Shown here one piece after another: positions 1 to 64,000 of a stretch of DNA of 64,000 bases. How positions within the stretch are numbered: the first letter of the stretch is position 1; each line of letters opens with the position of its first letter. This DNA comes from an uncultured Pelagibacteraceae bacterium. GTDB taxonomy: Bacteria > Pseudomonadota > Alphaproteobacteria > Pelagibacterales > AG-422-B15. A program made the translations under genes and the position numbers. The notes under the pieces are model-generated. The model was not told the DNA's origin and did not search any database. It saw nothing but the letters and a program-made list of their open reading frames with translations. Location: assembly GCA_902634765.1 (NCBI GenBank), contig CACPLH010000002.1, forward strand, positions 6,582 through 70,581, given 5' to 3'.

Positions 1-292
1 GCATGCCACTTGCGATATTTAATCCAGCATTAATTGCTTCAAGAATTGTACTAATCCATGTTTCAGGCATTACACCGCCCGCATTGACAACTCCTATGAC
101 CATTGTTTTGCAACCTTTAGCAACCGCTTGTTCAATGCTCATTTCTGAAAGATCAAGCTTCGCTTTTGCATTTTCAAAAAATATTTGACCCACACACCAT
201 TCAGGCCTCCAAAAACTAATTCCAGCGGCAGTTTTTATTGCTAAATCGTCTTTTGCCTCACCCAAAAATAACAAATACGGCTTTGATATCAT
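1..292 (-). CDS. DUF1611/DgcN-like protein, N-terminal fragment (gene continues beyond left edge)
   Basis: Absent from the ORF track because no stop lies in the window. The reverse strand from ATG (cat at 290-292) is open to position 1 and reads MISKPYLLFLGEAKDDLAIKTAAGISFWRPEWCVGQ...CKTMVIGVVNAGGVMPETWISTILEAINAGLNIASGM. The pattern matches my memory of the DUF1611 family. Confidence 0.55.
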   Translation of the reverse strand, partial: MISKPYLLFLGEAKDDLAIKTAAGISFWRPEWCVGQIFFENAKAKLDLSEMSIEQAVAKGCKTMVIGVVNAGGVMPETWISTILEAINAGLNIASGM

Positions 293-397
293 GTATATAT
301 CCCTATTATTAACCTGTGAATAACTTGTTGATAGATGTTAAATAACTCAAAATTCAATATTTTTCTCTTAATTATCATTAGATTCTATAAAATACCT

Positions 398-486
398 TTC
401 GCAATGTAACGTTCATGCATTTTAGGGGCTCGACCGGCCCCCAAAAAAGCATCAAGGTAGGTTTAACTTGCTTTGGTGCTTTTTTG
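398..486 (+). ncRNA. Candidate small RNA or leader ending at an orphan intrinsic terminator (5' end is a guess)
   Basis: TATAAAAT at 386-393 is followed by three hairpins: 401-418, the GC-rich 425-441 (GGGGCT/GGCCCC), and a 13-bp stem at 449-479. A T-run follows at 480-485. No + strand gene lies upstream to be terminated. Confidence 0.25.
449..486 (+). terminator. Rho-independent terminator-like hairpin plus T-run
   Basis: GCATCAAGGTAGG (449-461) pairs with CTTGCTTTGGTGC (467-479), loop TTTAA, then TTTTTT. Four pairs are G-U wobbles that only work in the + strand RNA; on the - strand they become A-C mismatches. Confidence 0.5.
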
Positions 487-509
487 ATATAAATTCCCCA
501 AAATCATAA

Positions 510-1377
<868 letters not shown>

Positions 1378-1390
<13 letters not shown>

Positions 1391-1974
1391 CGTACTTTCT
1401 CTACTATAGGTAAATTAACTCTTTTCAAATTTGAAAAAAACTCTTCACCAGGATTATAAACTCTTAATGCAATACTAAAGTTTTCGTCAGGATTTACCCT
1501 TAGCCAGTTTTTATCAGAAATTTCTGTAATAAATTCATTATTGCCTAGAAAATAAATATCATATCCTCCAGTAGGATTGTAGTTTATGGTTTCACTATTG
1601 TAAGAATATAATTTCTCAGAATTTTCAATTAAGAAGCCATCTTCAGCATATGGATTTATACTCCACCAACGGGAATCGATATCTTCACCGCTCAATTTAT
1701 AGAGACAACTGCCTGAGAGAGGCTGCTCTTCAATATCAATCTCAGTCAAAAAGTAGGCTTGCTCAGGTTTTTTACTTGCTAAGGTACCCTGAGTTGCTAC
1801 CGCAGCCCTCGTATAAATGTTACGATCTGGGTCTCCAGGTGATGGAATGATTCTCCAAATATCATTTTTAATTGATGCAATTTCAGGATAAATTTTCGCT
1901 GCAATTACTGTTTCAAGAGCAGCAATGGCTACTATAATTAGAAAGTATAGCAAGTATTTACGAGCAAAAATCAT
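1378..1974 (-). CDS. Membrane-anchored hypothetical protein, DUF1214-like
   Basis: 198 aa with an N-terminal TM helix (YLLYFLIIVAIAALETVIAA). The C-terminal FSIALRVYNPGEEF resembles the DUF1214 R-x-Y-x-P end motif. Confidence 0.45.
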
Positions 1975-2026
1975 TGTAAAATCATTAATTAATACTATTT
2001 AATAGCATATAATCATAGATTAACAA

Positions 2027-3052
2027 ATGCCTGATCAAATAAAGACTGACTGCTTAATTGTTGGAGCTGGACCCGTTGGACTGTTTGCTGTATTTGAACT
2101 TGGCATTCTTGGAATAAATGCTGAAGTCATTGACAACCTAGATAAGATTGGAGGTCAATGCGCAGAACTATATCCTGATAAACCTATTTATGATATTCCT
2201 GGTTTGCCAGAATGCACTGGCCAATCTTTAATTGATAACTTGCTAAAGCAGATTAAGCCATTCAAAACAAACTTTCATCTCAATCAGAGAGTAGACTCAA
2301 TAAAAAAGATTGATGATCAATGGCTTGCAATTACCTCTACTGGAACCGAAATACTTACTCCAAATATATTTATTGCAGGAGGAGTAGGGTCCTTTGAGCC
2401 AAGAAAACCACCAATTGACGGAATTAATAAATTTGAAAATAAAGGACTCTCTTACTCGGTTATAAATAAAGATTATTATAAAGATAAAAAAATTGTAATT
2501 TTTGGTGGGGGAGATTCCGCACTAGATTGGACTGTTGAGCTAGCAAAGATTGCAAAAAAAATAATTTTAGTTCATAGAAGAGACGAATTTAAAGCCGTTG
2601 AGCATACAGTTAATCAAATGCGTGAACTTGTTAAAAGTGGAAAGGTGGAGCTTCTTACTAAGTATCAAATTAATAATATTTTAGGTGATGATAATATATC
2701 TTCCGTTGAAATTAAGAGTAATGAAGGAAACTTGGAAACAAGAGATTGCGATGAAGTACTTATTTTTCATGGATTGAAAATGGAACTTGGACCAATAAAT
2801 GATTGGGGGCTAAACCTTGATGAAAAGCAAATTTCAGTAAATACAGAAGATTTTGAAACTAATTTGCCTGGAATTTTTGCAATTGGGGATATCTCTAATT
2901 ATCCTGGCAAGCTCAAGCTTATATTGTCTGGATTTCATGAAGCTGCATTAGCAGCACAAGCAGCATTTAAAAGAGCCCGACCTAATGAAAATCTTGTATT
3001 TAGATATACAACATCGTCAAAAGATATTCAGGAAAAACTTGGAGTAAAATAG
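2027..3052 (+). CDS. Ferredoxin-NADP+ reductase, thioredoxin-reductase-like type
   Basis: 341 aa. Has the GAGPVG FAD Rossmann motif, IGGQC..YPDKPIYDIPG, and a second GGGDSALD nucleotide motif. This resembles the YumC-type FNR family. Confidence 0.85.
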   Translation: MPDQIKTDCLIVGAGPVGLFAVFELGILGINAEVIDNLDKIGGQCAELYPDKPIYDIPGLPECTGQSLIDNLLKQIKPFKTNFHLNQRVDSIKKIDDQWLAITSTGTEILTPNIFIAGGVGSFEPRKPPIDGINKFENKGLSYSVINKDYYKDKKIVIFGGGDSALDWTVELAKIAKKIILVHRRDEFKAVEHTVNQMRELVKSGKVELLTKYQINNILGDDNISSVEIKSNEGNLETRDCDEVLIFHGLKMELGPINDWGLNLDEKQISVNTEDFETNLPGIFAIGDISNYPGKLKLILSGFHEAALAAQAAFKRARPNENLVFRYTTSSKDIQEKLGVK

Positions 3053-3675
3053 TGTTCGGCAAACTATACACAAAGCATGTGTGTCCTCATATTATAAATT
3101 TTGCTATGCAAAATAAGGTTATTTCTAAGCAAAGAGAAAAGATTATACCTTCAGCTAGAGGCAGAGTTCTCGAAATTGGTATAGGATCTGGCTTAAATTT
3201 TTCACTTTATGATAAATCAAAAATTAATGACGTATTCGCTGTAGAGCCAGATAATATTTTACTTGAGAAAGCAAAAAAAAGAGCACTGGACAACAATATT
3301 GATTTAAATATTGAAAAAATTTCAGCTGAGATGCTCCCATATGAAAACGAATTTTTTGATACAGTAATTAGCACTTATACGATGTGTTCTATCTCAGATT
3401 TAAATTCTGCTTTAAAGGAAATAAGAAGAGTTTTAAAAAAAGATGGAATATTTTTATTTTCTGAACACGGTAAATCTCCTGATGATAATATTTATAAATG
3501 GCAGAAAAGGTTAAATCCTATTCAAGGAGCTTTATTTGGTGGCTGTCAATTAGATGTCGATATACAAACAACATTGAATACATCCAAATTTGAATTTCAT
3601 AATATTGAAAGTATGTATGTGCCTGGGCCTAAATTTTTAAGCTATCATTATTGGGGAACCGCATTAAAAAAATGA
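3052..3675 (+). CDS. Class I SAM-dependent methyltransferase (type 11)
   Basis: 207 aa with the SAM motif VLEIGIGSGLN. The GTG start overlaps the FNR stop by 1 nt. Confidence 0.8.
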   Translation: MFGKLYTKHVCPHIINFAMQNKVISKQREKIIPSARGRVLEIGIGSGLNFSLYDKSKINDVFAVEPDNILLEKAKKRALDNNIDLNIEKISAEMLPYENEFFDTVISTYTMCSISDLNSALKEIRRVLKKDGIFLFSEHGKSPDDNIYKWQKRLNPIQGALFGGCQLDVDIQTTLNTSKFEFHNIESMYVPGPKFLSYHYWGTALKK

Positions 3676-4313
3676 TAAACAACGCTAAAATGAATTCTGT
3701 TTTGAATTATGTATTTAAGAATGCCAAGCAAGACGACCCGCAGTCAGTATTAAATACAATTGACTCCTTTGTTTCAGAAAATAATACTTTTTTGATGAAT
3801 GTTGGACCTGAAAAAGGAAAACTGTTGGCTGAGGCAATAAAAGATCATAAACCTTTAAATGCATTAGAGCTTGGCTCATTCCTTGGATACTCTGCAATAA
3901 TTATAGCTATGTTCTTACCAGAAGCTGGTTCTTTAGTTAGCGTTGATCATGATAAAGACTCAGTAGCTGCGTCAAAGGAGATATTAAAATATGCAGGGCT
4001 AGAAAATAAAGTTCACTTTATAAACTCAACTTCCGATGAAGCAATAAATGCTTTAAAAGTGTCATTTGATTTTATATTTATTGATCATGAAAAAAATCGT
4101 TATTACAGTGACTTGTTATTAATGGAGAATTTAAATTTGATAAATAAAGGTGGAATCGTTTTTGCTGATAATGTTGGTATTTTTGAGGACAAAATGAAAG
4201 ATTATTTTTCTCATGTTCGAGATTCAGGCGCATATACATCAAAAAATATTGGAGCACGTTTAGAATACCGGGATAATGTTTATGATGCAGTTGAAATTTC
4301 AAAATTTAATTAG
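3672..4313 (+). CDS. Catechol-O-methyltransferase-like class I O-methyltransferase
   Basis: LELGSFLGYSAIIIA, VDHDKDS and FIFIDHEKNRY resemble the COMT motifs (cf. LDHWKDRY). I place the start at ATG 3672, which forms an ATGA overlap with the upstream stop, rather than at the track's TTG 3651. Confidence 0.75.
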   Translation: MINNAKMNSVLNYVFKNAKQDDPQSVLNTIDSFVSENNTFLMNVGPEKGKLLAEAIKDHKPLNALELGSFLGYSAIIIAMFLPEAGSLVSVDHDKDSVAASKEILKYAGLENKVHFINSTSDEAINALKVSFDFIFIDHEKNRYYSDLLLMENLNLINKGGIVFADNVGIFEDKMKDYFSHVRDSGAYTSKNIGARLEYRDNVYDAVEISKFN

Positions 4314-4324
4314 ATAATAGACTT

Positions 4325-5791
4325 ATGAATAGTTTTTATAATGTATTAGTAATTGGAGCAGGAATTTCTGGTATTGGAGCAGGACATTATTTAAAAAAAA
4401 ATTGTCCAAATAAGAGCTTTGCTATCATTGAAAATAGAGATTCTATTGGTGGGACATGGGATTTATTTAAGTATCCAGGAATAAGGTCGGACTCCGATAT
4501 GTTTACTTTAGGGTATGCTTTTAAACCATGGATAAGTGAGAAAGCTATTGCAGATGGACCATCAATTCTTGAGTATTTAAATGAGACGGTTAGAGAAAAT
4601 AACCTTAAAGAAAATATAAATTTTAATAAAAAAGTGATCTCGGCACATTGGAGATCAGAAGATGACTTGTGGAAAGTTGTAATTAGAGACAATATTTCTG
4701 AGGAAGAAAAAGAAGTTACATGTAATTTTTTATTTATGTGTACAGGTTATTATAAGTATGAAAATGGCTATACCCCCGATTTTCCAGGTATTGAAAATTT
4801 CAATGGCCAAGTTATTCATCCTCAGCATTGGCCTGAAAGCCTGAATTACGAAAATAAAAAAGTAATTGTAATTGGTAGTGGAGCAACTGCAGCAACAATA
4901 GTTCCAGAATTATCAAAAAAAACTAAATACGTAACAATGTTGCAGAGATCCCCTACATATTTTGTTTCTTATCCTGATATAGACTTATTAGCTAATCGAT
5001 TGAGAAAGATTTTGCCAAAAAGTCTCGCTTACACGATCATTAGATTAAGGAATGTATTCTTTCAACAATGGCTTTATACGATATGTAGGAAATACCCCAA
5101 GTTCATAAAAAAAAGATTATTAAAAGCTGTTAAAGAAGTATTGCCTGACGCAAATATAGAAAAAGATTTTAATCCTCGCTATAACCCTTGGGAACAAAGA
5201 ATGTGTCTTGTGCCAAATGGGGATCTGTTTGAGTCAATTAAGAGTAATGGCGTAAAAATAGAAACAGATGAAATTGAACACTTTAAAAACAATGGCATCA
5301 AACTAAAGTCATCCAAAGAACTTGAAGCCGATATAGTTATTACAGCTACTGGTCTAAATCTTCAGCAGTTTGGAGGAACAGAAATATTTGTAGATAACAA
5401 TAAAATTAATCCAGCTGAAACAATGACATATAAAAGTATGATGTTTAGTGGAATTCCTAATTTTGCTAATTCTTTTGGTTATATTAATGCATCTTGGACT
5501 CTAAAAGCAGATTTAACATGTGAGTTTGTTTGTAAACTTTTAAACCATATGGATAAAAATGGTTTCAGTTCTTGCGTTCCTAATCCAGACCAGTCAGTAA
5601 AAGAACAGGAGGACTGGCTTGCTTCTGAATTTTCGTCTGGATACATTCATAGAGCAATTCATCTTTTCCCTAAGACAGGAGATAAATCTCCTTGGACGAA
5701 TAATCAGAATTATTTTAAGGATTTTTATGAGATTAAGTTTGGCAAAGTAAATGATGGTGCAATTTCATTTAAACAAGAAAAAATTGCTTAA
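4325..5791 (+). CDS. Type I Baeyer-Villiger flavin monooxygenase (EthA-like)
   Basis: 488 aa. Has the GAGISG FAD motif, the BVMO fingerprint FNGQVIHPQHWP (FxGxxxHxxxWP), and a second GSGATA motif. Confidence 0.85.
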   Translation: MNSFYNVLVIGAGISGIGAGHYLKKNCPNKSFAIIENRDSIGGTWDLFKYPGIRSDSDMFTLGYAFKPWISEKAIADGPSILEYLNETVRENNLKENINFNKKVISAHWRSEDDLWKVVIRDNISEEEKEVTCNFLFMCTGYYKYENGYTPDFPGIENFNGQVIHPQHWPESLNYENKKVIVIGSGATAATIVPELSKKTKYVTMLQRSPTYFVSYPDIDLLANRLRKILPKSLAYTIIRLRNVFFQQWLYTICRKYPKFIKKRLLKAVKEVLPDANIEKDFNPRYNPWEQRMCLVPNGDLFESIKSNGVKIETDEIEHFKNNGIKLKSSKELEADIVITATGLNLQQFGGTEIFVDNNKINPAETMTYKSMMFSGIPNFANSFGYINASWTLKADLTCEFVCKLLNHMDKNGFSSCVPNPDQSVKEQEDWLASEFSSGYIHRAIHLFPKTGDKSPWTNNQNYFKDFYEIKFGKVNDGAISFKQEKIA

Positions 5792-7426
5792 TTACTGATT
5801 TGTCATTTTTCTTAGTTCGTACTTCAAAATTTTTCCTGTAGATGTTTTTGGTAGCTCAGTAAATATTACTTTTTTAGGACATTTAAATCCTGCAAGTGTT
5901 TCTTTACAAAAATTAATAATATCTTTATCGCTTACACTGTCATTTGTGTCCTTAAGTTCGATGAATGCACATGGAGTTTCACCCCATTTTTCGTCAGGCT
6001 GCGCAACAACTGCAGCAAATAAAACTGAAGGATGCTTATAAAGTGTATTTTCAATTTCTACTGAGGAAATATTTTCACCACCTGATATAATTATATCTTT
6101 ACTTCGATCTTTAATCTGAATGTATCCGTTTGGATACATAACAGCTAAGTCACCTGAGTGAAACCATCCTTGTGCCATAGACTTATCAGTTTCTTCTTTA
6201 TTTTTTAGATAGCCTTTCATAACACAGTTACCTCGGATCATTATTTCTCCAATATCTTCACCATTATTTTCAACAGGTTGCATCGTTTCAGGATTTAAAA
6301 CCGCAAGAGATTCCATCATAGGAAAATTAACACCTTGTCTTGATTTTAATTGAGCTTGTTCTTCCGCAGATAATTCGTTCCATTCTTCTTGCCATGCACA
6401 TATTGAAACATGACCATAAGTTTCTGTTAAGCCATAAACATGATTGACTTTTAATCCCATTTTTTGAACTGCTTCAAGTGTCGCGGCTGGCGGAGGGGCG
6501 CCAGCAGTTACAACATTTACCGTATGATTAATTTCTTTTTTCTCTTCAGCTGTTGCTTGTGCTAAAAAATTTAAAACAATCGGAGCACCGCCAAAATGAG
6601 TGACTTTATGATCAGCTATTGCATCAAACATATTTTTTGCAGACACATAACGCATACATATACTTGTGCCAGCCAATGCAGTTAGTGTGTAAGGGTTCCC
6701 CCAGCCATTACAATGAAACATAGGTACAATCCACATATAGGTTGGATGCATAGGCATGCTCAAGGCTGTTACTGTGCCAAGAGACATCAAGTAAGATCCT
6801 CGATGATGATAAACAACTCCTTTTGGAAGACCTGTTGTACCAGATGTGTAATTAAGAGCTATTGAGTCCCATTCATCTGAAGGCATAATAAATTCAAAAT
6901 CTTGATCACCCTGACTAAGAAATTCTTCATATTCATATTTGCCTAATCTATCACCTGATCCTTCAGGGAGATTAGCTAAAGAGTCGACTATATCAATTAC
7001 AAGAATATCTTTATTTAATTTTTCTAAACTTTTTTTAACTGTCGGTGAAAGTTCTGTATCAGTTATAAGAGCTTTGGCTTCACTATGTTCAAGAATATAA
7101 GCTATTGTTTCAACATCTAATCGAATATTAATTGTATTTAAAACTGCACCAATCATTGGAACCGCATAGTGAGCTTCATAAATTTCAGGCGTATTAAATG
7201 ACAAGATAGAAACAGTATCATTCTTTCCAATGCCATTTTTTGATAGTGCGCTAGCAAATTGCAAACTTCTTTTATAAGTTTGCTCCCAATTATAAATTCT
7301 ATCCCCGTGTACTATTGATGTTTTATGAGGATAAACCTCAGCTGATCTTTTTAGAAAACTTAATGGAGTAAGAGGAACAAAATTAGCATCATTTTTATTT
7401 AAATTTGTATTGTACATATCAGTCAT
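5792..7426 (-). CDS. AMP-forming short/medium-chain acyl-CoA synthetase (AAE7/ACN1-like)
   Basis: 544 aa. Has the AMP-binding motif YTSGTTGLPKGV, an N-terminus ANFVPLTPLSFLKRSAEVYP, and the C-terminal GKILK. Its start overlaps the fhs stop by 1 nt (TAATG). Confidence 0.85.
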   Translation of the reverse strand: MTDMYNTNLNKNDANFVPLTPLSFLKRSAEVYPHKTSIVHGDRIYNWEQTYKRSLQFASALSKNGIGKNDTVSILSFNTPEIYEAHYAVPMIGAVLNTINIRLDVETIAYILEHSEAKALITDTELSPTVKKSLEKLNKDILVIDIVDSLANLPEGSGDRLGKYEYEEFLSQGDQDFEFIMPSDEWDSIALNYTSGTTGLPKGVVYHHRGSYLMSLGTVTALSMPMHPTYMWIVPMFHCNGWGNPYTLTALAGTSICMRYVSAKNMFDAIADHKVTHFGGAPIVLNFLAQATAEEKKEINHTVNVVTAGAPPPAATLEAVQKMGLKVNHVYGLTETYGHVSICAWQEEWNELSAEEQAQLKSRQGVNFPMMESLAVLNPETMQPVENNGEDIGEIMIRGNCVMKGYLKNKEETDKSMAQGWFHSGDLAVMYPNGYIQIKDRSKDIIISGGENISSVEIENTLYKHPSVLFAAVVAQPDEKWGETPCAFIELKDTNDSVSDKDIINFCKETLAGFKCPKKVIFTELPKTSTGKILKYELRKMTNQ

Positions 7427-9099
7427 TAAAATAGCCCTTCAATTTCTCCATCTTTATTCAAGTGTATTGCGTCAGCAGCAGGAACCCTTGGAAGGCCAGG
7501 CATTGTCATTATCTTATCACAAACAACGACAAGGAACTCTGCTCCGGCAGCAAGTCTGATTTCACGAATTGGGACAACATGCCCTTTAGGCGCTCCTCGT
7601 AAATTAGGATCAGTTGAAAAACTATATTGAGTTTTAGCAACACAGATAGGGTAGGAACCATAGTCTTTTTGAAGTTCATCAAATTGGCTTTTAATTTTTT
7701 GATCAGCAATTATATCATCAGCGCCATAAATTTCAGTTGCAATAGTTCTCATTTTTTCCCAAAGAGTAGTTTCGCTAGTGTATAAATGTTTAAGATCTGC
7801 CTCTCCACTTTCAGCAACTGAAGCAATATGTTCAGCGAGGTCAGTTGCACCAGCGCCTCCATCAGCCCAATGCTTACAATTAAACGCTTTGACTCCCAAA
7901 TTTTCACAGCAATCTTCAACTACTTTGAGTTCACTTTCTGTATCTAAAATAAAATGATTGATAGCAACTGATACAGGAACATTAAATTTTTTAATATTTG
8001 CGATGTGCTGTTCTAAATTAGCCAATCCTTTTTTGACAGCTTCAACATTTTCACTCTTTAGTTCCTTTTTATCTACGCCACCATGCATTTTAAGTGCACG
8101 AACTGTTGCAACTAGTACAATTGCTGATGGATTTAAATCTCCTTTTCGACATTTTATATCAAGAAATTTCTCTGCACCAAGATCAGCACCAAATCCAGCT
8201 TCAGTAACAACATAATCGCTTAATTTTAAGGCTGTTTGTGTAGCGATTAATGAATTGCATCCATGTGCAATGTTTGCAAAAGGACCACCATGAATGATTG
8301 CGGGATTCTTTTCAAGTGTTTGAACTAAATTTGGTAGAAATGCATCTTTAAGTAAAGTTGTCATTGCTCCGTCTGCATTTAATTCTCTTGCTCGAATTTC
8401 TTTTCTATCTCTAGTGTAGCCAATAATAATGTTTCCAAGTCTATTTTGTAAATCTTCTAGACTTGTAGATAAGCAAAAAATTGCCATTACTTCTGAGGCA
8501 ACAGTAATATCAAATTTTTCTTCACGAGGAAAACCATTTGCAACACCACCTAAATTGACATTCACTGCTCTTAATGATCGATCATTCAAATCAACAACAC
8601 GACCCCATACAATCCTTCTTACATCAATTTCTAATTTGTTTCCCCAGTAAATATGATTATCAATTAATGATGAAAGTAAATTATGAGCTGATGTAATTGC
8701 ATGGAAATCACCAGTAAAATGTAAATTTATTTTTTCCATTGGAACGACTTGAGCGTAACCTCCACCAGCTGCACCACCTTTGACGCCAAAGCAAGGTCCA
8801 AGGCTAGGCTCTCTTAAACAGACAATTGATTGTTTGCCAATTTTGTTTAATGCATCATTAAGTCCTACGGATGTAGTTGTCTTTCCTTCTCCTGCTGGAG
8901 TTGGAGAAATAGCAGTTACAAGAATCAGTTTACCATTTTCAGCTTTATCAAGGTTTTTAAGCTTAGCTGTGTCAATTTTTGCAATATAATGACCAAATTT
9001 TTGCAAAGACTCTTCTGTGAGGTTAAGCTTCTTGGCCACATCCTCAATTTGCACCATAGAATTTTGTCTTGCAATTTCAATATCTGAGAGAGTGGCCAT
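7426..9099 (-). CDS. fhs: Formate-tetrahydrofolate ligase
   Basis: 557 aa. Has the [11 protein letters not shown]-loop and full-length FTHFS-like sequence. Confidence 0.95.
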
Positions 9100-9168
9100 A
9101 AGTTTCCTTCTTAATTTTTTAAAGAGGCGATCACCTTAGAAAGTTTCAATATTATTGTCTATGAAAAA

Positions 9169-10035
9169 ATGTGTTGTCAGAAAGGAAAAATCTATCTAAA
9201 TTTCTCAATTGAGGAGACCATAGAACCTTGCAAAATTAAGCCAAGCAATGGTTCTTTAGAGTCGCGTGGCTTAAGCGTATACATTGTTGGATTTATGGGG
9301 AATGTTAATTTTTCATTAGAAGTTACAACACGTACTGTGCTTGATGATCTTCCCAAAATTAATGATATTTATGTAACTTTTTTACCAGGGACTGATTACA
9401 AAGATGTGATTAAACAGTCAGTAAATCTTGTTAATTCAGGTTATAATGCAATCCCTCATTTTCCTGCACGATCAATCAAAAATTTAGACATGCTGAAAGA
9501 ATTTGTTTTACAAATAAAAGAGGGTGGAGTTAAGCAGGTTTTAATTATAGGAGGTGATCGAGATATTCTAGGGGACTATCATTGTTCACTTCAATTAATT
9601 GAAACAGGTTTGTTTGACGGACTTAAAATAGGTATTGCAGGACATCCAGAAGGCTCGCCTAACATGGATAACGATACTATTGAGGAAGCAATGAAGTCAA
9701 AAGCACCATTTGCTGATTATATTGTTACTCAATGGACTCAAGATACAGACGCAATAATCGACTATGTCAATCGTATGCCTCTTCCTGTGCACATAGGTGT
9801 AGCAGGACCAGCTTCAATAAAAACATTAGTTAAGTTTGCTGGATTTGTTGGCTTAAAAAACTCACTTAATTTTGCAAAAAAAAATGCAGGCAAAATTTTT
9901 GACTTATTGAACGTTCAGACACCTGATGAGGTCATTCAAGAAGTTAAAAACAATGTAAACAATTTCCACATTTATGCATTTGGTGGAATAAAAAAAACAA
10001 AAGAATGGTTAGAAAAGGAGAACTATTATGTCTAA
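9169..10035 (+). CDS. Methylenetetrahydrofolate reductase family protein (MetF-like)
   Basis: NFSLEVTTRT, HFPARS and GHPEG resemble MTHFR motifs. The start is uncertain: 9169 gives about 288 aa (normal MTHFR length) and the frame is open for 42 codons upstream of the alternative ATG at 9295. Confidence 0.7.
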   Translation: MCCQKGKIYLNFSIEETIEPCKIKPSNGSLESRGLSVYIVGFMGNVNFSLEVTTRTVLDDLPKINDIYVTFLPGTDYKDVIKQSVNLVNSGYNAIPHFPARSIKNLDMLKEFVLQIKEGGVKQVLIIGGDRDILGDYHCSLQLIETGLFDGLKIGIAGHPEGSPNMDNDTIEEAMKSKAPFADYIVTQWTQDTDAIIDYVNRMPLPVHIGVAGPASIKTLVKFAGFVGLKNSLNFAKKNAGKIFDLLNVQTPDEVIQEVKNNVNNFHIYAFGGIKKTKEWLEKENYYV

Positions 10036-11371
10036 AAAAATAGAGCATAACACTACAGTTGATCAAAGCGATAGACATGTTCCTTATAACTTGAGACAAA
10101 GTGGACCAACTGCAGTACAGATGTTAATCTCTACTCGTGTAAGAAAGTCACCCTATTGGCACAAGTCAATTGAGCATGGATGCTGGAGAGCAACTGTCTA
10201 CAACCGTATTTATCACCCGCGTGGATATGTAAAGCCTGAAGATGGTGGTGCAATGGTTGAGTACGAAGCAATCAAGAACCATGTAACAATGTGGAACGTT
10301 GCTGTTGAAAGACAAATTAGAGTAAAAGGACCGGATGCAGAGAAATTTACCGATTATGTAATCACTCGTGATGCAACTAAAATTTCTCCAATGCGAGCAC
10401 GATATGTAATTCTTTGTAATTACAAGGGTGGAGTTTTAAATGATCCAATATTACTTCGAATTTCTGAAGATGAATTTTGGTTCAGTTTATCTGACTCTGA
10501 TATTGGTTTATATTTACAAGGTGTTAATGCTGATAAGCGTTTTAATGTAGAGATTGATGAAATTGATGCTTGTCCCGTGCAGATTCAAGGACCTAAATCT
10601 TTAGCTTTGATGAAAGACCTCATTGGTGATCAAGTTGATCTTGATAATATGCCATTCTATGGATTAGCTGAGGCTACCGTTGGTGGACGAAGCTGTGTAA
10701 TTTCTCAATCAGGTTTCTCAGGAGAAGCTGGTTATGAGATATATCTTAGAGATGCAACAAAGTACGCTGATGATATGTGGGATGCTGTTGTTGAAGCAGG
10801 TAAAAAACATAGTCTTATGGTTATTGCGCCTGCACACCATAGAAGAATTCAGGCTGGAATTCTTTCATGGGGTCAAGATATGGACAACGAACACAATCCG
10901 TTTCAATGTAATTTAGGTTATCAAGTTTCACTTTCTGGAAAAGGTGAGTGGGCTAAAAAAGGTGACTACGTTGGAAAAGAAGCTCTAGAAAAAATGGGAG
11001 CAGATCTTAAAGCTGGAAAATCTCCATATAAACTTCAATTAGTAGGCATGGAAATTGGTGGGAAGCCAATTGAAGAGTACGCGCCTGATTTTTGGCTTGT
11101 ATCTCCAGGCGAAGGTGGAGACCCATGTGGGTTCATTACATCTCCATGGTTCCATCCAGAAAAAGGTGTGAATATTGCAATGGGATATGTTCCCTTTGAT
11201 GGCACTTTAAATGCTAACGGTTTTCCTAAATGGGAAATTGGTAAAAAATTTAAAGTTCATTTGCCTGATATTTATGCTGACACTCCAGGAGAGCCAGTAG
11301 ATGCAGTTACTGTGGAAATTCCATTTACTGAGTCACATAATGCAAATACAAGAGAAGTAGTAAAAGGCTAA
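10028..11371 (+). CDS. GcvT/DmdA-family tetrahydrofolate-dependent aminomethyl/methyl transferase
   Basis: 447 aa. RKSPYW, WNVAVERQIRVKGPDAEKF and SQSGFSGEAGYEIY resemble the GcvT fold. AAGGAG sits 7 nt upstream of the start. Overlaps the metF-like stop by 8 nt. Confidence 0.8.
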   Translation: MSKKIEHNTTVDQSDRHVPYNLRQSGPTAVQMLISTRVRKSPYWHKSIEHGCWRATVYNRIYHPRGYVKPEDGGAMVEYEAIKNHVTMWNVAVERQIRVKGPDAEKFTDYVITRDATKISPMRARYVILCNYKGGVLNDPILLRISEDEFWFSLSDSDIGLYLQGVNADKRFNVEIDEIDACPVQIQGPKSLALMKDLIGDQVDLDNMPFYGLAEATVGGRSCVISQSGFSGEAGYEIYLRDATKYADDMWDAVVEAGKKHSLMVIAPAHHRRIQAGILSWGQDMDNEHNPFQCNLGYQVSLSGKGEWAKKGDYVGKEALEKMGADLKAGKSPYKLQLVGMEIGGKPIEEYAPDFWLVSPGEGGDPCGFITSPWFHPEKGVNIAMGYVPFDGTLNANGFPKWEIGKKFKVHLPDIYADTPGEPVDAVTVEIPFTESHNANTREVVKG

Positions 11372-11382
11372 CTACTATTTAT

Positions 11383-11412
11383 TTGGCGTCTTTATTGATT
11401 TAAAGGCGCCAA
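11383..11412 (+). terminator. Intrinsic terminator after the GcvT-family gene
   Basis: TTGGCGTCTTT pairs with AAAGGCGCCAA (11 bp, one U-G wobble valid only in + RNA), with an 8-nt loop, followed by TTCCTTTTT. It lies between convergent genes. Confidence 0.65.
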
Positions 11413-11419
11413 TTCCTTT

Positions 11420-11926
11420 TTAGTTTTTAGAAGATTGTTTGTTTTCAACATAGAGTTGGTGATAACAAATCTTACCATTTTTTTCTACAAAATCCTGATG
11501 ATATTCCTCGGCTTCATAGAACTCTACTGACTCCCTTAAATCTGTTGCCACTTCTCGATCGTACTCACCAGACTCATTTATTTCTTTGATTTTTTTCTGA
11601 GCTATTTCTTTTTCTTCGTTAGAATTATAAAAAATTACAGATCTATACTGAGTTCCTACATCTGGACCTTGACGATTTACAGAAGTTGGATCGTGAATAA
11701 AAAAGAATTTATCTAAAAGCTCAGAAAATGTTACCACAGAGCTATCATAGTCAATTTTTACAACTTCAATGTGGCCAGTTTCACCAGTACATACTTGTTC
11801 ATAAGTAGGGTTATTAGTATGACCTCCTGAATAACCTGAGATAACTTTGTTAACCCCATTCATTTCTTCAAAAAGAACTTCCACTCCCCAAAAACAACCT
11901 GCTCCTAGCACTAATGATAATTCCAT
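11420..11926 (-). CDS. msrA: Peptide-methionine (S)-S-oxide reductase
   Basis: 168 aa with the GAGCFWGVE active-site motif. Confidence 0.9.
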   Translation of the reverse strand: MELSLVLGAGCFWGVEVLFEEMNGVNKVISGYSGGHTNNPTYEQVCTGETGHIEVVKIDYDSSVVTFSELLDKFFFIHDPTSVNRQGPDVGTQYRSVIFYNSNEEKEIAQKKIKEINESGEYDREVATDLRESVEFYEAEEYHQDFVEKNGKICYHQLYVENKQSSKN

Positions 11927-11999
11927 ATTATTTTTATATATGTTTGATGTTTAATTTTGAAATAATATAGTATTTTCAAATCTAAAGTCACTAAAAATA

Positions 12000-13136
12000 A
12001 TGAATATTGGTAAAATTAGAAAAGTAGAAATTTGGATTACGAATCCAATCTTGAGTGAAGATGGATGGTCAAATGTAAAATCTTTTTTATTTTTACGAAC
12101 TACAAATTCTGATGGTGTAGAAGGATGGGGAGAAGCATTCGTATTACCATATCGCGAAAGAGGTGTTGCGGAGCTTATATTAAGTCTCGCTTCTTCAATT
12201 AATGAAATTGAAACTTTAAATCCTCATTTATTCAGTGAGAAAGCAATTGAGATTTGTGACAATCATTACGGTCTTGATTTTTCAGCAGCATCAAGCGCAA
12301 TTGAAATGTCTCTTTGGGATATGCTTGGTAAAATTAACGAAAAACCACTCTCATCACTTTTTTCAGGAAATTCAAAAGATACTGTTCAAGTTTATGTTAA
12401 CACTTGGAGTGATCAAATACCTGATGACGCTGCATTAAATCATCGTGTTAAAAATTTAATATCTGAAGGCTATAAAAGTATAAAAATTTATCCTTTACAA
12501 AATCGATCACCAAAAGAAGGGTATGAGTGTATAGGAAAACTAAGTCAAATTACTAGTTCAAATGTAGATCTAATGCTTGATCTTGCAGTTCCAAAAAATC
12601 CCAATCATTCATCAGAATTATTAGAACTTATAGAAAAAAATAATACTGATATTTATTGGATTGAAGAACCATATGATGGATTAGATATTACTAATCTTTC
12701 AAACTATAAGGCAAAATCACATATTCCTATTGTGACAGGTGAAAAACAATGTGGTGTTACTCACTTCAAAGAAGTTTTAAATAGAAATTCTGCTGATATT
12801 CTTAATCCAGATATTGCGGGCGTTGGTAGTCTAGTTGAATTGAATGAAATCGCAGATTTGTCTGATAAAGTTGGAGTAAGAGTTTCACCTCATTGTTGGA
12901 ATTCAATGGCTATAGCAGCCTCAGCAATGATGCATTTTTGTGCGAGTAGAAAAAATTCTGAAAAAGCTGAGATATATCCTGACTATATTTCAGCATCAAA
13001 AAATTACTGTGATCCAGGATTTAATATAATTAATGGCGAGTCAAAATTAAAAAAACTTCCAGGCCTGGGGGTCTCTATTAACTCAAATGATTTAAGCGCA
13101 AAAAGTTTTTACTATGATGAATTAAAATTGAACTAA
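12000..13136 (+). CDS. Enolase-superfamily enzyme (mandelate racemase/muconate lactonizing family)
   Basis: 378 aa. Has an N-terminal capping domain (GWGEA) and barrel segments LMLDLA, WIEEP, VTGE and PHCW. Confidence 0.7.
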   Translation: MNIGKIRKVEIWITNPILSEDGWSNVKSFLFLRTTNSDGVEGWGEAFVLPYRERGVAELILSLASSINEIETLNPHLFSEKAIEICDNHYGLDFSAASSAIEMSLWDMLGKINEKPLSSLFSGNSKDTVQVYVNTWSDQIPDDAALNHRVKNLISEGYKSIKIYPLQNRSPKEGYECIGKLSQITSSNVDLMLDLAVPKNPNHSSELLELIEKNNTDIYWIEEPYDGLDITNLSNYKAKSHIPIVTGEKQCGVTHFKEVLNRNSADILNPDIAGVGSLVELNEIADLSDKVGVRVSPHCWNSMAIAASAMMHFCASRKNSEKAEIYPDYISASKNYCDPGFNIINGESKLKKLPGLGVSINSNDLSAKSFYYDELKLN

Positions 13137-13141
13137 ATTAA

Positions 13142-14656
13142 ATGACAAAAAAAGAAAACTACTTATTTGATAATATTTTTGCTCCATATTGCGATTCTGA
13201 TAAAGTATTTTTGATTAATGACGAATATGAGATTTCCTACTTAAAATTTAATAAAATTGTAAATCAAATAGCTAATACACTAATATCTAAAGGCCTTAAG
13301 GCAGGTGATAGAGTGGCGGTTCAAGCAGAAAAATCAGTTATTCAAATTGCACTTTATGTTGCAACGATTAAGGCTGGCGGTATTTATTTGCCACTGAATA
13401 CCGGTTATACAACAAATGAACTTGATTATTTTATAAATGACTCATGTTCATCTATTGTTATCGTTGATTCAAGAATAGAAAATAAGTTAAGAGAATTGCT
13501 CGATAATCAAAATATTATATTTCTGACATTAAACAGTGATGAGAGTGGGTCACTTAACGAATCCTTAGTTCAGCAAGATGAGAATTTTGATCCGGTAGAG
13601 AGAAAAAAAGATGATTTAGCCGCAATATTATATACTTCGGGAACAACTGGAAAATCAAAAGGGGCAATGCTTAGTCATAGAAACTTAGTTTCAAACACAG
13701 CCGTATTGAAGGAAACTTGGCGATACTCTAGTGATGACACACTTCTTCATATGCTACCCATTTACCACACCCATGGATTATTTGTTGCCTTTAATCTCCT
13801 GGCTTATGTCAATGGCTCAATTATTTTTCTACCAAAATTTAGTATCCAATATGCATTAAAATGGATGAAAAAATCTACATCGATGATGGGGGTTCCAACA
13901 TTTTATACAAGATTATTGAGTGATGAAAAATTTAATCAAGACCTTGTCAAGCATGTGAGACTTTTTATATCAGGTTCCGCTCCTTTATTAGCTGAAACGC
14001 ACATAGAATTTGAAAATAGAACAGGTAAAAAAATTTTAGAGAGATATGGCATGACAGAAACTAATATGAATATTTCCAATCCATATGATGGTGAGCGAAA
14101 GCCAGGAACAGTAGGTTTGCCATTGCCAGGTATTGAATTACGCATAGCTGATAAATTTGGCAAAGAATTAACAAATGGTGAAATTGGTATAATTGAACTT
14201 AGAGGGGAAAATATCTTCAAGGGGTATTGGCAAATGCCTGATAAAACCAAAGAGTCTTTCCGGGATGATGGCTTTTTTATTACAGGAGATATGGCATATA
14301 TTGATGATAATAATTACGTAGTTATTGTAGGAAGAGATAAAGATTTAATTATTACGGGAGGCTTAAACGTATACCCAAAAGAAGTAGAGGAATTAATTGA
14401 TGAAATTGATGGAGTAGTTGAGTCTGCTGTAATTGCTGTTCCTCATAAAGATTTTGGGGAAGCAGTAGTATCGGTTGTTGTTAGATCTAATGAGAATCTC
14501 TCTGAAGATGATATTAAAAATAATCTAATTGAAAAAATAGCAAAGTTTAAACAGCCTAAGGAAGTATTTTTTGAAAATGAATTACCGAGAAATTCAATGG
14601 GCAAGGTTCAAAAAGTTGAGCTGAGAGAAAAATTTAAAAATATATTTTTAAATTAG
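13142..14656 (+). CDS. matB: Malonyl-CoA synthetase-like AMP-dependent ligase
   Basis: 504 aa. NYLFDNIF..GDRVAVQAEKS..YLPLNTGYTTNELDYFINDS and YTSGTTGKSKGAMLSHRNL closely follow the MatB pattern as I remember it. Confidence 0.7.
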   Translation: MTKKENYLFDNIFAPYCDSDKVFLINDEYEISYLKFNKIVNQIANTLISKGLKAGDRVAVQAEKSVIQIALYVATIKAGGIYLPLNTGYTTNELDYFINDSCSSIVIVDSRIENKLRELLDNQNIIFLTLNSDESGSLNESLVQQDENFDPVERKKDDLAAILYTSGTTGKSKGAMLSHRNLVSNTAVLKETWRYSSDDTLLHMLPIYHTHGLFVAFNLLAYVNGSIIFLPKFSIQYALKWMKKSTSMMGVPTFYTRLLSDEKFNQDLVKHVRLFISGSAPLLAETHIEFENRTGKKILERYGMTETNMNISNPYDGERKPGTVGLPLPGIELRIADKFGKELTNGEIGIIELRGENIFKGYWQMPDKTKESFRDDGFFITGDMAYIDDNNYVVIVGRDKDLIITGGLNVYPKEVEELIDEIDGVVESAVIAVPHKDFGEAVVSVVVRSNENLSEDDIKNNLIEKIAKFKQPKEVFFENELPRNSMGKVQKVELREKFKNIFLN

Positions 14657-15036
14657 TCTTTTGAGTTTGTGTATGCACAAATTTTGTTTCCTTCAAGATC
14701 TCTAACATATGCGTAAAATACATCTCCATCGTTCGGTCTAAGGCCAGGATCACCTTCATTTTTTCCACCCAAATCTAATCCAGTTTTATGAAATTCTACT
14801 ACTTGCGCTCTGGTCTTAGTCAAAAAAGAAACCTGAGTTCCATTGCCATAGGTTGCCGGCTCACCATTTGCAGGTTTAGTAACATAGAACTCAACATCAT
14901 CATTGCCATCATTTGCATAACCAATGCACACATCATCAGTATAAATAGCCTTTATATTTAAAACGTTTAACAGTTTATCGTAAAATTTTTTTGCAGACGT
15001 TAAATCATTTGTGCCTACCATTACATATCCATTCAT
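14653..15036 (-). CDS. VOC/glyoxalase-family protein
   Basis: 127 aa. The small beta-alpha-beta-beta-beta style sequence resembles glyoxalase/bleomycin-resistance family proteins. Last gene of a 5-gene operon. Confidence 0.6.
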   Translation of the reverse strand: MNGYVMVGTNDLTSAKKFYDKLLNVLNIKAIYTDDVCIGYANDGNDDVEFYVTKPANGEPATYGNGTQVSFLTKTRAQVVEFHKTGLDLGGKNEGDPGLRPNDGDVFYAYVRDLEGNKICAYTNSKD

Positions 15037-15049
15037 ATTATTCCTTTCG

Positions 15050-16210
15050 TTAAAAATTTCCTGTAACTATTTCATCTAACATACTGATCATATCAGCTTT
15101 ATATTCTTCATTAGTGGCAGACTCAGTTTCTAAAACTGAAAAAAATGATGCAACAATATTTGTTTTAAGATTAATCATTAAGAACTGCCCACCATATCCT
15201 GAATGGCCAATCCAATCTCCATTTTTCATAGTTTGATTTGCATAATAAACGAATTTGTCCTTTGAAAATTCAAAATACTTTGGACCTTGAGATAATAGAG
15301 TATCATTAATAAATTTCTCTGATCCCACACTTCTTCCCATCACGCCTTTTCCTTTTCTTGAAAATAATAGTCCCATTCTCAAAAAGTCTCTTGTAATCAA
15401 GCATCCTCCACCTGACAACCACGGCATACCCTCTCTATCAGTTGCCATGTAAAGAGCATCTTCGAAACCTGCTGCTTCAGTGATTGATAAAATCCAATCT
15501 CTTAGTTTTATTCCACTTATCTTTTCAATAATTAAACCTAAGACATCTGTATTAGCTGATTTATAAAAAGCTAAATCAGATTTATTTTCCAATCCAATTC
15601 CATCTTTAGCTTTAATTTTGTTTAAAAATTCTTCTTGATTTTCATTTTGATCAAGATTTTCAGGAAGTCTCCACCCTCCAACTGACTCATGAAGAAATGA
15701 AGATGAATAAGGATCAGTATAATCTTCAGTATAAGCGTTAATAACATTCATATTAAGAACATCTTGCACTGAGGCGTCTGCATAACCACTTCCAATTTCT
15801 GGCAAATAAAAAGAAATTTTTTTATTAAGATCTATGAGATTATTTTCAATCATTTCTCCAATACATAAATTCACAAACAGTTTTGTAATAGACATTATTG
15901 TTTGTGGTTGAAATTTAGAAAAATCATCTGCATATTTCTCAAATAATATATCTTGGCCTTTACCTACAATTAATGAACAAAATGATTTATTTTTAGTCAT
16001 TTTTTGAACTGAAGATATTTCGCCTATGTTGTTATTAATATTGCTTCTTAATGTAAGTACAGCATCAGACCTAAAAAGTAAGCCATACCGATTTATTCGA
16101 TGTAAATCTCTATAACCTTTCCTTCGAAATTCTGGTAAGTTCCATTTGGCTTTATTATCTCTAATTGTAGCTAAAGTTGGATTAAGAATACTCTCTATAT
16201 CTTCATTCAT
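15050..16210 (-). CDS. Beta-lactamase-fold serine hydrolase
   Basis: 386 aa with an S-x-x-K motif (SITK) in MSITKLFVNL. Overall resembles class C beta-lactamase, D-aminopeptidase and NylB-type hydrolases. Confidence 0.7.
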   Translation of the reverse strand: MNEDIESILNPTLATIRDNKAKWNLPEFRRKGYRDLHRINRYGLLFRSDAVLTLRSNINNNIGEISSVQKMTKNKSFCSLIVGKGQDILFEKYADDFSKFQPQTIMSITKLFVNLCIGEMIENNLIDLNKKISFYLPEIGSGYADASVQDVLNMNVINAYTEDYTDPYSSSFLHESVGGWRLPENLDQNENQEEFLNKIKAKDGIGLENKSDLAFYKSANTDVLGLIIEKISGIKLRDWILSITEAAGFEDALYMATDREGMPWLSGGGCLITRDFLRMGLLFSRKGKGVMGRSVGSEKFINDTLLSQGPKYFEFSKDKFVYYANQTMKNGDWIGHSGYGGQFLMINLKTNIVASFFSVLETESATNEEYKADMISMLDEIVTGNF

Positions 16211-16217
16211 ATTTTTT

Positions 16218-17657
16218 TTAAATGTATTTAGGTGGCTTTACTGTTGAGTGATTAAATATACTCTCATATTTTTTTCCAAATGACATTACTTTTAGATCAC
16301 TCGCTTTTTTACCAATAATTTGCATTCCCATAGGAAGACCAGAATTATTAAGGCCTACAGGAACTGATAATGTTGGAAGTTGAAACAAACTTGCGATAAT
16401 ACTTACCTCCATCCATTTGTGATAAGTGTTAAGTCGATACGAACCAATTTTTTTTGGGAAATTGATATTTATATCAAATGGAAATACCTGAGCAGATGGA
16501 ATGGCTAGGAAATCATATTCTTCAAATAATTCATTTATTTTTGAATGATATTTTTTTATGTTATTTATAGCCTGATCGACTTGATGATCGGCAACTTGTC
16601 TTCCTTGATCATATTCCCATCTTGCACTATAGCAAAGATCATCCATATTGATATGATCCATCATTTTAATGTCTTCATAACTTATTTTTGATCTAATAAG
16701 TTTCCAAATACTCCATAGATCTTGAGAAAATAAATCTGTATTAACCTCGTTAATTAAAATGTGAAACGGGTTTGTCATAAGTGTATTTAGTGAATTATTG
16801 CACATTTCTAATATTCCATTTTCAAATTTATAATTGTCATTTAAATTAGAAAGCCATCCTATTTTTATTTCTCTAAAATCTTCCTCACTCATTGATGCGT
16901 TTACAAATGTATTCTCCAAATCAAAGGAAAAAGGATCTCTCTCATCTCTACCAGATACAGCATCAAGAAATATACTTAGCTCATGAGGTGTTCTTGCTAT
17001 ACCACCCAATGTTGACAGCAATGGGTATTTTATATTTGATGATTTAACTCTTTTTTCAGGAATTAATCCTGGAGTAGGTCTAAAACCATAAAGATTGCAA
17101 TAAGCAGCTGGATTTCTGACTGATCCCATCATATCAGTTCCGTCTGCTAATGGTAACATTCCAGAACTCACCGCGGCAGCAGCACCACCACTTGAGCCAC
17201 CAGCAGTTTTAGTTAAATCATATGGATTATGAGTACTGCCAAATAGACGATTTGAGGTTTGTGATCCGTATGCTAATTCAGTAGTATTCGTTTTTCCAAT
17301 TATTATCGCCCCTTCTTTTTTTAGCCTTTCTGAAATAATCGAGTCTTCATCTGGAAAATTATTTTTGTATTCCCTGCAACCAAAACTTGTAGGAAGTTTT
17401 TTGACATCAGTTATATCTTTTATTGCTAATGGCATACCATGAAGCAGGCCAATTTTATTGCCATTATCAAATAATCTGTCTTTTTCTTTAGCTTCTGAAA
17501 TAATTTCAGTCTCATCTCTTATAGAAACGATTGCATTCAGATCTTTATTATAATTTTTTATCTTATCGAGAAAAAATTTTACTACATCTTCAGATTTTAA
17601 CTCTTGTGATTTAATTTTTAAAGAAATTGACTCGATAGATTGTCCTTCAAGCATCAA
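16218..17657 (-). CDS. Amidase-signature (AS) family amidase
   Basis: 479 aa with the GGSSGGAAAAV signature and the upstream KD..D motif (AIKDITDV). Confidence 0.85.
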   Translation of the reverse strand: MMLEGQSIESISLKIKSQELKSEDVVKFFLDKIKNYNKDLNAIVSIRDETEIISEAKEKDRLFDNGNKIGLLHGMPLAIKDITDVKKLPTSFGCREYKNNFPDEDSIISERLKKEGAIIIGKTNTTELAYGSQTSNRLFGSTHNPYDLTKTAGGSSGGAAAAVSSGMLPLADGTDMMGSVRNPAAYCNLYGFRPTPGLIPEKRVKSSNIKYPLLSTLGGIARTPHELSIFLDAVSGRDERDPFSFDLENTFVNASMSEEDFREIKIGWLSNLNDNYKFENGILEMCNNSLNTLMTNPFHILINEVNTDLFSQDLWSIWKLIRSKISYEDIKMMDHINMDDLCYSARWEYDQGRQVADHQVDQAINNIKKYHSKINELFEEYDFLAIPSAQVFPFDININFPKKIGSYRLNTYHKWMEVSIIASLFQLPTLSVPVGLNNSGLPMGMQIIGKKASDLKVMSFGKKYESIFNHSTVKPPKYI

Positions 17658-17664
17658 TTAGAAT

Positions 17665-19089
17665 TTAACCATTGTGCAAAGTCTTAGTTTCTAGGTAATC
17701 TTCAATTCCCATATCTCCACCCTCGCGACCATTTCCTGACTGCTTGTAACCTCCAAATGGAGAACCATAATTAAATCCTCCACCATTTACATGTACTGCT
17801 CCAGCACGCAATCTTCTTGAAACTCTATCAGCTCTTTCTTTACTTCCAGTTTGTAAGTATGCAGCGAGTCCGTATGGAGTATCATTTGCTATTTTAATCG
17901 CATCATCTTCATCATTGAATGGAATAATTGCCAGAACGGGTCCAAAGATTTCTTCTTGAGCAATTCTCATGTCGTTTGAAACATCAGCAAATATTGTTGG
18001 TTTAACAAACCATCCCTTTTCAAAGCCATCAGGTCTTCCTATACCACCAGTTATTAACTTTGCTCCTTCATCAATTCCTACTTGAATCATTGTTTGCACT
18101 CTATCGTATTGAATTTTATCAAACAAAGGTCCCATATGATCTCCTTCATTGCTTGGGTCATCGACAGCAATGCTTTCAGCAGATTTTTTTGCTAAATCAA
18201 CGACTTCATTATAGCATGATTTTTCAACAAGCAGTCGAGTAGGGGCGTCACATGATTGACCTGTGTTAGCCATACACTCTTTAACTGATGCATCTACTCT
18301 TTCAGCAAGGTCACAGTCAGCAAAAACTAAGTTTGGTGATTTTCCACCAAGCTCAAGAGTAACTTTTTTGACAGATGGAGCTGACTCTTTGGTCACTGAA
18401 ACACCGCCCCGTGTTGATCCAGTAAACGAGATCATCTGGATATCAGGGTGCCTTGATAATGCAACTCCAACTTCTTCACCTGTTCCATGTATTAAATTAA
18501 ATACACCAGCTGGAACACCAGCTTCATGAAGTATCTCTGCATATACTGCAGCAGATAATGGAGTATGTTCTGAAGGCTTAAGAACACTAGTGCAACCTGT
18601 TGCGATTGCAGGTAAGACTTTTAATGTAATTTGGTTTATAGGCCAATTCCATGGAGTAATAAGACCACAAACACCGATTGGCTCTTTTATTAAAATATCA
18701 CCATTGCTTAACGTAACTTCTTCCTCAAGTTTCTCTAAAGATTCAATAAAGCCATCTAAATGGCCAATACCCGAGTCTGCCTGAGTGTCTCGCGAAAAGG
18801 TCATTGGAGCGCCCATTTCATGACTCATAGCCACTGCTAATTCTTCATATCGATCAGAAGTAACAGAACGAATTTTTTTTAATAAATCTAATCTTTCATT
18901 TTTTGATGTTTGGGAAAAGCTGTCAAAAGCATTTTTTGCAGCATCAACAGCAGAATTAACGTCTTCTGCATTTCCTAAAAATACTTTTGCAATTTCTTCT
19001 TCATTTGCAGGATTAATTACAGGCATTGTGTTTGATGATTTAGGAGTTACCCATTCACCATTAATATAAAATTTTTCTACATTCTTCAT
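17665..19089 (-). CDS. NAD(P)-dependent aldehyde dehydrogenase
   Basis: 474 aa. Has the ELGGKSP motif, catalytic Cys in GQSCDAPTR, and EEIFGPV. Confidence 0.9.
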   Translation of the reverse strand: MKNVEKFYINGEWVTPKSSNTMPVINPANEEEIAKVFLGNAEDVNSAVDAAKNAFDSFSQTSKNERLDLLKKIRSVTSDRYEELAVAMSHEMGAPMTFSRDTQADSGIGHLDGFIESLEKLEEEVTLSNGDILIKEPIGVCGLITPWNWPINQITLKVLPAIATGCTSVLKPSEHTPLSAAVYAEILHEAGVPAGVFNLIHGTGEEVGVALSRHPDIQMISFTGSTRGGVSVTKESAPSVKKVTLELGGKSPNLVFADCDLAERVDASVKECMANTGQSCDAPTRLLVEKSCYNEVVDLAKKSAESIAVDDPSNEGDHMGPLFDKIQYDRVQTMIQVGIDEGAKLITGGIGRPDGFEKGWFVKPTIFADVSNDMRIAQEEIFGPVLAIIPFNDEDDAIKIANDTPYGLAAYLQTGSKERADRVSRRLRAGAVHVNGGGFNYGSPFGGYKQSGNGREGGDMGIEDYLETKTLHNG

Positions 19090-19103
19090 TCTTTATCCTT
19101 TCA

Positions 19104-20297
19104 TTATCTTGCCTGTGTAATACTGGTTCTTACCAATTCAAGCATTTCATCATAGTTGGCATTCCTAGGGTTAGTTCCAAACGCTGTATCGACCATTGAC
19201 TTCTTGGCAATTCTTTCTGCACAATCTTCAGGCACTCCAATTTCAGCAAGCCCCTTTGGAATGTTAATTCTATCAAGCAATTTTTCAATATTAGAAATAA
19301 ATGATTCAGCTGAATTACCTTCAAATTGCATAGCCTCATTCATTCTTTTAACTTTTTCATCCATTCCAGGTAGATTAAACCTTAATACAGCGGGAAGAAT
19401 GATAGCATTTGTCAGTCCATGGTGGGTATCATATTCAGCTCCAACCATATGAGCTATAGCATGTACAATTCCAAGCCCCTTGATAAAAGAGATTCCACCG
19501 AGGCAAGAGGCAACTAGCATAGCTCCACGTGCGGCCAAATTATCAGGTTCTTCAACAGCTAAATACAATGACTTAGATATTAAAGATAGACTTTCCAATG
19601 CAGCTCCATCACATAATGGATGGAATCCTGGAACACAGTATCCCTCAATTGAATGTATCATTGCATCCGCTCCCGTCCATGCAGTAAGGTTTGCAGGTAA
19701 GCCTACTGTTAATTCAGGATCAAGAATAGTTAGTGATGGTTTTAGATCTGGATGCATAATGCATAATTTCATACCTTTTTCGATATGGGTTATCATTGCT
19801 GTGCTCTCTGTTTCCGCTCCAGTACCTGCAGTCGTAGGAATAGTTATAAGTTTTGGAAATTCGTCCCCTTCCTTTATTTTTGCTGGCGTTAGCTCCCATT
19901 CAAAATCCCATAATGGAATATCATTGTTTGCTGTAAGGCAGATTGCTTTGCCACCATCCATTGCGCTGCCACCGCCAATTGCTATTATTGCGTCATGATT
20001 TCCCTCTTTAAATACATTGCATCCTCCAGTTATTTCATCTTCTTTAGGGTTAGGAGAAATTTCAAAATATAAATCTGATTGAATATTAGATTTTTCAAGA
20101 AAGTTCAGCATGGACTCTATAAAAGGTAAGTCCTTACTACCTCTATCAGTCACGATAAGCGGTTTTTTTATATTTAATTCTCCACAGTTCTTGCCAATTT
20201 CAGATATTCTTCCTGGACCATATGAAATTGGAACTGGAAAGCCCCAGTCTTGAGGTTCTAAAATTTCAGATGTATTAATGTTAAAAAGATTCGGCAT
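19104..20297 (-). CDS. Iron-containing (type III) alcohol dehydrogenase
   Basis: 397 aa. Has GGGSAMDGGKA and the His-rich metal site region (HSIE, HAIAHMVG..H). Confidence 0.9.
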   Translation of the reverse strand: MPNLFNINTSEILEPQDWGFPVPISYGPGRISEIGKNCGELNIKKPLIVTDRGSKDLPFIESMLNFLEKSNIQSDLYFEISPNPKEDEITGGCNVFKEGNHDAIIAIGGGSAMDGGKAICLTANNDIPLWDFEWELTPAKIKEGDEFPKLITIPTTAGTGAETESTAMITHIEKGMKLCIMHPDLKPSLTILDPELTVGLPANLTAWTGADAMIHSIEGYCVPGFHPLCDGAALESLSLISKSLYLAVEEPDNLAARGAMLVASCLGGISFIKGLGIVHAIAHMVGAEYDTHHGLTNAIILPAVLRFNLPGMDEKVKRMNEAMQFEGNSAESFISNIEKLLDRINIPKGLAEIGVPEDCAERIAKKSMVDTAFGTNPRNANYDEMLELVRTSITQAR

Positions 20298-20386
20298 AAT
20301 AATCCTTCAAAAGGTATAGATAAAAATTTGCTTTTAAATGACACAATATAAGATTATTAATTTTAAAAAAAATATATAGTTTTACA

Positions 20387-21295
20387 ATGATTAAATTGAA
20401 CAAATTGTATATTGCAATAGCAGCTACGCTTATAGGAATTCTTTGTGTCGACTCTTATGGAGTAATCATAAAGAGTTTAGGACAAATATATCCCATTACA
20501 CAGTTAAACGTATTCAGAAATGGTTTTGCAATCTTACCCTTACTTGCTGTTTTCATTATTACAAAAGAATTCTCAAGTTTGTTTAAAAATTTAAATTCTA
20601 GATTCATAATAATATGCTGCGTGCGGGGTATTTGTTTCGCGCTTATGCATGTTTTTTATTTTGCAGCAATAATTAATATGGACTTTGCTACTGCATCCAC
20701 TTTAACCTTTTCCTCTCCATTTTTTATCGCGCTGCTATCAATCTTTTTTCTTGGTGATAAAGTTGGCATTTATAGATGGTTAGCAATTGTTATTGGTTTT
20801 ATAGGGGTTGTCATGATTATGCGTCCCGATACAGATTTATTTTCAATTTATTCAATCTTTCCAATATTGGTCGCACTACTATTTTCTATAGCAATGATTG
20901 TTTTAAGATTTATTCCTGATAGTTATTCAACTTCAAAAATACAATTTTATTCTCTTCTATTCTCTATAATAGGCGCAATTCTATTATTCTTAATTTCAGA
21001 TGATCATGTACCAGTGGAAAATTATAATCATTTACTATTAATGATATTAACAGGAGTGCTTGGAGGCATTGCAGCAATACTTTTTATATTTGCCTATCGT
21101 TTAGTGTCCCCAAGCAAACTTGCTACATTTGAATATGTGGGAATCCCATCTTCATTTTTATTAGGATGGTTATTTTTTAATGAATTACCAATCTCACAAT
21201 TATTTCCTGGAGTAATAGCAATTGTTTTTGCGGGAATGATAATTATTTGGAGAGACACATTAAAAGAAAAATTACCAAGAGAAATAAAGCAATAG
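20387..21295 (+). CDS. EamA/DMT-family transporter
   Basis: 302 aa, about 10 hydrophobic helices, two-repeat EamA-like architecture. Confidence 0.75.
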   Translation: MIKLNKLYIAIAATLIGILCVDSYGVIIKSLGQIYPITQLNVFRNGFAILPLLAVFIITKEFSSLFKNLNSRFIIICCVRGICFALMHVFYFAAIINMDFATASTLTFSSPFFIALLSIFFLGDKVGIYRWLAIVIGFIGVVMIMRPDTDLFSIYSIFPILVALLFSIAMIVLRFIPDSYSTSKIQFYSLLFSIIGAILLFLISDDHVPVENYNHLLLMILTGVLGGIAAILFIFAYRLVSPSKLATFEYVGIPSSFLLGWLFFNELPISQLFPGVIAIVFAGMIIIWRDTLKEKLPREIKQ

Positions 21296-21298
21296 TAT

Positions 21299-22366
21299 TT
21301 ATTTACTTGAAGTCATAGATTTCATAATAATTGTGCGATCAATTTCACCGATAAGTTTTCCTGTAGCACTATCAATAACGGGAAATGTATTATCGTTTTC
21401 ACAACACATATCCATTAAACCATCTATTTTTGCATTACTTTCAATACAATTTTTTCCTTCATTGAAAGTTTTTTCAGTTTCAGAACAGATTTCTTGACGA
21501 CAAATTTTACCTGCGCTAAGCACTTTATATTTTGGAACATCCTCAGTGAAGTCTTTTACATATTGATCAATTGGATTTGCTACAATTTCTTCAGGAGTGC
21601 CAACCTGTGAAATTTCTCCATCTTTCATAATTGCTATATTATCTCCCATCTTAATTGCTTCTAAGAAGTCATGTGTAATAAATACCATTGTTTTTTTAAG
21701 CATTTTTTGAATACTCAGTAGCTCATCTTGCATCTCCCTTCTAATCAATGGATCAAGAGCTGAAAAAGGCTCATCAAAAATTAAAATTTCAGGGTCTACG
21801 GCAAGAGCCCTTGCTAATCCAACCCGCTGTTGCATCCCTCCAGACAATTCTCTAGGAAAATGTTGATCCCAACCATCGAGGCCTACCAATTTGAGGGCTT
21901 CGATTGATTTTTCTATTCGTTCTTTTTTCCCAACTCCTCTAATCTCTAACCCATAACCAATGTTTTCAATAACTCTCCGGTGAGGAAACAAGCCAAAGTG
22001 TTGAAACACCATACTCATTCGGTGACGTCTTAGTTCTTTTAGGTCTTTATTATTCATATTAGTAACATCAATACCATCAATTTCTACTAACCCTGAGGTA
22101 GGCTCTATTAGTCGTGATAAACATCTTACAAGAGTAGATTTTCCACTTCCGGAGAGACCCATAACAACAAATGTTTCACCTTTTTGTACTGAAAAACTTA
22201 CATCTTTGACTGCTACAACATGACCAGTTTTCTCTTGTACTTCACTTCGTGATAGATTTTCATCAAGATTTGATAAAATATTCTTTTCATTTGGCCCAAA
22301 AAGCTTCCAAATATTCGAACAAACTATTTTCTGGTTATTTTCCATAATTTCAGGATAATATATCAA
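21299..22366 (-). CDS. proV: Glycine betaine/proline ABC transporter ATP-binding subunit (ProV/OpuAA-like)
   Basis: Has Walker A GLSGSGKST, the LSGGMQQRVGLARA signature, Walker B ILIFDEP, and a C-terminal CBS-like tail. The real start may be the ATG at 22345 (MENNQKIV). Confidence 0.9.
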   Translation of the reverse strand: MIYYPEIMENNQKIVCSNIWKLFGPNEKNILSNLDENLSRSEVQEKTGHVVAVKDVSFSVQKGETFVVMGLSGSGKSTLVRCLSRLIEPTSGLVEIDGIDVTNMNNKDLKELRRHRMSMVFQHFGLFPHRRVIENIGYGLEIRGVGKKERIEKSIEALKLVGLDGWDQHFPRELSGGMQQRVGLARALAVDPEILIFDEPFSALDPLIRREMQDELLSIQKMLKKTMVFITHDFLEAIKMGDNIAIMKDGEISQVGTPEEIVANPIDQYVKDFTEDVPKYKVLSAGKICRQEICSETEKTFNEGKNCIESNAKIDGLMDMCCENDNTFPVIDSATGKLIGEIDRTIIMKSMTSSK

Positions 22367-22397
22367 ACAATTTGCGTAATACTATAGTTTTTGTTAA

Positions 22398-24518
22398 ATG
22401 GCGCTATACCAGGATTTAAATAATCAAAGTTTACAATCAAAATTTAGTGGATACTTTGTACCCGCTATTATTCTTTTAAGTATTATCATTTCATTGATCT
22501 TAGTTTCATTTGGAGAAGATAAATCTGAGTTTCCAGAGTTTATCACTGACGCCTTTACCTTTACTGCATGGGTAAATCAGGGAGAAGATTTTTTAAAAGC
22601 CAATATAAAAGAGTATACTCGAGCGATTTCTAGTTATGTAAAAGAAGGCTACTTTTTGCTCGAAGATTTCTTAATCGATTCTTCATGGCTTTTTGTTACT
22701 GCACTTTTAGTTATTCCATCATTGGCATTTGGAGGAATTAAACTAGCTACCTTTATTCTTTTTGGAACAATGTATTGGGGAATGGTAGGATTATGGGAGT
22801 CAGCAATGGAAACTCTTGCATTGATGGGCTTATCAGTTTTTTTATCAGTTGTTATAGGTGTACTTCTTGGGGTATGTTGTGCATTAAGCGATCGGTTTGA
22901 ACGAACCATGAAACCTATTTTAGATATCATGCAAGTTATGCCAGCTTTTGTATATCTAATTCCTGCTATGTTCTTTTTTGGAATTGGTGGCGCTCCCGCT
23001 ATTCTTGCGACAATGATTTATTCTATGCCTCCTATAATTCGCCTAACTAATCTTGGAATTCGACAAGTACCAAATGAAACTATTGAAACTGCTACTTCCT
23101 TTGGATCAAATAGGGGACAAATTTTATTTAAAGTACAAATTCCACTTGCGTTACCAAGTATTATGATGGGGGTAAATCAAACTATTATGATGGCATTAGC
23201 TCTCGTAGTTCTAGCAACATTTATTGGAGCGCAAGGACTTGGTTCAGATATTTGGGTTGCTATCAGAAAACTTGATGTTGGCGCAGGAATGGAAGGTGGA
23301 CTTTGTGTGTTGTTAATGGCTATAATGTTCGATCGTTTCGGAAAAGCTGTAAGCAGAGAAACTGTAACATTGCCTGCAGATAGTCAAAAATTTTATATAT
23401 TGCCTCAAAATTGGGATATATATCCATTAGCTAGACTTTTTGAAAAGCCTTTTACCTATATTCACTTTACTTTTGCATTTATTTTTTCTGGTCTAGTCAG
23501 GATCTTTGCTTATTTTTTTGAGCAAGTCTTATCTCTTATAAGCAAAAAAATAGCTATTGCTTTTAGTCAGTTCATAAATTTGCATTATTTTTTCATTACT
23601 GGATTATTATTTTTAATTGGAATTTATTTATACGACATTCATGTAACCCCGATTGGAACATTTCCTGAAAGCTGGAATTTATCGATAAGAGACCAAATAT
23701 CAAGTGGGGTGAGCGCACTAACTGTTAATCCCACATTTATAGCGATAACCAAAACCATACGATCTTCAGTAATCATATATTTATTGAGACCATTTGATAT
23801 GTATCTGACTTACCTTCCCTATTGGTTTACCATAGGTACACTTGTCATTGTAAGTTGGGCATCTGTTGGATTTCGGTTTGCAATCACAACTCTTGTATTA
23901 TTACTTTTTATCGGAGCATGTAACATATGGACTGAAGCAATGATTACTTTGTCTTCAGTTTTAATTTCTGTACTGCTCTGTTTTTTAATTGGTGTTCCAA
24001 TCGGAATTTTAGCTTCATATAGTCAGCGTTTTCAAAGCATCAATGAAGTGATTTTAGATGCGATGCAGACCCTTCCTTATTTCTGTTATCTAATTCCTGT
24101 TTTAATGTTTTTTGGTGGAGGAGCATTTTCAGCTCTTCTCGCAACGATTATTTATTCAATTCCACCAATTATAAGACTAACAGTTTTAGGACTTTCACAA
24201 GTCTCCAGTACATATTCTGAAGTTTCTACTTCATTTGGGGGATCTCTAATACAAACACTGAGAAAGATTAAGTTTCCTCTTGCCATTCCAAGTCTTGTAA
24301 TGGGGTTTAATCAAACTGTGATGATGGCTTTCGCTATGCAAATTGTAACACCACTGATTGGTGGAAAAGGTCTAGGATTAGAGGTTTTTAATGGATTAGC
24401 AAGATCTGATACTGGACGAGCTTTAGCTGCAGGAATAGGGATCTGTCTGCTAGCAATGATAATTGACAGGATAAGTCTTGCATGGACTAAGAAACAAAGG
24501 GATGCTTTAGGCATATAA
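22398..24518 (+). CDS. proW: Fused tandem ProW-ProW ABC permease
   Basis: 706 aa with two complete ProW-like halves. Each half has an EAA-loop region (TATSFGSNRGQILFKVQIPLALP and VSTSFGGSLIQTLRKIKFPLAIP). Hydrophobic linker helices join the halves. Confidence 0.85.
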   Translation: MALYQDLNNQSLQSKFSGYFVPAIILLSIIISLILVSFGEDKSEFPEFITDAFTFTAWVNQGEDFLKANIKEYTRAISSYVKEGYFLLEDFLIDSSWLFVTALLVIPSLAFGGIKLATFILFGTMYWGMVGLWESAMETLALMGLSVFLSVVIGVLLGVCCALSDRFERTMKPILDIMQVMPAFVYLIPAMFFFGIGGAPAILATMIYSMPPIIRLTNLGIRQVPNETIETATSFGSNRGQILFKVQIPLALPSIMMGVNQTIMMALALVVLATFIGAQGLGSDIWVAIRKLDVGAGMEGGLCVLLMAIMFDRFGKAVSRETVTLPADSQKFYILPQNWDIYPLARLFEKPFTYIHFTFAFIFSGLVRIFAYFFEQVLSLISKKIAIAFSQFINLHYFFITGLLFLIGIYLYDIHVTPIGTFPESWNLSIRDQISSGVSALTVNPTFIAITKTIRSSVIIYLLRPFDMYLTYLPYWFTIGTLVIVSWASVGFRFAITTLVLLLFIGACNIWTEAMITLSSVLISVLLCFLIGVPIGILASYSQRFQSINEVILDAMQTLPYFCYLIPVLMFFGGGAFSALLATIIYSIPPIIRLTVLGLSQVSSTYSEVSTSFGGSLIQTLRKIKFPLAIPSLVMGFNQTVMMAFAMQIVTPLIGGKGLGLEVFNGLARSDTGRALAAGIGICLLAMIIDRISLAWTKKQRDALGI

Positions 24519-24567
24519 TTGCTCATTTTAATAATAATTTCATATAATTATTACTTACATTTATACA

Positions 24568-24597
24568 TTTACATTATCTTAATTTTCAGGCTAAAAT
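24568..24597 (+). promoter_or_regulatory. Candidate sigma70-type promoter for proX
   Basis: TTTACA (24568-24573), an 18-nt spacer, then TAAAAT (24592-24597). It sits in an unusually long 122-nt gap. AAGGGG RBS at 24624-24629. A TACATTTA tandem lies just upstream. Confidence 0.3.
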
Positions 24598-24640
24598 AAT
24601 TCATTAATTAAAAAATAAAAATTAAGGGGTTATAAAAAAT

Positions 24641-25645
24641 ATGAAAAAATCATTTTTCACAAATGCTTTTTTAGCTTTGATAATGTCTTCTTTTCTTGTT
24701 CTATCAGCCGGTACTGCCAATGCAAAACGTTTGACTGCTGCTGTAGCTGACTGGACAGGTGGTGAAATTACATGTCAGGTTGCTGTAAGCATTTTAGAAC
24801 AAGAACTTGGATATAAAGTTGAGAGAATTGTATTTCCGTCGGGTACAGGCCTATGGGAAGCAATTGCTGCAGGCGATATAGATTTCGCATGTGAAAGTTG
24901 GCCTGGATACGCTGAAGCTGACGATGTGATGCTAAATGCTCCATTATATTATGATGGTGAAGTGGTTCAGGAATATTCTGGAACAGGTGAAGTAATTGCC
25001 TTTACAACAGGTATCATCGGAGCTTCTGACTACTATGTTCCAAAGTATTTTATGGATGCAAATCCTGATTTTAATGGTTGGGAAGATCTAAATAAATTTA
25101 AAGCTGAATTTGCTACTGTTGAAACAGGCTCTAAAGGTAGACTGATCGGATGTCCAGTTGCTGGATGGAACTGTCATGACCAGAAAAGACTAGATATCAT
25201 GGGTATCGATTTTGAAGCAGTTGAGCTTGGAACTGAGACGGCGCTTTTAGCTGAAGCGCAAGGTGCTTTTGATCGTAAAGAACCATTTTTAATGTATCTT
25301 TGGGAACCTCATTTTTTCTTTGGTAAGAATGAAATGGTAGGTGTTGGACTTCCAACTCACCAGTCTTGTGATAGTTTTACTGAGGCTAACAACTGGAAAG
25401 ATTGTGGAATGGGATCTTGGCCCGCAAGTAACTGGCCAAAAGATTATACCATGAACTATATGAATCCAGAAGTGATGGCAAAACCTGAAAATGCTGAAGC
25501 TCTTGCGTTCTTCAAGAAAATGAAATTTCAGAATAGTGATCAAGCAAAAATGCTTGTAAGAGTAGGCGATGATGGATTATCAGTTGAAGAAGCTGTTCAA
25601 GAATGGAAAGATAGTTCGAGTGATTGGAAGAATTGGCTTCCATAA
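24641..25645 (+). CDS. proX: Glycine betaine-type periplasmic substrate-binding protein (ProX/OpuAC-like)
   Basis: 334 aa with a signal peptide ending ANA-K. Trp-rich segments (ADWTGGE, ESWPGY, GWNC) fit an aromatic-cage quaternary-amine binder. Confidence 0.85.
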   Translation: MKKSFFTNAFLALIMSSFLVLSAGTANAKRLTAAVADWTGGEITCQVAVSILEQELGYKVERIVFPSGTGLWEAIAAGDIDFACESWPGYAEADDVMLNAPLYYDGEVVQEYSGTGEVIAFTTGIIGASDYYVPKYFMDANPDFNGWEDLNKFKAEFATVETGSKGRLIGCPVAGWNCHDQKRLDIMGIDFEAVELGTETALLAEAQGAFDRKEPFLMYLWEPHFFFGKNEMVGVGLPTHQSCDSFTEANNWKDCGMGSWPASNWPKDYTMNYMNPEVMAKPENAEALAFFKKMKFQNSDQAKMLVRVGDDGLSVEEAVQEWKDSSSDWKNWLP

Positions 25646-25672
25646 GCTTAACTAATCTTTAAGTTTAAAAAA

Positions 25673-25703
25673 GGCCCTGTATATTTACAGGGTCTTTTTT
25701 TTT
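25673..25703 (+). terminator. Strong intrinsic terminator after proX
   Basis: GGCCCTGT pairs with ACAGGGTC (8 bp including one G-U), loop ATATTT, followed by T9. Confidence 0.75.
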
Positions 25704-25716
25704 AGTTTATTTAAAA

Positions 25717-26631
25717 ATGGAAAATCAAAAGCACAAATATCATTATACAATCAGTTTTGCATTGTTGATTGCTGCAGGAATGTGGGGACTATTTTGGCTG
25801 CCTCAAAGAGCTTTAGAATCTGGAGGTTTAACTGGAGGTTGGGCCACTATATCACAAATGGTAATTCCATTCCTAATACTGCTTCCGATATCAATTTGGA
25901 GGAAATCAAAAGGACAATCCTTTGGATTAGAATATCCATTGATTGGACTTTTATTTGGAGGAGGTATTGCTTGTTATGCAAATAGCTTTCTACTAACTGA
26001 CGTCGTAAGAGCGTTAATTCTTTTCTATATCACTCCAGTTTGGACAACCATTTTTGAAATGATTTTTCTGAGACAATTACCACGTATTTACAGATATATT
26101 ACTCTGATATTGGCATTATCAGGTGTTTGGATAGTATTTGGACAAGATGGAATAATACCGGTTCCAAAAAATTCTGGTGACTGGATTGCTCTTTTTGGAG
26201 GAATTTTAATAGCTGCTTCAGCAGTAAGAATGGAAATTAAGAAACCAGAGGGGATATATCCTATATTGTTTTCATTCTTTTTTTATGGAGGCTTATTTAC
26301 TTTAGTTCAGGCATTCTTTTTACGAGACTATCTCGGTTCAAGCCCATCATTTGATGCGTGGATCACAATGATGCCATGGCTGCTTTTAATTGCTGTTTTA
26401 TTTCATATCCCTACAAATATTGTTATTTTAGGTGCTCCAAGTAGGATAGGGGCTGGTTTATTTTCAATAATTATACTTTTTGAAATTGTCGTTGGATCGT
26501 TTAGTGCTGCAATATTAACTGATGAACTCATTGGATGGCGAGAAATATTGGGAAGCTCATTAATAATACTAGCTGGGTTAGCAGAAATTATTTTTGCTTC
26601 AAAGTCTGATAGTATTGAGAATTATAATTGA
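25717..26631 (+). CDS. EamA/DMT-family transporter
   Basis: 304 aa polytopic membrane protein with EamA-like repeats. Confidence 0.7.
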   Translation: MENQKHKYHYTISFALLIAAGMWGLFWLPQRALESGGLTGGWATISQMVIPFLILLPISIWRKSKGQSFGLEYPLIGLLFGGGIACYANSFLLTDVVRALILFYITPVWTTIFEMIFLRQLPRIYRYITLILALSGVWIVFGQDGIIPVPKNSGDWIALFGGILIAASAVRMEIKKPEGIYPILFSFFFYGGLFTLVQAFFLRDYLGSSPSFDAWITMMPWLLLIAVLFHIPTNIVILGAPSRIGAGLFSIIILFEIVVGSFSAAILTDELIGWREILGSSLIILAGLAEIIFASKSDSIENYN

Positions 26632-27548
26632 TTGAGTAACTTTATATGCTCTACAGTTGTTCCACAACAACCTCCAATGAGTTGAGCTCCAGCATCTTTC
26701 CATTTTTTAGCTTCGATTAAATAATCTTCTGGGGAAATAACACTGCTCATATCATAATTTGGAAAATTAAATACAGCGACTTCTGGATAAGCCATAATAG
26801 GTACATCATAAACTTCTCTGAGTTCTCTGATGCTTTCTTCTATTACACTGATATCACAATGCATAATACCAACAGCATCTAATTTATGGTGCTTAACATT
26901 ATTTATCATTTTCTTAAAAGTATACTCATAATCAGTTGTTAGAGCTATGAGACCATCTGGAATACTCCTTGAAGAAAATCCGGCCCATACTGGCAAACCA
27001 ACTTTACTAGCAGAGTCGAAAACAATCTCAATCCTATCTGGCCGATACATAAGTTCTAAAAAAATAAAATCACAACCATTATCAGCTAGGAAAAAAGCAA
27101 GTTCGTCAAAATTTTTCTGAAAATACTCAGGAGTAAGTTTTTTTCGATAATTTTCTCTCTCTTCTTGATTTTTAAAGGCATCTTCATATGGAATTTGATG
27201 AGACAGAGAGCCTCCTATAAGAACATCATCTCTACCAGTTTCTTTCCGCGCATCAAGAGCAGCATTTATTGCACTTAAGTTAATTTCCTCAAATTTATCA
27301 TCAACTCCCGCTACTTCGAGAACCATTCTGTTAGAAGCGTATGTATTGGTAGCAATAACTTTAGCACCTGCTTCAATATAATCTTTATGAATTTGTTTGA
27401 GTGTATCACCTTCAAGAGACCCGGTCGCACACCAGGAGTTATCCATTTTAACCCCTCTATTTTCAAGCTCTGATCCAGTAGCACCATCTAATAAAATAGT
27501 CTCTCCAGATTGAAGTAGTTCTAAAAAGTTTTTATATCGTTGATTCAT
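26622..27548 (-). CDS. Homocysteine S-methyltransferase domain protein (betaine-homocysteine methyltransferase-like)
   Basis: 308 aa. N-terminal LLDGATGSELE, a C-terminal GGCCGT zinc motif and an internal Cys fit the Pfam S-methyl_trans pattern. Located in a betaine gene neighbourhood. Confidence 0.8.
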   Translation of the reverse strand: MNQRYKNFLELLQSGETILLDGATGSELENRGVKMDNSWCATGSLEGDTLKQIHKDYIEAGAKVIATNTYASNRMVLEVAGVDDKFEEINLSAINAALDARKETGRDDVLIGGSLSHQIPYEDAFKNQEERENYRKKLTPEYFQKNFDELAFFLADNGCDFIFLELMYRPDRIEIVFDSASKVGLPVWAGFSSRSIPDGLIALTTDYEYTFKKMINNVKHHKLDAVGIMHCDISVIEESIRELREVYDVPIMAYPEVAVFNFPNYDMSSVISPEDYLIEAKKWKDAGAQLIGGCCGTTVEHIKLLNQL

Positions 27549-27663
27549 GGCTTGCTCTTTTATGATTTAATATTATGTTATCATAAATTTTAATTCATTA
27601 AAATTGTTGAATAAATTTACAATCAGTTTTAAAAGATTTCATCATAATAGGATAAAAAAAAAT

Positions 27664-28800
27664 ATGTCAAAAGGAATTATCTATACACCAAGGGTAAGAA
27701 AGTCACCATTTTTTGAGGAAACATTAAAATACGGTGCAACAAATTTTACTACTTATAATCATATGACCATGCCTGTAGGCTATACGACTCCAGAACAAGA
27801 ATATCAGTCTCTTATTAATGATGTCACTCTCTGGGATGTGGCTGCAGAAAGACAAGTGGAAATTGTAGGCGAAGATGCTTCTAAATTTGTTCAGTACATG
27901 ACACCTCGAAATTTATCTACGTTCAAGGATAATTTCTGTCGATATGCATTCATGACTGATGAGAATGGAGGAATTATTAACGATCCATTAATATTAAAAT
28001 TTAATGAAAATAAGTATTGGTTGAGTATTGCAGACTCAGACGCAATTTTATGGTGTAAAGGAGTCGCATTATCTGGAAATTATAAGGTAAGTATTTCAGA
28101 ACCTGAGGCATGTCCATTATCATTACAAGGTCCTCGTTCAAAAGAATTGATGCGAAAAGTAACTAACGATGACCCAAAAATAATGGGATTAAAATATTAT
28201 CAATTTATAGAAGCTAACTTATTTGGTATTGATTTAATTATCGCGCGGAGTGGGTGGAGTAATCAGTTTGGATACGAAATTTATATAACGAGAGAAATAG
28301 ATGGACCTACCTTGTGGAATTCCCTAATGGAAGCTGGTAAAGAGTTCAAAATTGTACCTAGTTGTCCTAATCAAATTGATAGAATTGAAGCGGGCATGAT
28401 ATCTCACCAAGGTGATACATCCCTGGATGAAAATCCTCTTGAGTTGAACTTACCTAAGTTTTATGACTTGGATCAGGAATCAGATTTTGTAGGCAAAGAA
28501 GCTTTAAAAAAAATTAGAGATGAGGGAATAAAAAAACAGTTTACTGGATTTAAAATTTCAGGAAAAAAGATTGGTTATAATATGGCTAGAATTCCTCTTT
28601 ATGATGAGAAATCTGAAAAAAAAGGATTTATTACAAGCTGTATTTATAGCCCAAATTTTGGATGTAATATTGCCTTGGGATACGTAGATATTGATCTAGT
28701 ATCATCAACTGATATTTTTAATATCAACCATGATGGCGAAGAGAGAGATGTTGAGGTTGTTCCTTTGCCATTTAGCTCAAGACTAGAAAAAATGGAATGA
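27664..28800 (+). CDS. DmdA-like GcvT-family demethylase
   Basis: I start it at ATG 27664 (MSKGIIYTPRVRKSPFF). WDVAAERQVEIVGEDA and ARSGWSNQFGYEIYI closely echo the DMSP demethylase DmdA motifs as I remember them. Confidence 0.8.
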   Translation: MSKGIIYTPRVRKSPFFEETLKYGATNFTTYNHMTMPVGYTTPEQEYQSLINDVTLWDVAAERQVEIVGEDASKFVQYMTPRNLSTFKDNFCRYAFMTDENGGIINDPLILKFNENKYWLSIADSDAILWCKGVALSGNYKVSISEPEACPLSLQGPRSKELMRKVTNDDPKIMGLKYYQFIEANLFGIDLIIARSGWSNQFGYEIYITREIDGPTLWNSLMEAGKEFKIVPSCPNQIDRIEAGMISHQGDTSLDENPLELNLPKFYDLDQESDFVGKEALKKIRDEGIKKQFTGFKISGKKIGYNMARIPLYDEKSEKKGFITSCIYSPNFGCNIALGYVDIDLVSSTDIFNINHDGEERDVEVVPLPFSSRLEKME

Positions 28801-29477
28801 CATTTTTAAAAAGTAAATTTCATAAATTTATTTTTATCTTTACTATTCTTATATCTATTTTTTCAGGATGGTTTTTTTCAGAATATATTATTAAACAAAA
28901 AAATGACGAAACAAACTATATCAACGCTAGTTTTAATCTAATAGATCATCATGGCAATGAGGTTTCTAACCATGATTATATAAATTTTAATAAAGTATTT
29001 TTTTTTGGATTTACTCATTGTCCAGATGTTTGTCCAATGGGAATTAGTGTTTTATCAAATGTTATTGACGAATTAAGTGATCTATCAATTAACAAATTTT
29101 TATTTATTAGCGTAGATCCTGATAGGGATACGCCAAAAAGAATGAATAAATACTTATCAAATTTTAATAACGAAATTATTGGTCTTACGGGTGACTATGA
29201 GTCGTTGAAGCCTGTTTGGGAAAACTTCTTTGTCCATGTTAAAAGTGACATGACACAAGACAAGGAGCCCTATTCTAATTTTGATAATATAAAAAAACAA
29301 AACTCACATGACAATCATAATTCAGATAATCATTCGCTTAGTGAAGTGTCAGAAAATAATTATATTGTGCAACACAGTGCGTTTTATTTTATATTTGATC
29401 GTAAAGATAATCTAAAAACAATTTTACCATTTGGATCAAGTTCTGAAGAAATACTAGCTGAATTATCAAATCTATAA
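28797..29477 (+). CDS. SCO1/SenC-family copper chaperone / thiol-disulfide oxidoreductase
   Basis: 226 aa. Has an N-terminal TM anchor, the THCPDVCP CxxxC motif (29019-29033), and a distal His in VQHSAFYF. An ATGA overlap joins it to the upstream gene. Confidence 0.8.
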   Translation: MTFLKSKFHKFIFIFTILISIFSGWFFSEYIIKQKNDETNYINASFNLIDHHGNEVSNHDYINFNKVFFFGFTHCPDVCPMGISVLSNVIDELSDLSINKFLFISVDPDRDTPKRMNKYLSNFNNEIIGLTGDYESLKPVWENFFVHVKSDMTQDKEPYSNFDNIKKQNSHDNHNSDNHSLSEVSENNYIVQHSAFYFIFDRKDNLKTILPFGSSSEEILAELSNL

Positions 29478-29484
29478 TTTATTT

Positions 29485-29727
29485 ATGAAAAAAATTATAA
29501 GCTATTTTATTTTACTAATTTTATTTTATGCATGTTCAGAGAGAATAGAATATAAAGAATTAGCCTCAGAAAAAGCAAAAGAAATGAATTGTATGGATGA
29601 TATAGAGCTTCTTGTGAAAAATGATAAAGTTGAATTGTGGGCTTCATATAGTCAATCTGAAGACGGGTTACTTTGTGTTTATACATGTAAAAATGATGTT
29701 TGTTATTATTCAACTGAAAGAGATTAA
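29485..29727 (+). CDS. Small secreted/lipoprotein-like Cys-rich hypothetical protein
   Basis: 80 aa. Has a signal-like N-terminus ending LFYAC (weak lipobox) and four further Cys residues (C36, C64, C68, C73). Confidence 0.45.
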   Translation: MKKIISYFILLILFYACSERIEYKELASEKAKEMNCMDDIELLVKNDKVELWASYSQSEDGLLCVYTCKNDVCYYSTERD

Positions 29728-29729
29728 AA

Positions 29730-30602
29730 ATGAAAAGTAATACATCTGACTTTTATATTGTAATAATTCCAATTGTAATAATGATTTGCCTTGCTTGGAC
29801 GTACTTATTTATTTTCTCAAATGAAATGGACATGGACATGAGTTCAATGGACATGAGTTCAATGGATATGAACAATGACATGAGTATGGACTCTCAGGAC
29901 ATGGACATGAGTTCAGTTGATATGAACAATGACATGAATATGGATTCATCAAAAAAATTTTCTTTATTCGCAATGCCAATGGATAGCAACTGGTCTATTA
30001 ATGATTTTATTGTAATGAATCTAATGTGGATAATTATGATGTTTGCAATGATGTTTCCATCATCACTAATGTTCCTTTTTCTTTTCTATTCTATGAGAAG
30101 CAATATGGCTATTGTAAAAAATCCAAAATCAGAAATTGTCTTACTGTCTTTAATGTACTTTTCTATATGGACTTTATTTTCAATTGCAGCTTGTTATCTT
30201 CAATATATTTTTCATAATTATAGTGTAGTAAACATGATGGGAATGTTAACAAGCAACAAGGCTGCCGCAATAACATTAATTGGCGCAGGATTATTTCAGT
30301 TTTCTAGTTTTAAAGATGCTTGTTTAGAAAAATGTAGAAATCCACTTGCATTTATTATGGGCACGAAAATTAGTTCCAATTACGATGTTTTAAAGCTAGG
30401 ACTTTTACACGGCCTGTATTGCCTTGGATGCTGTTGGGCGCTTATGCTCATTTTATTTGTCAACGGTGTTATGAATATGCTCTGGATTGTGATCCTTACA
30501 ATAGCCGTTTTATCTGAAAAAATAATTCCATTTGAGAAACTTACTTCTAGATTTTTTGGCCTAATTCTAGTATTTTGGGGTTCTTATTTAATTTTTATTT
30601 AA
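29730..30602 (+). CDS. DUF2182-like predicted metal-binding integral membrane protein
   Basis: 290 aa polytopic protein. HGLYCLGCCWALM matches the conserved CxGCCW segment I associate with DUF2182. A Met/Asp repeat loop follows TM1. Confidence 0.65.
   Translation: MKSNTSDFYIVIIPIVIMICLAWTYLFIFSNEMDMDMSSMDMSSMDMNNDMSMDSQDMDMSSVDMNNDMNMDSSKKFSLFAMPMDSNWSINDFIVMNLMWIIMMFAMMFPSSLMFLFLFYSMRSNMAIVKNPKSEIVLLSLMYFSIWTLFSIAACYLQYIFHNYSVVNMMGMLTSNKAAAITLIGAGLFQFSSFKDACLEKCRNPLAFIMGTKISSNYDVLKLGLLHGLYCLGCCWALMLILFVNGVMNMLWIVILTIAVLSEKIIPFEKLTSRFFGLILVFWGSYLIFI
29826..29945 (+). repeat. Nested in-frame tandem repeat encoding a Met/Asp-rich loop
   Basis: Consists of 15-nt ATGGACATGAGTTCA units plus two imperfect copies of about 48 nt (ATGGACATGAGTTCAATGGATATGAACAATGACATGAGTATGGAC and ..CAGTTGATATGAACAATGACATGAATATGGAT). 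Encodes MDMDMSSMDMSSMDMNNDMSMDSQDMDMSSVDMNNDMNMD. Confidence 0.85.
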
Positions 30603-30605
30603 CCT

Positions 30606-31286
30606 ATGACCGCAAATCCTTTTAATCTTCATTGGGAAATTAATGGCCACTTTCTATTGAACTGTAATTGTGATGTTTTTTGTAATTGTCCTATGTCCTT
30701 AGGGCGTGCAGTTCCTAATTCACCGAATGGAAAATGTTTTTCCTGGTGGGGAATCATTATTGAAGATGGTTGGGCTGAAGAAAAATGGTCTGGTTTTAAT
30801 CCAATGAAGAGAGAGCAAAAGGGTATTATTGATTTAAGCGGTTTGAACGTTGCAATTTTGCTTGAAGTTCCTGGGCCATTATCTATGGGAGGATGGACAG
30901 CGGGTTTATATTTTGATGAAAAGGCGTCTGATGATGCAGCTGATGCATTATTAAAAATATTTTCAGGTAATGCAGGAGGGCAAACTGGATGGTTTTCATC
31001 TATGATTTCTAATTTCTTGGGAGTTAAGAGAGCATCTATCACTTATAAAGAAACAGAAACTGGTTGGACTTATACAATTCCAGATATCTTAGATGGTAGA
31101 ATTGAAAAAGAGCCAGGTCTACAAAGAGGCGAAGACATCAAGGTTTCCAATCTTAAATATTGGGTTGCCCCCGAGATTATTGTAGGTCGAGGTGGAAAAA
31201 GAAGTAAAATTAAAGACCATGGACGTAATTGGGATTTCACAGGAGGAAGTGCAGAATACTGCGCCGTTGAGTGGTCAGGTCCATAA
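30606..31286 (+). CDS. DUF1326-like Cys-rich protein
   Basis: 226 aa. Five N-terminal cysteines (NCNCDVFCNCP...GKC) fit the family description of about 210 aa with 5 conserved N-terminal Cys. Confidence 0.65.
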   Translation: MTANPFNLHWEINGHFLLNCNCDVFCNCPMSLGRAVPNSPNGKCFSWWGIIIEDGWAEEKWSGFNPMKREQKGIIDLSGLNVAILLEVPGPLSMGGWTAGLYFDEKASDDAADALLKIFSGNAGGQTGWFSSMISNFLGVKRASITYKETETGWTYTIPDILDGRIEKEPGLQRGEDIKVSNLKYWVAPEIIVGRGGKRSKIKDHGRNWDFTGGSAEYCAVEWSGP

Positions 31287-31301
31287 AAATTAAGGAGAAT
31301 T

Positions 31302-33737
31302 ATGAAATCTAGAGCAAAAGCAGTTGTGATAGGTGGAGGTGTTGTAGGTGTAAGTACTTTATATCACCTCGCTAAAAAAGGGTGGTCAGATGTTGTTCTG
31401 TGTGAGAGAAAAGAACTAACCTCAGGTTCAACTTGGCATGCCGCTGGCCTCCTACCTCTTTTCAATATGAGTTACTCAGTTGGACAGCTTCACAAATATT
31501 CAGTTAAGTTTTATCAAGAACTACAAAAAGCGACAGGTCAAGAAGTAGGGTTTAGTAATGTTAGTAATATTCGATTGGCAGAAACACAAGATCGAATGGA
31601 TGAATATAAACAATATGCTGGGGTTGCTCAAACTATTGGAGTTGATGTTAAATTTCTATCGCCAGATGATATAAAAGAAATCTGGCCTTTATGTAATACC
31701 GATGGTCTTATAGGTGCAATTCAACATCCTGAAGATGGATATATTCAACCGAATGATTTGACTCAAGCACTAGCAAAAGGAGCGAGATCGCTAGGTGCTG
31801 AAATTTATCGTCAAACAACTGTAATTGGCTTAGAGCAGCAGCCGGACGATTCATGGATTGTTAAAACTGATAAAGGCGATATTCATGCAGATGTAATTAT
31901 TTCATGTTCTGGAAACTTTGTAAGACAAACTGGTGAAATGGTTGGATTAGATATCCCAGTTATTCCTGTTGAACATCAATACATTGTGACTGAGCCTCAT
32001 CCAGAAATTGTAAAAAGAAAAGAAGCTGGTCTCCCTGAAATGGGTGTGTTGAGAGGGTCTGATGGCTCTTGGTATATGAGAGAAGAAGCTGGGGGATTAA
32101 TTTTAGGACCATATGAAAAAGGTGCGCCATGCTGTTATGTAGATGGACCTAGCAATGATTGTGAATATGAACTATTTCAAGAAGATTTGGATCGTCTTGG
32201 ACCTCATATTGAACATGCGATTAATAGAGTTCCCATCTTTGGTGAAGTGGGTATTAAAAAAGTTTATAACGGTGCAATTTGTTATACACCAGATGGTAGC
32301 CCAATTGTAGGGCCTGCATGGGATAGAAAAAATCTTTATTTAAATGATGGACATTCTTTTGGCATTACTGCTGCTGGTGGAGCTGGATGGCAATTAGCCG
32401 AATGGATTGTTGATGGAGAACCAACCGTTGATATGCTTGGTGTTGAACCTAGAAGGTTTGGGGATTATGCTTCAAAAGCTTATCTTATTAAGAAGAATGA
32501 AGAAGCTTACGCAAATGTATTTACAATTCATTACCCTGATGAAGAGCGAGATGCTGGAAGACCTCTAAGGCAAGCACCTTGTTATGATCGATTAAAAAAC
32601 TTAGGTGCAGTTTTTGGACAAAAATTTGGCTGGGAAAGAGCAAACTGGTTTGCTCCTGAAGGTGTTGAACAAGTTGATGACTGGTCTTTCAGAAGATCTA
32701 AATGGTTTGAGCACATTGGAAACGAATGTAAAAACGTCGTTGAAAATGTAGGCCTGTTAGATATGAGTGCATTTGCAAAATGTAGAATAAGTGGCCCTGG
32801 CGCCGAATCTTTTCTTGATAACCTCGTTGCAAATAAATTGCCAAAAAAGATTGGAAGAACAAACCTTTGTCACGCTCTTAATACAAAAGGTGGTGTTCAT
32901 TCTGAATTTACTATTATGCGTGAAAGTGAAGATAGTTTTTATTGCGTATCAGCAGGAGCTTGGCAAAGACTAGATCATGATTGGATCAAAAAGCATATGC
33001 CTAATGATAGATCTGTTTCTATGGAGAATCTTACAAACAGTATGGGAGTTTTGGTTGTTGCTGGACCAAAATCTAGACAATTGCTTGAAAAAATATCAAA
33101 TGATGACTTTTCGAATGAAGCGTTTCCATGGCTATCTGGAAAAATGATCAATGTAGGTTTGGCTGAAACATTGGCCTTGAGAGTAAACTTTGTAGGTGAA
33201 TTAGGATGGGAACTGCATATGCCTATTGATTCACAAAATACAATTTTTGATGCGCTAATGGAAGCTGGTGAGGAATTTGGAATCAAACCTTTTGGTATCC
33301 GAGCGATGGACTCGCTTAGAATAGAAAAATCTTATCGATTAGTTGGTACTGAATTATCGATTGAATATGCAGCCTATGAATCTGGTTTAGATCGGTTTGT
33401 ACATCCGAATAAAGGTGATTTTATTGGTCGAGATGCACTTGTTCAGTGGAGGGAAAAGGGTTTTGATAATAAATTTGTTACGTTAGAAGTTCATGATGTA
33501 ACCGATGCCGATGCTTTAGGTAATAATCCAATATACCAAGATGGCAATGTTGTTGGGAGAGCAACTGGCGGAAATTATGGTTTTAGAATTCAAAAATCAA
33601 TTGGTCTTGCAATGGTAAATCCAAAATGTGCCGAACCTGGCACAAAACTTACTATGGATATTTTAGGTACTATGCATGATGTTACTGTTATTGAAGAAAG
33701 CCCTTATGACCCAACCAATGAAAAGCTTAGATCATAG
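31302..33737 (+). CDS. Dimethylglycine dehydrogenase-like (FAD DAO domain fused to GcvT folate-binding domains)
   Basis: 811 aa. Has the GGGVVGVS FAD motif, STWHAAGL, and a C-terminal aminomethyltransferase-like region. AAGGAG RBS present. Confidence 0.88.
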   Translation: MKSRAKAVVIGGGVVGVSTLYHLAKKGWSDVVLCERKELTSGSTWHAAGLLPLFNMSYSVGQLHKYSVKFYQELQKATGQEVGFSNVSNIRLAETQDRMDEYKQYAGVAQTIGVDVKFLSPDDIKEIWPLCNTDGLIGAIQHPEDGYIQPNDLTQALAKGARSLGAEIYRQTTVIGLEQQPDDSWIVKTDKGDIHADVIISCSGNFVRQTGEMVGLDIPVIPVEHQYIVTEPHPEIVKRKEAGLPEMGVLRGSDGSWYMREEAGGLILGPYEKGAPCCYVDGPSNDCEYELFQEDLDRLGPHIEHAINRVPIFGEVGIKKVYNGAICYTPDGSPIVGPAWDRKNLYLNDGHSFGITAAGGAGWQLAEWIVDGEPTVDMLGVEPRRFGDYASKAYLIKKNEEAYANVFTIHYPDEERDAGRPLRQAPCYDRLKNLGAVFGQKFGWERANWFAPEGVEQVDDWSFRRSKWFEHIGNECKNVVENVGLLDMSAFAKCRISGPGAESFLDNLVANKLPKKIGRTNLCHALNTKGGVHSEFTIMRESEDSFYCVSAGAWQRLDHDWIKKHMPNDRSVSMENLTNSMGVLVVAGPKSRQLLEKISNDDFSNEAFPWLSGKMINVGLAETLALRVNFVGELGWELHMPIDSQNTIFDALMEAGEEFGIKPFGIRAMDSLRIEKSYRLVGTELSIEYAAYESGLDRFVHPNKGDFIGRDALVQWREKGFDNKFVTLEVHDVTDADALGNNPIYQDGNVVGRATGGNYGFRIQKSIGLAMVNPKCAEPGTKLTMDILGTMHDVTVIEESPYDPTNEKLRS

Positions 33738-33748
33738 AAAAATCTCTA

Positions 33749-34828
33749 ATGTCTAAGGCGTTAGATTTTTATCTTGATTTATGTTCTTCTGGGGCGATTG
33801 AAAAAGACCAAAATCAAATCGATTTACTAACAGAATTAGAGATATTTCTATCTAACTCTGACGAGAATTTTTTTTCAAAAATTTTTAAATTTTCATCACA
33901 AGAAAATTCTTTAACTTGTTTTTATTTACACGGCAATGTTGGATCTGGAAAAACTCTTTTAATGGATTTAATTTCAAAAGTAATTTTATCCAAGAAGTTT
34001 ATGAGAATTCATTTTCATGAATTCATGATTAAAACTCATAATTCTCTCCATGAATTAAGAGCTAAGAACTATTCAAAAGATGACTTGATTGCAAGTTACG
34101 CAAAAATGATTCAATTAGAAACAGACATAATTTTTTTTGATGAATTCCAAGTTACAAACATTGCTGACGCAATGATACTAAGCCAGCTTTTTACTGAATT
34201 CTTTAATAGGAAGATAAAAATAGTTTTAACTACAAATATATTTCCAGATGATTTATATAAAGATGGTTTGCAAAGAGATCTTTTTTTACCCTTTATCGAG
34301 CTTATTAAGAAAAAATCAAAAATCTTTGAACTAAATACAGGTAAAGACTATAGGAAATTAAATCTAAAAAATGATGAAGTTTACTTTTCTCCTATAAATT
34401 TAGCTACATCTCATAAAATAAATGATTTGTACATTAAACTTTCTGAGAACAGTGAAGAAATTAATAAAATTATAAACGTAAAAGGAAGAGAAGTTGTAAT
34501 AAAGAGATTGGCTAAAAGAGTATCTAGGTTTTATTTCGATGAGATATGTGGACTGCCTTTGGGCGCCGAAGATTACCTAAGCATGATAAGCTTTTTTGAT
34601 ACAATTATTATAGAAAATATAAAAAACTTTTCTAATGAAAGTATAAATGAGCAACTTAGATTTATAAACCTTGTTGATGTATTATATGACAATAATATTA
34701 ATTTAGTACTTAGCAGTACAGTGAATATTAGTGAAATAGACTCCGCTTTTCATTTAAAAGAAAAATTTAAAAGAACACGGAGTAGACTTGAAGAAATGAA
34801 ATCAAGAAAATATAGAGACACATCATGA
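33749..34828 (+). CDS. AFG1/ZapE-family ATPase
   Basis: 359 aa. Has Walker A GNVGSGKT, Walker B IIFFDEF, and the AFG1-like N-terminal LxxD..Q region. Confidence 0.8.
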   Translation: MSKALDFYLDLCSSGAIEKDQNQIDLLTELEIFLSNSDENFFSKIFKFSSQENSLTCFYLHGNVGSGKTLLMDLISKVILSKKFMRIHFHEFMIKTHNSLHELRAKNYSKDDLIASYAKMIQLETDIIFFDEFQVTNIADAMILSQLFTEFFNRKIKIVLTTNIFPDDLYKDGLQRDLFLPFIELIKKKSKIFELNTGKDYRKLNLKNDEVYFSPINLATSHKINDLYIKLSENSEEINKIINVKGREVVIKRLAKRVSRFYFDEICGLPLGAEDYLSMISFFDTIIIENIKNFSNESINEQLRFINLVDVLYDNNINLVLSSTVNISEIDSAFHLKEKFKRTRSRLEEMKSRKYRDTS

Positions 34829-36054
34829 AAGTTGCAGTAATTGGAGCAGGAATAGTTGGCTTGTCTACTGCAAATTGGCTGAAGAGATATGGTCAGGATG
34901 TGACACTTTTTGATAGAGAAGATCCAGGCAGTCAAGCCAGTTTTGGAAATGCAGGAACATATGCAAAATATGCCAATATACCAACTAATTCATCATCATT
35001 TTTTTATCTTTTTCCATATTTATTACTAAATAAAAATAGTCCCTTATTTTTTAAAAAAGGAAAATTTATTCAATCCTTGCCATGGCTGATGCAATATTTA
35101 AGCAATTGCAGACAGTCGAAAGTTAGAGATACATCAAATAAACTAACTACATTACTTTCATTAGTTGATGAAGGATACGAAGATTTATTTAATGATGCTG
35201 ATATTGAAAATTTAATTTCACGCGAAAGTATTTTTTATGTCTGGTCAAATAAATTATTTTATAATTCTGCAAGGAAAGATTTTGAAACTCGAGAAAAAAC
35301 TGGGGTAAAAATAGAAATTATTTCTAAAAATGAAATCAATGATGTTGAGCCAAATATAAATAATATTTTTTACAAAGGGGCTTTATTTAAAGGATCATAT
35401 TTTGCAAAAAATCCAAAAAAAATCAGTGAAAAACTACTGCAGCTCTTTATTGAAAAGGGTGGAAATTTTAAAAAAGAAAAGATTGAAGAAATTAAAATTC
35501 TAGACACAAATAAAGTAAATATTCACACAAATGAAAATACTTATATTTATGATCGCATCGTTTTATGTGCAGGAGTATGGTCAAAAAAATTAACCGATAA
35601 ACTTGGTGAGAATATTCCATTAGCAAGTGAGAGAGGTTACCATTTGATGTATCCTCATCCTGAAAATTCAATCTCAAGACCAATTGCTTGGCAAGAAAGA
35701 GGCGTATATTTTACCCCAATGCAAGACGGTCTTCGAGCAGGAGGTGTGGTGGAGTTAGGGGGCAATTCAAATGAAATAAGTTCCAAGGTCGTGACTTATT
35801 TAAAAAGAGCTACAAAGGCCGTTTTTCCTAACATAAACAATCATTTAAGTGAATGGGTTGGCTTTAGACCTTCAGTGCCAGACTCTCTGCCGGTCATTGG
35901 ACAATCAAAAAAAAATCCTTATATTTACTACTGCTTTGGGCATCAACATATTGGATGGTCTCTAGGCGGTATCTCTGGAAAACTTATCGCACAAGAAATT
36001 TGTGCTAATAAAACAGATATAGATTTAAAACCTTTTTCTGTAGGAAGATTTTAA
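34825..36054 (+). CDS. FAD-dependent oxidoreductase (D-amino-acid dehydrogenase/DAO family)
   Basis: 409 aa. N-terminal [14 protein letters not shown] and DAO-type C-terminal GHQHIGW. An ATGA overlap joins it to the upstream gene. Confidence 0.8.
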
Positions 36055-36056
36055 TT

Positions 36057-37298
36057 ATGAAATATTCTGCAATTAATTTAGTTCGGAATGCCTTTTCCTA
36101 TCATGAAAATTGGCAAAAAGCATGGAGTAGTCCAGAGTTAAAAAAAGAATATGATGTAATAATAGTTGGTGGTGGGGGCCATGGATTGGGTACAGCTTAC
36201 TATTTAGCAAAAGAATTTGGAGTTAAAAACATTGCCCTTTTAGAAAAAGGATGGATTGGTGGAGGCAATACTGGAAGAAACACTACAATAATTAGATCAA
36301 ATTATTTATGGGATGAAAGCGCTGCACTTTACAACCACGCTGTTAACTTATGGGAAGGGTTATCTAGTGAACTTAACTTTAATGTAATGTTTTCTCAGAG
36401 AGGCTTATATCACCTTGCACACTCAGTTCATGATATGCAGGAGATTACTCGTCGAGCATATTCAAATTACTTAAATGGAATCGATGCTGAAATACTTAAT
36501 CAGGATCAGGTAAAGAAAAATATACCTCATATGAATGTGAATGGAAGATATCCAGTCTTAGGAGCAATACTTCAACGAAGAGCTGGAACTGCAAGACACG
36601 ACGCAGTTGCATGGGGTTATGCTCGAGCTGCAGAGAATTTAGGAGTTGATATTATTCAAAACTGTGAAGTTACTGGAATAGATGTTTCCAATGGAACTGT
36701 TACAGGACTGCAGACAACCAAAGGATCGGTTAATGCAAAAAAAGTAGGTCTTGTTCCAGCTGGACACAGTTCTGTACTAGCTAATATGGCTGGTTTTCGA
36801 TTACCAATAAGTTCTGTTCCTCTACAGGCTTTGGTAAGTGAGCCGATAAAACCAATTTTAGACTGCGTAATTATGTCTAATACAGTACATGTATACGTGA
36901 GCCAATCTGACAAAGGAGAGCTTGTTGTTGGAGCAGGTTCAGATTCCTATAATTCTTATTCTCAAAGAGGTTCATTTGATATGATTGAACATATTATGGG
37001 ACCATTAACTGAATTATTTCCAATATTTTCTCGATTAAAAATGTTACGACAATGGGGAGGAATTGTAGACGTTACTCCCGACAGAAGTCCGATAATAGGA
37101 AAAACTCCTATTGAAAATTTATTTATTAATTGTGGCTGGGGTACAGGAGGCTTTAAAGCAACACCTGGTTCGGCACATGTATTTGCTGAAACTGTTGCGA
37201 AAGGAGAGCCAAATAAAATTGCTGCTCCATTTTCGATTGAAAGACATTTTAGTGGCGCTTTAGTTGATGAAGCTGCAGCTGCAGCGGTGGCTCATTAG
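36057..37298 (+). CDS. soxB: Sarcosine oxidase beta subunit
   Basis: 413 aa with [22 protein letters not shown]. Full-length similarity to heterotetrameric SoxB. Confidence 0.9.
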
Positions 37299-37302
37299 TT
37301 AT

Positions 37303-37578
37303 ATGTTTGTTATTAAGTGTCCATATTGTGGTGAAAGAGATCAAACTGAATTCTCATGTCATGGAGAAGCTCATATTGCAAGGCCAGAAAACCCAGAAAC
37401 CCTTACTGATGAAGAGTGGGGAGAATATCTTTTTATTAGATCAAATAAAAAAGGCATCCATTATGAAAGATGGACGCATGATCATGGTTGTAGACGATGG
37501 TTCAATGTAATGAGAGACACTATTTCTGATGAAATACTTGCAACTTACAAAATGGGTGAGGAAAAACCTAAATCATAA
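37303..37578 (+). CDS. soxD: Sarcosine oxidase delta subunit
   Basis: MFVIKCPYCGERDQTEF is the typical SoxD N-terminus. I start it at ATG 37303 rather than the track's 37264, which overlaps soxB. Confidence 0.88.
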   Translation: MFVIKCPYCGERDQTEFSCHGEAHIARPENPETLTDEEWGEYLFIRSNKKGIHYERWTHDHGCRRWFNVMRDTISDEILATYKMGEEKPKS

Positions 37579-37580
37579 TT

Positions 37581-40500
37581 ATGAGTAATCAAAATAGAAT
37601 ATACAAAGGAGGAAGAATCGATAGAGATCAAGCTATTAATTTTAAGTTTAATGGTAAAGAATACATTGGATATCAAGGAGATACACTTGCATCTGCATTG
37701 TTAGCTAATGATGTTCATTTAATAGGTAGAAGTTTCAAATACCATAGACCAAGAGGAATACTCACTTCTGGCTCTGAAGAGCCAAATGCTCTGGTACAGC
37801 TTGGTTTAGGAGCAAGGACTGAGCCTAACATGAGAGCTACTGAAATTGAGATTTATGAAGGCCTTGAGGCCTCTAGTCAAAATTGTTGGCCATCAGTGAA
37901 TTTTGATATTGGCAGTATCAATAACTTTCTATCAAGAGTTTTTCCTGCTGGTTTTTATTATAAGACTTTTATGTGGCCACCAAGTTTATGGCTATTCTAT
38001 GAACACTTTATTCGAAAAGCAGCTGGACTTGGAGTTGCTCCAACAGCCAAGAATCCTGATCGATATGAGCAAAAATTTCACTACTGTGATATCCTTGTAG
38101 TAGGAGGAGGCGCCTCAGGGTTAATGTCAGCTCTTGCAGCTGGAAGATCAGGCTGTGATGTTCTACTTATTGATGAAAAGCCTGAGCCAGGAGGATACTT
38201 AAGAAATACATCAGCAAAAATTGATAATCTAAATTCAAATGACTGGACAAACGAAATTTTAAAAGAATTGGAGTCTTATGATAATGTTACAATTCTAAAT
38301 CGAACAGCTGTAATGGGATATTATGACTATAATTATCTTACAGCTCTTCAAAAAGTTACAAATCACTTACCTTATTTATCTGATAAAATGCCGAGGGAGA
38401 GATATTGGAGAATAAGAGCTAAAAAAGTTATTTTGGCACAAGGTGCGTTTGAGAGACCTCTTGTATTTTCAGGAAATGATCGGCCGGGAATTATGTTAGC
38501 CTCTGCAGCCAGAACATACCTTAATCAATTTGGTGTTTTGCCCGGAAAATCAGTTATCCTTTTCACAAATAATGACCATGCCTATGGAACAGCAATTGAT
38601 TTTGCAAATAAAGGAGCAAAGGTAACAATTGTAGACAATAGAGAAGATATTCCTTCTGAGTTGAGTGATAGATGTAATAAAGTAAAAATTAAAATTTATC
38701 CATCTCATTCAATAATTAATACCCAAGGGTACCAAAAAGTTAAAAAAGTTGAGATACAAAAAGTTGATCAAGATAATAATGAACTAACTGGCAGTCTAAG
38801 AGAAATTGAATGTGATCTTGTTCTAATGTCAGGTGGATGGAATCCTTCGGTTCAACTATTTAGTCAATCAAGAGGTAAGCTTGAATATCATAGTAAATTA
38901 AATTCATTCATTCCAAAAGATTTGATTAAAAACCAAAAGGTTGTTGGATGCAATAATGGAGACTTTAATTTATTAGAAGTTTTAAAAAATTCTTATCAAG
39001 CAGGTTTAGATTTTGCAACTGAACTCGGAAAGTCTGCAAATAAAAGTTTAGAAATTGAAACTGCATTTGAAGACTTGGAGTTTACCGAAGCGAAGGTTGA
39101 ACCATATATGATTGGAAAAAAGAAAGTTACTCATGGATCTAAACACTTTGTTGATTTTCAACATGATGTAACAGCAGCTGATATTTTTCTAGCGCAAAGA
39201 GAAGGATATATAAGCGTTGAGCATACTAAGCGATACACGACTACTGGAATGGGAACCGATCAGGGAAAAACGTCAAATGTTAATGCTTTAGCTTTAATGT
39301 CACATATTCACGATAAGCCAGTTGACAATATCGGTCATACTACCTTTAGACCGCCTTATTCTCCACAAACAATAGGAGCCATTGCAGGTAGAAACGTTGA
39401 TCATTTATTTGATCCTGAGAGAAAGACAGCTATTCATCAATGGCATGTTGATAATGGTGCTGAATTTGAAGATGTAGGTCAATGGAAAAGACCACACTAC
39501 TTTCCTCAAAAAAATGAAAACATTCACGATGCTGTAAATAGAGAATGTAGGGCTGTAAGAAATAGCTTAGGTATTCTTGATGCCTCCACATTAGGTAAAA
39601 TTGATTTACAGGGACCTGATGTCGCAAAGTTTCTAAACCTTATATATACCAATGCATGGTCAAAGCTTGAGGTAGGTTCTTGTCGTTATGGTTTAATGTG
39701 TAATGAGCATGGAATGGTATTTGATGATGGAGTCACAACCAGAATTTCAGAAAATCGATATCATATGACCACCACTACTGGTGGCGCTGCGAGAGTTATG
39801 TCATGGTTAGAGGAATTTCTTCAAACTGAGTGGCTTGATATGGAAGTTTTTTGTACTTCTGTTACGGAGCAATGGACTGTTCTCAGTATTTCTGGCCCTA
39901 ACTCAAGAGAGTTTTTATCAAGTCTTACTGATATAGATATTTCAAAGGGAGCCTTTCCTTTCATGAAAATGAAAGAGGGTAAAGTGTGCGGAATTGATGC
40001 AAGAATATTTAGAATTAGTTTTACGGGTGAATTGAGTTTTGAAATTAATGTTCCATCTAGATATGGTTTATTCGTTTGGAATGAGTTTATGAAGCATGGA
40101 AAAAAATATGACATTACTCCTTATGGCACTGAGTCAATGCATGTCTTAAGAGCGGAAAAAGGCTTTATCATTGTTGGACAAGATACTGATGGCAGTGTTA
40201 CTCCTAAAGATATAAATATGGATTGGATTGTTTCTAAGAAAAAAGAAGATTTTCTTGGTAAGCGTTCTTTTTCAAGGTCAGATACAAGACGAACTGATAG
40301 AAAACAACTTGTAGGTCTTTTAGTAAATGACAAAAAGACTGTCTTGCCTGAAGGCAGTTATGTTGTTGATGAAGCAAAACCGAGGCCACCAATGGACATG
40401 ATTGGCCATGTAAGTTCTAGTTATTATAGTCCAACATGCGATCATCCCATTGCTCTTGCATTAATTAAAAATGGTTTAAACCGTATGGGTGATGTTGTGA

Positions 40501-40589
40501 AAATTCCACTAATGAGCGGTAAAGTAATCGATGCAACAATCACAGACTCAATATTTTATGATAAGGAAGGGGCTCGAAATAATGAGTAA
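37581..40589 (+). CDS. soxA: Sarcosine oxidase alpha subunit
   Basis: 1002 aa. Has GDTLASALLAN..GRSFKYHRPRGI, the VVGGGASG dinucleotide motif, and a C-terminal GcvT-like folate domain. Confidence 0.9.
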   Translation: MSNQNRIYKGGRIDRDQAINFKFNGKEYIGYQGDTLASALLANDVHLIGRSFKYHRPRGILTSGSEEPNALVQLGLGARTEPNMRATEIEIYEGLEASSQNCWPSVNFDIGSINNFLSRVFPAGFYYKTFMWPPSLWLFYEHFIRKAAGLGVAPTAKNPDRYEQKFHYCDILVVGGGASGLMSALAAGRSGCDVLLIDEKPEPGGYLRNTSAKIDNLNSNDWTNEILKELESYDNVTILNRTAVMGYYDYNYLTALQKVTNHLPYLSDKMPRERYWRIRAKKVILAQGAFERPLVFSGNDRPGIMLASAARTYLNQFGVLPGKSVILFTNNDHAYGTAIDFANKGAKVTIVDNREDIPSELSDRCNKVKIKIYPSHSIINTQGYQKVKKVEIQKVDQDNNELTGSLREIECDLVLMSGGWNPSVQLFSQSRGKLEYHSKLNSFIPKDLIKNQKVVGCNNGDFNLLEVLKNSYQAGLDFATELGKSANKSLEIETAFEDLEFTEAKVEPYMIGKKKVTHGSKHFVDFQHDVTAADIFLAQREGYISVEHTKRYTTTGMGTDQGKTSNVNALALMSHIHDKPVDNIGHTTFRPPYSPQTIGAIAGRNVDHLFDPERKTAIHQWHVDNGAEFEDVGQWKRPHYFPQKNENIHDAVNRECRAVRNSLGILDASTLGKIDLQGPDVAKFLNLIYTNAWSKLEVGSCRYGLMCNEHGMVFDDGVTTRISENRYHMTTTTGGAARVMSWLEEFLQTEWLDMEVFCTSVTEQWTVLSISGPNSREFLSSLTDIDISKGAFPFMKMKEGKVCGIDARIFRISFTGELSFEINVPSRYGLFVWNEFMKHGKKYDITPYGTESMHVLRAEKGFIIVGQDTDGSVTPKDINMDWIVSKKKEDFLGKRSFSRSDTRRTDRKQLVGLLVNDKKTVLPEGSYVVDEAKPRPPMDMIGHVSSSYYSPTCDHPIALALIKNGLNRMGDVVKIPLMSGKVIDATITDSIFYDKEGARNNE

Positions 40590-41148
40590 TACGAATTCCC
40601 CTTTGCAAAGTAAAGATCAAATAAAATCATCCAATATTAATCTTGAATATATGGATTTTATTGGAAAAATTAATTTAAGGATAAGAGATGCTGACACTGA
40701 TGTTCTCAATAAGGTTTCAGCTTACTTGGGTTACGAGTTACCAAAAAATTCTGGTGAAGTAAGTACAAATGATGAGTCTAGAACTGCATGGCTTGGACCA
40801 AATGAATTTTTAATTCAATGCGCTGAAGATAAAAAAGACAATTTTATTGAGGATCTTAATAGAAATTTAAATGATTGTTTCTATGCTTTAACGGACGTGT
40901 CTGATTATTACATAACTATTCGATTGAGCGGGAAAAAAAGTATTGATGTTTTAGAAAAAGGCTGTCCTTTAAATTTTAAAGAATATTTAAAAAATAAAAA
41001 TACGTGTGCTCAGTCTTATATATCCAAAGGAACAGTATTAATTGATAGATTATCAGAAGATCAAGTTTTTGATATCTTGATTAGATGGAGTTTCGCGGAT
41101 TATTTGTGGGATTGGCTCTCAGACTCCTGCTCTGAGTTTGTAGACTAG
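40582..41148 (+). CDS. soxG: Sarcosine oxidase gamma subunit
   Basis: Position after soxA and size (about 189 aa from ATG 40582, an 8-nt overlap ATGAGTAA). The sequence itself is weakly diagnostic. Confidence 0.75.
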   Translation: MSNTNSPLQSKDQIKSSNINLEYMDFIGKINLRIRDADTDVLNKVSAYLGYELPKNSGEVSTNDESRTAWLGPNEFLIQCAEDKKDNFIEDLNRNLNDCFYALTDVSDYYITIRLSGKKSIDVLEKGCPLNFKEYLKNKNTCAQSYISKGTVLIDRLSEDQVFDILIRWSFADYLWDWLSDSCSEFVD

Positions 41149-41151
41149 GAG

Positions 41152-41532
41152 ATGGAAGGAATTAAAACTTCACTAATCAGGGTATTATTGAATGGAATAC
41201 TAAAAAAGTGCCCTAATTGCAGTAAGGGAAAAATTTTCTCGGGATATTTAAGCATCAATAAATATTGCAGCCATTGCAATGAGCACTTATCAATTTATCG
41301 AACAGATGATTTTGGACCATGGCTATCAATAGTATTAGCTGGCCACATCGTAGTACCTCTTGTTTTAAGTGCTGAACAAACTTTTGCGCCACCTTTATGG
41401 CTTCAGGCTATTATATGGATACCTTTTTCATTGTTTGTTGTTTTATATCTTCTTCCTATATCGAAAAGTATATGCCTTGCAATTATGTGGCGATTAAAAA
41501 TGAAGAATCAAGAAATAGATGATCATGTTTAG
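41152..41532 (+). CDS. DUF983-like zinc-ribbon membrane protein
   Basis: 126 aa with CPNC..x..CSHC knuckles followed by two hydrophobic helices. Starts 3 nt after soxG. Confidence 0.6.
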   Translation: MEGIKTSLIRVLLNGILKKCPNCSKGKIFSGYLSINKYCSHCNEHLSIYRTDDFGPWLSIVLAGHIVVPLVLSAEQTFAPPLWLQAIIWIPFSLFVVLYLLPISKSICLAIMWRLKMKNQEIDDHV

Positions 41533-41577
41533 TTGCACAATCTTTGATTTTTAAATTTAAAGTCATATATATTCAAC

Positions 41578-42786
41578 ATGAGAATTGCAATTATAGGCAC
41601 AGGAATATCTGCACTTTCAACTGCCTTCTACTTAGAGAAAAATATTGATATCGACTTATATGACTCTGAAGATCGACTTGGTGGCCATACCGATACTCAT
41701 TTAATAAATTTAACAAATAAAGAAATTCGTGTTGATACTGGCTTTATAGTTTGCAATGATCGAAATTATAAGAATTTTTTTCAACTTATAAATAAATGTA
41801 ATGTTAGTTTGAATGAATCCGACATGTCTTACAGCTCATCAATTAATGATAGAACTTGGTGTTCAAAAGATTTTTTCAAACCAAGTTATTATTTGTCTTT
41901 TTTTAATATTAAATTTTTATTTAATATTCTTAAGTTCAATAAACTTGGAAGAAAAGATATCAATGATGAATTACCAATATCTGAATGGCTAAATTTAAAT
42001 AATTTTTCTAAAAATTTTGCTGAAAATTATATTTATCCTATGTCAGCCGCTATCTGGTCAATGAATCCTAATCAAATAAGCGACTTTCCAACAAATCGAT
42101 TACTTAGTTTTTTTAATAACCATGGTTTATTGGATATTTTTAATCGTCCAAAATGGTATTCAATAAAAAATGGAAGTTCATCTTATATTAAAAAAATTTT
42201 AAATAAGACAAGTGTAAAAAATATTAAATTATCTGAAGCTATTAGTATCAAAAGAGATGAGGATAAAATTACTATAATTAATAATGACTTAAAAACTGAT
42301 TATGATTATGTCATTTTTACATGTAATACAAAGCAGATTAGTAAAATTTTAATTGATCAAACTAAAGATGAAACAGAGGCCTACTCATACTTTGAATACT
42401 TAGATAATAAAGTTGTACTTCATAATGACACTTCTTTAATGCCTGAAGATAGATCTAAGTGGTCATCTTGGAATTCAATTAAAAAAGACAATGATCAATA
42501 TGTAACTTATTGGATGAACAATTTACAGAAATTAGATACTAATGAAAATATTTTTGTAACACTTGGAATATTTAATATTTTAAATTCAAATAAAATTTTT
42601 CGTGCAAAAAAATATGATCATATTGTCTACAAAAAAAGAACTATAATTGGTCAGGAAAAGATTGAGTATTTACAGGGTAAGAATAGATTATTCTATGCTG
42701 GTGCATATTTAGGTTATGGTTTTCATGAGGATGGTGTAAAATCTGGAATGAGAGTTGCTCAAATGATAAATGATTTAAAAGGATGA
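41578..42786 (+). CDS. NAD(P)/FAD-dependent oxidoreductase (amine oxidase/desaturase-like)
   Basis: 402 aa. Has the IAIIGTGISALSTA Rossmann motif and RLGGHTDT. First gene of the FAD-oxidoreductase/DUF1365/CFA-synthase trio. Confidence 0.75.
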   Translation: MRIAIIGTGISALSTAFYLEKNIDIDLYDSEDRLGGHTDTHLINLTNKEIRVDTGFIVCNDRNYKNFFQLINKCNVSLNESDMSYSSSINDRTWCSKDFFKPSYYLSFFNIKFLFNILKFNKLGRKDINDELPISEWLNLNNFSKNFAENYIYPMSAAIWSMNPNQISDFPTNRLLSFFNNHGLLDIFNRPKWYSIKNGSSSYIKKILNKTSVKNIKLSEAISIKRDEDKITIINNDLKTDYDYVIFTCNTKQISKILIDQTKDETEAYSYFEYLDNKVVLHNDTSLMPEDRSKWSSWNSIKKDNDQYVTYWMNNLQKLDTNENIFVTLGIFNILNSNKIFRAKKYDHIVYKKRTIIGQEKIEYLQGKNRLFYAGAYLGYGFHEDGVKSGMRVAQMINDLKG

Positions 42787-43517
42787 TACAAAGTTCTATT
42801 TATTACGGTGAGGTTCTGCACAGCAGAAACCGTCCAAAAAAACACTCATTCAAATATAAGTACAGATCACTATTCAATAAAAATATTTATGACTTTAAAT
42901 TAAAAAAATTTAATAAACTTAAATTTAATTTTTCATCATATGATTTTCATGAAAAGATTATTAGTGAAAAAATAATTAAGTGGTTTGTAGGATATATAGA
43001 AAAAAACTCACTAAGTTTAGATCATATTTCATTAGATTTGCTAAAAACACCAAATTTATTTCTTAAGAGATCCTTTAATCCTGTATGTTTTTGGTTTCTG
43101 AGGAAAAATGGTAAAACAATTTCATATATAGCGGAAGTTACAAATACATTTAGAGAGAAACAGGTTTACTATATTCAAAACCAAGGTAAAGAAATTGAAA
43201 ACAATTTATGGCTAGAGGCAGATAAGAGGATGTACGTATCTCCTTTCGCTGATAAGGTTGGCAAATATAGATTTCAACTAGATGATCAATCTTTGACAAT
43301 CAAAATTAATGAATTTGACCCAAGTAATAATCTTGAAATAGTTACAAGGCTATCAGGAACTATAATGAAGTATAATAGGCTTAATTTTTTGTATTTCGTA
43401 TGTTCTTTATACTTGAATTCACTTTCTGTACTGCCTAAAATTCACTATCAAGCTTTTCGTCTTTGGAGAAAAAAGCTTAAAGTATTTAGTCATAAAGGAA
43501 ATGGTTATGCTGAGTAG
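42783..43517 (+). CDS. DUF1365-family protein
   Basis: 244 aa. The N-terminus IYYGEVLHSRNRPKKHSFKYKY fits the DUF1365 G-x-V-x-H-x-R..P..H-x-F-x-Y pattern. An ATGA overlap joins it to the upstream gene. Confidence 0.7.
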   Translation: MIQSSIYYGEVLHSRNRPKKHSFKYKYRSLFNKNIYDFKLKKFNKLKFNFSSYDFHEKIISEKIIKWFVGYIEKNSLSLDHISLDLLKTPNLFLKRSFNPVCFWFLRKNGKTISYIAEVTNTFREKQVYYIQNQGKEIENNLWLEADKRMYVSPFADKVGKYRFQLDDQSLTIKINEFDPSNNLEIVTRLSGTIMKYNRLNFLYFVCSLYLNSLSVLPKIHYQAFRLWRKKLKVFSHKGNGYAE

Positions 43518-44670
43518 TATTCTTAAAAAAAATATTGAAAAAGGCTTGAGTAAAATTCAAGTCAATAAAATTCAGGTTACTTATCCAGATAAATCAATAT
43601 CAGTCTTTGGAAACTCAGGACCTACTGTCGACTTAAAAATTAATTCTTGGAAAATGCTCTGGCTTGCTATTACTCGAGGTGACATTGGTTTAGCAGAGGG
43701 TTACTTTGAAAATCATTGGAGCACAACCAATCTTCTAGATCTGATGGAGTTCTTTTCTCTAAATGTTGACTATATAACTGAAATTTCAGATGGAAAAAAT
43801 GTTTTTAAAATATTTACTTATATCTATCATCTTAGAAATAAGAATAGTATTTCTGGAAGTAAGAAAAATATTCTAGCTCATTATGATTTAGGAAATAGTT
43901 TTTATCAGAAATGGCTTGATAGTACGATGACTTACTCATCAGCTTTTTTTGACAATAAAAAAATGTCATTAGCTGAAGCACAAGAAAATAAATATCAAAG
44001 GATAATTGATAAATTAGAGCTTAAGCCGGGACAATCAATCCTTGAGATAGGTTGTGGTTGGGGCGGTTTTATGGAATATGCATCAAAAAAAGGTTTTAAT
44101 GTTAAAGGTATTACCATATCTGATGAGCAACATAAATTTGCAACAGAGAGACTTTCAAAAGTAGATAATAATCCTGAGGTAGTCTTAAAAGACTATAGGC
44201 TTATTGAAGGAAAATTTGATGCCGTTGTCTCAATAGAAATGTTTGAAGCTGTAGGAAAAGAATATTGGAATAGCTACTTTAGCAAAGTAAGAGAGTTATT
44301 GAATAAAAACGGTAAAGCACTTATTCAGACAATTACAATCGATGATGCATTATTTGATAAATATGCAAGAACAACAGATTTCATACAAACGTATATTTTT
44401 CCTGGAGGCTTATTGGCATCAGACGGTGTTTTCAAATCAATGGCTGATAAATTTAAGCTTAAAACACTCAATACAAAGTCATTTGCTCATGACTATGCAA
44501 AAACCCTTGAGATATGGTTTCATCAGTTTAATGATAATTGGGATGATATTTCAAAGCTTGGCTTTAATGATAGATTTAAAAAACTATGGGATTTTTATTT
44601 AGCCTATTGTCGGGGAGGATTTTTATCTACAAGAATAAATGTTTCACAATATTTATTTGAAGCGAAGTGA
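43501..44670 (+). CDS. Cyclopropane-fatty-acyl-phospholipid synthase family SAM methyltransferase
   Basis: 389 aa. Has HYDLGNSFY, the ILEIGCGWGG SAM motif, and a C-terminal YLAYC. Confidence 0.85.
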   Translation: MVMLSSILKKNIEKGLSKIQVNKIQVTYPDKSISVFGNSGPTVDLKINSWKMLWLAITRGDIGLAEGYFENHWSTTNLLDLMEFFSLNVDYITEISDGKNVFKIFTYIYHLRNKNSISGSKKNILAHYDLGNSFYQKWLDSTMTYSSAFFDNKKMSLAEAQENKYQRIIDKLELKPGQSILEIGCGWGGFMEYASKKGFNVKGITISDEQHKFATERLSKVDNNPEVVLKDYRLIEGKFDAVVSIEMFEAVGKEYWNSYFSKVRELLNKNGKALIQTITIDDALFDKYARTTDFIQTYIFPGGLLASDGVFKSMADKFKLKTLNTKSFAHDYAKTLEIWFHQFNDNWDDISKLGFNDRFKKLWDFYLAYCRGGFLSTRINVSQYLFEAK

Positions 44671-45215
44671 TAAACAAAAGTTTTTTATTCACTGTTTTAC
44701 TAATTAGCTCTCTCTTTAACATCTCCAATGTATTTGCTGATCAAAATGACCCCAGGTTGGATATTCTCTTTCTAAATGTGAAAGACTCTCAAAATGAAGC
44801 TACTTCTTCAATTTATATCACAAGTATCTGGAGGATATGGAGTGAGACAAATAATCAAAATTCTCAGCAATTATATGATCTGGGTAATCAACTATTAAAA
44901 CAACGTAAATATGAGCAGTCATTGGTTATATTTACTGACTTAGTTAATAAAGAGCCAAATTTTGCAGAAGGATGGAATAAAAGAGCAACCCTTCATTTTT
45001 TGATGGGTAATTTTAATGAGTCTATTCAAGATATTAATAAGACATTAGCTTTAGAGCCTCGTCATTTTGGAGCTTTAGATGGCTTAGGTCAGATACAATT
45101 TAAATTAAATAACTTTTATGAGTCTATTCAAACTTATGAAAAGTTATTAACAATAGTTCCTCATAGTTCCAGCGCAAAAAAAATGTTAAAACTTATGAAT
45201 GCACAATTCATCTAG
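44667..45215 (+). CDS. Secreted TPR-repeat protein
   Basis: 182 aa. Has a signal-like N-terminus and TPR-like repeats (AEGWNKRATLHFLMGNFNESIQD...). Its GTG start overlaps the upstream stop. Confidence 0.65.
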   Translation: MINKSFLFTVLLISSLFNISNVFADQNDPRLDILFLNVKDSQNEATSSIYITSIWRIWSETNNQNSQQLYDLGNQLLKQRKYEQSLVIFTDLVNKEPNFAEGWNKRATLHFLMGNFNESIQDINKTLALEPRHFGALDGLGQIQFKLNNFYESIQTYEKLLTIVPHSSSAKKMLKLMNAQFI

Positions 45216-46254
45216 ATTCGGTAAAATTCTTTTTCTATCACTTATATTTATCTTATTAACAATAGCTATGACTATGACAGAAAATACTAAAAGAACTCCA
45301 GAACATCACTTAGAAAATGGAACATTTGTAAATACAAACGGTACTGCAAACAATAAAAAATTGAAAGAGCTCTGGAAATGGATGACAGGGAAAAAAGAAA
45401 CAAAGGCTATCCCAATTGAATTTGAGATGGTTGATCCAGACTTAAAATTGATCAATCAAGATAAATCATTTTCTATTACTTGGATTGGCCATGCTTCTTT
45501 TCTATATCAAAATAAAGAACTTAACATATTAACTGACCCTCATCTTACTAATAGAGCATCACCAATTAATTTTGCTGGACCACAAAGGTATACAAAACCA
45601 GCAATGAAATTTGAGGAATTGCCTAAGATTGACTTTATTACTATTTCTCATAATCACTATGATCATCTTGACTTGAAAACAGTAAAGTGGATTGCTAAAA
45701 ATAACCCTGATGCAATGTTTCTTGTACCATTAGGATTAAAGAAGTGGTTTTTGGACAAATCAATAAATAATGTAATTGAATTAGACTGGTGGGAAAGCCA
45801 CATTATTAATGATACAAAAATAACCTTTACACCAGTACAGCACTGGTCTTCTAGGACTCTATTTGACCGAAATCAAACTTTATGGGGTGGGTGGTATATC
45901 AAAAATAATCATCATTCATTAATCCATCTTGGAGACACAGGATATAGCAACGATTTTAAAGAAACATTTAAAAAACTTGGACCTGTTGATTTAGCGCTTA
46001 TTCCAATTGGAGCATATGCCCCCAGATGGTTTATGCAGTTTTCCCATATGAATCCTAATGAAGCTGTTCAAGCCTTTATTGATTTGAAAGCTGAAAAAGC
46101 AATTGGAATGCATTGGGGTACTTTTATTTTAACTGATGAACCTGTTGATGAGCCTCCATTAAAACTTGAGGAAGAGTTAGAGATTAGATCTTTAGATTCG
46201 AAATCATTTATTACAATGATACATGGTCAAACTATTAACTTGAGCGAAGACTAA
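45199..46254 (+). CDS. Membrane-anchored metallo-beta-lactamase-fold hydrolase (NAPE-PLD-like)
   Basis: 351 aa. Has an N-terminal TM, ITWIGHASF..ILTDPHL, and the HxHxDH motif SHNHYDHLD. Confidence 0.75.
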   Translation: MHNSSRFGKILFLSLIFILLTIAMTMTENTKRTPEHHLENGTFVNTNGTANNKKLKELWKWMTGKKETKAIPIEFEMVDPDLKLINQDKSFSITWIGHASFLYQNKELNILTDPHLTNRASPINFAGPQRYTKPAMKFEELPKIDFITISHNHYDHLDLKTVKWIAKNNPDAMFLVPLGLKKWFLDKSINNVIELDWWESHIINDTKITFTPVQHWSSRTLFDRNQTLWGGWYIKNNHHSLIHLGDTGYSNDFKETFKKLGPVDLALIPIGAYAPRWFMQFSHMNPNEAVQAFIDLKAEKAIGMHWGTFILTDEPVDEPPLKLEEELEIRSLDSKSFITMIHGQTINLSED

Positions 46255-46409
46255 TCATTTTCATATTCACGATGAGGTTCGCACTGATTATTTTCACCTG
46301 AGCAGCATGGATCAATATTTATTTTACAGTTTGGGCATTGAGAGTGACCGTGAACATCAATTGGTTGAATTGAGTGATTACACCATGGACATATTTGATT
46401 ATGAGTCAT
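46251..46409 (-). CDS. Unannotated small Cys/His-rich zinc-ribbon-like protein (52 aa)
   Basis: My own translation of the reverse strand gives MTHNQICPWCNHSIQPIDVHGHSQCPNCKINIDPCCSGENNQCEPHREYEND then a stop. It is below the 60-aa cutoff of the track. It fills most of a 192-nt gap that is otherwise empty in a gap-poor genome. Confidence 0.45.
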   Translation of the reverse strand: MTHNQICPWCNHSIQPIDVHGHSQCPNCKINIDPCCSGENNQCEPHREYEND

Positions 46410-46446
46410 ATTATTAATAATTAATTATTAATTAGATTTTTTATTA

Positions 46447-47394
46447 ATGAAAGCAGTTGTTTATAATACTTATGGCGGACCAGAAGTCCTGAAAATACAA
46501 GATGTTCCTATTCCTAGACCGAAGTCTAATGAAGTTTTGATCAAAGTAGACTCAATTTCACTAAATCCTGTTGATGCAAAGGCTAGAAGAGGTGGATTTA
46601 GACCTATGAGTGACCTGTTGAAGTTTCCAAGGATTACTGGAAGTGATTTTGCTGGCGTCATTACAGAAACTGGCAATAGAGTCAGTGGGTTTAAAGTTGG
46701 AGATACAGTATATGGTTGGGCACAACCACTCCTAAATAATGGATCAGCTGCAGAAATGGTATGTATATCTGAGAAAGCTATTGCACTTGCGCCAAATAAT
46801 ATTTCACTATCTGAAGCTTCCGCTCTTCCGTGTGGAGCTTTAACCTCATTAATATCACTTAGAGATTTAGCTCCTATTCGAAATGGTCACAAGGTCTTAA
46901 TTAATGGTGCATCCGGTGGCACTGGAACAATGGCAACTCAGATAGCAAAAATATTTGGTGGTGAGATAACTGTTGTAACAAGTCCAAATAATTCAGAACG
47001 AATAAAAAATGAATATAAGCCTGATAGAATCATTGACTATACAAAAGATGATTTTGTAAATCTTGAATATCAGTATGATGTTATTTTTGATGTCCAGGGC
47101 AACAAAGCTATAAATGAATTAGAACACTGCCTCACATCTAATGGAATTTATGTAACAACACAGCCGTCAATTTATTCATCAATTGATGTAGTTAAAAGTG
47201 TACTGTCAAAAAAGAAATCAAAAATCGTTATATGTCGATCAAGAACATCTGATTTAAATATAATTAGGTTATGGGTGGAAGAGAATAAGATCAAACCAAC
47301 AATTGAAAAAGTTTATGACTTTGATCAATTTAAAGATGCCTATGAACATCTTGCATCCGGTCATGTCAAAGGAAAATTAATTTTAAACATTTAA
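46447..47394 (+). CDS. Zinc-type alcohol dehydrogenase/quinone oxidoreductase family (MDR)
   Basis: 315 aa. Has MKAVVYNTYGGPEVL and the NGASGGTGT cofactor motif. Confidence 0.85.
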   Translation: MKAVVYNTYGGPEVLKIQDVPIPRPKSNEVLIKVDSISLNPVDAKARRGGFRPMSDLLKFPRITGSDFAGVITETGNRVSGFKVGDTVYGWAQPLLNNGSAAEMVCISEKAIALAPNNISLSEASALPCGALTSLISLRDLAPIRNGHKVLINGASGGTGTMATQIAKIFGGEITVVTSPNNSERIKNEYKPDRIIDYTKDDFVNLEYQYDVIFDVQGNKAINELEHCLTSNGIYVTTQPSIYSSIDVVKSVLSKKKSKIVICRSRTSDLNIIRLWVEENKIKPTIEKVYDFDQFKDAYEHLASGHVKGKLILNI

Positions 47395-47472
47395 TTTTTT
47401 TTATTGATCTTATTTACTTCAAACTATATTAAATTTAGGTATAAAATTTATATATAACAGGAGAGAAATTGA

Positions 47473-47940
47473 ATGAGCAACAATATTTATCATTTTGAGG
47501 TTAATAATATCGATTTAACAAAAGTAAGCTTATCAGATTTCAAAGGCAAAACACTCTTAATAGTTAATGTTGCAAGTGCTTGTGGTTTTACTCCTCAATA
47601 CACAGGACTACAGGCTTTATATGAAAAATATAAGAATCAAGGTTTTGAAATATTAGCTTTTCCTTGTAATCAGTTTGGCGGTCAAGAATCAGGAACAAAT
47701 GAAGAAATCAAAACATTTTGTGATTCCAAATATAATGTATCGTTTCCATTGTTTGATAAAGTTGAGGTAAAAGGTGACAATGCTTCTCCATTATTTAAAT
47801 TTTTAGAAGATCAATCTGGCAGAGAAATTCAATGGAATTTCTCAAAATTTTTAATAAATAAAAATGGTGAATTTGTAAAAGGTTTTGGAACACAAAAAAC
47901 CCCAGAAATGATTGAAGATAGTATTAAGGAAATACTTTAA
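47473..47940 (+). CDS. Glutathione peroxidase (Cys type)
   Basis: 155 aa. Has VASACGFTPQY (TGT Cys codon, not TGA), FPCNQFGGQE and WNFSKFL. Confidence 0.9.
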   Translation: MSNNIYHFEVNNIDLTKVSLSDFKGKTLLIVNVASACGFTPQYTGLQALYEKYKNQGFEILAFPCNQFGGQESGTNEEIKTFCDSKYNVSFPLFDKVEVKGDNASPLFKFLEDQSGREIQWNFSKFLINKNGEFVKGFGTQKTPEMIEDSIKEIL

Positions 47941-47993
47941 TAAAGTAGTCTTCAAGAATTAAAGTTATCATTTAATTTTAGAGGAAGATAAGA

Positions 47994-48569
47994 ATGAATG
48001 AAGATATTAAAAGAATTTTTATAGATACTGTAACTACATACAATTATTCTGATAGAGAAGTTGAAAATAATGTTTTGCATGAATTGTACGAACTGACTAA
48101 GTGGAGTGCTACCTCATTCAATTGTAGCCCATTGAGGCTTGTATTCTTGAAATCAAAAGAAGCTAAAAATAGAATTGATCCTTTTTTAATAGACTCAAAC
48201 AAAGAAAAAGTAAAAAAAGCCCCAATCACAGCAATAATTGCTATGGATACTATGTTTTTTAATGATCTTCCCCGAAACTTTAAAGCAACAGATGCTAAAG
48301 TTTTTTTCGAAAATAATGAAGAATTAGCTTATACGACCGCGTTCAGAAACAGTAGTTTACAAGCTGGGTATTTTTTAAAAGCAGTTAACGCACTTGGTTT
48401 AGATGCGGGTCCAATGAGTGGATTCGACAATAAAGGGGTTGATAATGAATTTTTTAGAGATACTTCATTACGAAGTAATTTCTTATGCACATTAGGGTAC
48501 GGAATTGAGCCTAAAGGGAAACCTAGAGGAGCAAGATATGAATTTGCTGAAGTAGCAAATATTATTTAA
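47994..48569 (+). CDS. Nitroreductase-family protein (RutE/malonic semialdehyde reductase-like)
   Basis: 191 aa. KAPITAIIAMD, RNSSLQAGYFLKAVNALGLDAGPMSGFD and NFLCTLGYG resemble the RutE-like group. Confidence 0.75.
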   Translation: MNEDIKRIFIDTVTTYNYSDREVENNVLHELYELTKWSATSFNCSPLRLVFLKSKEAKNRIDPFLIDSNKEKVKKAPITAIIAMDTMFFNDLPRNFKATDAKVFFENNEELAYTTAFRNSSLQAGYFLKAVNALGLDAGPMSGFDNKGVDNEFFRDTSLRSNFLCTLGYGIEPKGKPRGARYEFAEVANII

Positions 48570-48582
48570 TTAATCTATTTTT

Positions 48583-49425
48583 ATGAATCCAATCAAGATT
48601 AAGCAAATTATTGACCCAATTGAAACCTCAGATGGAGCGGGAGTAAAGCTCAAAAGAAGTATCGGAACTAGTCAAATAGATTATTTTGATCCATTTTTAA
48701 TGCTTGATGAATTTGGATCCGAAAATCCAGAAGACTATATAAAGGGCTTCCCTCCTCATCCTCATAGAGGTATTGAAACAGTGACATATATGCTTAACGG
48801 AGAATTTGAGCATAAAGATAGTGCAGGTGGTCAAGGCAAAATGTCTCCGGGTGATGTCCAGTGGATGAAAACCGGTCGTGGTATAATTCATTCAGAAATG
48901 CCAGCCATGGAAAATGGAAAACTGCACGGGTTTCAACTTTGGATTAATATGCCTTCGGATTTAAAAAAAAATAAACCAGAGTATTTGTATATCGACTCTG
49001 AAAAAATTCCTTGTTATCAAGATAATGAAAAGAGCATTAAAATTATAGCAGGTGAGTATTCAAATATGAAAGGGTCTGTTACTAATCATAATGTAAACCC
49101 AACATATTTTGATGTTGAACTTGAGGAAGGAAAAATTTTTGATTTTGAGATTCCAGAAGAAAACAACTCTTTTATTTATTTAGTTGAAGGTAGGATTAGG
49201 ATAGGGGATGAAGAAAATAATGATTTAGAAAGTTCTAAGCTTATACTTCTGGAAAAAGGCAATAAGTTAATGGTTGCATCTGAAACCAAGTCTAAATTTT
49301 TATTAATTTCTGGAAAACCAATTAGAGAACCTATTGCAAGAGGTGGGCCATTTGTAATGAATACAAGGAAAGAGGTGCAACAAGCTATTCAGGATTTTAA
49401 TAATGGAAGCTTTGCTAAGTACTGA
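48583..49425 (+). CDS. Pirin-family protein
   Basis: 280 aa with the cupin metal site FPPHPHRGIETVTYML..EH. Confidence 0.9.
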   Translation: MNPIKIKQIIDPIETSDGAGVKLKRSIGTSQIDYFDPFLMLDEFGSENPEDYIKGFPPHPHRGIETVTYMLNGEFEHKDSAGGQGKMSPGDVQWMKTGRGIIHSEMPAMENGKLHGFQLWINMPSDLKKNKPEYLYIDSEKIPCYQDNEKSIKIIAGEYSNMKGSVTNHNVNPTYFDVELEEGKIFDFEIPEENNSFIYLVEGRIRIGDEENNDLESSKLILLEKGNKLMVASETKSKFLLISGKPIREPIARGGPFVMNTRKEVQQAIQDFNNGSFAKY

Positions 49426-49430
49426 AGTAT

Positions 49431-50408
49431 TTAAGCGGCAATTAAATTTAAATAAGTATTTTCAAGTTTTTCTAGTTCTTTATTTCGAATTAAATCATTA
49501 ACTTCTTGTTTAAATTTTTTCGACCCAGGTATTCCAAAGCATAATGCGAGTAGCGGACTTAATAATTCATAAGTTGACACCGTATCAATATTTTCTTTCA
49601 CATATTCAAAATATTTTGCAATTACTTGATTTTTTTCAAGAGACCTCATCTTTTGGTTATAAAATTGATGATCAACCTCCTCTAGAAAAAAAGGATTTGC
49701 CTGTATAGATCTACCAATCATGACCCCATCCACTGATTTTAATTGATTATGACATTCTTCTAAAGTTTGAATCCCCCCATTAATAATAATGTTTAATTGA
49801 GGCATTTCTCTCTTTAATTTATATACATAGTCATATTTTAGTGGAGGAAGAGTTCTATTTTTTTTAGGATCTAAACCTTTTAAGAATGCTTTACGAGCAT
49901 GAACAAAAAATGTATTGCAGCCACTATCAGACACGTTTGAAATAAATTCCTTAAAAAAATTATATGACTCAAACTCGTCAACACCAATCCGACATTTGAC
50001 TGAAACTTCAGAAGATGACTCACTTATCATTGATTTAACACAACTTCTTACTATGTCTGCTTCTTTCATTAAACATGCACCCATTCGACCCTGAGATACT
50101 TTTTTTGAAGGACAGCCAACATTTAGGTTAATACCTTGATAGCCATATTTATTTGCAAGATTTGTGCTAAATTTTAATAACTCATTATCAGATCCACCAA
50201 CCTGAAGAACTACTGGCTCTTCAATTGAATTTTTCTTTAAAAATTTATTATAGTCACCACGGTATATAGCTTGACTTGCTATCATCTCAGTAAATAGAAC
50301 AGCTTTTTTGGATATAAGCCTGTACATAAAACGTGCACTTGGAGTTGTAACACCCATCATTGGGGCAACAGAAAAAGTATAATTATTCTCTAGCATCTTT
50401 TTTTTCAA
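49431..50408 (-). CDS. dusA: tRNA-dihydrouridine synthase A
   Basis: 325 aa. Has FSVAPMMGVT, NLNVGCP and the HARKA motif. Overlaps the upstream EamA gene. Confidence 0.85.
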   Translation of the reverse strand: MKKKMLENNYTFSVAPMMGVTTPSARFMYRLISKKAVLFTEMIASQAIYRGDYNKFLKKNSIEEPVVLQVGGSDNELLKFSTNLANKYGYQGINLNVGCPSKKVSQGRMGACLMKEADIVRSCVKSMISESSSEVSVKCRIGVDEFESYNFFKEFISNVSDSGCNTFFVHARKAFLKGLDPKKNRTLPPLKYDYVYKLKREMPQLNIIINGGIQTLEECHNQLKSVDGVMIGRSIQANPFFLEEVDHQFYNQKMRSLEKNQVIAKYFEYVKENIDTVSTYELLSPLLALCFGIPGSKKFKQEVNDLIRNKELEKLENTYLNLIAA

Positions 50409-51258
50409 AGTTTAGATTTACTGCTATACCACTTGTTATAATACACATAATTCCAATTGATACTATTATACTTGGTATATCTCTAAAATATAAAACGCTT
50501 ATTATCATATTACTCACAATTTCAAAATAGTGAAATGGGGCCAATAAGCTTGCTTCAGCATATTGATATGCCTTAATTATTAAAAAATGAGCTAAAATTA
50601 CGACGGGACCAATTGATCCCATTATTAATATTTGTTTTAGATCAGGGCTGCTTTCCCAGAAAAAAGGCAGTAATAAAGTCATTACGATTGCACCAGGGAT
50701 GGCAGTAAAGCTTAGACTAATAATTGGATCAGAGGAGAAATTCAGTTTTCTTGTGTATATAATATAAAATGCATAACAAAAGCCAGAAGCTAAAGCAAAC
50801 AATGAACTTGAGTGAAATTCACCAAATCCTGGTTGAACAACTAATAGTGTTCCAATAAATCCAAGGCCCACACATAGGATCTTTAAAGTTGAAATTTGTT
50901 CTCTCAACATTTTAGAAGAAAATATTACAACAATTATAGGTGCAATTAATAGAAGACTTAGAGCATCAGCAAGCGGTATCTTTGCAATAGCTATATAGAA
51001 TAATGCTGTGCCGATAAAAATTAACATTCCCCGAATTACTTGTTGTGTAGTTTCTTTATTTATAAATTTTTCTTTACCATGAATATAAAGAGCAATTGGA
51101 ACAAGGAAGATAAAATGCCCAAAAAATCGTGACCATATAACTTCCATTATATTAAGATCAGAGCTGAGTATTTTAGCAAGCGCATCATTGATTGGAACTA
51201 TTATTAGCCCAAGACATAAAAAAGCAGCGCCAATATAGAAGTTCTGTTTACTTAACAT
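50383..51258 (-). CDS. EamA/DMT-family transporter
   Basis: 291 aa polytopic membrane protein with EamA-type repeats. Confidence 0.75.
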   Translation of the reverse strand: MLSKQNFYIGAAFLCLGLIIVPINDALAKILSSDLNIMEVIWSRFFGHFIFLVPIALYIHGKEKFINKETTQQVIRGMLIFIGTALFYIAIAKIPLADALSLLLIAPIIVVIFSSKMLREQISTLKILCVGLGFIGTLLVVQPGFGEFHSSSLFALASGFCYAFYIIYTRKLNFSSDPIISLSFTAIPGAIVMTLLLPFFWESSPDLKQILIMGSIGPVVILAHFLIIKAYQYAEASLLAPFHYFEIVSNMIISVLYFRDIPSIIVSIGIMCIITSGIAVNLNFEKKDARE

Positions 51259-51266
51259 TTAAAATG

Positions 51267-52445
51267 TTATTTATTGAGTTCTCTCATCGCCTGATCAATT
51301 CCATCTATTGTTAGTGGAAACATGCGATTTGAAAAAATTTGCTGCAAGATATTTGTTGATGCAATTCTATTCCAATATTGTTGTGGTACAGGATTGAGCC
51401 ATATAGCATTTTCATAGACATCAAGTGTACGATTTAACCATTTTTCACCAGACTCTTCATTCCAATATTCAGTACTTCCCCCAGGATAAGTTATTTCGTA
51501 GGGACTCATTTCTGCATCTCCTACAAAAATTACTTTATAATCAGATGGGTAAGTATGTAAAACATCCCACGTTGATACATGTTCATTGTATCTTCTTTTA
51601 TTGTCTTTCCATACATAGTCATAAAGACAATTATGATAATAGAAATATTCCATATGCTTAAATTCTGTTTTAGCCGCAGAAAATAATTCTTCACAAATTT
51701 TAACATGCGCATCCATTGAGCCTCCAACATCGAAGAAGATTAAAACTTTTATTTTATTTCTTCTTTCCGGCATCATTTTTACGTCTATGTAGCCCTTATG
51801 CGCTGTTGACTTAATCGTACCATCAAGATCTAGTTCGGTATCAGCACCTTCCCTTGCAAACTTTCGTAATCGACGAAGAGCAACTTTGATATTTCTAGTT
51901 CCAAGCTCAACATCTCCATCAAGATTTTTAAACTCTCTTTTGTCCCACACCTTAACAGCTTTTTTATTGCGACTTTCTTTTTGACCAATTCTTATACCCT
52001 CTGGATTGTATCCATATGCGCCAAATGGAGATGTTCCACCAGTTCCAATCCATTTGCTGCCCCCTTGATGCCTCTTTTTTTGTTCTTCTAATCGTTGCTT
52101 AAGTGTTTCCATTAATTTGTCCCATCCTCCAAGAGACTCAACCAGTTTTTTTTCTTCATCTGATAAGTATTTTTGACCCATAAGCTTAAGCCACTCTTCA
52201 GGAATCTCAGCTTCTGTAGTTTCTGATTTATTTTCAAGACCTTTGAAGGAGTGTCCAAAAACTTTATCAAACTTATCCAGATGTCGCTCGTCTTTAATAA
52301 GTGCAGATCTACTTAAGAAGTAAAAGTCATTTACATCAAATGATGAAATAACTCTTTTATCCATTGCATCCATTAACATTAGATATTCTTTCAGAGAAAC
52401 AGGAAGTTGAGCCTGTTTTAAATCAAAGAAAAAATTGAGAAACAT
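51267..52445 (-). CDS. VWA-domain protein, CoxE-like
   Basis: 392 aa. The N-terminus FFFDLKQAQLPVSLKEYLMLMDAM is typical of the VWA_CoxE family. The C-terminal VWA domain has the DVGGSM MIDAS-like motif. Confidence 0.8.
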   Translation of the reverse strand: MFLNFFFDLKQAQLPVSLKEYLMLMDAMDKRVISSFDVNDFYFLSRSALIKDERHLDKFDKVFGHSFKGLENKSETTEAEIPEEWLKLMGQKYLSDEEKKLVESLGGWDKLMETLKQRLEEQKKRHQGGSKWIGTGGTSPFGAYGYNPEGIRIGQKESRNKKAVKVWDKREFKNLDGDVELGTRNIKVALRRLRKFAREGADTELDLDGTIKSTAHKGYIDVKMMPERRNKIKVLIFFDVGGSMDAHVKICEELFSAAKTEFKHMEYFYYHNCLYDYVWKDNKRRYNEHVSTWDVLHTYPSDYKVIFVGDAEMSPYEITYPGGSTEYWNEESGEKWLNRTLDVYENAIWLNPVPQQYWNRIASTNILQQIFSNRMFPLTIDGIDQAMRELNK

Positions 52446-52450
52446 AGATA

Positions 52451-53305
52451 CTAGTCGATACTTTCATTTTCTCTTCTGGCAATAAACGCCAGTCTCTCAA
52501 GCAAATGAACATCCTGCTCATTTTTAAGAAGAGCTCCATGAAGTGGGGGTATGAGTTTTTTCGGATCTTTTTCTTTTAATGTTTTTGCATCAACATCATC
52601 AGTCATCAATAATTTTAGCCAGTCTATGAGTTCAGATGTAGATGGTTTCTTTTTAACACCTGGAATATCACGCATATCATAAAAGATTTGAAATGCTTCT
52701 CTTATTAAATCTTGCTTAATATCTGGAAAATGAACATTTACAATTTCTTCCATAGTATCAGCGTCAGGAAACTTGATGTAATGGAAAAAACATCTTCTTA
52801 AAAACGCGTCAGGTAGCTCTTTTTCATTATTTGAAGTAATAATAACGATAGGTCTATTTTTTGCTTTAATTGTTTCACCAGTTTCGTAAACGAAAAATTC
52901 CATTTTATCCAACTCAAGAAGTAGATCGTTTGGAAATTCAATATCAGCTTTATCGATTTCATCGATTAGTAATACAGGTCGTTTATCACTTTCAAACGCA
53001 TTCCATAACTTCCCTTTACTGATATAATTTTTAATATCTTTAACTTTTTCATCGCCTAATTGAGAGTCTCTAAGTCTTGTAACAGCATCATATTCATAAA
53101 GACCTTGCTGAGCTTTAGTTGTGGACTTAATATGCCAAGTAATTATTTCAGCTCCAATTGCATCTGCAACTTCGTGAGCAAGCATTGTTTTACCTGTTCC
53201 AGGCTCTCCTTTTACAATAATAGGCCTTTCTAGGGTTATTGCTGCATTTACAGCAACTTTTAGATCTTCAGTTGCAATATAATTTTTAGTTCCTTCAAAT
53301 TTCAT
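52451..53305 (-). CDS. MoxR/CoxD-like AAA+ ATPase
   Basis: 284 aa. Has Walker A GEPGTGKT and Walker B LLIDEIDK. Confidence 0.85.
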   Translation of the reverse strand: MKFEGTKNYIATEDLKVAVNAAITLERPIIVKGEPGTGKTMLAHEVADAIGAEIITWHIKSTTKAQQGLYEYDAVTRLRDSQLGDEKVKDIKNYISKGKLWNAFESDKRPVLLIDEIDKADIEFPNDLLLELDKMEFFVYETGETIKAKNRPIVIITSNNEKELPDAFLRRCFFHYIKFPDADTMEEIVNVHFPDIKQDLIREAFQIFYDMRDIPGVKKKPSTSELIDWLKLLMTDDVDAKTLKEKDPKKLIPPLHGALLKNEQDVHLLERLAFIARRENESID

Positions 53306-53442
53306 GGTGACTCCTCAAAAAATTATCGAAAAGATATTATATTTCAGCTATTTATCAACTAGAAAAAAGACATTGTTCAATTGACTTACATCTAAAAAAG
53401 CAATAAAAAACACCGAAATTAATACTTTCTTAAGGAGTTAAT

Positions 53443-53856
53443 ATGGCCACTAAGCTTCCAAAAAACTATAAACCTCTTAAATCTGAAAAGTTTATGAATG
53501 CTAAGCAAAAACAGTATTTCAAGCAAAAGTTAGAGAATTGGAAGCAAGAAATATTTAAAGAAAGCAAAGAAACAGTTGAAAATTTGCAGGATTCAATTGC
53601 ACCCGCTGATATTTCTGATCGAGCCACCCAGGAATCTGAAAAAACTCTTGAATTAAGAACGAGAGATAGACAAAGAAAATTAATTGCAAAAATTGATGCC
53701 GCTCTTCATAGAATTGAAAATGGAACTTATGGATACTGTGAGGTAACTGGTGAACCAATCAATATTGCAAGACTTGATGCTAGACCAGTGACAACTCTAA
53801 GTATTGAAGCTCAAGAAATGCATGAAAGAGACGAAAAACTTCACTCTGACGATTAA
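53443..53856 (+). CDS. dksA: RNA polymerase-binding transcription factor DksA (single-Cys variant)
   Basis: 137 aa. Has a coiled-coil region with DxxDxA-like ADISDRA. In the C-terminal YGYCEVTGEPI...LSIEAQ, three of the four zinc-finger Cys positions are T, S and A. Confidence 0.85.
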   Translation: MATKLPKNYKPLKSEKFMNAKQKQYFKQKLENWKQEIFKESKETVENLQDSIAPADISDRATQESEKTLELRTRDRQRKLIAKIDAALHRIENGTYGYCEVTGEPINIARLDARPVTTLSIEAQEMHERDEKLHSDD

Positions 53857-53933
53857 CTATTCATATCAATATTAAGATAATTAATTTATTATTGTATTTG
53901 AGAATCACTTGTTGATAAAACATGTAATTTTCC

Positions 53934-53948
53934 AGAACAAGAAAAGAA
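53934..53948 (+). promoter_or_regulatory. Alphaproteobacterial LexA (SOS) box, perfect GAAC-N7-GAAC
   Basis: GAACAAGAAAAGAAC lies about 110 nt upstream of the recA ATG. Confidence 0.55.
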
Positions 53949-53999
53949 CAAAACTTTAATTATTCAATAAAAACAATATGTTATTCTGTATTGCAAAAA

Positions 54000-54023
54000 G
54001 GAACAAAATAAGTACATTAAGAA
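54000..54023 (+). promoter_or_regulatory. Second, imperfect SOS-like box overlapping a candidate recA promoter
   Basis: GAACAAAATAAGTAC (GAAC-N7-GTAC) is followed by GAAC at 54020. It lies between TTGCAA (53990-53995) and TACATT (54012-54017). Confidence 0.3.
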
Positions 54024-54056
54024 CATTAATACTCAATAATATATTGGAGATAAAAA

Positions 54057-55145
54057 ATGACAAAAGCAAATTTGAAAGTAGTAGACGACAAGAAAATGGA
54101 TAGTTCTGAAAAAGCTAAAGCATTAGATGTGGCAATGTCTCAAATTGAGCAAACTTATGGTAAGGGCTCTATTATGAAGTTGGGACAAAGAAGCGTTATG
54201 GATGTTGAATCTATTTCTACCGGTTCTCTTTCCCTAGATGTTGCTCTTGGAATTGGAGGTCTGCCTAAGGGAAGAATAATCGAGATTTATGGACCTGAAT
54301 CTTCTGGAAAAACAACTCTAGCACTTCATGTAATAGCTGAAGCTCAAAAAAATGGTGATAGCTGCGCATTTATAGATGCGGAGCACGCATTAGACCCAGC
54401 GTACGCAAAAAAGCTAGGCGTTAACATTGATGAATTGCTAATTTCACAACCTGATACAGGTGAACAGGCTTTAGAAATAACAGACTCGCTGGTTAGATCC
54501 AAGGCCATTTCAGTTTTGGTCGTTGACTCAGTTGCAGCCCTAACTCCAAGAGCTGAGATCGAGGGAGAAATGGGAGACTCACACATGGGCCTACAAGCAA
54601 GACTAATGAGTCAGGCATTAAGAAAACTTACTGGATCAGTTTCTAAATCAAATTGTATGGTTATATTTATTAACCAAATTAGAATGAAAATTGGTGTAAT
54701 GTTTGGAAGCCCAGAAACCACTGCGGGAGGCAATGCACTAAAGTTTTATTCATCTTGTCGATTAGATATTAGAAGGATTGGCGCAATTAAAGATAAAGAA
54801 GAAATTATTGGTAATCAAACCAGAGTTAAGGTTGTAAAAAATAAAGTTTCGCCTCCATTTAGAGTAGTGGAATTTGATATTATGTATGGACAAGGAATAT
54901 CAAAACTTGGAGAGCTAATCGATATAGGGGTTAAATCTGGAATAATTAACAAATCTGGTGCCTGGTTTTCATACAAAGGTGATAAAATAGGCCAAGGAAG
55001 GGAAAACTCTAAAATTTTCTTACAGGAAAATCCTCAAATTGCATCTGAAATTGAGACATTAATTAGATCGAAATCAGATGATTTATCTGAAGATTTAATG
55101 GAACAAGAAATTGAAGACATTCCTGAGGAGGATGAAAAAGAATAA
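54057..55145 (+). CDS. recA: Recombinase A
   Basis: 362 aa with GPESSGKTT, full-length RecA sequence and an acidic C-terminal tail. Confidence 0.97.
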
Positions 55146-55172
55146 ATTCAAATACTCATTTAACGTTAATTC

Positions 55173-55196
55173 AAAAAGGCGCTTCGGCGCCTTTTT
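55173..55196 (+). terminator. Intrinsic terminator after recA
   Basis: AAAAAGGCGC-TTCG-GCGCCTTTTT. A perfect GC stem with a TTCG tetraloop and a T-run. Confidence 0.85.
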
Positions 55197-55223
55197 GCGT
55201 TTTAGTCCAGCAAATGCTATACA

Positions 55224-57809
55224 ATGCATATGCAAATCAATGATATAAGATCAAGCTTCTTGGACTATTTTAAGTCGAATGAACATTCAGTTGTTCATTC
55301 AAGCCCTCTTGTGCCAAACAACGACCCAACATTGATGTTTACGAACTCTGGAATGGTTCAATTTAAAAACGTATTCACTGGTCTTGAGAATAGGGAATAC
55401 CAAAGAGCTGCAACCTCACAAAAATGTTTAAGGGCAGGTGGAAAGCATAATGATCTTGAAAACGTTGGCTATACTTTAAGGCATCATACATTTTTTGAAA
55501 TGTTGGGCAATTTCTCTTTTGGGGACTACTTTAAAGACGAAGCAATTGAATATGCATGGAATTATATAACTGGCGAACTAGGTATCAATAAAGATAAGTT
55601 ATACGTAACAATTTATCATGATGATGAGCAGGCATATTCTGCCTGGAAAAAAATCACTAGTTTTAGTGATGATAAAATTATCAGAATATCTACAAATGAT
55701 AATTTCTGGTCAATGGGTGATACTGGGCCATGTGGCCCATGTTCTGAAATATTTTATGATCACGGAGAAAACTATCATGGTAATCCACCAAGTGAAGCTG
55801 ATGAAACTCATGATCGATTTGTTGAAATATGGAATCTTGTTTTCATGCAATATGAACAAGTGGATGAAAATAATAGATTAAGTTTACCAAAGCCATCAAT
55901 CGACACGGGAATGGGAATTGAAAGAATTTCAGCTGTGATGCAAGGTACTAATGATAATTATGAAATTGATTTATTTAAAAAACTTATTGACCATTCAATT
56001 GAAATAACGAAAAAAAATAACAAAGAATTAATTTCAAGTCATCGAGTAATTGCTGATCATTTAAGGTCATCATCATTTTTAATAGCTGATGGTGTTTTGC
56101 CATCTAATGAAGGCAGAGGGTATGTACTTAGAAGAATTATGCGTAGAGCTATGCGACATATTCAACTACTTGGTTACAACGATGTCATGTTGTCAGATTT
56201 ATTTACTACTCTTTCAAATGAAATGTCATCAGCCTATCCTGAATTGCGAAGGGCTGAAAACTTAATTAGAGAAACATTAAGTTATGAAGAGACTAAATTT
56301 AAAGATTTATTGTTAAGAGGAATGAAACAACTTGAAGAAGAACTTAAGCCCCATCAAGATGGTCAGATTTTTCCTGGTTCAAAGGCTTTCAAACTATATG
56401 ATACATACGGTTTTCCTTTAGATCTAACGCAAGATATTCTCAGGTCTAAAAATATTGAAGTAGATATTAAGGGGTTTGACCAAAGTTTAAAAGATCAAAA
56501 AAGTCGGGCACGATCGAGTTGGACAGGCTCTGGAGATAAATCAACTGAAAAGATATGGTTTAATCTATCAAATAAACTTAATAAAACAGAATTTATTGGA
56601 TATGAAAATAATGTTTCACAAGCAGAGGTCCTATCTATTATTAGTAATGGCGCTGAAGTTGATCAAATATCAAAAGATCAACAAGGTTGTATAATCCTAA
56701 ATCAATCTGTTTTCTACGCAGAGTCAGGTGGCCAAATAGGTGATATTGGATACATCAGATGTGGAGAAAGCAATTTTAAGGTCACTGATACACAAAAAAA
56801 AGAAAATCTAATCATTCATGATGGAATAGTTTCTGATGGGGTATTTAAAATAGCTGACGTTGTAGAATTAGAAATAGATATAAACAGAAGATCGTCATGT
56901 AGATCATATCACTCTGCAACACATATTTTACACCAAGCTTTACGGGATACACTTGGAGACCATGTTTCTCAAAAGGGCTCTTTAGTTTCATATGACAGAC
57001 TGCGTTTCGATTTCAGTCATCACAAAAGCTTATCTGAAGGTGAAATTAAAAACATAGAAGGAATTGTTAACAACATAATTAATTCTAACTTTAATGTTCA
57101 AACAAAATTAATGAAATCTGAAGATGCTATTAATTCAGGTGCTTTAGCATTATTTGGTGAGAAATATGATGATGAAGTAAGAGTTTTATCAATAGGTGAT
57201 AACAATTCATCATCTTATAGTATTGAATTATGTGGAGGAACACATGTAAAAAAAACATCTGAGATAGGAAACTTTAAAATAATAAGTGAGTCATCAGCTG
57301 CGTCAGGAATAAGAAGAATTGAGGCGTTAAGAGGAAATGATTTGATAAGTTATAATGAAATAAGATCTAAGCAAATAGAAATTGATTTAGAAAAGAAAAA
57401 AATAATAGAGGATGCCAAAAAAAATAACTTAGAAAAAATAAAAAAACTTAGTCAAAACATACAAGAAAAAATAAAAGATGGTGAAACGTTAATTGTGGAA
57501 ACGTGTAATAATTTGAAGGCAAAAGACTTAAGATCAATCCTAGATCAATGTAAATCTCAATTTTTGAAAAATGGAGTTATAATTATTTGTGCAATAAATG
57601 ATGGTAAAATCAGTTTTTTAGTTGGTGTCACAAATGAGTTATCTAATAATTTATCTGCTAGTGATGTTGCTTTATATGCAGCTAAAATTACTAATGGAAA
57701 AGGTGGCGGAGGTAGAAAAGATTTTGCTCAATCAGGCGGTATATATTCAGAAGAAATAAATATAAAAGAGAGTCTTAAGAAATTTCTAAAAGAAAATATC
57801 CCTAATTAG
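55224..57809 (+). CDS. alaS: Alanine-tRNA ligase
   Basis: 861 aa. Has FTNSGM, the [18 protein letters not shown] motif, the editing-domain HSATHIL..H motif and the C-Ala domain GGGG. Confidence 0.95.
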
Positions 57810-59023
57810 GATAATGCAGATTGAAGGTTTGAGTTTATTTTTTCAAGAAAGTCTTGAGTATTAAGCCACTCTTGTTCTTTAGATACTAATATTGCTAAAT
57901 CTTTAGTCATGAACCCACTCTGAACAGTATCAACACATACTTTTTCAATAGTTTCAGCAAAATCTATGAGTCTACTATTGTCATCCATTTTTCCCCTATA
58001 ACTTAAACCCCTGGTCCATGCAAAAATAGATGCTATTGGATTTGTTGAGGTAGCCTTTCCTTCTTGATGAAGACGATAATGTCGAGTAACTGTGCCGTGT
58101 GCTGCCTCAGCTTCAATTGTTTTTCCATTTGGAGTCATTAAAACACTTGTCATAAGACCCAATGATCCAAAGCCTTGAGCAACTGTGTCAGATTGAACAT
58201 CTCCATCATAATTTTTACATGCCCAAACGAAATCTCCATTCCATTTTAATGCTGACGCAACCATGTCATCAATAAGCCTGTGTTCATAATCGAGATTCAA
58301 TTTTCTAAAGTCAGATTCAAACTCATTTTCATATATTTCCTGAAACAAATCCTTAAATCTACCATCATACGCTTTTAGAATTGTATTTTTAGTAGATAGA
58401 TATACTGGCCATTTTCTCATTAATGCATAATTCATACATGCACGAGCAAAGTCTCTTATTGACTCATCTGTATTGTACATAGCCATTGCAATTCCAGGTG
58501 AGTCAAAATTAAATACTTCATGTTCAATTATATCTTGACTTGGGTCAGCTGGTGTCCATTTAATAGATAATTTCCCTTTTCCTGGTACTAAAAAATCTGT
58601 AGCACGATATTGGTCTCCAAACGCATGTCTTCCAATGACAATTGGATCTGTCCATCCTGGCACTAACTTAGGAACATTATTGCACACTATTGGCTCTCTA
58701 AATACAGTCCCACCTAATATATTTCTAATAGTTCCATTTGGTGATCTCCACATTTTTTTAAGGTTAAATTCTTTCACTCTGTCTTCATCAGGTGTAATCG
58801 TTGCACACTTAACTCCCACTCCATATCTTCTAATAGCTTCAGCTGAATCGGCTGTTACTTGATCATCTGTTTTATCTCTATTTTCAATGCCCAAATCGTA
58901 GTAATGAAGATCAATATTTAAATATGGTAAGATTAACTTATCTTTGATGAACTGCCATATAATGCGAGTCATTTCATCACCATCAATTTCAACTAGTGGA
59001 GTATTTACTTTAATCTTTGTCAT
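57806..59023 (-). CDS. icd: NADP-dependent isocitrate dehydrogenase (homodimeric subfamily II, eukaryote-like)
   Basis: 405 aa. Has an N-terminus [21 protein letters not shown], and also [11 protein letters not shown] and DGDVQSD. Confidence 0.95.
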
Positions 59024-59566
59024 CTAATTTATGTAATTGTTTAAATCACTTATATTACTAATAATTTTATAATCATCTTTTATATTTGAGTGTGAAAATT
59101 TGCAATCAATTGTTTTACTTATAATTGTATTTAGATCATCCCAATAATTATTTACATTATAGATTAATATATCTTTTGAATGAAGTTTTAACTGCTTCCA
59201 AGATAGTATTTCAAAAAACTCCTCTAGTGTACCTATACCACCTGGTAGTATAAGAAATGCATCAGCCGCATTAAACATTTTATTTTTTCTTTCAGACATT
59301 GAGTCTACGATATGTATATCTGTTAGATCCTCATTGATTTTTTCTTTGTTAATCAAATGTGAAGTTATAACTCCCATTACTTTACCGCCATTCTTAAGTA
59401 CTGCACCTGAAACAGCACCCATGAGTCCTAAATTTCCACCCCCATAAATTAATTTTATATTATTATTAGCAAGAAATTTTCCAATATTTTCAGCAGCTTC
59501 GAAAAATAAATGATTATTTCCGACAGATGAGCCGCAGTAGACTGCCATGGATGAAATTTTTTTCAT
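59024..59566 (-). CDS. LOG-family (TIGR00730) nucleotide phosphoribohydrolase
   Basis: 180 aa. Has VYCGSS, the PGGIGTLEE motif and GGG..GLMG. Abuts the icd start with zero spacer. Confidence 0.85.
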   Translation of the reverse strand: MKKISSMAVYCGSSVGNNHLFFEAAENIGKFLANNNIKLIYGGGNLGLMGAVSGAVLKNGGKVMGVITSHLINKEKINEDLTDIHIVDSMSERKNKMFNAADAFLILPGGIGTLEEFFEILSWKQLKLHSKDILIYNVNNYWDDLNTIISKTIDCKFSHSNIKDDYKIISNISDLNNYIN

Positions 59567-59582
59567 GATAAAGCACCATACT

Positions 59583-62500
59583 TTAATTAGATAGAATAGG
59601 GGACTTCTTTCTAGAAAAACTTAATTCTTTTAGTCTATCTGGAAGCGCTAATAGAGCAGGGGTAACAAAAAGAGTCGCAATTGCAGCAAAGCTCAATCCC
59701 CAAACAAGAGCCCAAGCCAATGGTTCTGTGAAATAAGTTTCAGCACTTTTATAATTAACTGATCTATCAAATATATTTACGCTTAGCTGTAAAGCAGAAG
59801 GCAAAATACCTACTACTGTAGTAATTGTTGTTAGCAAGATTGGCCTTACCCTACTTTTTGTTGACAAGAGGATAGCTTTATTTTTATTTTTTTCATTTTT
59901 TCTAATTTTACGATAACTATCAATCAGAATAATATTATTATTAACCACTATACCGGCACAAGCTACAATTCCAAGTCCTGTCATCACTATGCTAAAATTC
60001 ATTTGAAGAACTATTAAGCCAATAAAAATACCAGTAGTCGAAAGAACTAACGAAAAAAGAATTATAAAAGTGTGATAAAAATTATTAAAGAGGCAAATAA
60101 GAATTATAAACATTGATAGTATTGAAAAGATAAAAGCTCCAATAACAAAGTTAAGTGAACTTTCTGAATCCTCAGCTTCACCAATTAATCGAACTTCTAC
60201 TCCAAGAGGTAAACTAGTAGAGTTTTTCCAATTTTTAAGTTGTGAAATCTTTTCAGCAACATTTAAGGAAGGATCAACATCAGCACTAATTATTAAATTT
60301 CTCTTACTATCTTTTCTACTTATTGAGTAAATTTTATTTGTAGGTCTTTTATTAACGAACTCTTTAATTGGTAGAGAACCTTGAGGTGTATTAATTGTAA
60401 TATTTTCAACCTGATCGAGAGTTCTTTGTTCATCAGGAAGATATACTTTTATATCAATTTCTTCAGATGAATTTATTGGTCTTAGTGATCCGATTTTTAA
60501 TCCATCAGTTGCCAAGCTAATAACTGATCCGATTAGTCTAACTGGAACATTATGCTTGCTGGTCATATTTCGATCAATATCATACTTCCATTCAACACCA
60601 GATAATGGATATTGAATTTCTATATTATTAAGCCCATCTACTTCATTTAATTTATTTCTAATAATTTCTGCAGTTTGATTAAGCGCTAATTTATTTGAGG
60701 ATGAAACTTCAATTTCAATTGGTTTTCCAGCATTTAAGCTTGAGCTATAAGTGTTGCCTTTTATAGTTGCATCAAATCCAACTATTTGAGAAAGCTCATT
60801 TTGCATTTCATTTATTATTAAATCTGGATCTGCAATATTTTCGGGATTTTTAAATTCAAGCCAAATTTTTCCAATTACATCACTTGGATCTGCGTCGAAG
60901 AACCATATTCTCTTTCTCTGGATAGTATTAGAAACATATTGATCTATATAAGGTTTGTTATTAATTACTTCTAATGCCTCGTTTATATATCTACTTTTTT
61001 CGTCAACTGACAGATTTCCTCTCGCAGTTATATTTATTCTAGCGCTATCAGCCTTATCATCTGGAAAGAATTGAACGCCAGTATTAAAATTCTTGTACAA
61101 AAGAATGATTAAAATAAAAGATATAGAAGTAAGAAGAATAACTTTTATAGGGTTTTCTATTGCATTAGAGAGAATTGACTCATATTTGAGATATAAAAAA
61201 TTACTCTGATTTTCACTTGGTTGCATATCAGCAGTCTTTCTTTCAATCATTGCTCCAAGTGATGGTACAAAAATTAGTGTTACTATTAAGGAAGTGGTTA
61301 ATACTACTATCACAGTGACAGGAATTACTTTCAACCATTGTCCAATTGTATCTGGCCAAAATATTAATGGAATAAATGCGACTATGGTAGTTAAGGCTGA
61401 AGCAATAATTGGCCAGAACATATTGTAGGAGGCATTAATATAAGAGTCTCTCCTACGGACACCTTTTTCCTGTTCAGATCTTGCATATTCAGAGATAACG
61501 ATTGGTCCATCAACAAGCAACCCTACAGCTAATATTAAACCAAATATTGTCATTAAGTTATATGTCATGCCCAGAAAATCTAATATTAGAATTGAAAAAA
61601 GATAGGTTAGGGGTATTGATAGTCCTATAAGAACACCACTTCTTAATCCTAGAATGCCAACAATTATGATCATGACTAACATTACAGCGGTTATGACTGT
61701 GTTTTCTGAAGCACTTATTCTTTGACGAACACCAATAGAGTCGTCATCAACGAGAACCGCTTTAATTAGAGGGTGAAAGCTATTTTTATTTTCCGCAAGA
61801 ACTCTTTTAACTGCATCATATGTATCCAAGACATTTGTTCCAGATTTTCTTGAAATATTGATATTTAGTGCAGATTTTCCATTTACTGTTACGTATTCTT
61901 CAGTCTTATTAAACGCACGTTTAACTAGTGCAACATCTCCTAGAGTTAGAATGAAGTTGTTTATAGATCTTATTGGAAGTTTTTCTAAATCATTATAATT
62001 TTCATAAAGTGAGGGCACTTTTACAGAAAATTCAGCATTAGAGTCTGAGAGTGTTCCCGCGGGTATAAGGTTGTTATATGCCCTAAGAGCATTAATAATC
62101 TCATCTAAATTGATATTGTGTTTTTTTAATAACTCAGGAACAACTGTAATTTTTATTTGATCTTCTCTGCCTCCTCGGATTTCAACTTCAGTTACATTAT
62201 TAATTAGTTCAAACTTTTCTTTATAAGCTTCAGCAGTAGAATTTAGAACTTTATATGGAACATCCCCATAAATACCAATTCTTATCTGAGAGAACATTTC
62301 TGATGAATATTCTTTTACTTCTATAATTTCTATATCCTCTGGAAGTTTACTTTTTGAGTCTTCGACTTTATTTCGAACTAATTTTGCTATATTTTTAATT
62401 TTAGTATCCAAATTAAATGACACACGAAGTGTTGCTACGCCGTCTTTTGAAACAGAAATAATTTCATTTATATCATTTAGTGACATTAATTCTCTCTCTA

Positions 62501-62705
62501 ATGGCTCAGTGATCAACCGTTCAATTTCATTTGAAGATAATCCTTGATAAGCAATAATTACTGCCACAGTTTTTAGGTCAACAGCTGGACGTTCTTCTTT
62601 AGGAAAAGTTGCATATGAGATTGACCCCAAAAGGACAATCATTACCAAAAAAGTAAGAATGGTTCTTCTTTGTAATAAGATTGCTGTAAGAATAGATTTA
62701 AGCAT
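59583..62705 (-). CDS. RND efflux transporter permease (AcrB/MdtC-like), full length
   Basis: 1040 aa with the typical AcrB N-terminus, two large periplasmic loops and 12 TM segments. Confidence 0.9.
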   Translation of the reverse strand: MLKSILTAILLQRRTILTFLVMIVLLGSISYATFPKEERPAVDLKTVAVIIAYQGLSSNEIERLITEPLERELMSLNDINEIISVSKDGVATLRVSFNLDTKIKNIAKLVRNKVEDSKSKLPEDIEIIEVKEYSSEMFSQIRIGIYGDVPYKVLNSTAEAYKEKFELINNVTEVEIRGGREDQIKITVVPELLKKHNINLDEIINALRAYNNLIPAGTLSDSNAEFSVKVPSLYENYNDLEKLPIRSINNFILTLGDVALVKRAFNKTEEYVTVNGKSALNINISRKSGTNVLDTYDAVKRVLAENKNSFHPLIKAVLVDDDSIGVRQRISASENTVITAVMLVMIIIVGILGLRSGVLIGLSIPLTYLFSILILDFLGMTYNLMTIFGLILAVGLLVDGPIVISEYARSEQEKGVRRRDSYINASYNMFWPIIASALTTIVAFIPLIFWPDTIGQWLKVIPVTVIVVLTTSLIVTLIFVPSLGAMIERKTADMQPSENQSNFLYLKYESILSNAIENPIKVILLTSISFILIILLYKNFNTGVQFFPDDKADSARINITARGNLSVDEKSRYINEALEVINNKPYIDQYVSNTIQRKRIWFFDADPSDVIGKIWLEFKNPENIADPDLIINEMQNELSQIVGFDATIKGNTYSSSLNAGKPIEIEVSSSNKLALNQTAEIIRNKLNEVDGLNNIEIQYPLSGVEWKYDIDRNMTSKHNVPVRLIGSVISLATDGLKIGSLRPINSSEEIDIKVYLPDEQRTLDQVENITINTPQGSLPIKEFVNKRPTNKIYSISRKDSKRNLIISADVDPSLNVAEKISQLKNWKNSTSLPLGVEVRLIGEAEDSESSLNFVIGAFIFSILSMFIILICLFNNFYHTFIILFSLVLSTTGIFIGLIVLQMNFSIVMTGLGIVACAGIVVNNNIILIDSYRKIRKNEKNKNKAILLSTKSRVRPILLTTITTVVGILPSALQLSVNIFDRSVNYKSAETYFTEPLAWALVWGLSFAAIATLFVTPALLALPDRLKELSFSRKKSPILSN

Positions 62706-64000
62706 TTACTATTTTTGAGTCAGATCTTGAGTATTTTTTTAGGATTTTTTTTAAATGTGAAGGGAGTACAATCAAGCATGGAGTTACGATTAGTGTAAGT
62801 ATTGCAGAGAAAGATAATCCATAAACAATACATTGTGCGAGAGGGCTCCACATAGATGTAACGTTTGAGTCATAGGCAATTTCACGGCTTATTGGGTCTA
62901 TACTATAGTTTAAGGCAAGAGGGATTAAGCCTAACATGGTGGTAACAGTAGTAAGAAATATTGGCCTCAATCTTTGTGCGCTTGCTTTTAAAATAGATGT
63001 TTCAACATCCATATCTTTATTCTTTTTTTGAATAAAATTAAATGCATCAATTAAAATAATATTGTTATTAACAACTATGCCAGCAAGAGAGATTATTCCA
63101 ATGCCATGCATGATTGCACTAAATTGCTGATCAAAAACTAGCAAACCAAAAAATACACCAGCAGTACTCATTAGCACAGCAGAAAGAATGATAAAACTCT
63201 GATAAAAGCTATTGAATTGCGTCACAAGTAGTGCCGCCATTATTAAAATAGAAATTATGAATGCCTGTATCACAAATCTCATTGAGTTATTTTGTTCTTC
63301 ATTTTCTCCTCCAAAAACAATATCTATATTTCCAGGAAAATTTTGTTTTTCTACCCATGTAGCTAACTCAGTAGATTTCTCACCAACAGTAGTGGTTTCA
63401 TCCACATTTGCCTTAATATACATAGCATTTCTTGCATCATACCGTCTTATAAAGCTTACGTTTCGCTTAGCTTTCTTTTTGACAAAATTACTTATTGGTA
63501 CTGAACCAAAATTTGTTTCAATCATTATATTATCTAGTTGATCAATTGACCTTTGATCTTCAGGGTATCTTACAAAGATCTCTAACTCATCATCAACATC
63601 ACTAGGCCTATATTTTCCAATCATGACACCATTAGTTACTAAATTTACAGCAGACCCAATTGTGAAGACATCTGCTCCAAATTGAGATGCTTTTGGTTTA
63701 TCAATAATAAGTTCCCATTCAACTAAGGGTATTGGCAATGTATCTTCTACACTTATTAATCCATCAACGTTATTATCAATATGAGATCTCAATTTTTCTG
63801 CTATTGGAATAATATCATTTGTGGACGGGCCCATTATTCTAATTTCTAAATCTTTTCCTACTGGAGGACCATTTTGGAGCTCTGAAACTTCAACTTTTAT
63901 TCCACTAATCTTGTCTACTTGCTCTCTTATTTGACTTATAATAAAGTGTCCGTTATCTCGAGATGATCGTTCTGTAAATTCAAAAAATAAGTTAGCAATC
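62698..64000 (-). CDS. RND efflux transporter permease (AcrB/MdtB-like), C-terminal part; gene continues beyond right edge
   Basis: I checked that the frame upstream of the track's Met (63834) stays open to position 63999 (..FEFTERSSRDNGHFIISQIREQVDKISGIKVEVSELQNGPPVGKDLEIRIMGPS..). The C-terminal TM7-12 region is present. Overlaps the next RND gene by 8 nt. Confidence 0.85.
   Translation of the reverse strand, partial: IANLFFEFTERSSRDNGHFIISQIREQVDKISGIKVEVSELQNGPPVGKDLEIRIMGPSTNDIIPIAEKLRSHIDNNVDGLISVEDTLPIPLVEWELIIDKPKASQFGADVFTIGSAVNLVTNGVMIGKYRPSDVDDELEIFVRYPEDQRSIDQLDNIMIETNFGSVPISNFVKKKAKRNVSFIRRYDARNAMYIKANVDETTTVGEKSTELATWVEKQNFPGNIDIVFGGENEEQNNSMRFVIQAFIISILIMAALLVTQFNSFYQSFIILSAVLMSTAGVFFGLLVFDQQFSAIMHGIGIISLAGIVVNNNIILIDAFNFIQKKNKDMDVETSILKASAQRLRPIFLTTVTTMLGLIPLALNYSIDPISREIAYDSNVTSMWSPLAQCIVYGLSFSAILTLIVTPCLIVLPSHLKKILKKYSRSDSKIVNA

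Follow-up and report, generated by a model that had tools for sequence, protein, structure and literature searches.

The locus considered here lies in a stretch of 64,000 nucleotides from an uncultured Pelagibacteraceae bacterium (contig CACPLH010000002.1), the whole of which is referred to as the window. Four consecutive genes on the + strand, coding for a Sco protein, a small lipoprotein (p80), a DUF2182 membrane protein and a soluble DUF1326 protein, occupy the interval between a DmdA-like demethylase gene and a gene for a dimethylglycine-dehydrogenase (DMGDH)-like enzyme. A check of reading frames, motifs and spacers found all of them as the original prediction had given them. The genes and features of the region are the following:

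26622..27548, - strand, homocysteine S-methyltransferase (BHMT-like; PF02574, E = 2e-46), divergently transcribed
27664..28800, + strand, DmdA-like GcvT-family tetrahydrofolate-dependent demethylase, 378 aa (GCV_T and GCV_T_C domains)
28797..29477, + strand, Sco (SCO1/SenC), 226 aa (PF02630, E = 2.9e-34)
29485..29727, + strand, p80 lipoprotein, 80 aa, found in SAR11 only
29730..30602, + strand, DUF2182/PpoB2-family (DmdE-like) polytopic membrane protein, 290 aa (PF09948, E = 2.8e-53)
29814..30005, + strand, coding region of the Met/Asp-rich loop of DUF2182 (residues 29-92; from composition and positive-inside topology)
30606..31286, + strand, DUF1326 (DmdF-like) soluble protein, 226 aa (PF07040, E = 1.2e-34)
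31302..33737, + strand, DMGDH-like flavoenzyme (DAO, FAO_M, GCV_T and GCV_T_C domains)
33749..41148, + strand, remainder of the conserved block, its order kept in all SAR11 loci long enough, comprising:
33749-34828, + strand, AFG1/ZapE ATPase
34825-36054, + strand, DAO-family oxidoreductase
36057-37298, + strand, soxB
about 37303-37578, + strand, soxD
37581-40589, + strand, soxA
ending at 41148, + strand, soxG

The mechanical start of the DmdA-like reading frame is a TTG at 27604 and its likely start is the ATG at 27664, orthologues in related loci having 378 aa. Among NCBIfam models the protein fits DMSP demethylase best, although its score of 348 bits stays below the cutoff of 410, and it shares 42% identity with the DmdA of P. 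ubique (3TFH); it is a paralogue and not the canonical SAR11 DmdA. The BHMT-like family encoded divergently at 26622..27548 also adjoins the DUF2182–DUF1326 pair directly in marine Acidobacteriota. The Sco gene starts in an ATGA overlap with the upstream stop codon (...AAAATGGAATGACAT...), and the spacers across the quartet and its flanks are -4, 7, 2, 3 and 15 nt. Co-transcription and translational coupling had been deduced from these short spacers, a deduction that does not hold, given that the median same-strand spacer of the window is already 5 nt (76% are of 15 nt or less). Tight spacing is a genome-wide trait, and therefore the spacers of the quartet are not special and give no evidence of coupling.

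The SCO1/SenC, DUF2182 and DUF1326 families have been confirmed by profile matches far beyond chance (E values above). The Sco protein is anchored in the membrane by an N-terminal TM segment (residues 11-29), its periplasmic domain has the thioredoxin fold, and its Cu ligands are His192 and the Cys75-x3-Cys79 of the CPDVCP motif, both the CxxxC and the His being covered by the alignment to ScoI of Bradyrhizobium (4wbj). Just ahead of the His ligand lies a 29-aa insert rich in His, Asn and Asp (residues 157-185), which is found with variable length in all SAR11 variants. The p80 protein carries a lipobox cysteine (Cys17) and four conserved cysteines (C36 and C64-x3-C68-x4-C73); it matches no family in Pfam or NCBIfam, has only 13 representative matches among 1.8 billion proteins, and directly follows SCO1 in every locus examined. 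The DUF2182 protein scores 181 bits against PF09948 (cutoff 28.7), and alignments of 16 and 57 sequences reveal three invariant features: the transmembrane Met motif MWxxMMxAMMxPS at residues 99-111; the pair C198-x3-C202, predicted to be cytoplasmic; and, embedded in the membrane, C231-x-G-C234-C235, the cysteines (Cys231, Cys234, Cys235) of the CLGCCW motif. Its AlphaFold model (pLDDT 80) contains about seven helices and matches no solved fold. The loop at residues 29-92, disordered in this model and predicted to be periplasmic, holds 16 Met, 14 Asp/Glu and no His in 64 residues. The building unit of its coding sequence is a tandem repeat of 15 nt (ATGGACATGAGTTCA, 29832-29871, within a wider array at 29826-29937) whose copy number differs between strains, and homologues of 259 to 313 aa differ in this loop, which is SAR11-specific and absent from DUF2182 homologues outside SAR11. 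Finally, the DUF1326 protein has no signal peptide and contains five N-terminal cysteines (C20-x-C22-x3-C26-x-C28 ... C44) invariant across 18 diverse sequences. Its predicted fold, an all-beta cone (AlphaFold pLDDT 85, pTM 0.85), weakly resembles the acetoacetate-decarboxylase fold (TM 0.40) and no known peroxidase or metallochaperone, and its sequence has no match in the PDB. DUF1326 is 82-100% identical, as conserved as core enzymes, and envelope-exposed parts evolve fast; outside SAR11, its closest relatives (45-53% identical) are proteins of Entotheonella, Myxococcota and Acidobacteriota, not those labelled Roseobacter. The transmembrane Met cluster, CxxxC and CxGCC of DUF2182 and the five cysteines of DUF1326 would suit a soft metal, and the thiophilic-metal flavour attributed to the locus holds; nothing was found in support of the sensor role proposed along with it.

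In SAR11 lineages, the block between the DmdA-like gene and DMGDH exists in three variants: SCO1–DUF1326 without p80 and DUF2182, in abundant lineages; the quartet as in the window; and the quartet with an added gene for the copper chaperone PCuAC. About 30 of 41 SAR11 loci have this PCuAC gene, placed between p80 and DUF2182, and its product carries in these sister lineages an H-x10-M-x21-H-x-M Cu(I) motif; the window contains no PCuAC gene. In SAR11 loci p80 and DUF2182 are always co-present or co-absent, and the DMGDH-like gene is found directly 3' of DUF1326 in every variant with downstream sequence available. The block is kept across SAR11 lineages despite SCO1 being only about 45% identical between them, and in Pelagibacter the order of genes is as a rule lost quickly from one species to the next (preprint 10.64898/2026.04.03.716430). 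The expected synteny is thus borne out for the block, though not for the quartet as an indivisible unit: SCO1 and DUF1326 persist where DUF2182 and p80 have been lost, and neither SCO1 nor PCuAC accompanies the DUF2182–DUF1326 pair in any of 39 non-SAR11 loci. From this persistence it follows that DUF2182 is dispensable for DUF1326 in those abundant lineages and that Sco has another job.

Of the 39 non-SAR11 loci, 33 have the pair intact; a DmdA-like or BHMT-like gene directly adjoins it in 10 of the 39 and lies within 5 kb in 17. At distances of up to 1 kb from the pair, methyl genes occur at 1.43 per 10 kb, compared with 0.18 per 10 kb at 6-10 kb. A BHMT-like gene is the immediate downstream neighbour in six marine Acidobacteriota loci, and one Paracoccaceae pair lies beside znuABC and cobW (COG0523). 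Linkage of the pair to a DmdA-like or BHMT-like gene takes at least five architectures, one each in SAR11, Roseobacters and Gammaproteobacteria and two in Acidobacteriota. The predicted link to methyl-group catabolism is supported both by the conservation of the SAR11 block and by these neighbourhoods in other phyla.

Several known systems share parts of this arrangement. In Roseobacters, a DUF2182 and DUF1326 pair beside dmdA has been described as DmdEF (Fu et al., EMBO J 2026, PMC12992908); dmdEF is genetically essential for growth on DMSP by way of DmdA, an effect partly rescued by dmdA deletion, and purified DmdF consumes H2O2 with release of O2 (PMC12992908). SAR11 has been stated to lack the pair (PMC12992908); contrary to this, SAR11 lineages do carry it. 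In both groups of marine alphaproteobacteria the membrane and soluble protein genes are adjacent and lie by a DmdA-family gene. However, the SAR11 pair is downstream of that gene and the Roseobacter pair upstream; the SAR11 locus has no DmdR, acuI or dinB, its partners are a DmdA paralogue and DMGDH, the pair is preceded by Sco, the lipoprotein and, in sister lineages, PCuAC, and its DUF2182 bears the Met-rich loop. Another example is PpoB2, founder of PF09948/COG5486, which delivers copper to tyrosinase in Marinomonas (PMC2855505) and after which Pfam now names PF09948 "PpoB2, copper chaperone". The likeness is one of family membership: both proteins are polytopic with Met and Cys metal motifs, and PpoB2 of Marinomonas mediterranea specifically assists a soluble client encoded along with it, although that client is a tyrosinase (PpoB1), which the SAR11 locus lacks, its adjacent soluble protein being DUF1326. 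The statement that DUF2182 and DUF1326 are without assigned function is accordingly outdated, PpoB2 having been described in 2007 and DmdE/DmdF in 2026 (PMC12992908). In the mtoX–SCO1–mauG operon, which encodes a methanethiol oxidase that depends on Cu (Eyice et al. 2017, PMC5739008), a Sco gene shares its operon with that of an enzyme from the DMSP-demethylation route, which sets a precedent for organosulfur or methyl catabolism having a copper supply of its own; genes for SBP56/MtoX and MauG are absent from the window and from every related locus examined. As an analogy of working only, the MerP–MerT–MerA mercury relay has the architecture predicted here, in which a periplasmic metal binder is followed by a membrane protein that bears a Cys cluster within the membrane and two cysteines on its cytoplasmic side, and then by a Cys-rich cytoplasmic acceptor; there is no sequence or fold homology, and the invariant Met residues point to Cu(I), not Hg(II).

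The analysis suggests that the job of the pair in DMSP breakdown is copper handling. Our preferred reading, held tentatively and just short of an even chance, is that two modules have been joined, a membrane protein of the PpoB2 type receiving metal from periplasmic Cu(I) chaperones and loading it into a cytoplasmic five-Cys protein that protects or enables methyl-group oxidation. The first module would be DUF2182 and DUF1326, the SAR11 version of DmdE/DmdF (a membrane metal-transfer protein and a cytoplasmic five-Cys protein), which travels with onium-demethylating genes (DmdA-like, BHMT-like, DMGDH) in several phyla; the second, a putative periplasmic Cu(I)-chaperone set, would consist of Sco, p80 and, in sister lineages, PCuAC. 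Sco, PCuAC, p80 and the loop rich in Met and Asp would bind scarce periplasmic Cu(I), which the invariant Met and Cys of the DUF2182 helices would conduct to the cytoplasmic CxxxC and which the CxCx3CxC...C site of DUF1326 would receive. The metal-loaded DUF1326 might then clear a toxic by-product of methyl-group oxidation; DmdF is reported to consume peroxide (Fu et al.), and SAR11 has no catalase, as reported for HTCC1062 (PMC3315703). In this reading, assembly of the CuA site of cytochrome oxidase is a probable further task of Sco and PCuAC. Cu(I) as the likeliest metal, part of the original prediction, is strengthened by PCuAC in most sister SAR11 lineages, by the SAR11 loop and by the Pfam family name, and weakened by the Paracoccaceae pair near znuABC and cobW. 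Promoter and terminator scans, like spacing, are uninformative either way, the window contains no cuproenzyme client, and the unfamiliar fold of DUF1326 also counts against a copper relay.

The main rival, possible if doubtful, is that only DUF2182–DUF1326 belong to methyl-group catabolism, while Sco, p80 and PCuAC are housekeeping CuA-assembly factors for the aa3 cytochrome oxidase that share the transcription block and pass the pair no metal. Sco and PCuAC are the classical CuA-assembly pair, and the SAR11 Sco keeps the CxxxC, His ligands and membrane anchor, and sister-lineage PCuAC the Cu(I) motif, of the chaperones of Thermus, Bradyrhizobium and Rhodobacter. They differ from these in not lying beside cox genes, in the variable His-rich insert by the Cu site of the SAR11 Sco, and in the extra SAR11-only Cys4 lipoprotein, p80, encoded between the two. 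The confinement of Sco and PCuAC to SAR11 among loci with the pair, the retention of Sco where DUF2182 and p80 are lost, the unrelated AFG1/ZapE gene within the block and the tight spacing of the genome all favour this role. So does the absence of a second SAR11 Sco among the matches listed (lower-identity matches on long contigs are non-SAR11). On the other hand, the cox assembly genes lie in another conserved block, and the place that p80 and PCuAC occupy is precisely the one between Sco and DUF2182, with p80 and DUF2182 present or absent together. In addition, experimental copper-chaperone evidence exists for the DUF2182 family, whose SAR11 member has gained a Met-rich periplasmic loop.

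It is unlikely that the pair handles a thiophilic metal other than copper. The most plausible alternative would be zinc, whose recipient might be, for instance, the SoxD Zn site or the Zn(Cys)3 site of homocysteine methyltransferases of the BHMT type. The Acidobacteriota BHMT-like neighbours would fit, the Paracoccaceae neighbourhood hints at zinc, and a site made up of cysteines is as suitable for Zn as for Cu. Met-rich sites prefer Cu(I) over Zn, however, and invariant Met clusters in membrane helices with a Met-rich loop are typical of the former; moreover, the experimental precedent of the family is copper, the SAR11 neighbours are copper chaperones and DmdA-type neighbours need no metal. 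Slightly less probable again is a DsbD/CcdA-like thiol-disulfide relay with no metal cargo, in which reducing power passes from DUF1326 through DUF2182 to the periplasmic Sco and Cys-rich lipoprotein, or in which DUF1326 is a thiol peroxidase. The conserved Cys pairs that DUF2182 has both within its membrane helices and facing the cytoplasm, the thioredoxin fold of Sco, the four cysteines of p80 and the H2O2 consumption of DmdF agree with it, yet the invariant Met cluster and Met-rich loop would be useless in disulfide exchange, no DsbD/CcdA fold or sequence similarity was found, O2 release from H2O2 points to a redox metal over thiol chemistry, and PpoB2 mutants lose the activity of a copper enzyme. 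Lastly, chance juxtaposition through genome streamlining, which would leave the quartet functionally untied to the flanking methyl-oxidation genes and for which the compact genome (96% coding, median spacer 5 nt) and the interleaved, unrelated AFG1/ZapE and MsrA genes might speak, is highly improbable, and for DUF2182–DUF1326 it is largely refuted by the recurrent architectures, the eight-fold higher methyl-gene density beside the pair, the Roseobacter genetics tying the pair to DmdA, and the retention of the block in divergent SAR11, whose gene order is little conserved elsewhere.

Four consecutive forward-strand genes lie between the 378-aa DmdA-like gene (27664..28800, +) and the DMGDH-like gene (31302..33737, +), and their ORFs, coordinates, overlap, and spacers are all as described in the original prediction:

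28797-29477, +, SCO1-SenC ORF (Sco), 226 aa; Pfam E = 2.9e-34
29485-29727, +, 80-aa ORF (p80); no family match
29730-30602, +, DUF2182 ORF, 290 aa; PF09948 E = 2.8e-53
30606-31286, +, DUF1326 ORF, 226 aa; Pfam E = 1.2e-34

The families named for three of the four genes (SCO1-SenC, PF09948, and DUF1326) have been matched by Pfam in an HMM check. The start of the SCO1 ORF overlaps the stop codon of the upstream gene in an ATGA, and the spacers, including both flanks, are -4, 7, 2, 3, and 15 nt. The neighbours are also those noted earlier, with a GcvT-family gene upstream, a DMGDH-like gene downstream, and soxBDAG further on. The short spacers had been read as a sign of coupling, for which they are uninformative because tight spacing is the genome-wide norm: the window is ~96% coding, and its same-strand spacers have a median of 5 nt and are ≤15 nt in 76% of cases. 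Promoter and terminator scans over 26-42 kb are mute on operon structure, since the sites are no more numerous than in shuffled sequence, and an Rfam scan of the entire window returned zero matches. The proposed sensor role has been dropped, since the locus holds neither a signalling domain nor a regulator. The earlier interpretation of a metal relay tied to methyl oxidation is partly supported and can be sharpened.

DUF2182 and DUF1326 had been described as lacking an assigned function, a statement made outdated by the naming of PpoB2 and by the work on DmdE and DmdF. PF09948 owes its name, "PpoB2, copper chaperone," to a membrane protein of Marinomonas mediterranea that delivers copper to tyrosinase (PMC2855505); evidence for copper transfer to a client within the PpoB2 family comes from Marinomonas only (PMC2855505). 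In Roseobacters, DUF2182 and DUF1326 are encoded upstream of dmdA by dmdE and dmdF (Fu et al., EMBO J 2026, PMC12992908). Growth on DMSP needs both genes, the dmdE mutant is partly rescued by deletion of dmdA, purified DmdF consumes H2O2, and SAR11 was stated to lack dmdE and dmdF (PMC12992908). The window resembles this system in that its DUF2182 and DUF1326 genes adjoin, with a gap of 3 nt; however, DmdR, acuI, and dinB, which go with the Roseobacter system, are absent from the SAR11 locus. The PpoB1-PpoB2 system differs in having a tyrosinase client, whereas neither the window nor the SAR11 loci encode a tyrosinase or multicopper oxidase. The upstream GcvT-family gene has DMSP demethylase as its best NCBIfam match (348 bits, under the 410 cutoff), and its product shares 42% identity with DmdA of P. 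ubique (3TFH). Canonical dmdA of Pelagibacter lies in another, 12-gene block (10.64898/2026.04.03.716430), and therefore the 378-aa gene is a DmdA paralogue, placed 4 genes upstream. The cluster is a DmdEF/PpoB2-type module supplemented by copper chaperones and found in SAR11, a group reported to lack the pair; it does not amount to a categorically new system.

The close relatives are all labelled Pelagibacterales or Pelagibacteraceae, and in SAR11 three variants occupy the gap that separates the 378-aa DmdA-like gene from DMGDH:

Variant A: SCO1 and DUF1326 alone; very abundant, with one protein on 332 contigs
Variant B: the quartet of the window
Variant C: the quartet with PF04314 (PCuAC) between p80 and DUF2182; the commonest among the 41 SAR11 loci retrieved

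PCuAC is found in ~30 of the 41 SAR11 sister loci, and the canonical Cu(I) motif, H-x10-M-x21-H-x-M, is present in some of the variant C proteins; the window lacks the gene, as p80 and DUF2182 are only 2 nt apart. Across 135 complete Pelagibacter genomes only ~10% of adjacencies are shared at 85% ANI, with operonic blocks persisting (10.64898/2026.04.03.716430). Gene order thus decays fast in Pelagibacter, which makes the conservation of this block meaningful. Divergence between variant C loci and the window is uneven along the block.

Protein identity of variant C loci to the window
DmdA-like: ~89%
SCO1: ~46%
p80: 50-61%
DUF2182: ~53%
DUF1326: ~83%
DMGDH: ~85%
SoxB: ~91%

The value for DUF1326, near those of the core enzymes, shows selection on this cytoplasmic protein to be as strong as on the enzymes themselves; the envelope-exposed parts are fast-evolving. 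The DUF1326 protein of the window is 100% identical to that of AG-333-D21 (a Pelagibacteraceae single-cell genome) and of two Pelagibacterales metagenome-assembled genomes; an exact-sequence look-up of its DUF2182 protein gave no record. Three related loci (L018, L019, and L021) show mosaic identity to the window (DUF1326 95-100%, SCO1 64-70%, and DmdA-like 81-83%), which suggests recombination breakpoints inside the block. The BHMT of these loci is 67-68% identical to that of the window in L018 and L021 versus 99% in L019.

The Sco protein matches the thioredoxin-fold HMM PF02630 (118 bits, cutoff 22.8), and ScoI and SCO1 rank first among its matches in the PDB. In an alignment to ScoI of Bradyrhizobium, Cys75-x3-Cys79 and His192 correspond, the copper ligands (CxxxC and a distal His) being present together with an N-terminal anchor. 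A His/Asn/Asp-rich insert of variable length directly precedes the His ligand in all SAR11 variants. The p80 family is small and SAR11-only (13 representative matches among 1.8 billion proteins) and has a lipobox Cys plus four conserved Cys; two ~900-aa matches (P0252 and P0253) were discarded as low-complexity repeats. The main rival to a relay is that Sco, p80, and PCuAC are merely the CuA-assembly factors of the cell. Neither the 9-48 kb part of the window nor any of the related loci contains a cox gene, and the cox assembly genes of Pelagibacter form a separate conserved block (10.64898/2026.04.03.716430). The rival gains from the behaviour of Sco, which stays when DUF2182 is gone, and from the search for a second, housekeeping SAR11 Sco, which was not found among the best 120 of 1328 matches (two lower-identity matches on long contigs, P0323 and P0325, are proteins of other organisms). 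It gains also from a scan of species-representative genomes, which yielded 39 non-SAR11 loci (Entotheonella, Myxococcota, Acidobacteriota, Gammaproteobacteria, and others) and in none of them a SCO1 or PCuAC homologue. The CuA-assembly and copper-relay readings can be reconciled if Sco supplies both.

The DUF2182 protein scores 181 bits against PF09948 (COG5486; cutoff 28.7). Its invariant residues include W23, M108, P110, C198, C202, C231, C234, C235, and E263, and three family-invariant elements can be discerned, namely a one-helix Met cluster (M99-M108), C198-x3-C202, and an in-helix C231-x-G-C234-C235. The segment of C198-x3-C202 is probably cytoplasmic, being Lys/Arg-rich. After the first transmembrane helix comes a loop of 64 residues, of which 16 are Met, 14 are Asp/Glu, and none is His; the positive-inside rule predicts it to be periplasmic. 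The loop is encoded by a 15-nt tandem repeat, varies in length among strains, and is missing outside SAR11. The DUF2182 model (pLDDT 80) had no significant Foldseek match among solved folds (no E below 0.7), and neither Pfam nor Foldseek (E below 0.7) linked the protein to DsbD/CcdA or MerT. DUF1326 scores 120.5 bits against PF07040 (cutoff 25), lacks a signal peptide, and has five Cys (CxCx3CxC...C) that are invariant across 18 diverse sequences. Its confident model (pLDDT 85, pTM 0.85) is an all-beta cone, with no sequence relatives in the PDB; a resemblance to acetoacetate decarboxylase in Foldseek is weak (TM 0.40) and is not taken to indicate function. Comparison of L001-L008, L026, and L052-L054 revealed an ~11-residue insertion (EKWSGFNPMKR..., residues ~57-70 of the protein at 30606-31286) in SAR11 DUF1326 that is missing from non-SAR11 homologues. 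A 215-aa DUF1326 without it occurs only in genomes without DUF2182 and p80; L026 has lost DUF2182 and p80 and retains the loop. This loop might serve to dock the protein to DUF2182.

These features fit two modules placed together. The DUF2182-DUF1326 pair would belong with methyl-group (onium-compound) demethylation genes across phyla, and Sco, p80, and PCuAC would form a periplasmic copper-chaperone set joined to the pair only in SAR11. Cu(I) is the most likely cargo, in view of the experimental precedent of PpoB2, the invariant Met/Cys path, and a Met-rich loop specific to SAR11. Less likely alternatives are zinc and a thiol relay that carries no metal. We infer a route in which Cu(I) would be captured in the periplasm, pass along the Met/Cys path of DUF2182 to its cytoplasmic CxxxC, and continue to the Cys5 site of DUF1326.

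Outside SAR11, both DUF2182 and DUF1326 are present in 33 of the 39 loci. AMP-binding CoA ligases accompany the pair in 9 loci and DmdA-like GcvT proteins in 8, three representatives of the latter scoring 350-375 bits on the DmdA model, sub-threshold like the protein of the window. A PF02574 homocysteine S-methyltransferase occurs in 6 loci and directly follows the pair in each; other neighbours are BCCT and SSF transporters and, in Entotheonella, a haem-dependent N-demethylase subunit. Genes of methyl metabolism lie directly beside the pair in 10 of the 39 loci (8 of the 10 in marine Acidobacteriota, and therefore not ten independent events) and within ≤5 kb in 17; their density is 1.43 per 10 kb up to a distance of 1 kb and 0.18 per 10 kb at 6-10 kb. 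When SAR11 and the published case of Roseobacter are included, at least five different architectures tie the pair to DmdA-like or BHMT-like genes. Chance juxtaposition, named as one refuting case in the original prediction, is effectively excluded for the pair. In Entotheonella-type loci (L009, L010, L058, L060, and L061) a molybdopterin oxidoreductase precedes the pair, with a haem-dependent oxidative N-demethylase alpha-like gene and ergothioneine-type genes (EgtB-like and EgtD-like) nearby. The Paracoccaceae DUF2182 retrieved (P0206; 39% identity over 74% of the query) was rejected as a Roseobacter dmdEF-dmdA locus, its context being znuABC/cobW and not dmdA. In the Paracoccaceae locus L099 (5374-12807) the order is reversed, DUF1326 then PpoB2, beside a CobW/COG0523 GTPase and znuABC; this is a metal-homeostasis context and looks like one of zinc starvation.

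The end function may be to clear peroxide, or some other toxic product that methyl oxidation leaves behind, as judged from the DmdF assay (PMC12992908) and the absence of catalase from HTCC1062 (PMC3315703). A bolder proposal, which we regard as rather unlikely, is that DUF1326 is a Cu(I)-thiolate enzyme of a new class (beta-cone fold, CxCx3CxC...C site), loaded by a PpoB2-type membrane chaperone and detoxifying such products in SAR11, which lacks catalase. In that case the most abundant heterotroph of the ocean would need copper to demethylate DMSP and glycine betaine, and the presence or absence of p80, PCuAC, and DUF2182 would reflect adaptation to how much copper is available locally. Much of the marine turnover of both compounds is the work of SAR11. 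The 2026 study placed DmdEF at the centre of DMSP demethylation and left the function of DmdE open (PMC12992908); its claim of absence from SAR11 is corrected here. The SAR11 pair, beside a DmdA paralogue and wired to copper chaperones, points to a testable function for DmdE, delivery of a thiophilic metal, most likely Cu(I), and suggests that DmdF is a metalloprotein. The association of the pair with methyl catabolism is also widened beyond Roseobacters to Acidobacteriota and Gammaproteobacteria, and trace-copper supply may be tied to the marine cycling of organic sulfur and methyl groups.

Several observations concern the surrounding genes. The DMGDH-like gene is followed by AFG1/ZapE, a DAO oxidoreductase, and soxBDAG; in every SAR11 variant the AFG1/ZapE ATPase (33749-34828) separates DMGDH from the DAO/soxBDAG genes, and it is fast-evolving (about 50% identity versus 91% for SoxB). 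A 447-aa GcvT paralogue (10028-11371) adjoins the 378-aa DmdA-like gene upstream elsewhere in SAR11, or with MsrA alone between; in the window, compared with L001 and L013, the two are separated by ~16 kb (11420-27548). This stretch encodes MsrA, an enolase-superfamily protein, an AMP-binding ligase, a glyoxalase, a beta-lactamase-like protein, an amidase, an aldehyde dehydrogenase, Fe-ADH, EamA, the opuA transporter, a second EamA, and BHMT. Oxidative-stress enzymes stand on both sides of the methyl-oxidation region, MsrA at 11420-11926 (-) and glutathione peroxidase at 47473-47940 (+), and MsrA (methionine sulfoxide reductase) is directly upstream of the DmdA-like gene in L013 (6282-6773) and L014. 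A DUF983 gene (41152-41532) begins 3 nt past soxG and precedes a trio of amine oxidase, DUF1365, and cyclopropane-fatty-acid-synthase genes (41578-44670). Finally, the mechanical ORF starts of soxD (TTG 37264; 37264-37578) and soxG (ATG 40531; 40531-41148) lie inside the preceding genes, with 35 and 59 nt shared, and the true starts are probably later, soxD being 91 aa in L012.

Follow-up and report, generated by a model that had tools for sequence, protein, structure and literature searches.

What is a long, repeat-encoded stretch of methionine and aspartate doing between the first two transmembrane helices of a bacterial inner-membrane protein, and does it serve a metal? The protein is a 290-residue member of the Pfam family PF09948 (DUF2182) from an uncultured Pelagibacteraceae bacterium, and its gene lies in the window analysed here, a stretch of 64,000 nucleotides (assembly GCA_902634765.1, contig CACPLH010000002.1, positions 6,582 to 70,581 of the forward strand) whose numbering is used throughout. 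The Pfam entry is currently titled 'PpoB2, copper chaperone', and the protein was given the name DmdE in 2026 (EMBO J; PMC12992908), in the sole experimental study of DmdE, which left its function open and nowhere mentions copper. An earlier note on this DNA had read the tract as a recently expanded repeat encoding a periplasmic, Cu(I)-capturing loop.

Features of the PF09948 gene, its Met/Asp tract and the neighbouring genes (window coordinates)
Feature	Position	Strand	Basis
DmdA-like GcvT-family gene, best in the genome; immediately upstream of the module, three genes before the PF09948 gene	27604..28800	+	position in the gene cluster
SCO1/SenC-type periplasmic copper chaperone, HCPDVCP	28797..29477	+	Pfam PF02630, E 2.9e-34
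Exported Cys-rich small protein, 80 aa	29485..29727	+	position conserved in genera g1 and g4
PF09948 (PpoB2/DUF2182/DmdE-like) inner-membrane protein gene, 290 aa	29730..30602	+	Pfam, AlphaFold2
Complete TM1-TM2 loop, residues 31-88: acidic, Met-rich, predicted disordered and periplasmic	29820..29993	+	AlphaFold2, positive-inside rule
Met/Asp tract, residues 33-72, 40 residues	29826..29945	+	translation
15-nt in-frame unit ATGGACATGAGTTCA (MDMSS) x2.7	29832..29871	+	Tandem Repeats Finder, score 73, 96% matches
54-nt-period unit, first copy (MDMSSMDMNNDMSMDSQD), 47 nt	29847..29893	+	repeat search
54-nt-period unit, second copy, 47 nt	29901..29947	+	repeat search; 91% identity to first
MPM motif, residues 82-84, ahead of TM2	29973..29981	+	consensus MPM retained by most homologues (alignment, distant loop sequences)
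TM2 methionine ladder M99, M103, M104, M107, M108, then P110; two overlapping MxxxM	30024..30053	+	70-sequence alignment
C198-x3-C202 (CLEKC), invariant	30321..30335	+	alignment; K/R-rich segment
H227-G-L-Y-C231-L-G-C234-C235 cluster in TM5	30408..30434	+	C231, C234, C235 invariant; H227 at least 90%
DUF1326 (DmdF-like) partner, five invariant Cys (C20, C22, C26, C28, C44)	30606..31286	+	Pfam PF07040, E 1.2e-34; alignment

The open reading frame matches PF09948 with an E-value of 2.8e-53 and 181.1 bits (curated cut-off 28.7) over profile positions 2-186 of 188, and the gene is single copy in the host genome. AlphaFold2 (mean pLDDT 79.5, pTM 0.70) predicts seven helices with the N-terminus inside and the C-terminus outside; relatives of solved structure were not found by sequence search, nor were fold relatives of the model, the best Foldseek E-value being 0.79 at a TM-score of about 0.2. 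A cleaved signal peptide has been predicted for DmdE (PMC12992908). Cleavage of TM1 seems unlikely here, because W23 is invariant and Y25 at least 90% conserved within it, and its hydrophobic stretch runs to 23 residues. The core contains all of the metal-type motifs MWxxMMxxMMxPS, CxxxC and HGxxCxGCCW; C198, C202, C231, C234, C235, M108 and P110 are invariant in 70 aligned sequences, and the remaining methionines of the TM2 ladder (M99, M103, M104 and M107) are at least 90% conserved. The segment holding C198 and C202 is K/R-rich and so probably cytoplasmic.

Translation of the tract gives MDMDMSSMDMSSMDMNNDMSMDSQDMDMSSVDMNNDMNMD, composed of 14 M, 11 D, 8 S, 5 N, 1 Q and 1 V, which reproduces the methionine and aspartate counts made earlier. 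It is the richest 40-residue methionine window of the 1.2-Mb genome (1295 ORFs scored); at the genome-wide methionine frequency of 2.4% (all ORFs) the probability of at least 14 Met in 40 residues is 2.9e-13 per window, and so about 1e-7 such windows are expected across the genome. Its DNA consists of in-frame repeats nested within one another, with units of 6, 15 and 54 nt, the shortest being ATGGAC x2.5 at 29826-29840 (Tandem Repeats Finder). The nesting of a 15-nt unit with two long copies had been described before and was recovered by Tandem Repeats Finder and a repeat search, the long copies measuring 47 nt at a 54-nt period with TCAGGAC between them. The description 'recently expanded' holds for the 15-nt duplication, which has two exact copies here and 1 to 4 copies among alleles of at least 99% core identity, and not for the 54-nt duplication, which is older since it is common to several species of the genus, and is also polymorphic at 1, 2 or 3 copies. 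On the minus strand the repeat incidentally opens an ORF, at 29809-29979.

Independent assemblies and protein clusters supply the evidence for polymorphism. An assembly artefact is ruled out, as the identical 290-residue allele and its DNA recur in L038 (Tara ERR594340), L039 and L040, three metagenome assemblies independent of this one, and the repeat units (at most 54 nt) are shorter than the k-mers (k127, k141) in two of the contig names. Among alleles with cores 98.6-100% identical, loops of 22 vs 45, 22 vs 40 and 45/50/54 residues occur, and within 90%-identity clusters the range is 22 to 81, so that near-identical strains carry from 7 to about 30 methionines per loop. The natural alleles differ by exactly 6-, 15- and 54-nt units: the 15-nt unit is present once in P0017 and P0027, twice in the reference and P0014, three times in P0020 and four times in P0031, and the 54-nt unit once in P0017 and P0029 and three times in an allele of 58 residues, while the L037 allele is related to the reference by a single clean 69-nt (15+54) deletion with flanks about 99% identical. 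The tract is thus an in-frame coding tandem-repeat (VNTR) polymorphism, and its gain and loss of whole units fits replication slippage or unequal recombination, as had been proposed together with variation in loop length between strains. A phase-variable contingency locus is ruled out, because every unit is a multiple of 3 nt and preserves the reading frame; none of the 30 genomic orthologues is interrupted by an internal stop.

Where the loop lies, and what has been kept in it, bears more directly on function. In full it holds 16 Met, 13 D+E and 2 K+R, with no His and no Cys, and it is disordered in the AlphaFold2 model, most positions of residues 40-83 having pLDDT below 50. Taking the N-terminus as inside, K+R over 70 aligned homologues averages 11.1 for the cytoplasmic face and 1.9 for the outer one, the inside value being the larger in 70 of 70; every K/R-rich loop lies across the membrane from this one. 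The periplasmic placement that these figures predict is also backed by nine protein clusters of a gammaproteobacterial lineage in which a periplasmic PCuAC domain (PF04314, E 4.6e-28) sits inside the same TM1-TM2 loop, bordered by MDMDM stretches.

Length polymorphism this high would also be expected under weak constraint, and to that extent weighs against a copper role. Such variation on near-identical cores, the modelled disorder and the existence of orthologues whose TM1-TM2 loop is only 8 residues (KPMGAEAA) all suit a neutral low-complexity spacer, that is, a tolerated disordered linker with no metal role, whose composition would simply record how an ATG-GAY seed slipped in a genome rich in AT. 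The same genome has a second MD-type repeat (MDMG/MDMD) in an unrelated PilO-like ORF on contig C33, which suggests a mutational tendency toward such tracts. Composition argues the other way and makes the spacer unlikely. Methionine stays at 30.3 +/- 4.3% over 58 clade loops of 25 distinct lengths, where a random codon would be ATG in 1.9% of cases, and it does so through repeat units that differ by lineage (MD, MDMSS, an 18-aa unit, MGSMQMD, MSMDSMSDES, SM), each of them containing Met. The other hydrophobic residues sum to only 3.6%, and those favoured by AT drift are scarce (I 1.4%, F 0%, Y 0.2%, K 4%). Spacing is mostly MxM and MxxM, consecutive methionines lying 2 apart in 54% and 3 apart in 20% of cases. 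Among 147 distant PF09948 representatives the loop has a median of 25 residues and 17% Met, with at least 3 Met in 123, and non-repetitive distant loops are likewise Met-rich; nor would a spacer account for the copper-chaperone domain that another lineage has acquired at this very loop. As judged from the sequences compared, a shorter Met-rich TM1-TM2 loop is a trait across the family and the tract an expanded, repeat-built form of it, and the 8-residue loops indicate that the long form is accessory and dispensable for core function. With 14 Met in 40 residues, a predicted periplasmic position and pLDDT below 50, the tract belongs with the Mets motifs (MxM/MxxM clusters in a flexible extracytoplasmic segment), a class defined by function and not by homology. 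The predictions of the earlier note that computation can address have all held, and the loop is predicted to be periplasmic, is Met-rich among close homologues and is not a product of assembly.

The genes around the locus point to copper as well. The SCO1 gene, two genes upstream, is the only copy found in the host genome, and SCO1 was found in 1 of 18 core Pelagibacter genomes searched (g6), so that the SCO1 of this module is not generic housekeeping in the order. The small Cys-rich protein has no Pfam or NCBIfam match, and its orthologues (47-89% identity) hold the same position. DUF1326 starts 3 nt past the stop codon of the PF09948 gene and has no signal peptide; the adjacency recurs in 5 of 6 unrelated loci examined and is missing in L046 and in genus g2. 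In the sister genus g4 a PCuAC gene lies directly upstream of the PF09948 orthologue and abuts it, SCO1, PCuAC and DUF2182 occurring together in 22 of 24 genomes and all three missing from the remaining two. That loop expansion in g1 compensates for loss of PCuAC is unsupported, because the PCuAC-bearing g4 genomes have similar loops of about 48 residues. The 78%-complete host genome yielded no PCuAC, no SBP56/MtoX client cuproenzyme and no tyrosinase, the positive-control query for tyrosinase also matching nothing anywhere. The DmdA-like gene scores 347.6 bits against NCBIfam NF009133, under its 410-bit cut-off, and a GcvT-family paralogue at 10028-11371 scores 235 bits.

One Paracoccaceae DUF1326-DUF2182 pair adjoins cobW and znuABC-type zinc genes, and this raises the alternative that the metal served by loop and core is a different one (for instance Zn(II), Fe or Ag(I)), or that the Cys-rich core works as a thiol-disulfide relay, the loop in either case not being copper-specific. 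Aspartate, abundant in the loop, is a hard ligand, and the Cys clusters of the core and of DUF1326 would also suit zinc or redox chemistry. Methionine thioethers are, however, poor ligands for Zn and Fe, and zinc genes adjoin the pair in one case only, against recurrent links to copper chaperones, so that this alternative seems a slight chance.

A second alternative comes from the partner protein, as DmdF (DUF1326) has peroxidase activity and dmdEF has been tied to protection from oxidative stress (PMC12992908). The loop might then be a sacrificial methionine buffer, scavenging oxidants such as H2O2 from methyl-group oxidation and being repaired later, and a methionine sulfoxide reductase gene (PF01625) does stand, along with DUF1326, beside the DUF2182-PCuAC fusion at two gammaproteobacterial loci. 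These two loci share synteny and so are not independent. MsrA-type reductases, moreover, are cytoplasmic and the loop periplasmic, and a buffer would leave the MxM/MxxM spacing, the TM2 ladder and the association with SCO1 and PCuAC unexplained. Such a role appears very improbable, and it could coexist with copper binding.

Overall the Met/Asp loop is probably a length-variable, Cu(I)-binding periplasmic arm that passes metal to the protein core and DUF1326. We infer Cu(I) binding from the function of the family, the gene context and methionine chemistry, and the family-wide Met-rich loop, the clustered SCO1, the sister-genus PCuAC and the fusion of PCuAC into the loop all support it. Counted against it are the absence of His and Cys from the loop, the 8-residue orthologue loops, the second MD-type repeat of the genome, the failure to find a client cuproenzyme, the one zinc-gene neighbourhood and the silence of the DmdE study on copper. 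Met-only peptides bind Cu(I) at micromolar affinity only, and oceanic copper is nanomolar and strongly chelated. In the mechanism that we propose, Cu(I) would bind at several low-affinity sites made of the loop thioethers; the carboxylates of Asp would draw in cations and help the loop to be exported. The loop would collect Cu(I), or trade it with periplasmic chaperones whose genes lie close by, SCO1 in this genome and PCuAC in g4. The metal may move, in one direction or the other, along a route from the loop through the MPM motif to the TM2 ladder, and onward by way of H227, C231, C234, C235 and C198xxxC202 to the five-Cys cytoplasmic DUF1326. How many sites the arm offers, and how far it reaches, would depend on copy number, which would not switch the protein on or off.

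Known systems offer partial likenesses. Ctr1 has disordered extracellular MxM/MxxM clusters ahead of a transmembrane helix bearing MxxxM, their copy number varying among species, and the present loop resembles it in just this arrangement, by analogy only, as there is no homology, the fold is another and Ctr1 ectodomains use His too. In the multicopper oxidase CueO, compared between E. coli and Hafnia alvei, the larger Met-rich domain is better at acquiring Cu(I) when copper is chelated (PMC12041951), a direct precedent for the length of a periplasmic Met-rich segment mattering, although that domain belongs to a soluble enzyme with no tandem-repeat polymorphism within a species. The N-terminal domain of PcoB is poorly conserved, disordered, size-tolerant, His/Met-rich and needed for copper handling (PMC12509749); it shares disorder, Met-richness and tolerance of size with the loop, but PcoB is an outer-membrane efflux protein in which His is critical. 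Closer by family is PpoB2 (COG5486) of Marinomonas mediterranea, which is genetically required for copper transfer to tyrosinase (PMC2855505); the likeness is drawn through the shared Pfam family (181 bits), whose members are membrane proteins in which Met, His and Cys motifs are conserved. Differently from PpoB2, the present protein has no tyrosinase found in its host genome, is encoded with SCO1 and DUF1326 in a gene cluster for methyl-group oxidation, and carries a repeat-expanded, length-polymorphic loop. DmdE and DmdF of Ruegeria lacuscaerulensis (PMC12992908) belong to the same two families, in the same order of membrane protein and then DUF1326, with a dmdA-type gene, here a DmdA-like candidate, nearby. 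The Roseobacter-type loop is in contrast short, for example FYHCHPLAVMTMPMSP, and in the present cluster SCO1 accompanies the pair, as PCuAC does too in g4. The pair was reported absent from SAR11/Pelagibacterales (PMC12992908), whereas it occurs in 30 of 36 genomes searched of one Pelagibacterales family.

The basic copper reading is not new, because Met-rich disordered segments are known as copper binders and the Pfam title of PF09948 already calls it a copper chaperone. What is new is the in-frame copy-number polymorphism itself, 22 to 81 residues on near-identical cores among wild members of an abundant marine lineage; the expansion of separate repeat units per lineage while Met content stays constant; and the appearance of PCuAC inside the same loop in one lineage and as a standalone gene abutting the sister-genus orthologue. 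Together the findings give DmdE, which is essential for DMSP demethylation in Roseobacters and still has no assigned function, a concrete candidate role in copper handling, and they place a DmdE/DmdF-like pair in part of the SAR11 order, contrary to its reported absence. A bolder proposal, and a rather improbable one, is that the DmdE/DmdF-type pair is a Cu(I) conduit with the repeat loop as its adjustable intake, so that in SAR11-type bacteria of the oligotrophic ocean copy number would tune Cu(I) uptake from strongly chelated seawater copper or from SCO1/PCuAC, the copper being needed, by way of the five-Cys DUF1326, for oxidant handling in DMSP and glycine-betaine demethylation. If true, the Cu(I) conduit would supply the missing function of DmdE and link trace-copper supply to marine methyl-group and sulfur cycling.

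The 40 residues encoded by the tract (its translation is MDMDMSSMDMSSMDMNNDMSMDSQDMDMSSVDMNNDMNMD) contain exactly the 14 Met and 11 Asp counted in the earlier note, in a genome (1.2 Mb, 33% G+C, 78% complete) where Met makes up 2.4% of residues across all ORFs. Such a count would arise by chance at about 3e-13 per 40-residue stretch, and the tract is the top Met-rich stretch of that size among the 1295 ORFs of the genome. The DNA beneath it is a set of nested in-frame repeats, which the earlier note had called recently expanded. This holds for the 15-nt unit, while the 54-nt duplication is common to several species of the genus, and so "recent" strictly applies to the 15-nt unit, although both units are still changing.

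Features of the window gene, its neighbours and the related loci (coordinates without a handle are those of the window)
Feature	Location	Description
DUF2182 ORF	29730-30602 (+)	290-aa protein
DUF2182/DUF1326 pair	29730-31286	
Met/Asp tract	29826-29945	residues 33-72
ATGGAC repeat	within the tract	x2.5; in-frame, nested
15-nt unit ATGGACATGAGTTCA	29832-29871	x2.7; in-frame, nested
Two 47-nt copies	29847-29893 and 29901-29947	91% identical, 54-nt period
Insert in SCO1-like protein	29247-29360	His/Asn/Asp-rich (..SHDNHNSDNHS..), between conserved core and distal His
80-aa exported protein	29485-29727	lipobox-like ..YAC; conserved Cys (NC...LLCVxTCxNDVC)
PCuAC gene, sister genus g4	L012:1028-1483	151 aa, PF04314, E 9.4e-20; between small Cys-rich gene and DUF2182 orthologue
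PCuAC-in-loop proteins, Gammaproteobacteria	L049:7001-8302 and L050:7001-8257	418-449 aa
Hyphomicrobiales locus	L047:2525-6771	consecutive MttB-family, GcvT-family, DUF1326 and DUF2182 genes
Paracoccaceae locus	L042:5374-12807	DUF1326-DUF2182 pair adjoining cobW, znuA and ABC genes of zinc-uptake type
DUF2182 orthologue, genus g2	L010:1495-2376	on its own; neighbours by eye glutathione-transferase-like and DsbA-like
Truncated ORF at contig start, own genome outside the window	C33:2-298	MD-type repeat ...DGMDMFSMDMDMGMDMGMDMGMGEM...; contig breaks inside the repeat

Variation of loop length between strains, as the earlier note had proposed, is seen on near-identical cores. One contig (L037) with flanks roughly 99% identical to the window lacks exactly 69 nt, that is one 15-nt and one 54-nt unit, and protein searches returned close relatives with a 214-residue core 98.6-100% identical and a different loop. 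Loop lengths are 45 residues in the window against 22 in the relative P0017, and 40 against 22 in the relatives P0027 and P0029, whose cores are 100% identical; the MDMSS unit occurs twice, three and four times in P0014, P0020 and P0031. Inside 90%-identity clusters the loop ranges from 22 to 81 residues with one, two or three copies of an 18-aa unit, and within the window's own lineage, marked by an SSKK sequence, alleles of 22, 27 and 45 residues occur. The one-unit allele was found in more than 10 sequences, one of them on a 63.6-kb NCBI contig. That the repeat is itself an assembly artefact is contradicted by three further, independent metagenome assemblies (L038, L039 and L040), all with the identical 290-aa allele and repeat DNA. 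Collapse of the repeat by the assembler was also considered and is unlikely, because the units are at most 54 nt and thus shorter than the k-mers in two contig names (k127, k141).

The protein belongs to PF09948 (E 2.8e-53), formerly DUF2182 or COG5486 and now named "PpoB2, copper chaperone". In an alignment of 70 homologues W23, M108, P110, C198, C202, C231, C234 and C235 are invariant, and M99, M103, M104, M107 and H227 are conserved at 90% or more. AlphaFold2 models the helical core with confidence (mean pLDDT 79.5, pTM 0.70) and the loop between TM1 and TM2 (loop 1, residues 31-88) as disordered, with pLDDT under 50 for most of residues 40-83; neither sequence nor fold searches found a solved structure resembling the protein. 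With the model helices and the N-terminus placed inside, the K+R-rich segments (the N-terminus and residues 121-135, 192-220 with the CxxxC, and 263-271) all share one side of the membrane, opposite loop 1. K+R averages 11.1 inside against 1.9 outside, with the excess inside in 70 of 70 sequences, and in distant homologues the N-terminus ahead of TM1 is strongly basic (for example RRDR). By the positive-inside rule loop 1 is therefore predicted to be periplasmic, the location that the earlier note had thought plausible.

A Met-rich loop 1 is a trait of the family that has been expanded in the window lineage. Across 147 distant representatives the loop has a median of 25 residues and 17% Met, with at least three Met in 123 and usually a MxMPM-type motif at its end. 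The homologue loops that the earlier note had wished to see aligned are Met-rich in the Pelagibacterales clade too: 58 loops, spanning 25 lengths from 8 to 69 residues, contain 30.3 +/- 4.3% Met, with S 18%, D 17%, N 13%, E 6% and just 3.6% for all other hydrophobics combined; the Met-Met distance is 2 in 54% of cases and 3 in 20%. The lineage-specific expanded units (MD, MDMSS, the 18-aa unit, MGSMQMD, MSMDSMSDES and SM) every one contain Met. A neutral linker would fit the length polymorphism, the few orthologues with an 8-residue loop, and another MD-type repeat elsewhere in the genome, in the ORF that opens contig C33 and has a C-terminus with a weak PilO-like match (E 0.007, below cut-off). 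It is nonetheless unlikely: drift in an AT-rich genome should enrich I, K, F, Y and N, and a Met-rich composition kept constant across unrelated repeat units speaks instead for selection on Met content. The 8-residue loops do make the long loop an accessory. That the loop forms a membrane-anchored, periplasmic, disordered, acidic, Met-rich arm, with its length shifting by in-frame gain and loss of repeats, can be held with great confidence as a description.

What the arm does is less secure, and a role in copper handling is considered probable. PpoB2, the founding family member, is needed for copper transfer to tyrosinase (PMC2855505). There is precedent for the size of a Met-rich domain mattering in Hafnia CueO, where a larger one gives better Cu(I) recruitment from chelated forms (PMC12041951), and in PcoB changes of sequence and size are tolerated in a disordered Met/His-rich N-terminus (PMC12509749). 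Two genes upstream of the window gene lies a SCO1/SenC gene with an HCPDVCP motif, the sole SCO1 found in the genome. SCO1 was found in one of the 18 core Pelagibacter-type genomes searched (genus g6; near-complete, 99%), and so the window SCO1 is part of the module, not a general housekeeping gene. Among members of the window's own genus SCO1 identity is only 64-98%, against 95-100% for DUF1326. The small exported protein encoded between SCO1 and DUF2182 had no match in Pfam or NCBIfam and occupies the same position in the window's own genus and in its sister genus g4.

The g4 cluster carries an extra gene for PCuAC, which chaperones Cu(I) in the periplasm. Of 24 g4 genomes, the same 22 have the DUF2182 orthologue, PCuAC and SCO1, a pattern rather than a statistic as these kin are not independent, and G015 and G026 (93% and 86% complete) lack all three; none of the six genomes from the genus of the window yielded a PCuAC gene. 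In nine protein clusters a whole PCuAC domain (E 4.6e-28) is inserted in loop 1 of a PF09948 protein, with MDMDM-type stretches on both sides; these include one encoded on a 1.1-Mb contig and a gammaproteobacterial relative with 44% identity. Given what PCuAC is, the fusion supports both the location and the chemistry of the loop. DUF1326 and an adjoining methionine sulfoxide reductase gene (MsrA, PF01625) are divergent neighbours of the fusion in L049 and L050. This arrangement, together with the peroxidase activity of DmdF (PMC12992908), would suit a loop acting as a methionine antioxidant buffer, a reading that is improbable and is compatible with copper binding.

For the copper role, the MxM/MxxM thioethers would offer several weak Cu(I) sites and may exchange the metal with SCO1, and with PCuAC where present. 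Metal could then pass in turn from the loop to the MPM motif (residues 82-84), to a TM2 methionine ladder of two overlapping MxxxM, to the H227/C231/C234/C235 cluster with C198xxxC202 at the cytoplasmic face, and to the DUF1326 partner. The partner has five invariant Cys and no signal peptide. The Asp of the loop may aid pmf-driven export and attract cations. The Cys clusters, and the single zinc-gene context at the Paracoccaceae locus, could also be read as the handling of another metal or as a thiol relay, to which we give little credence.

The DUF2182/DUF1326 pair was named DmdE/DmdF in a 2026 paper in which both were needed for Roseobacter DMSP demethylation, the function of DmdE was left open and SAR11 was stated to be without the pair (PMC12992908). 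In contrast, a DmdE/DmdF-like pair is present in this Pelagibacterales genome, flanked by its best DmdA-like gene (347.6 bits, below the 410-bit cut-off) and a dimethylglycine-dehydrogenase-like gene, and one Pelagibacterales family has a DUF2182 orthologue in 30 of the 36 genomes searched, its sister family in none of 24. The Hyphomicrobiales locus is a third lineage tying the pair to folate-linked demethylation genes. Around the g2 orthologue none of DUF1326, SCO1 or the dimethylglycine dehydrogenase gene lies within 1.5 kb.

Overall the observation first made on the tract is confirmed and, within the reach of computation, its interpretation is supported. What is new is the polymorphism of the repeat, the statistics on topology, the survey of loop 1 across the family and the PCuAC domain fused into the loop. 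The arm is a Met-rich, copper-type one in a known copper-chaperone family, built here as a population-level in-frame repeat polymorphism.
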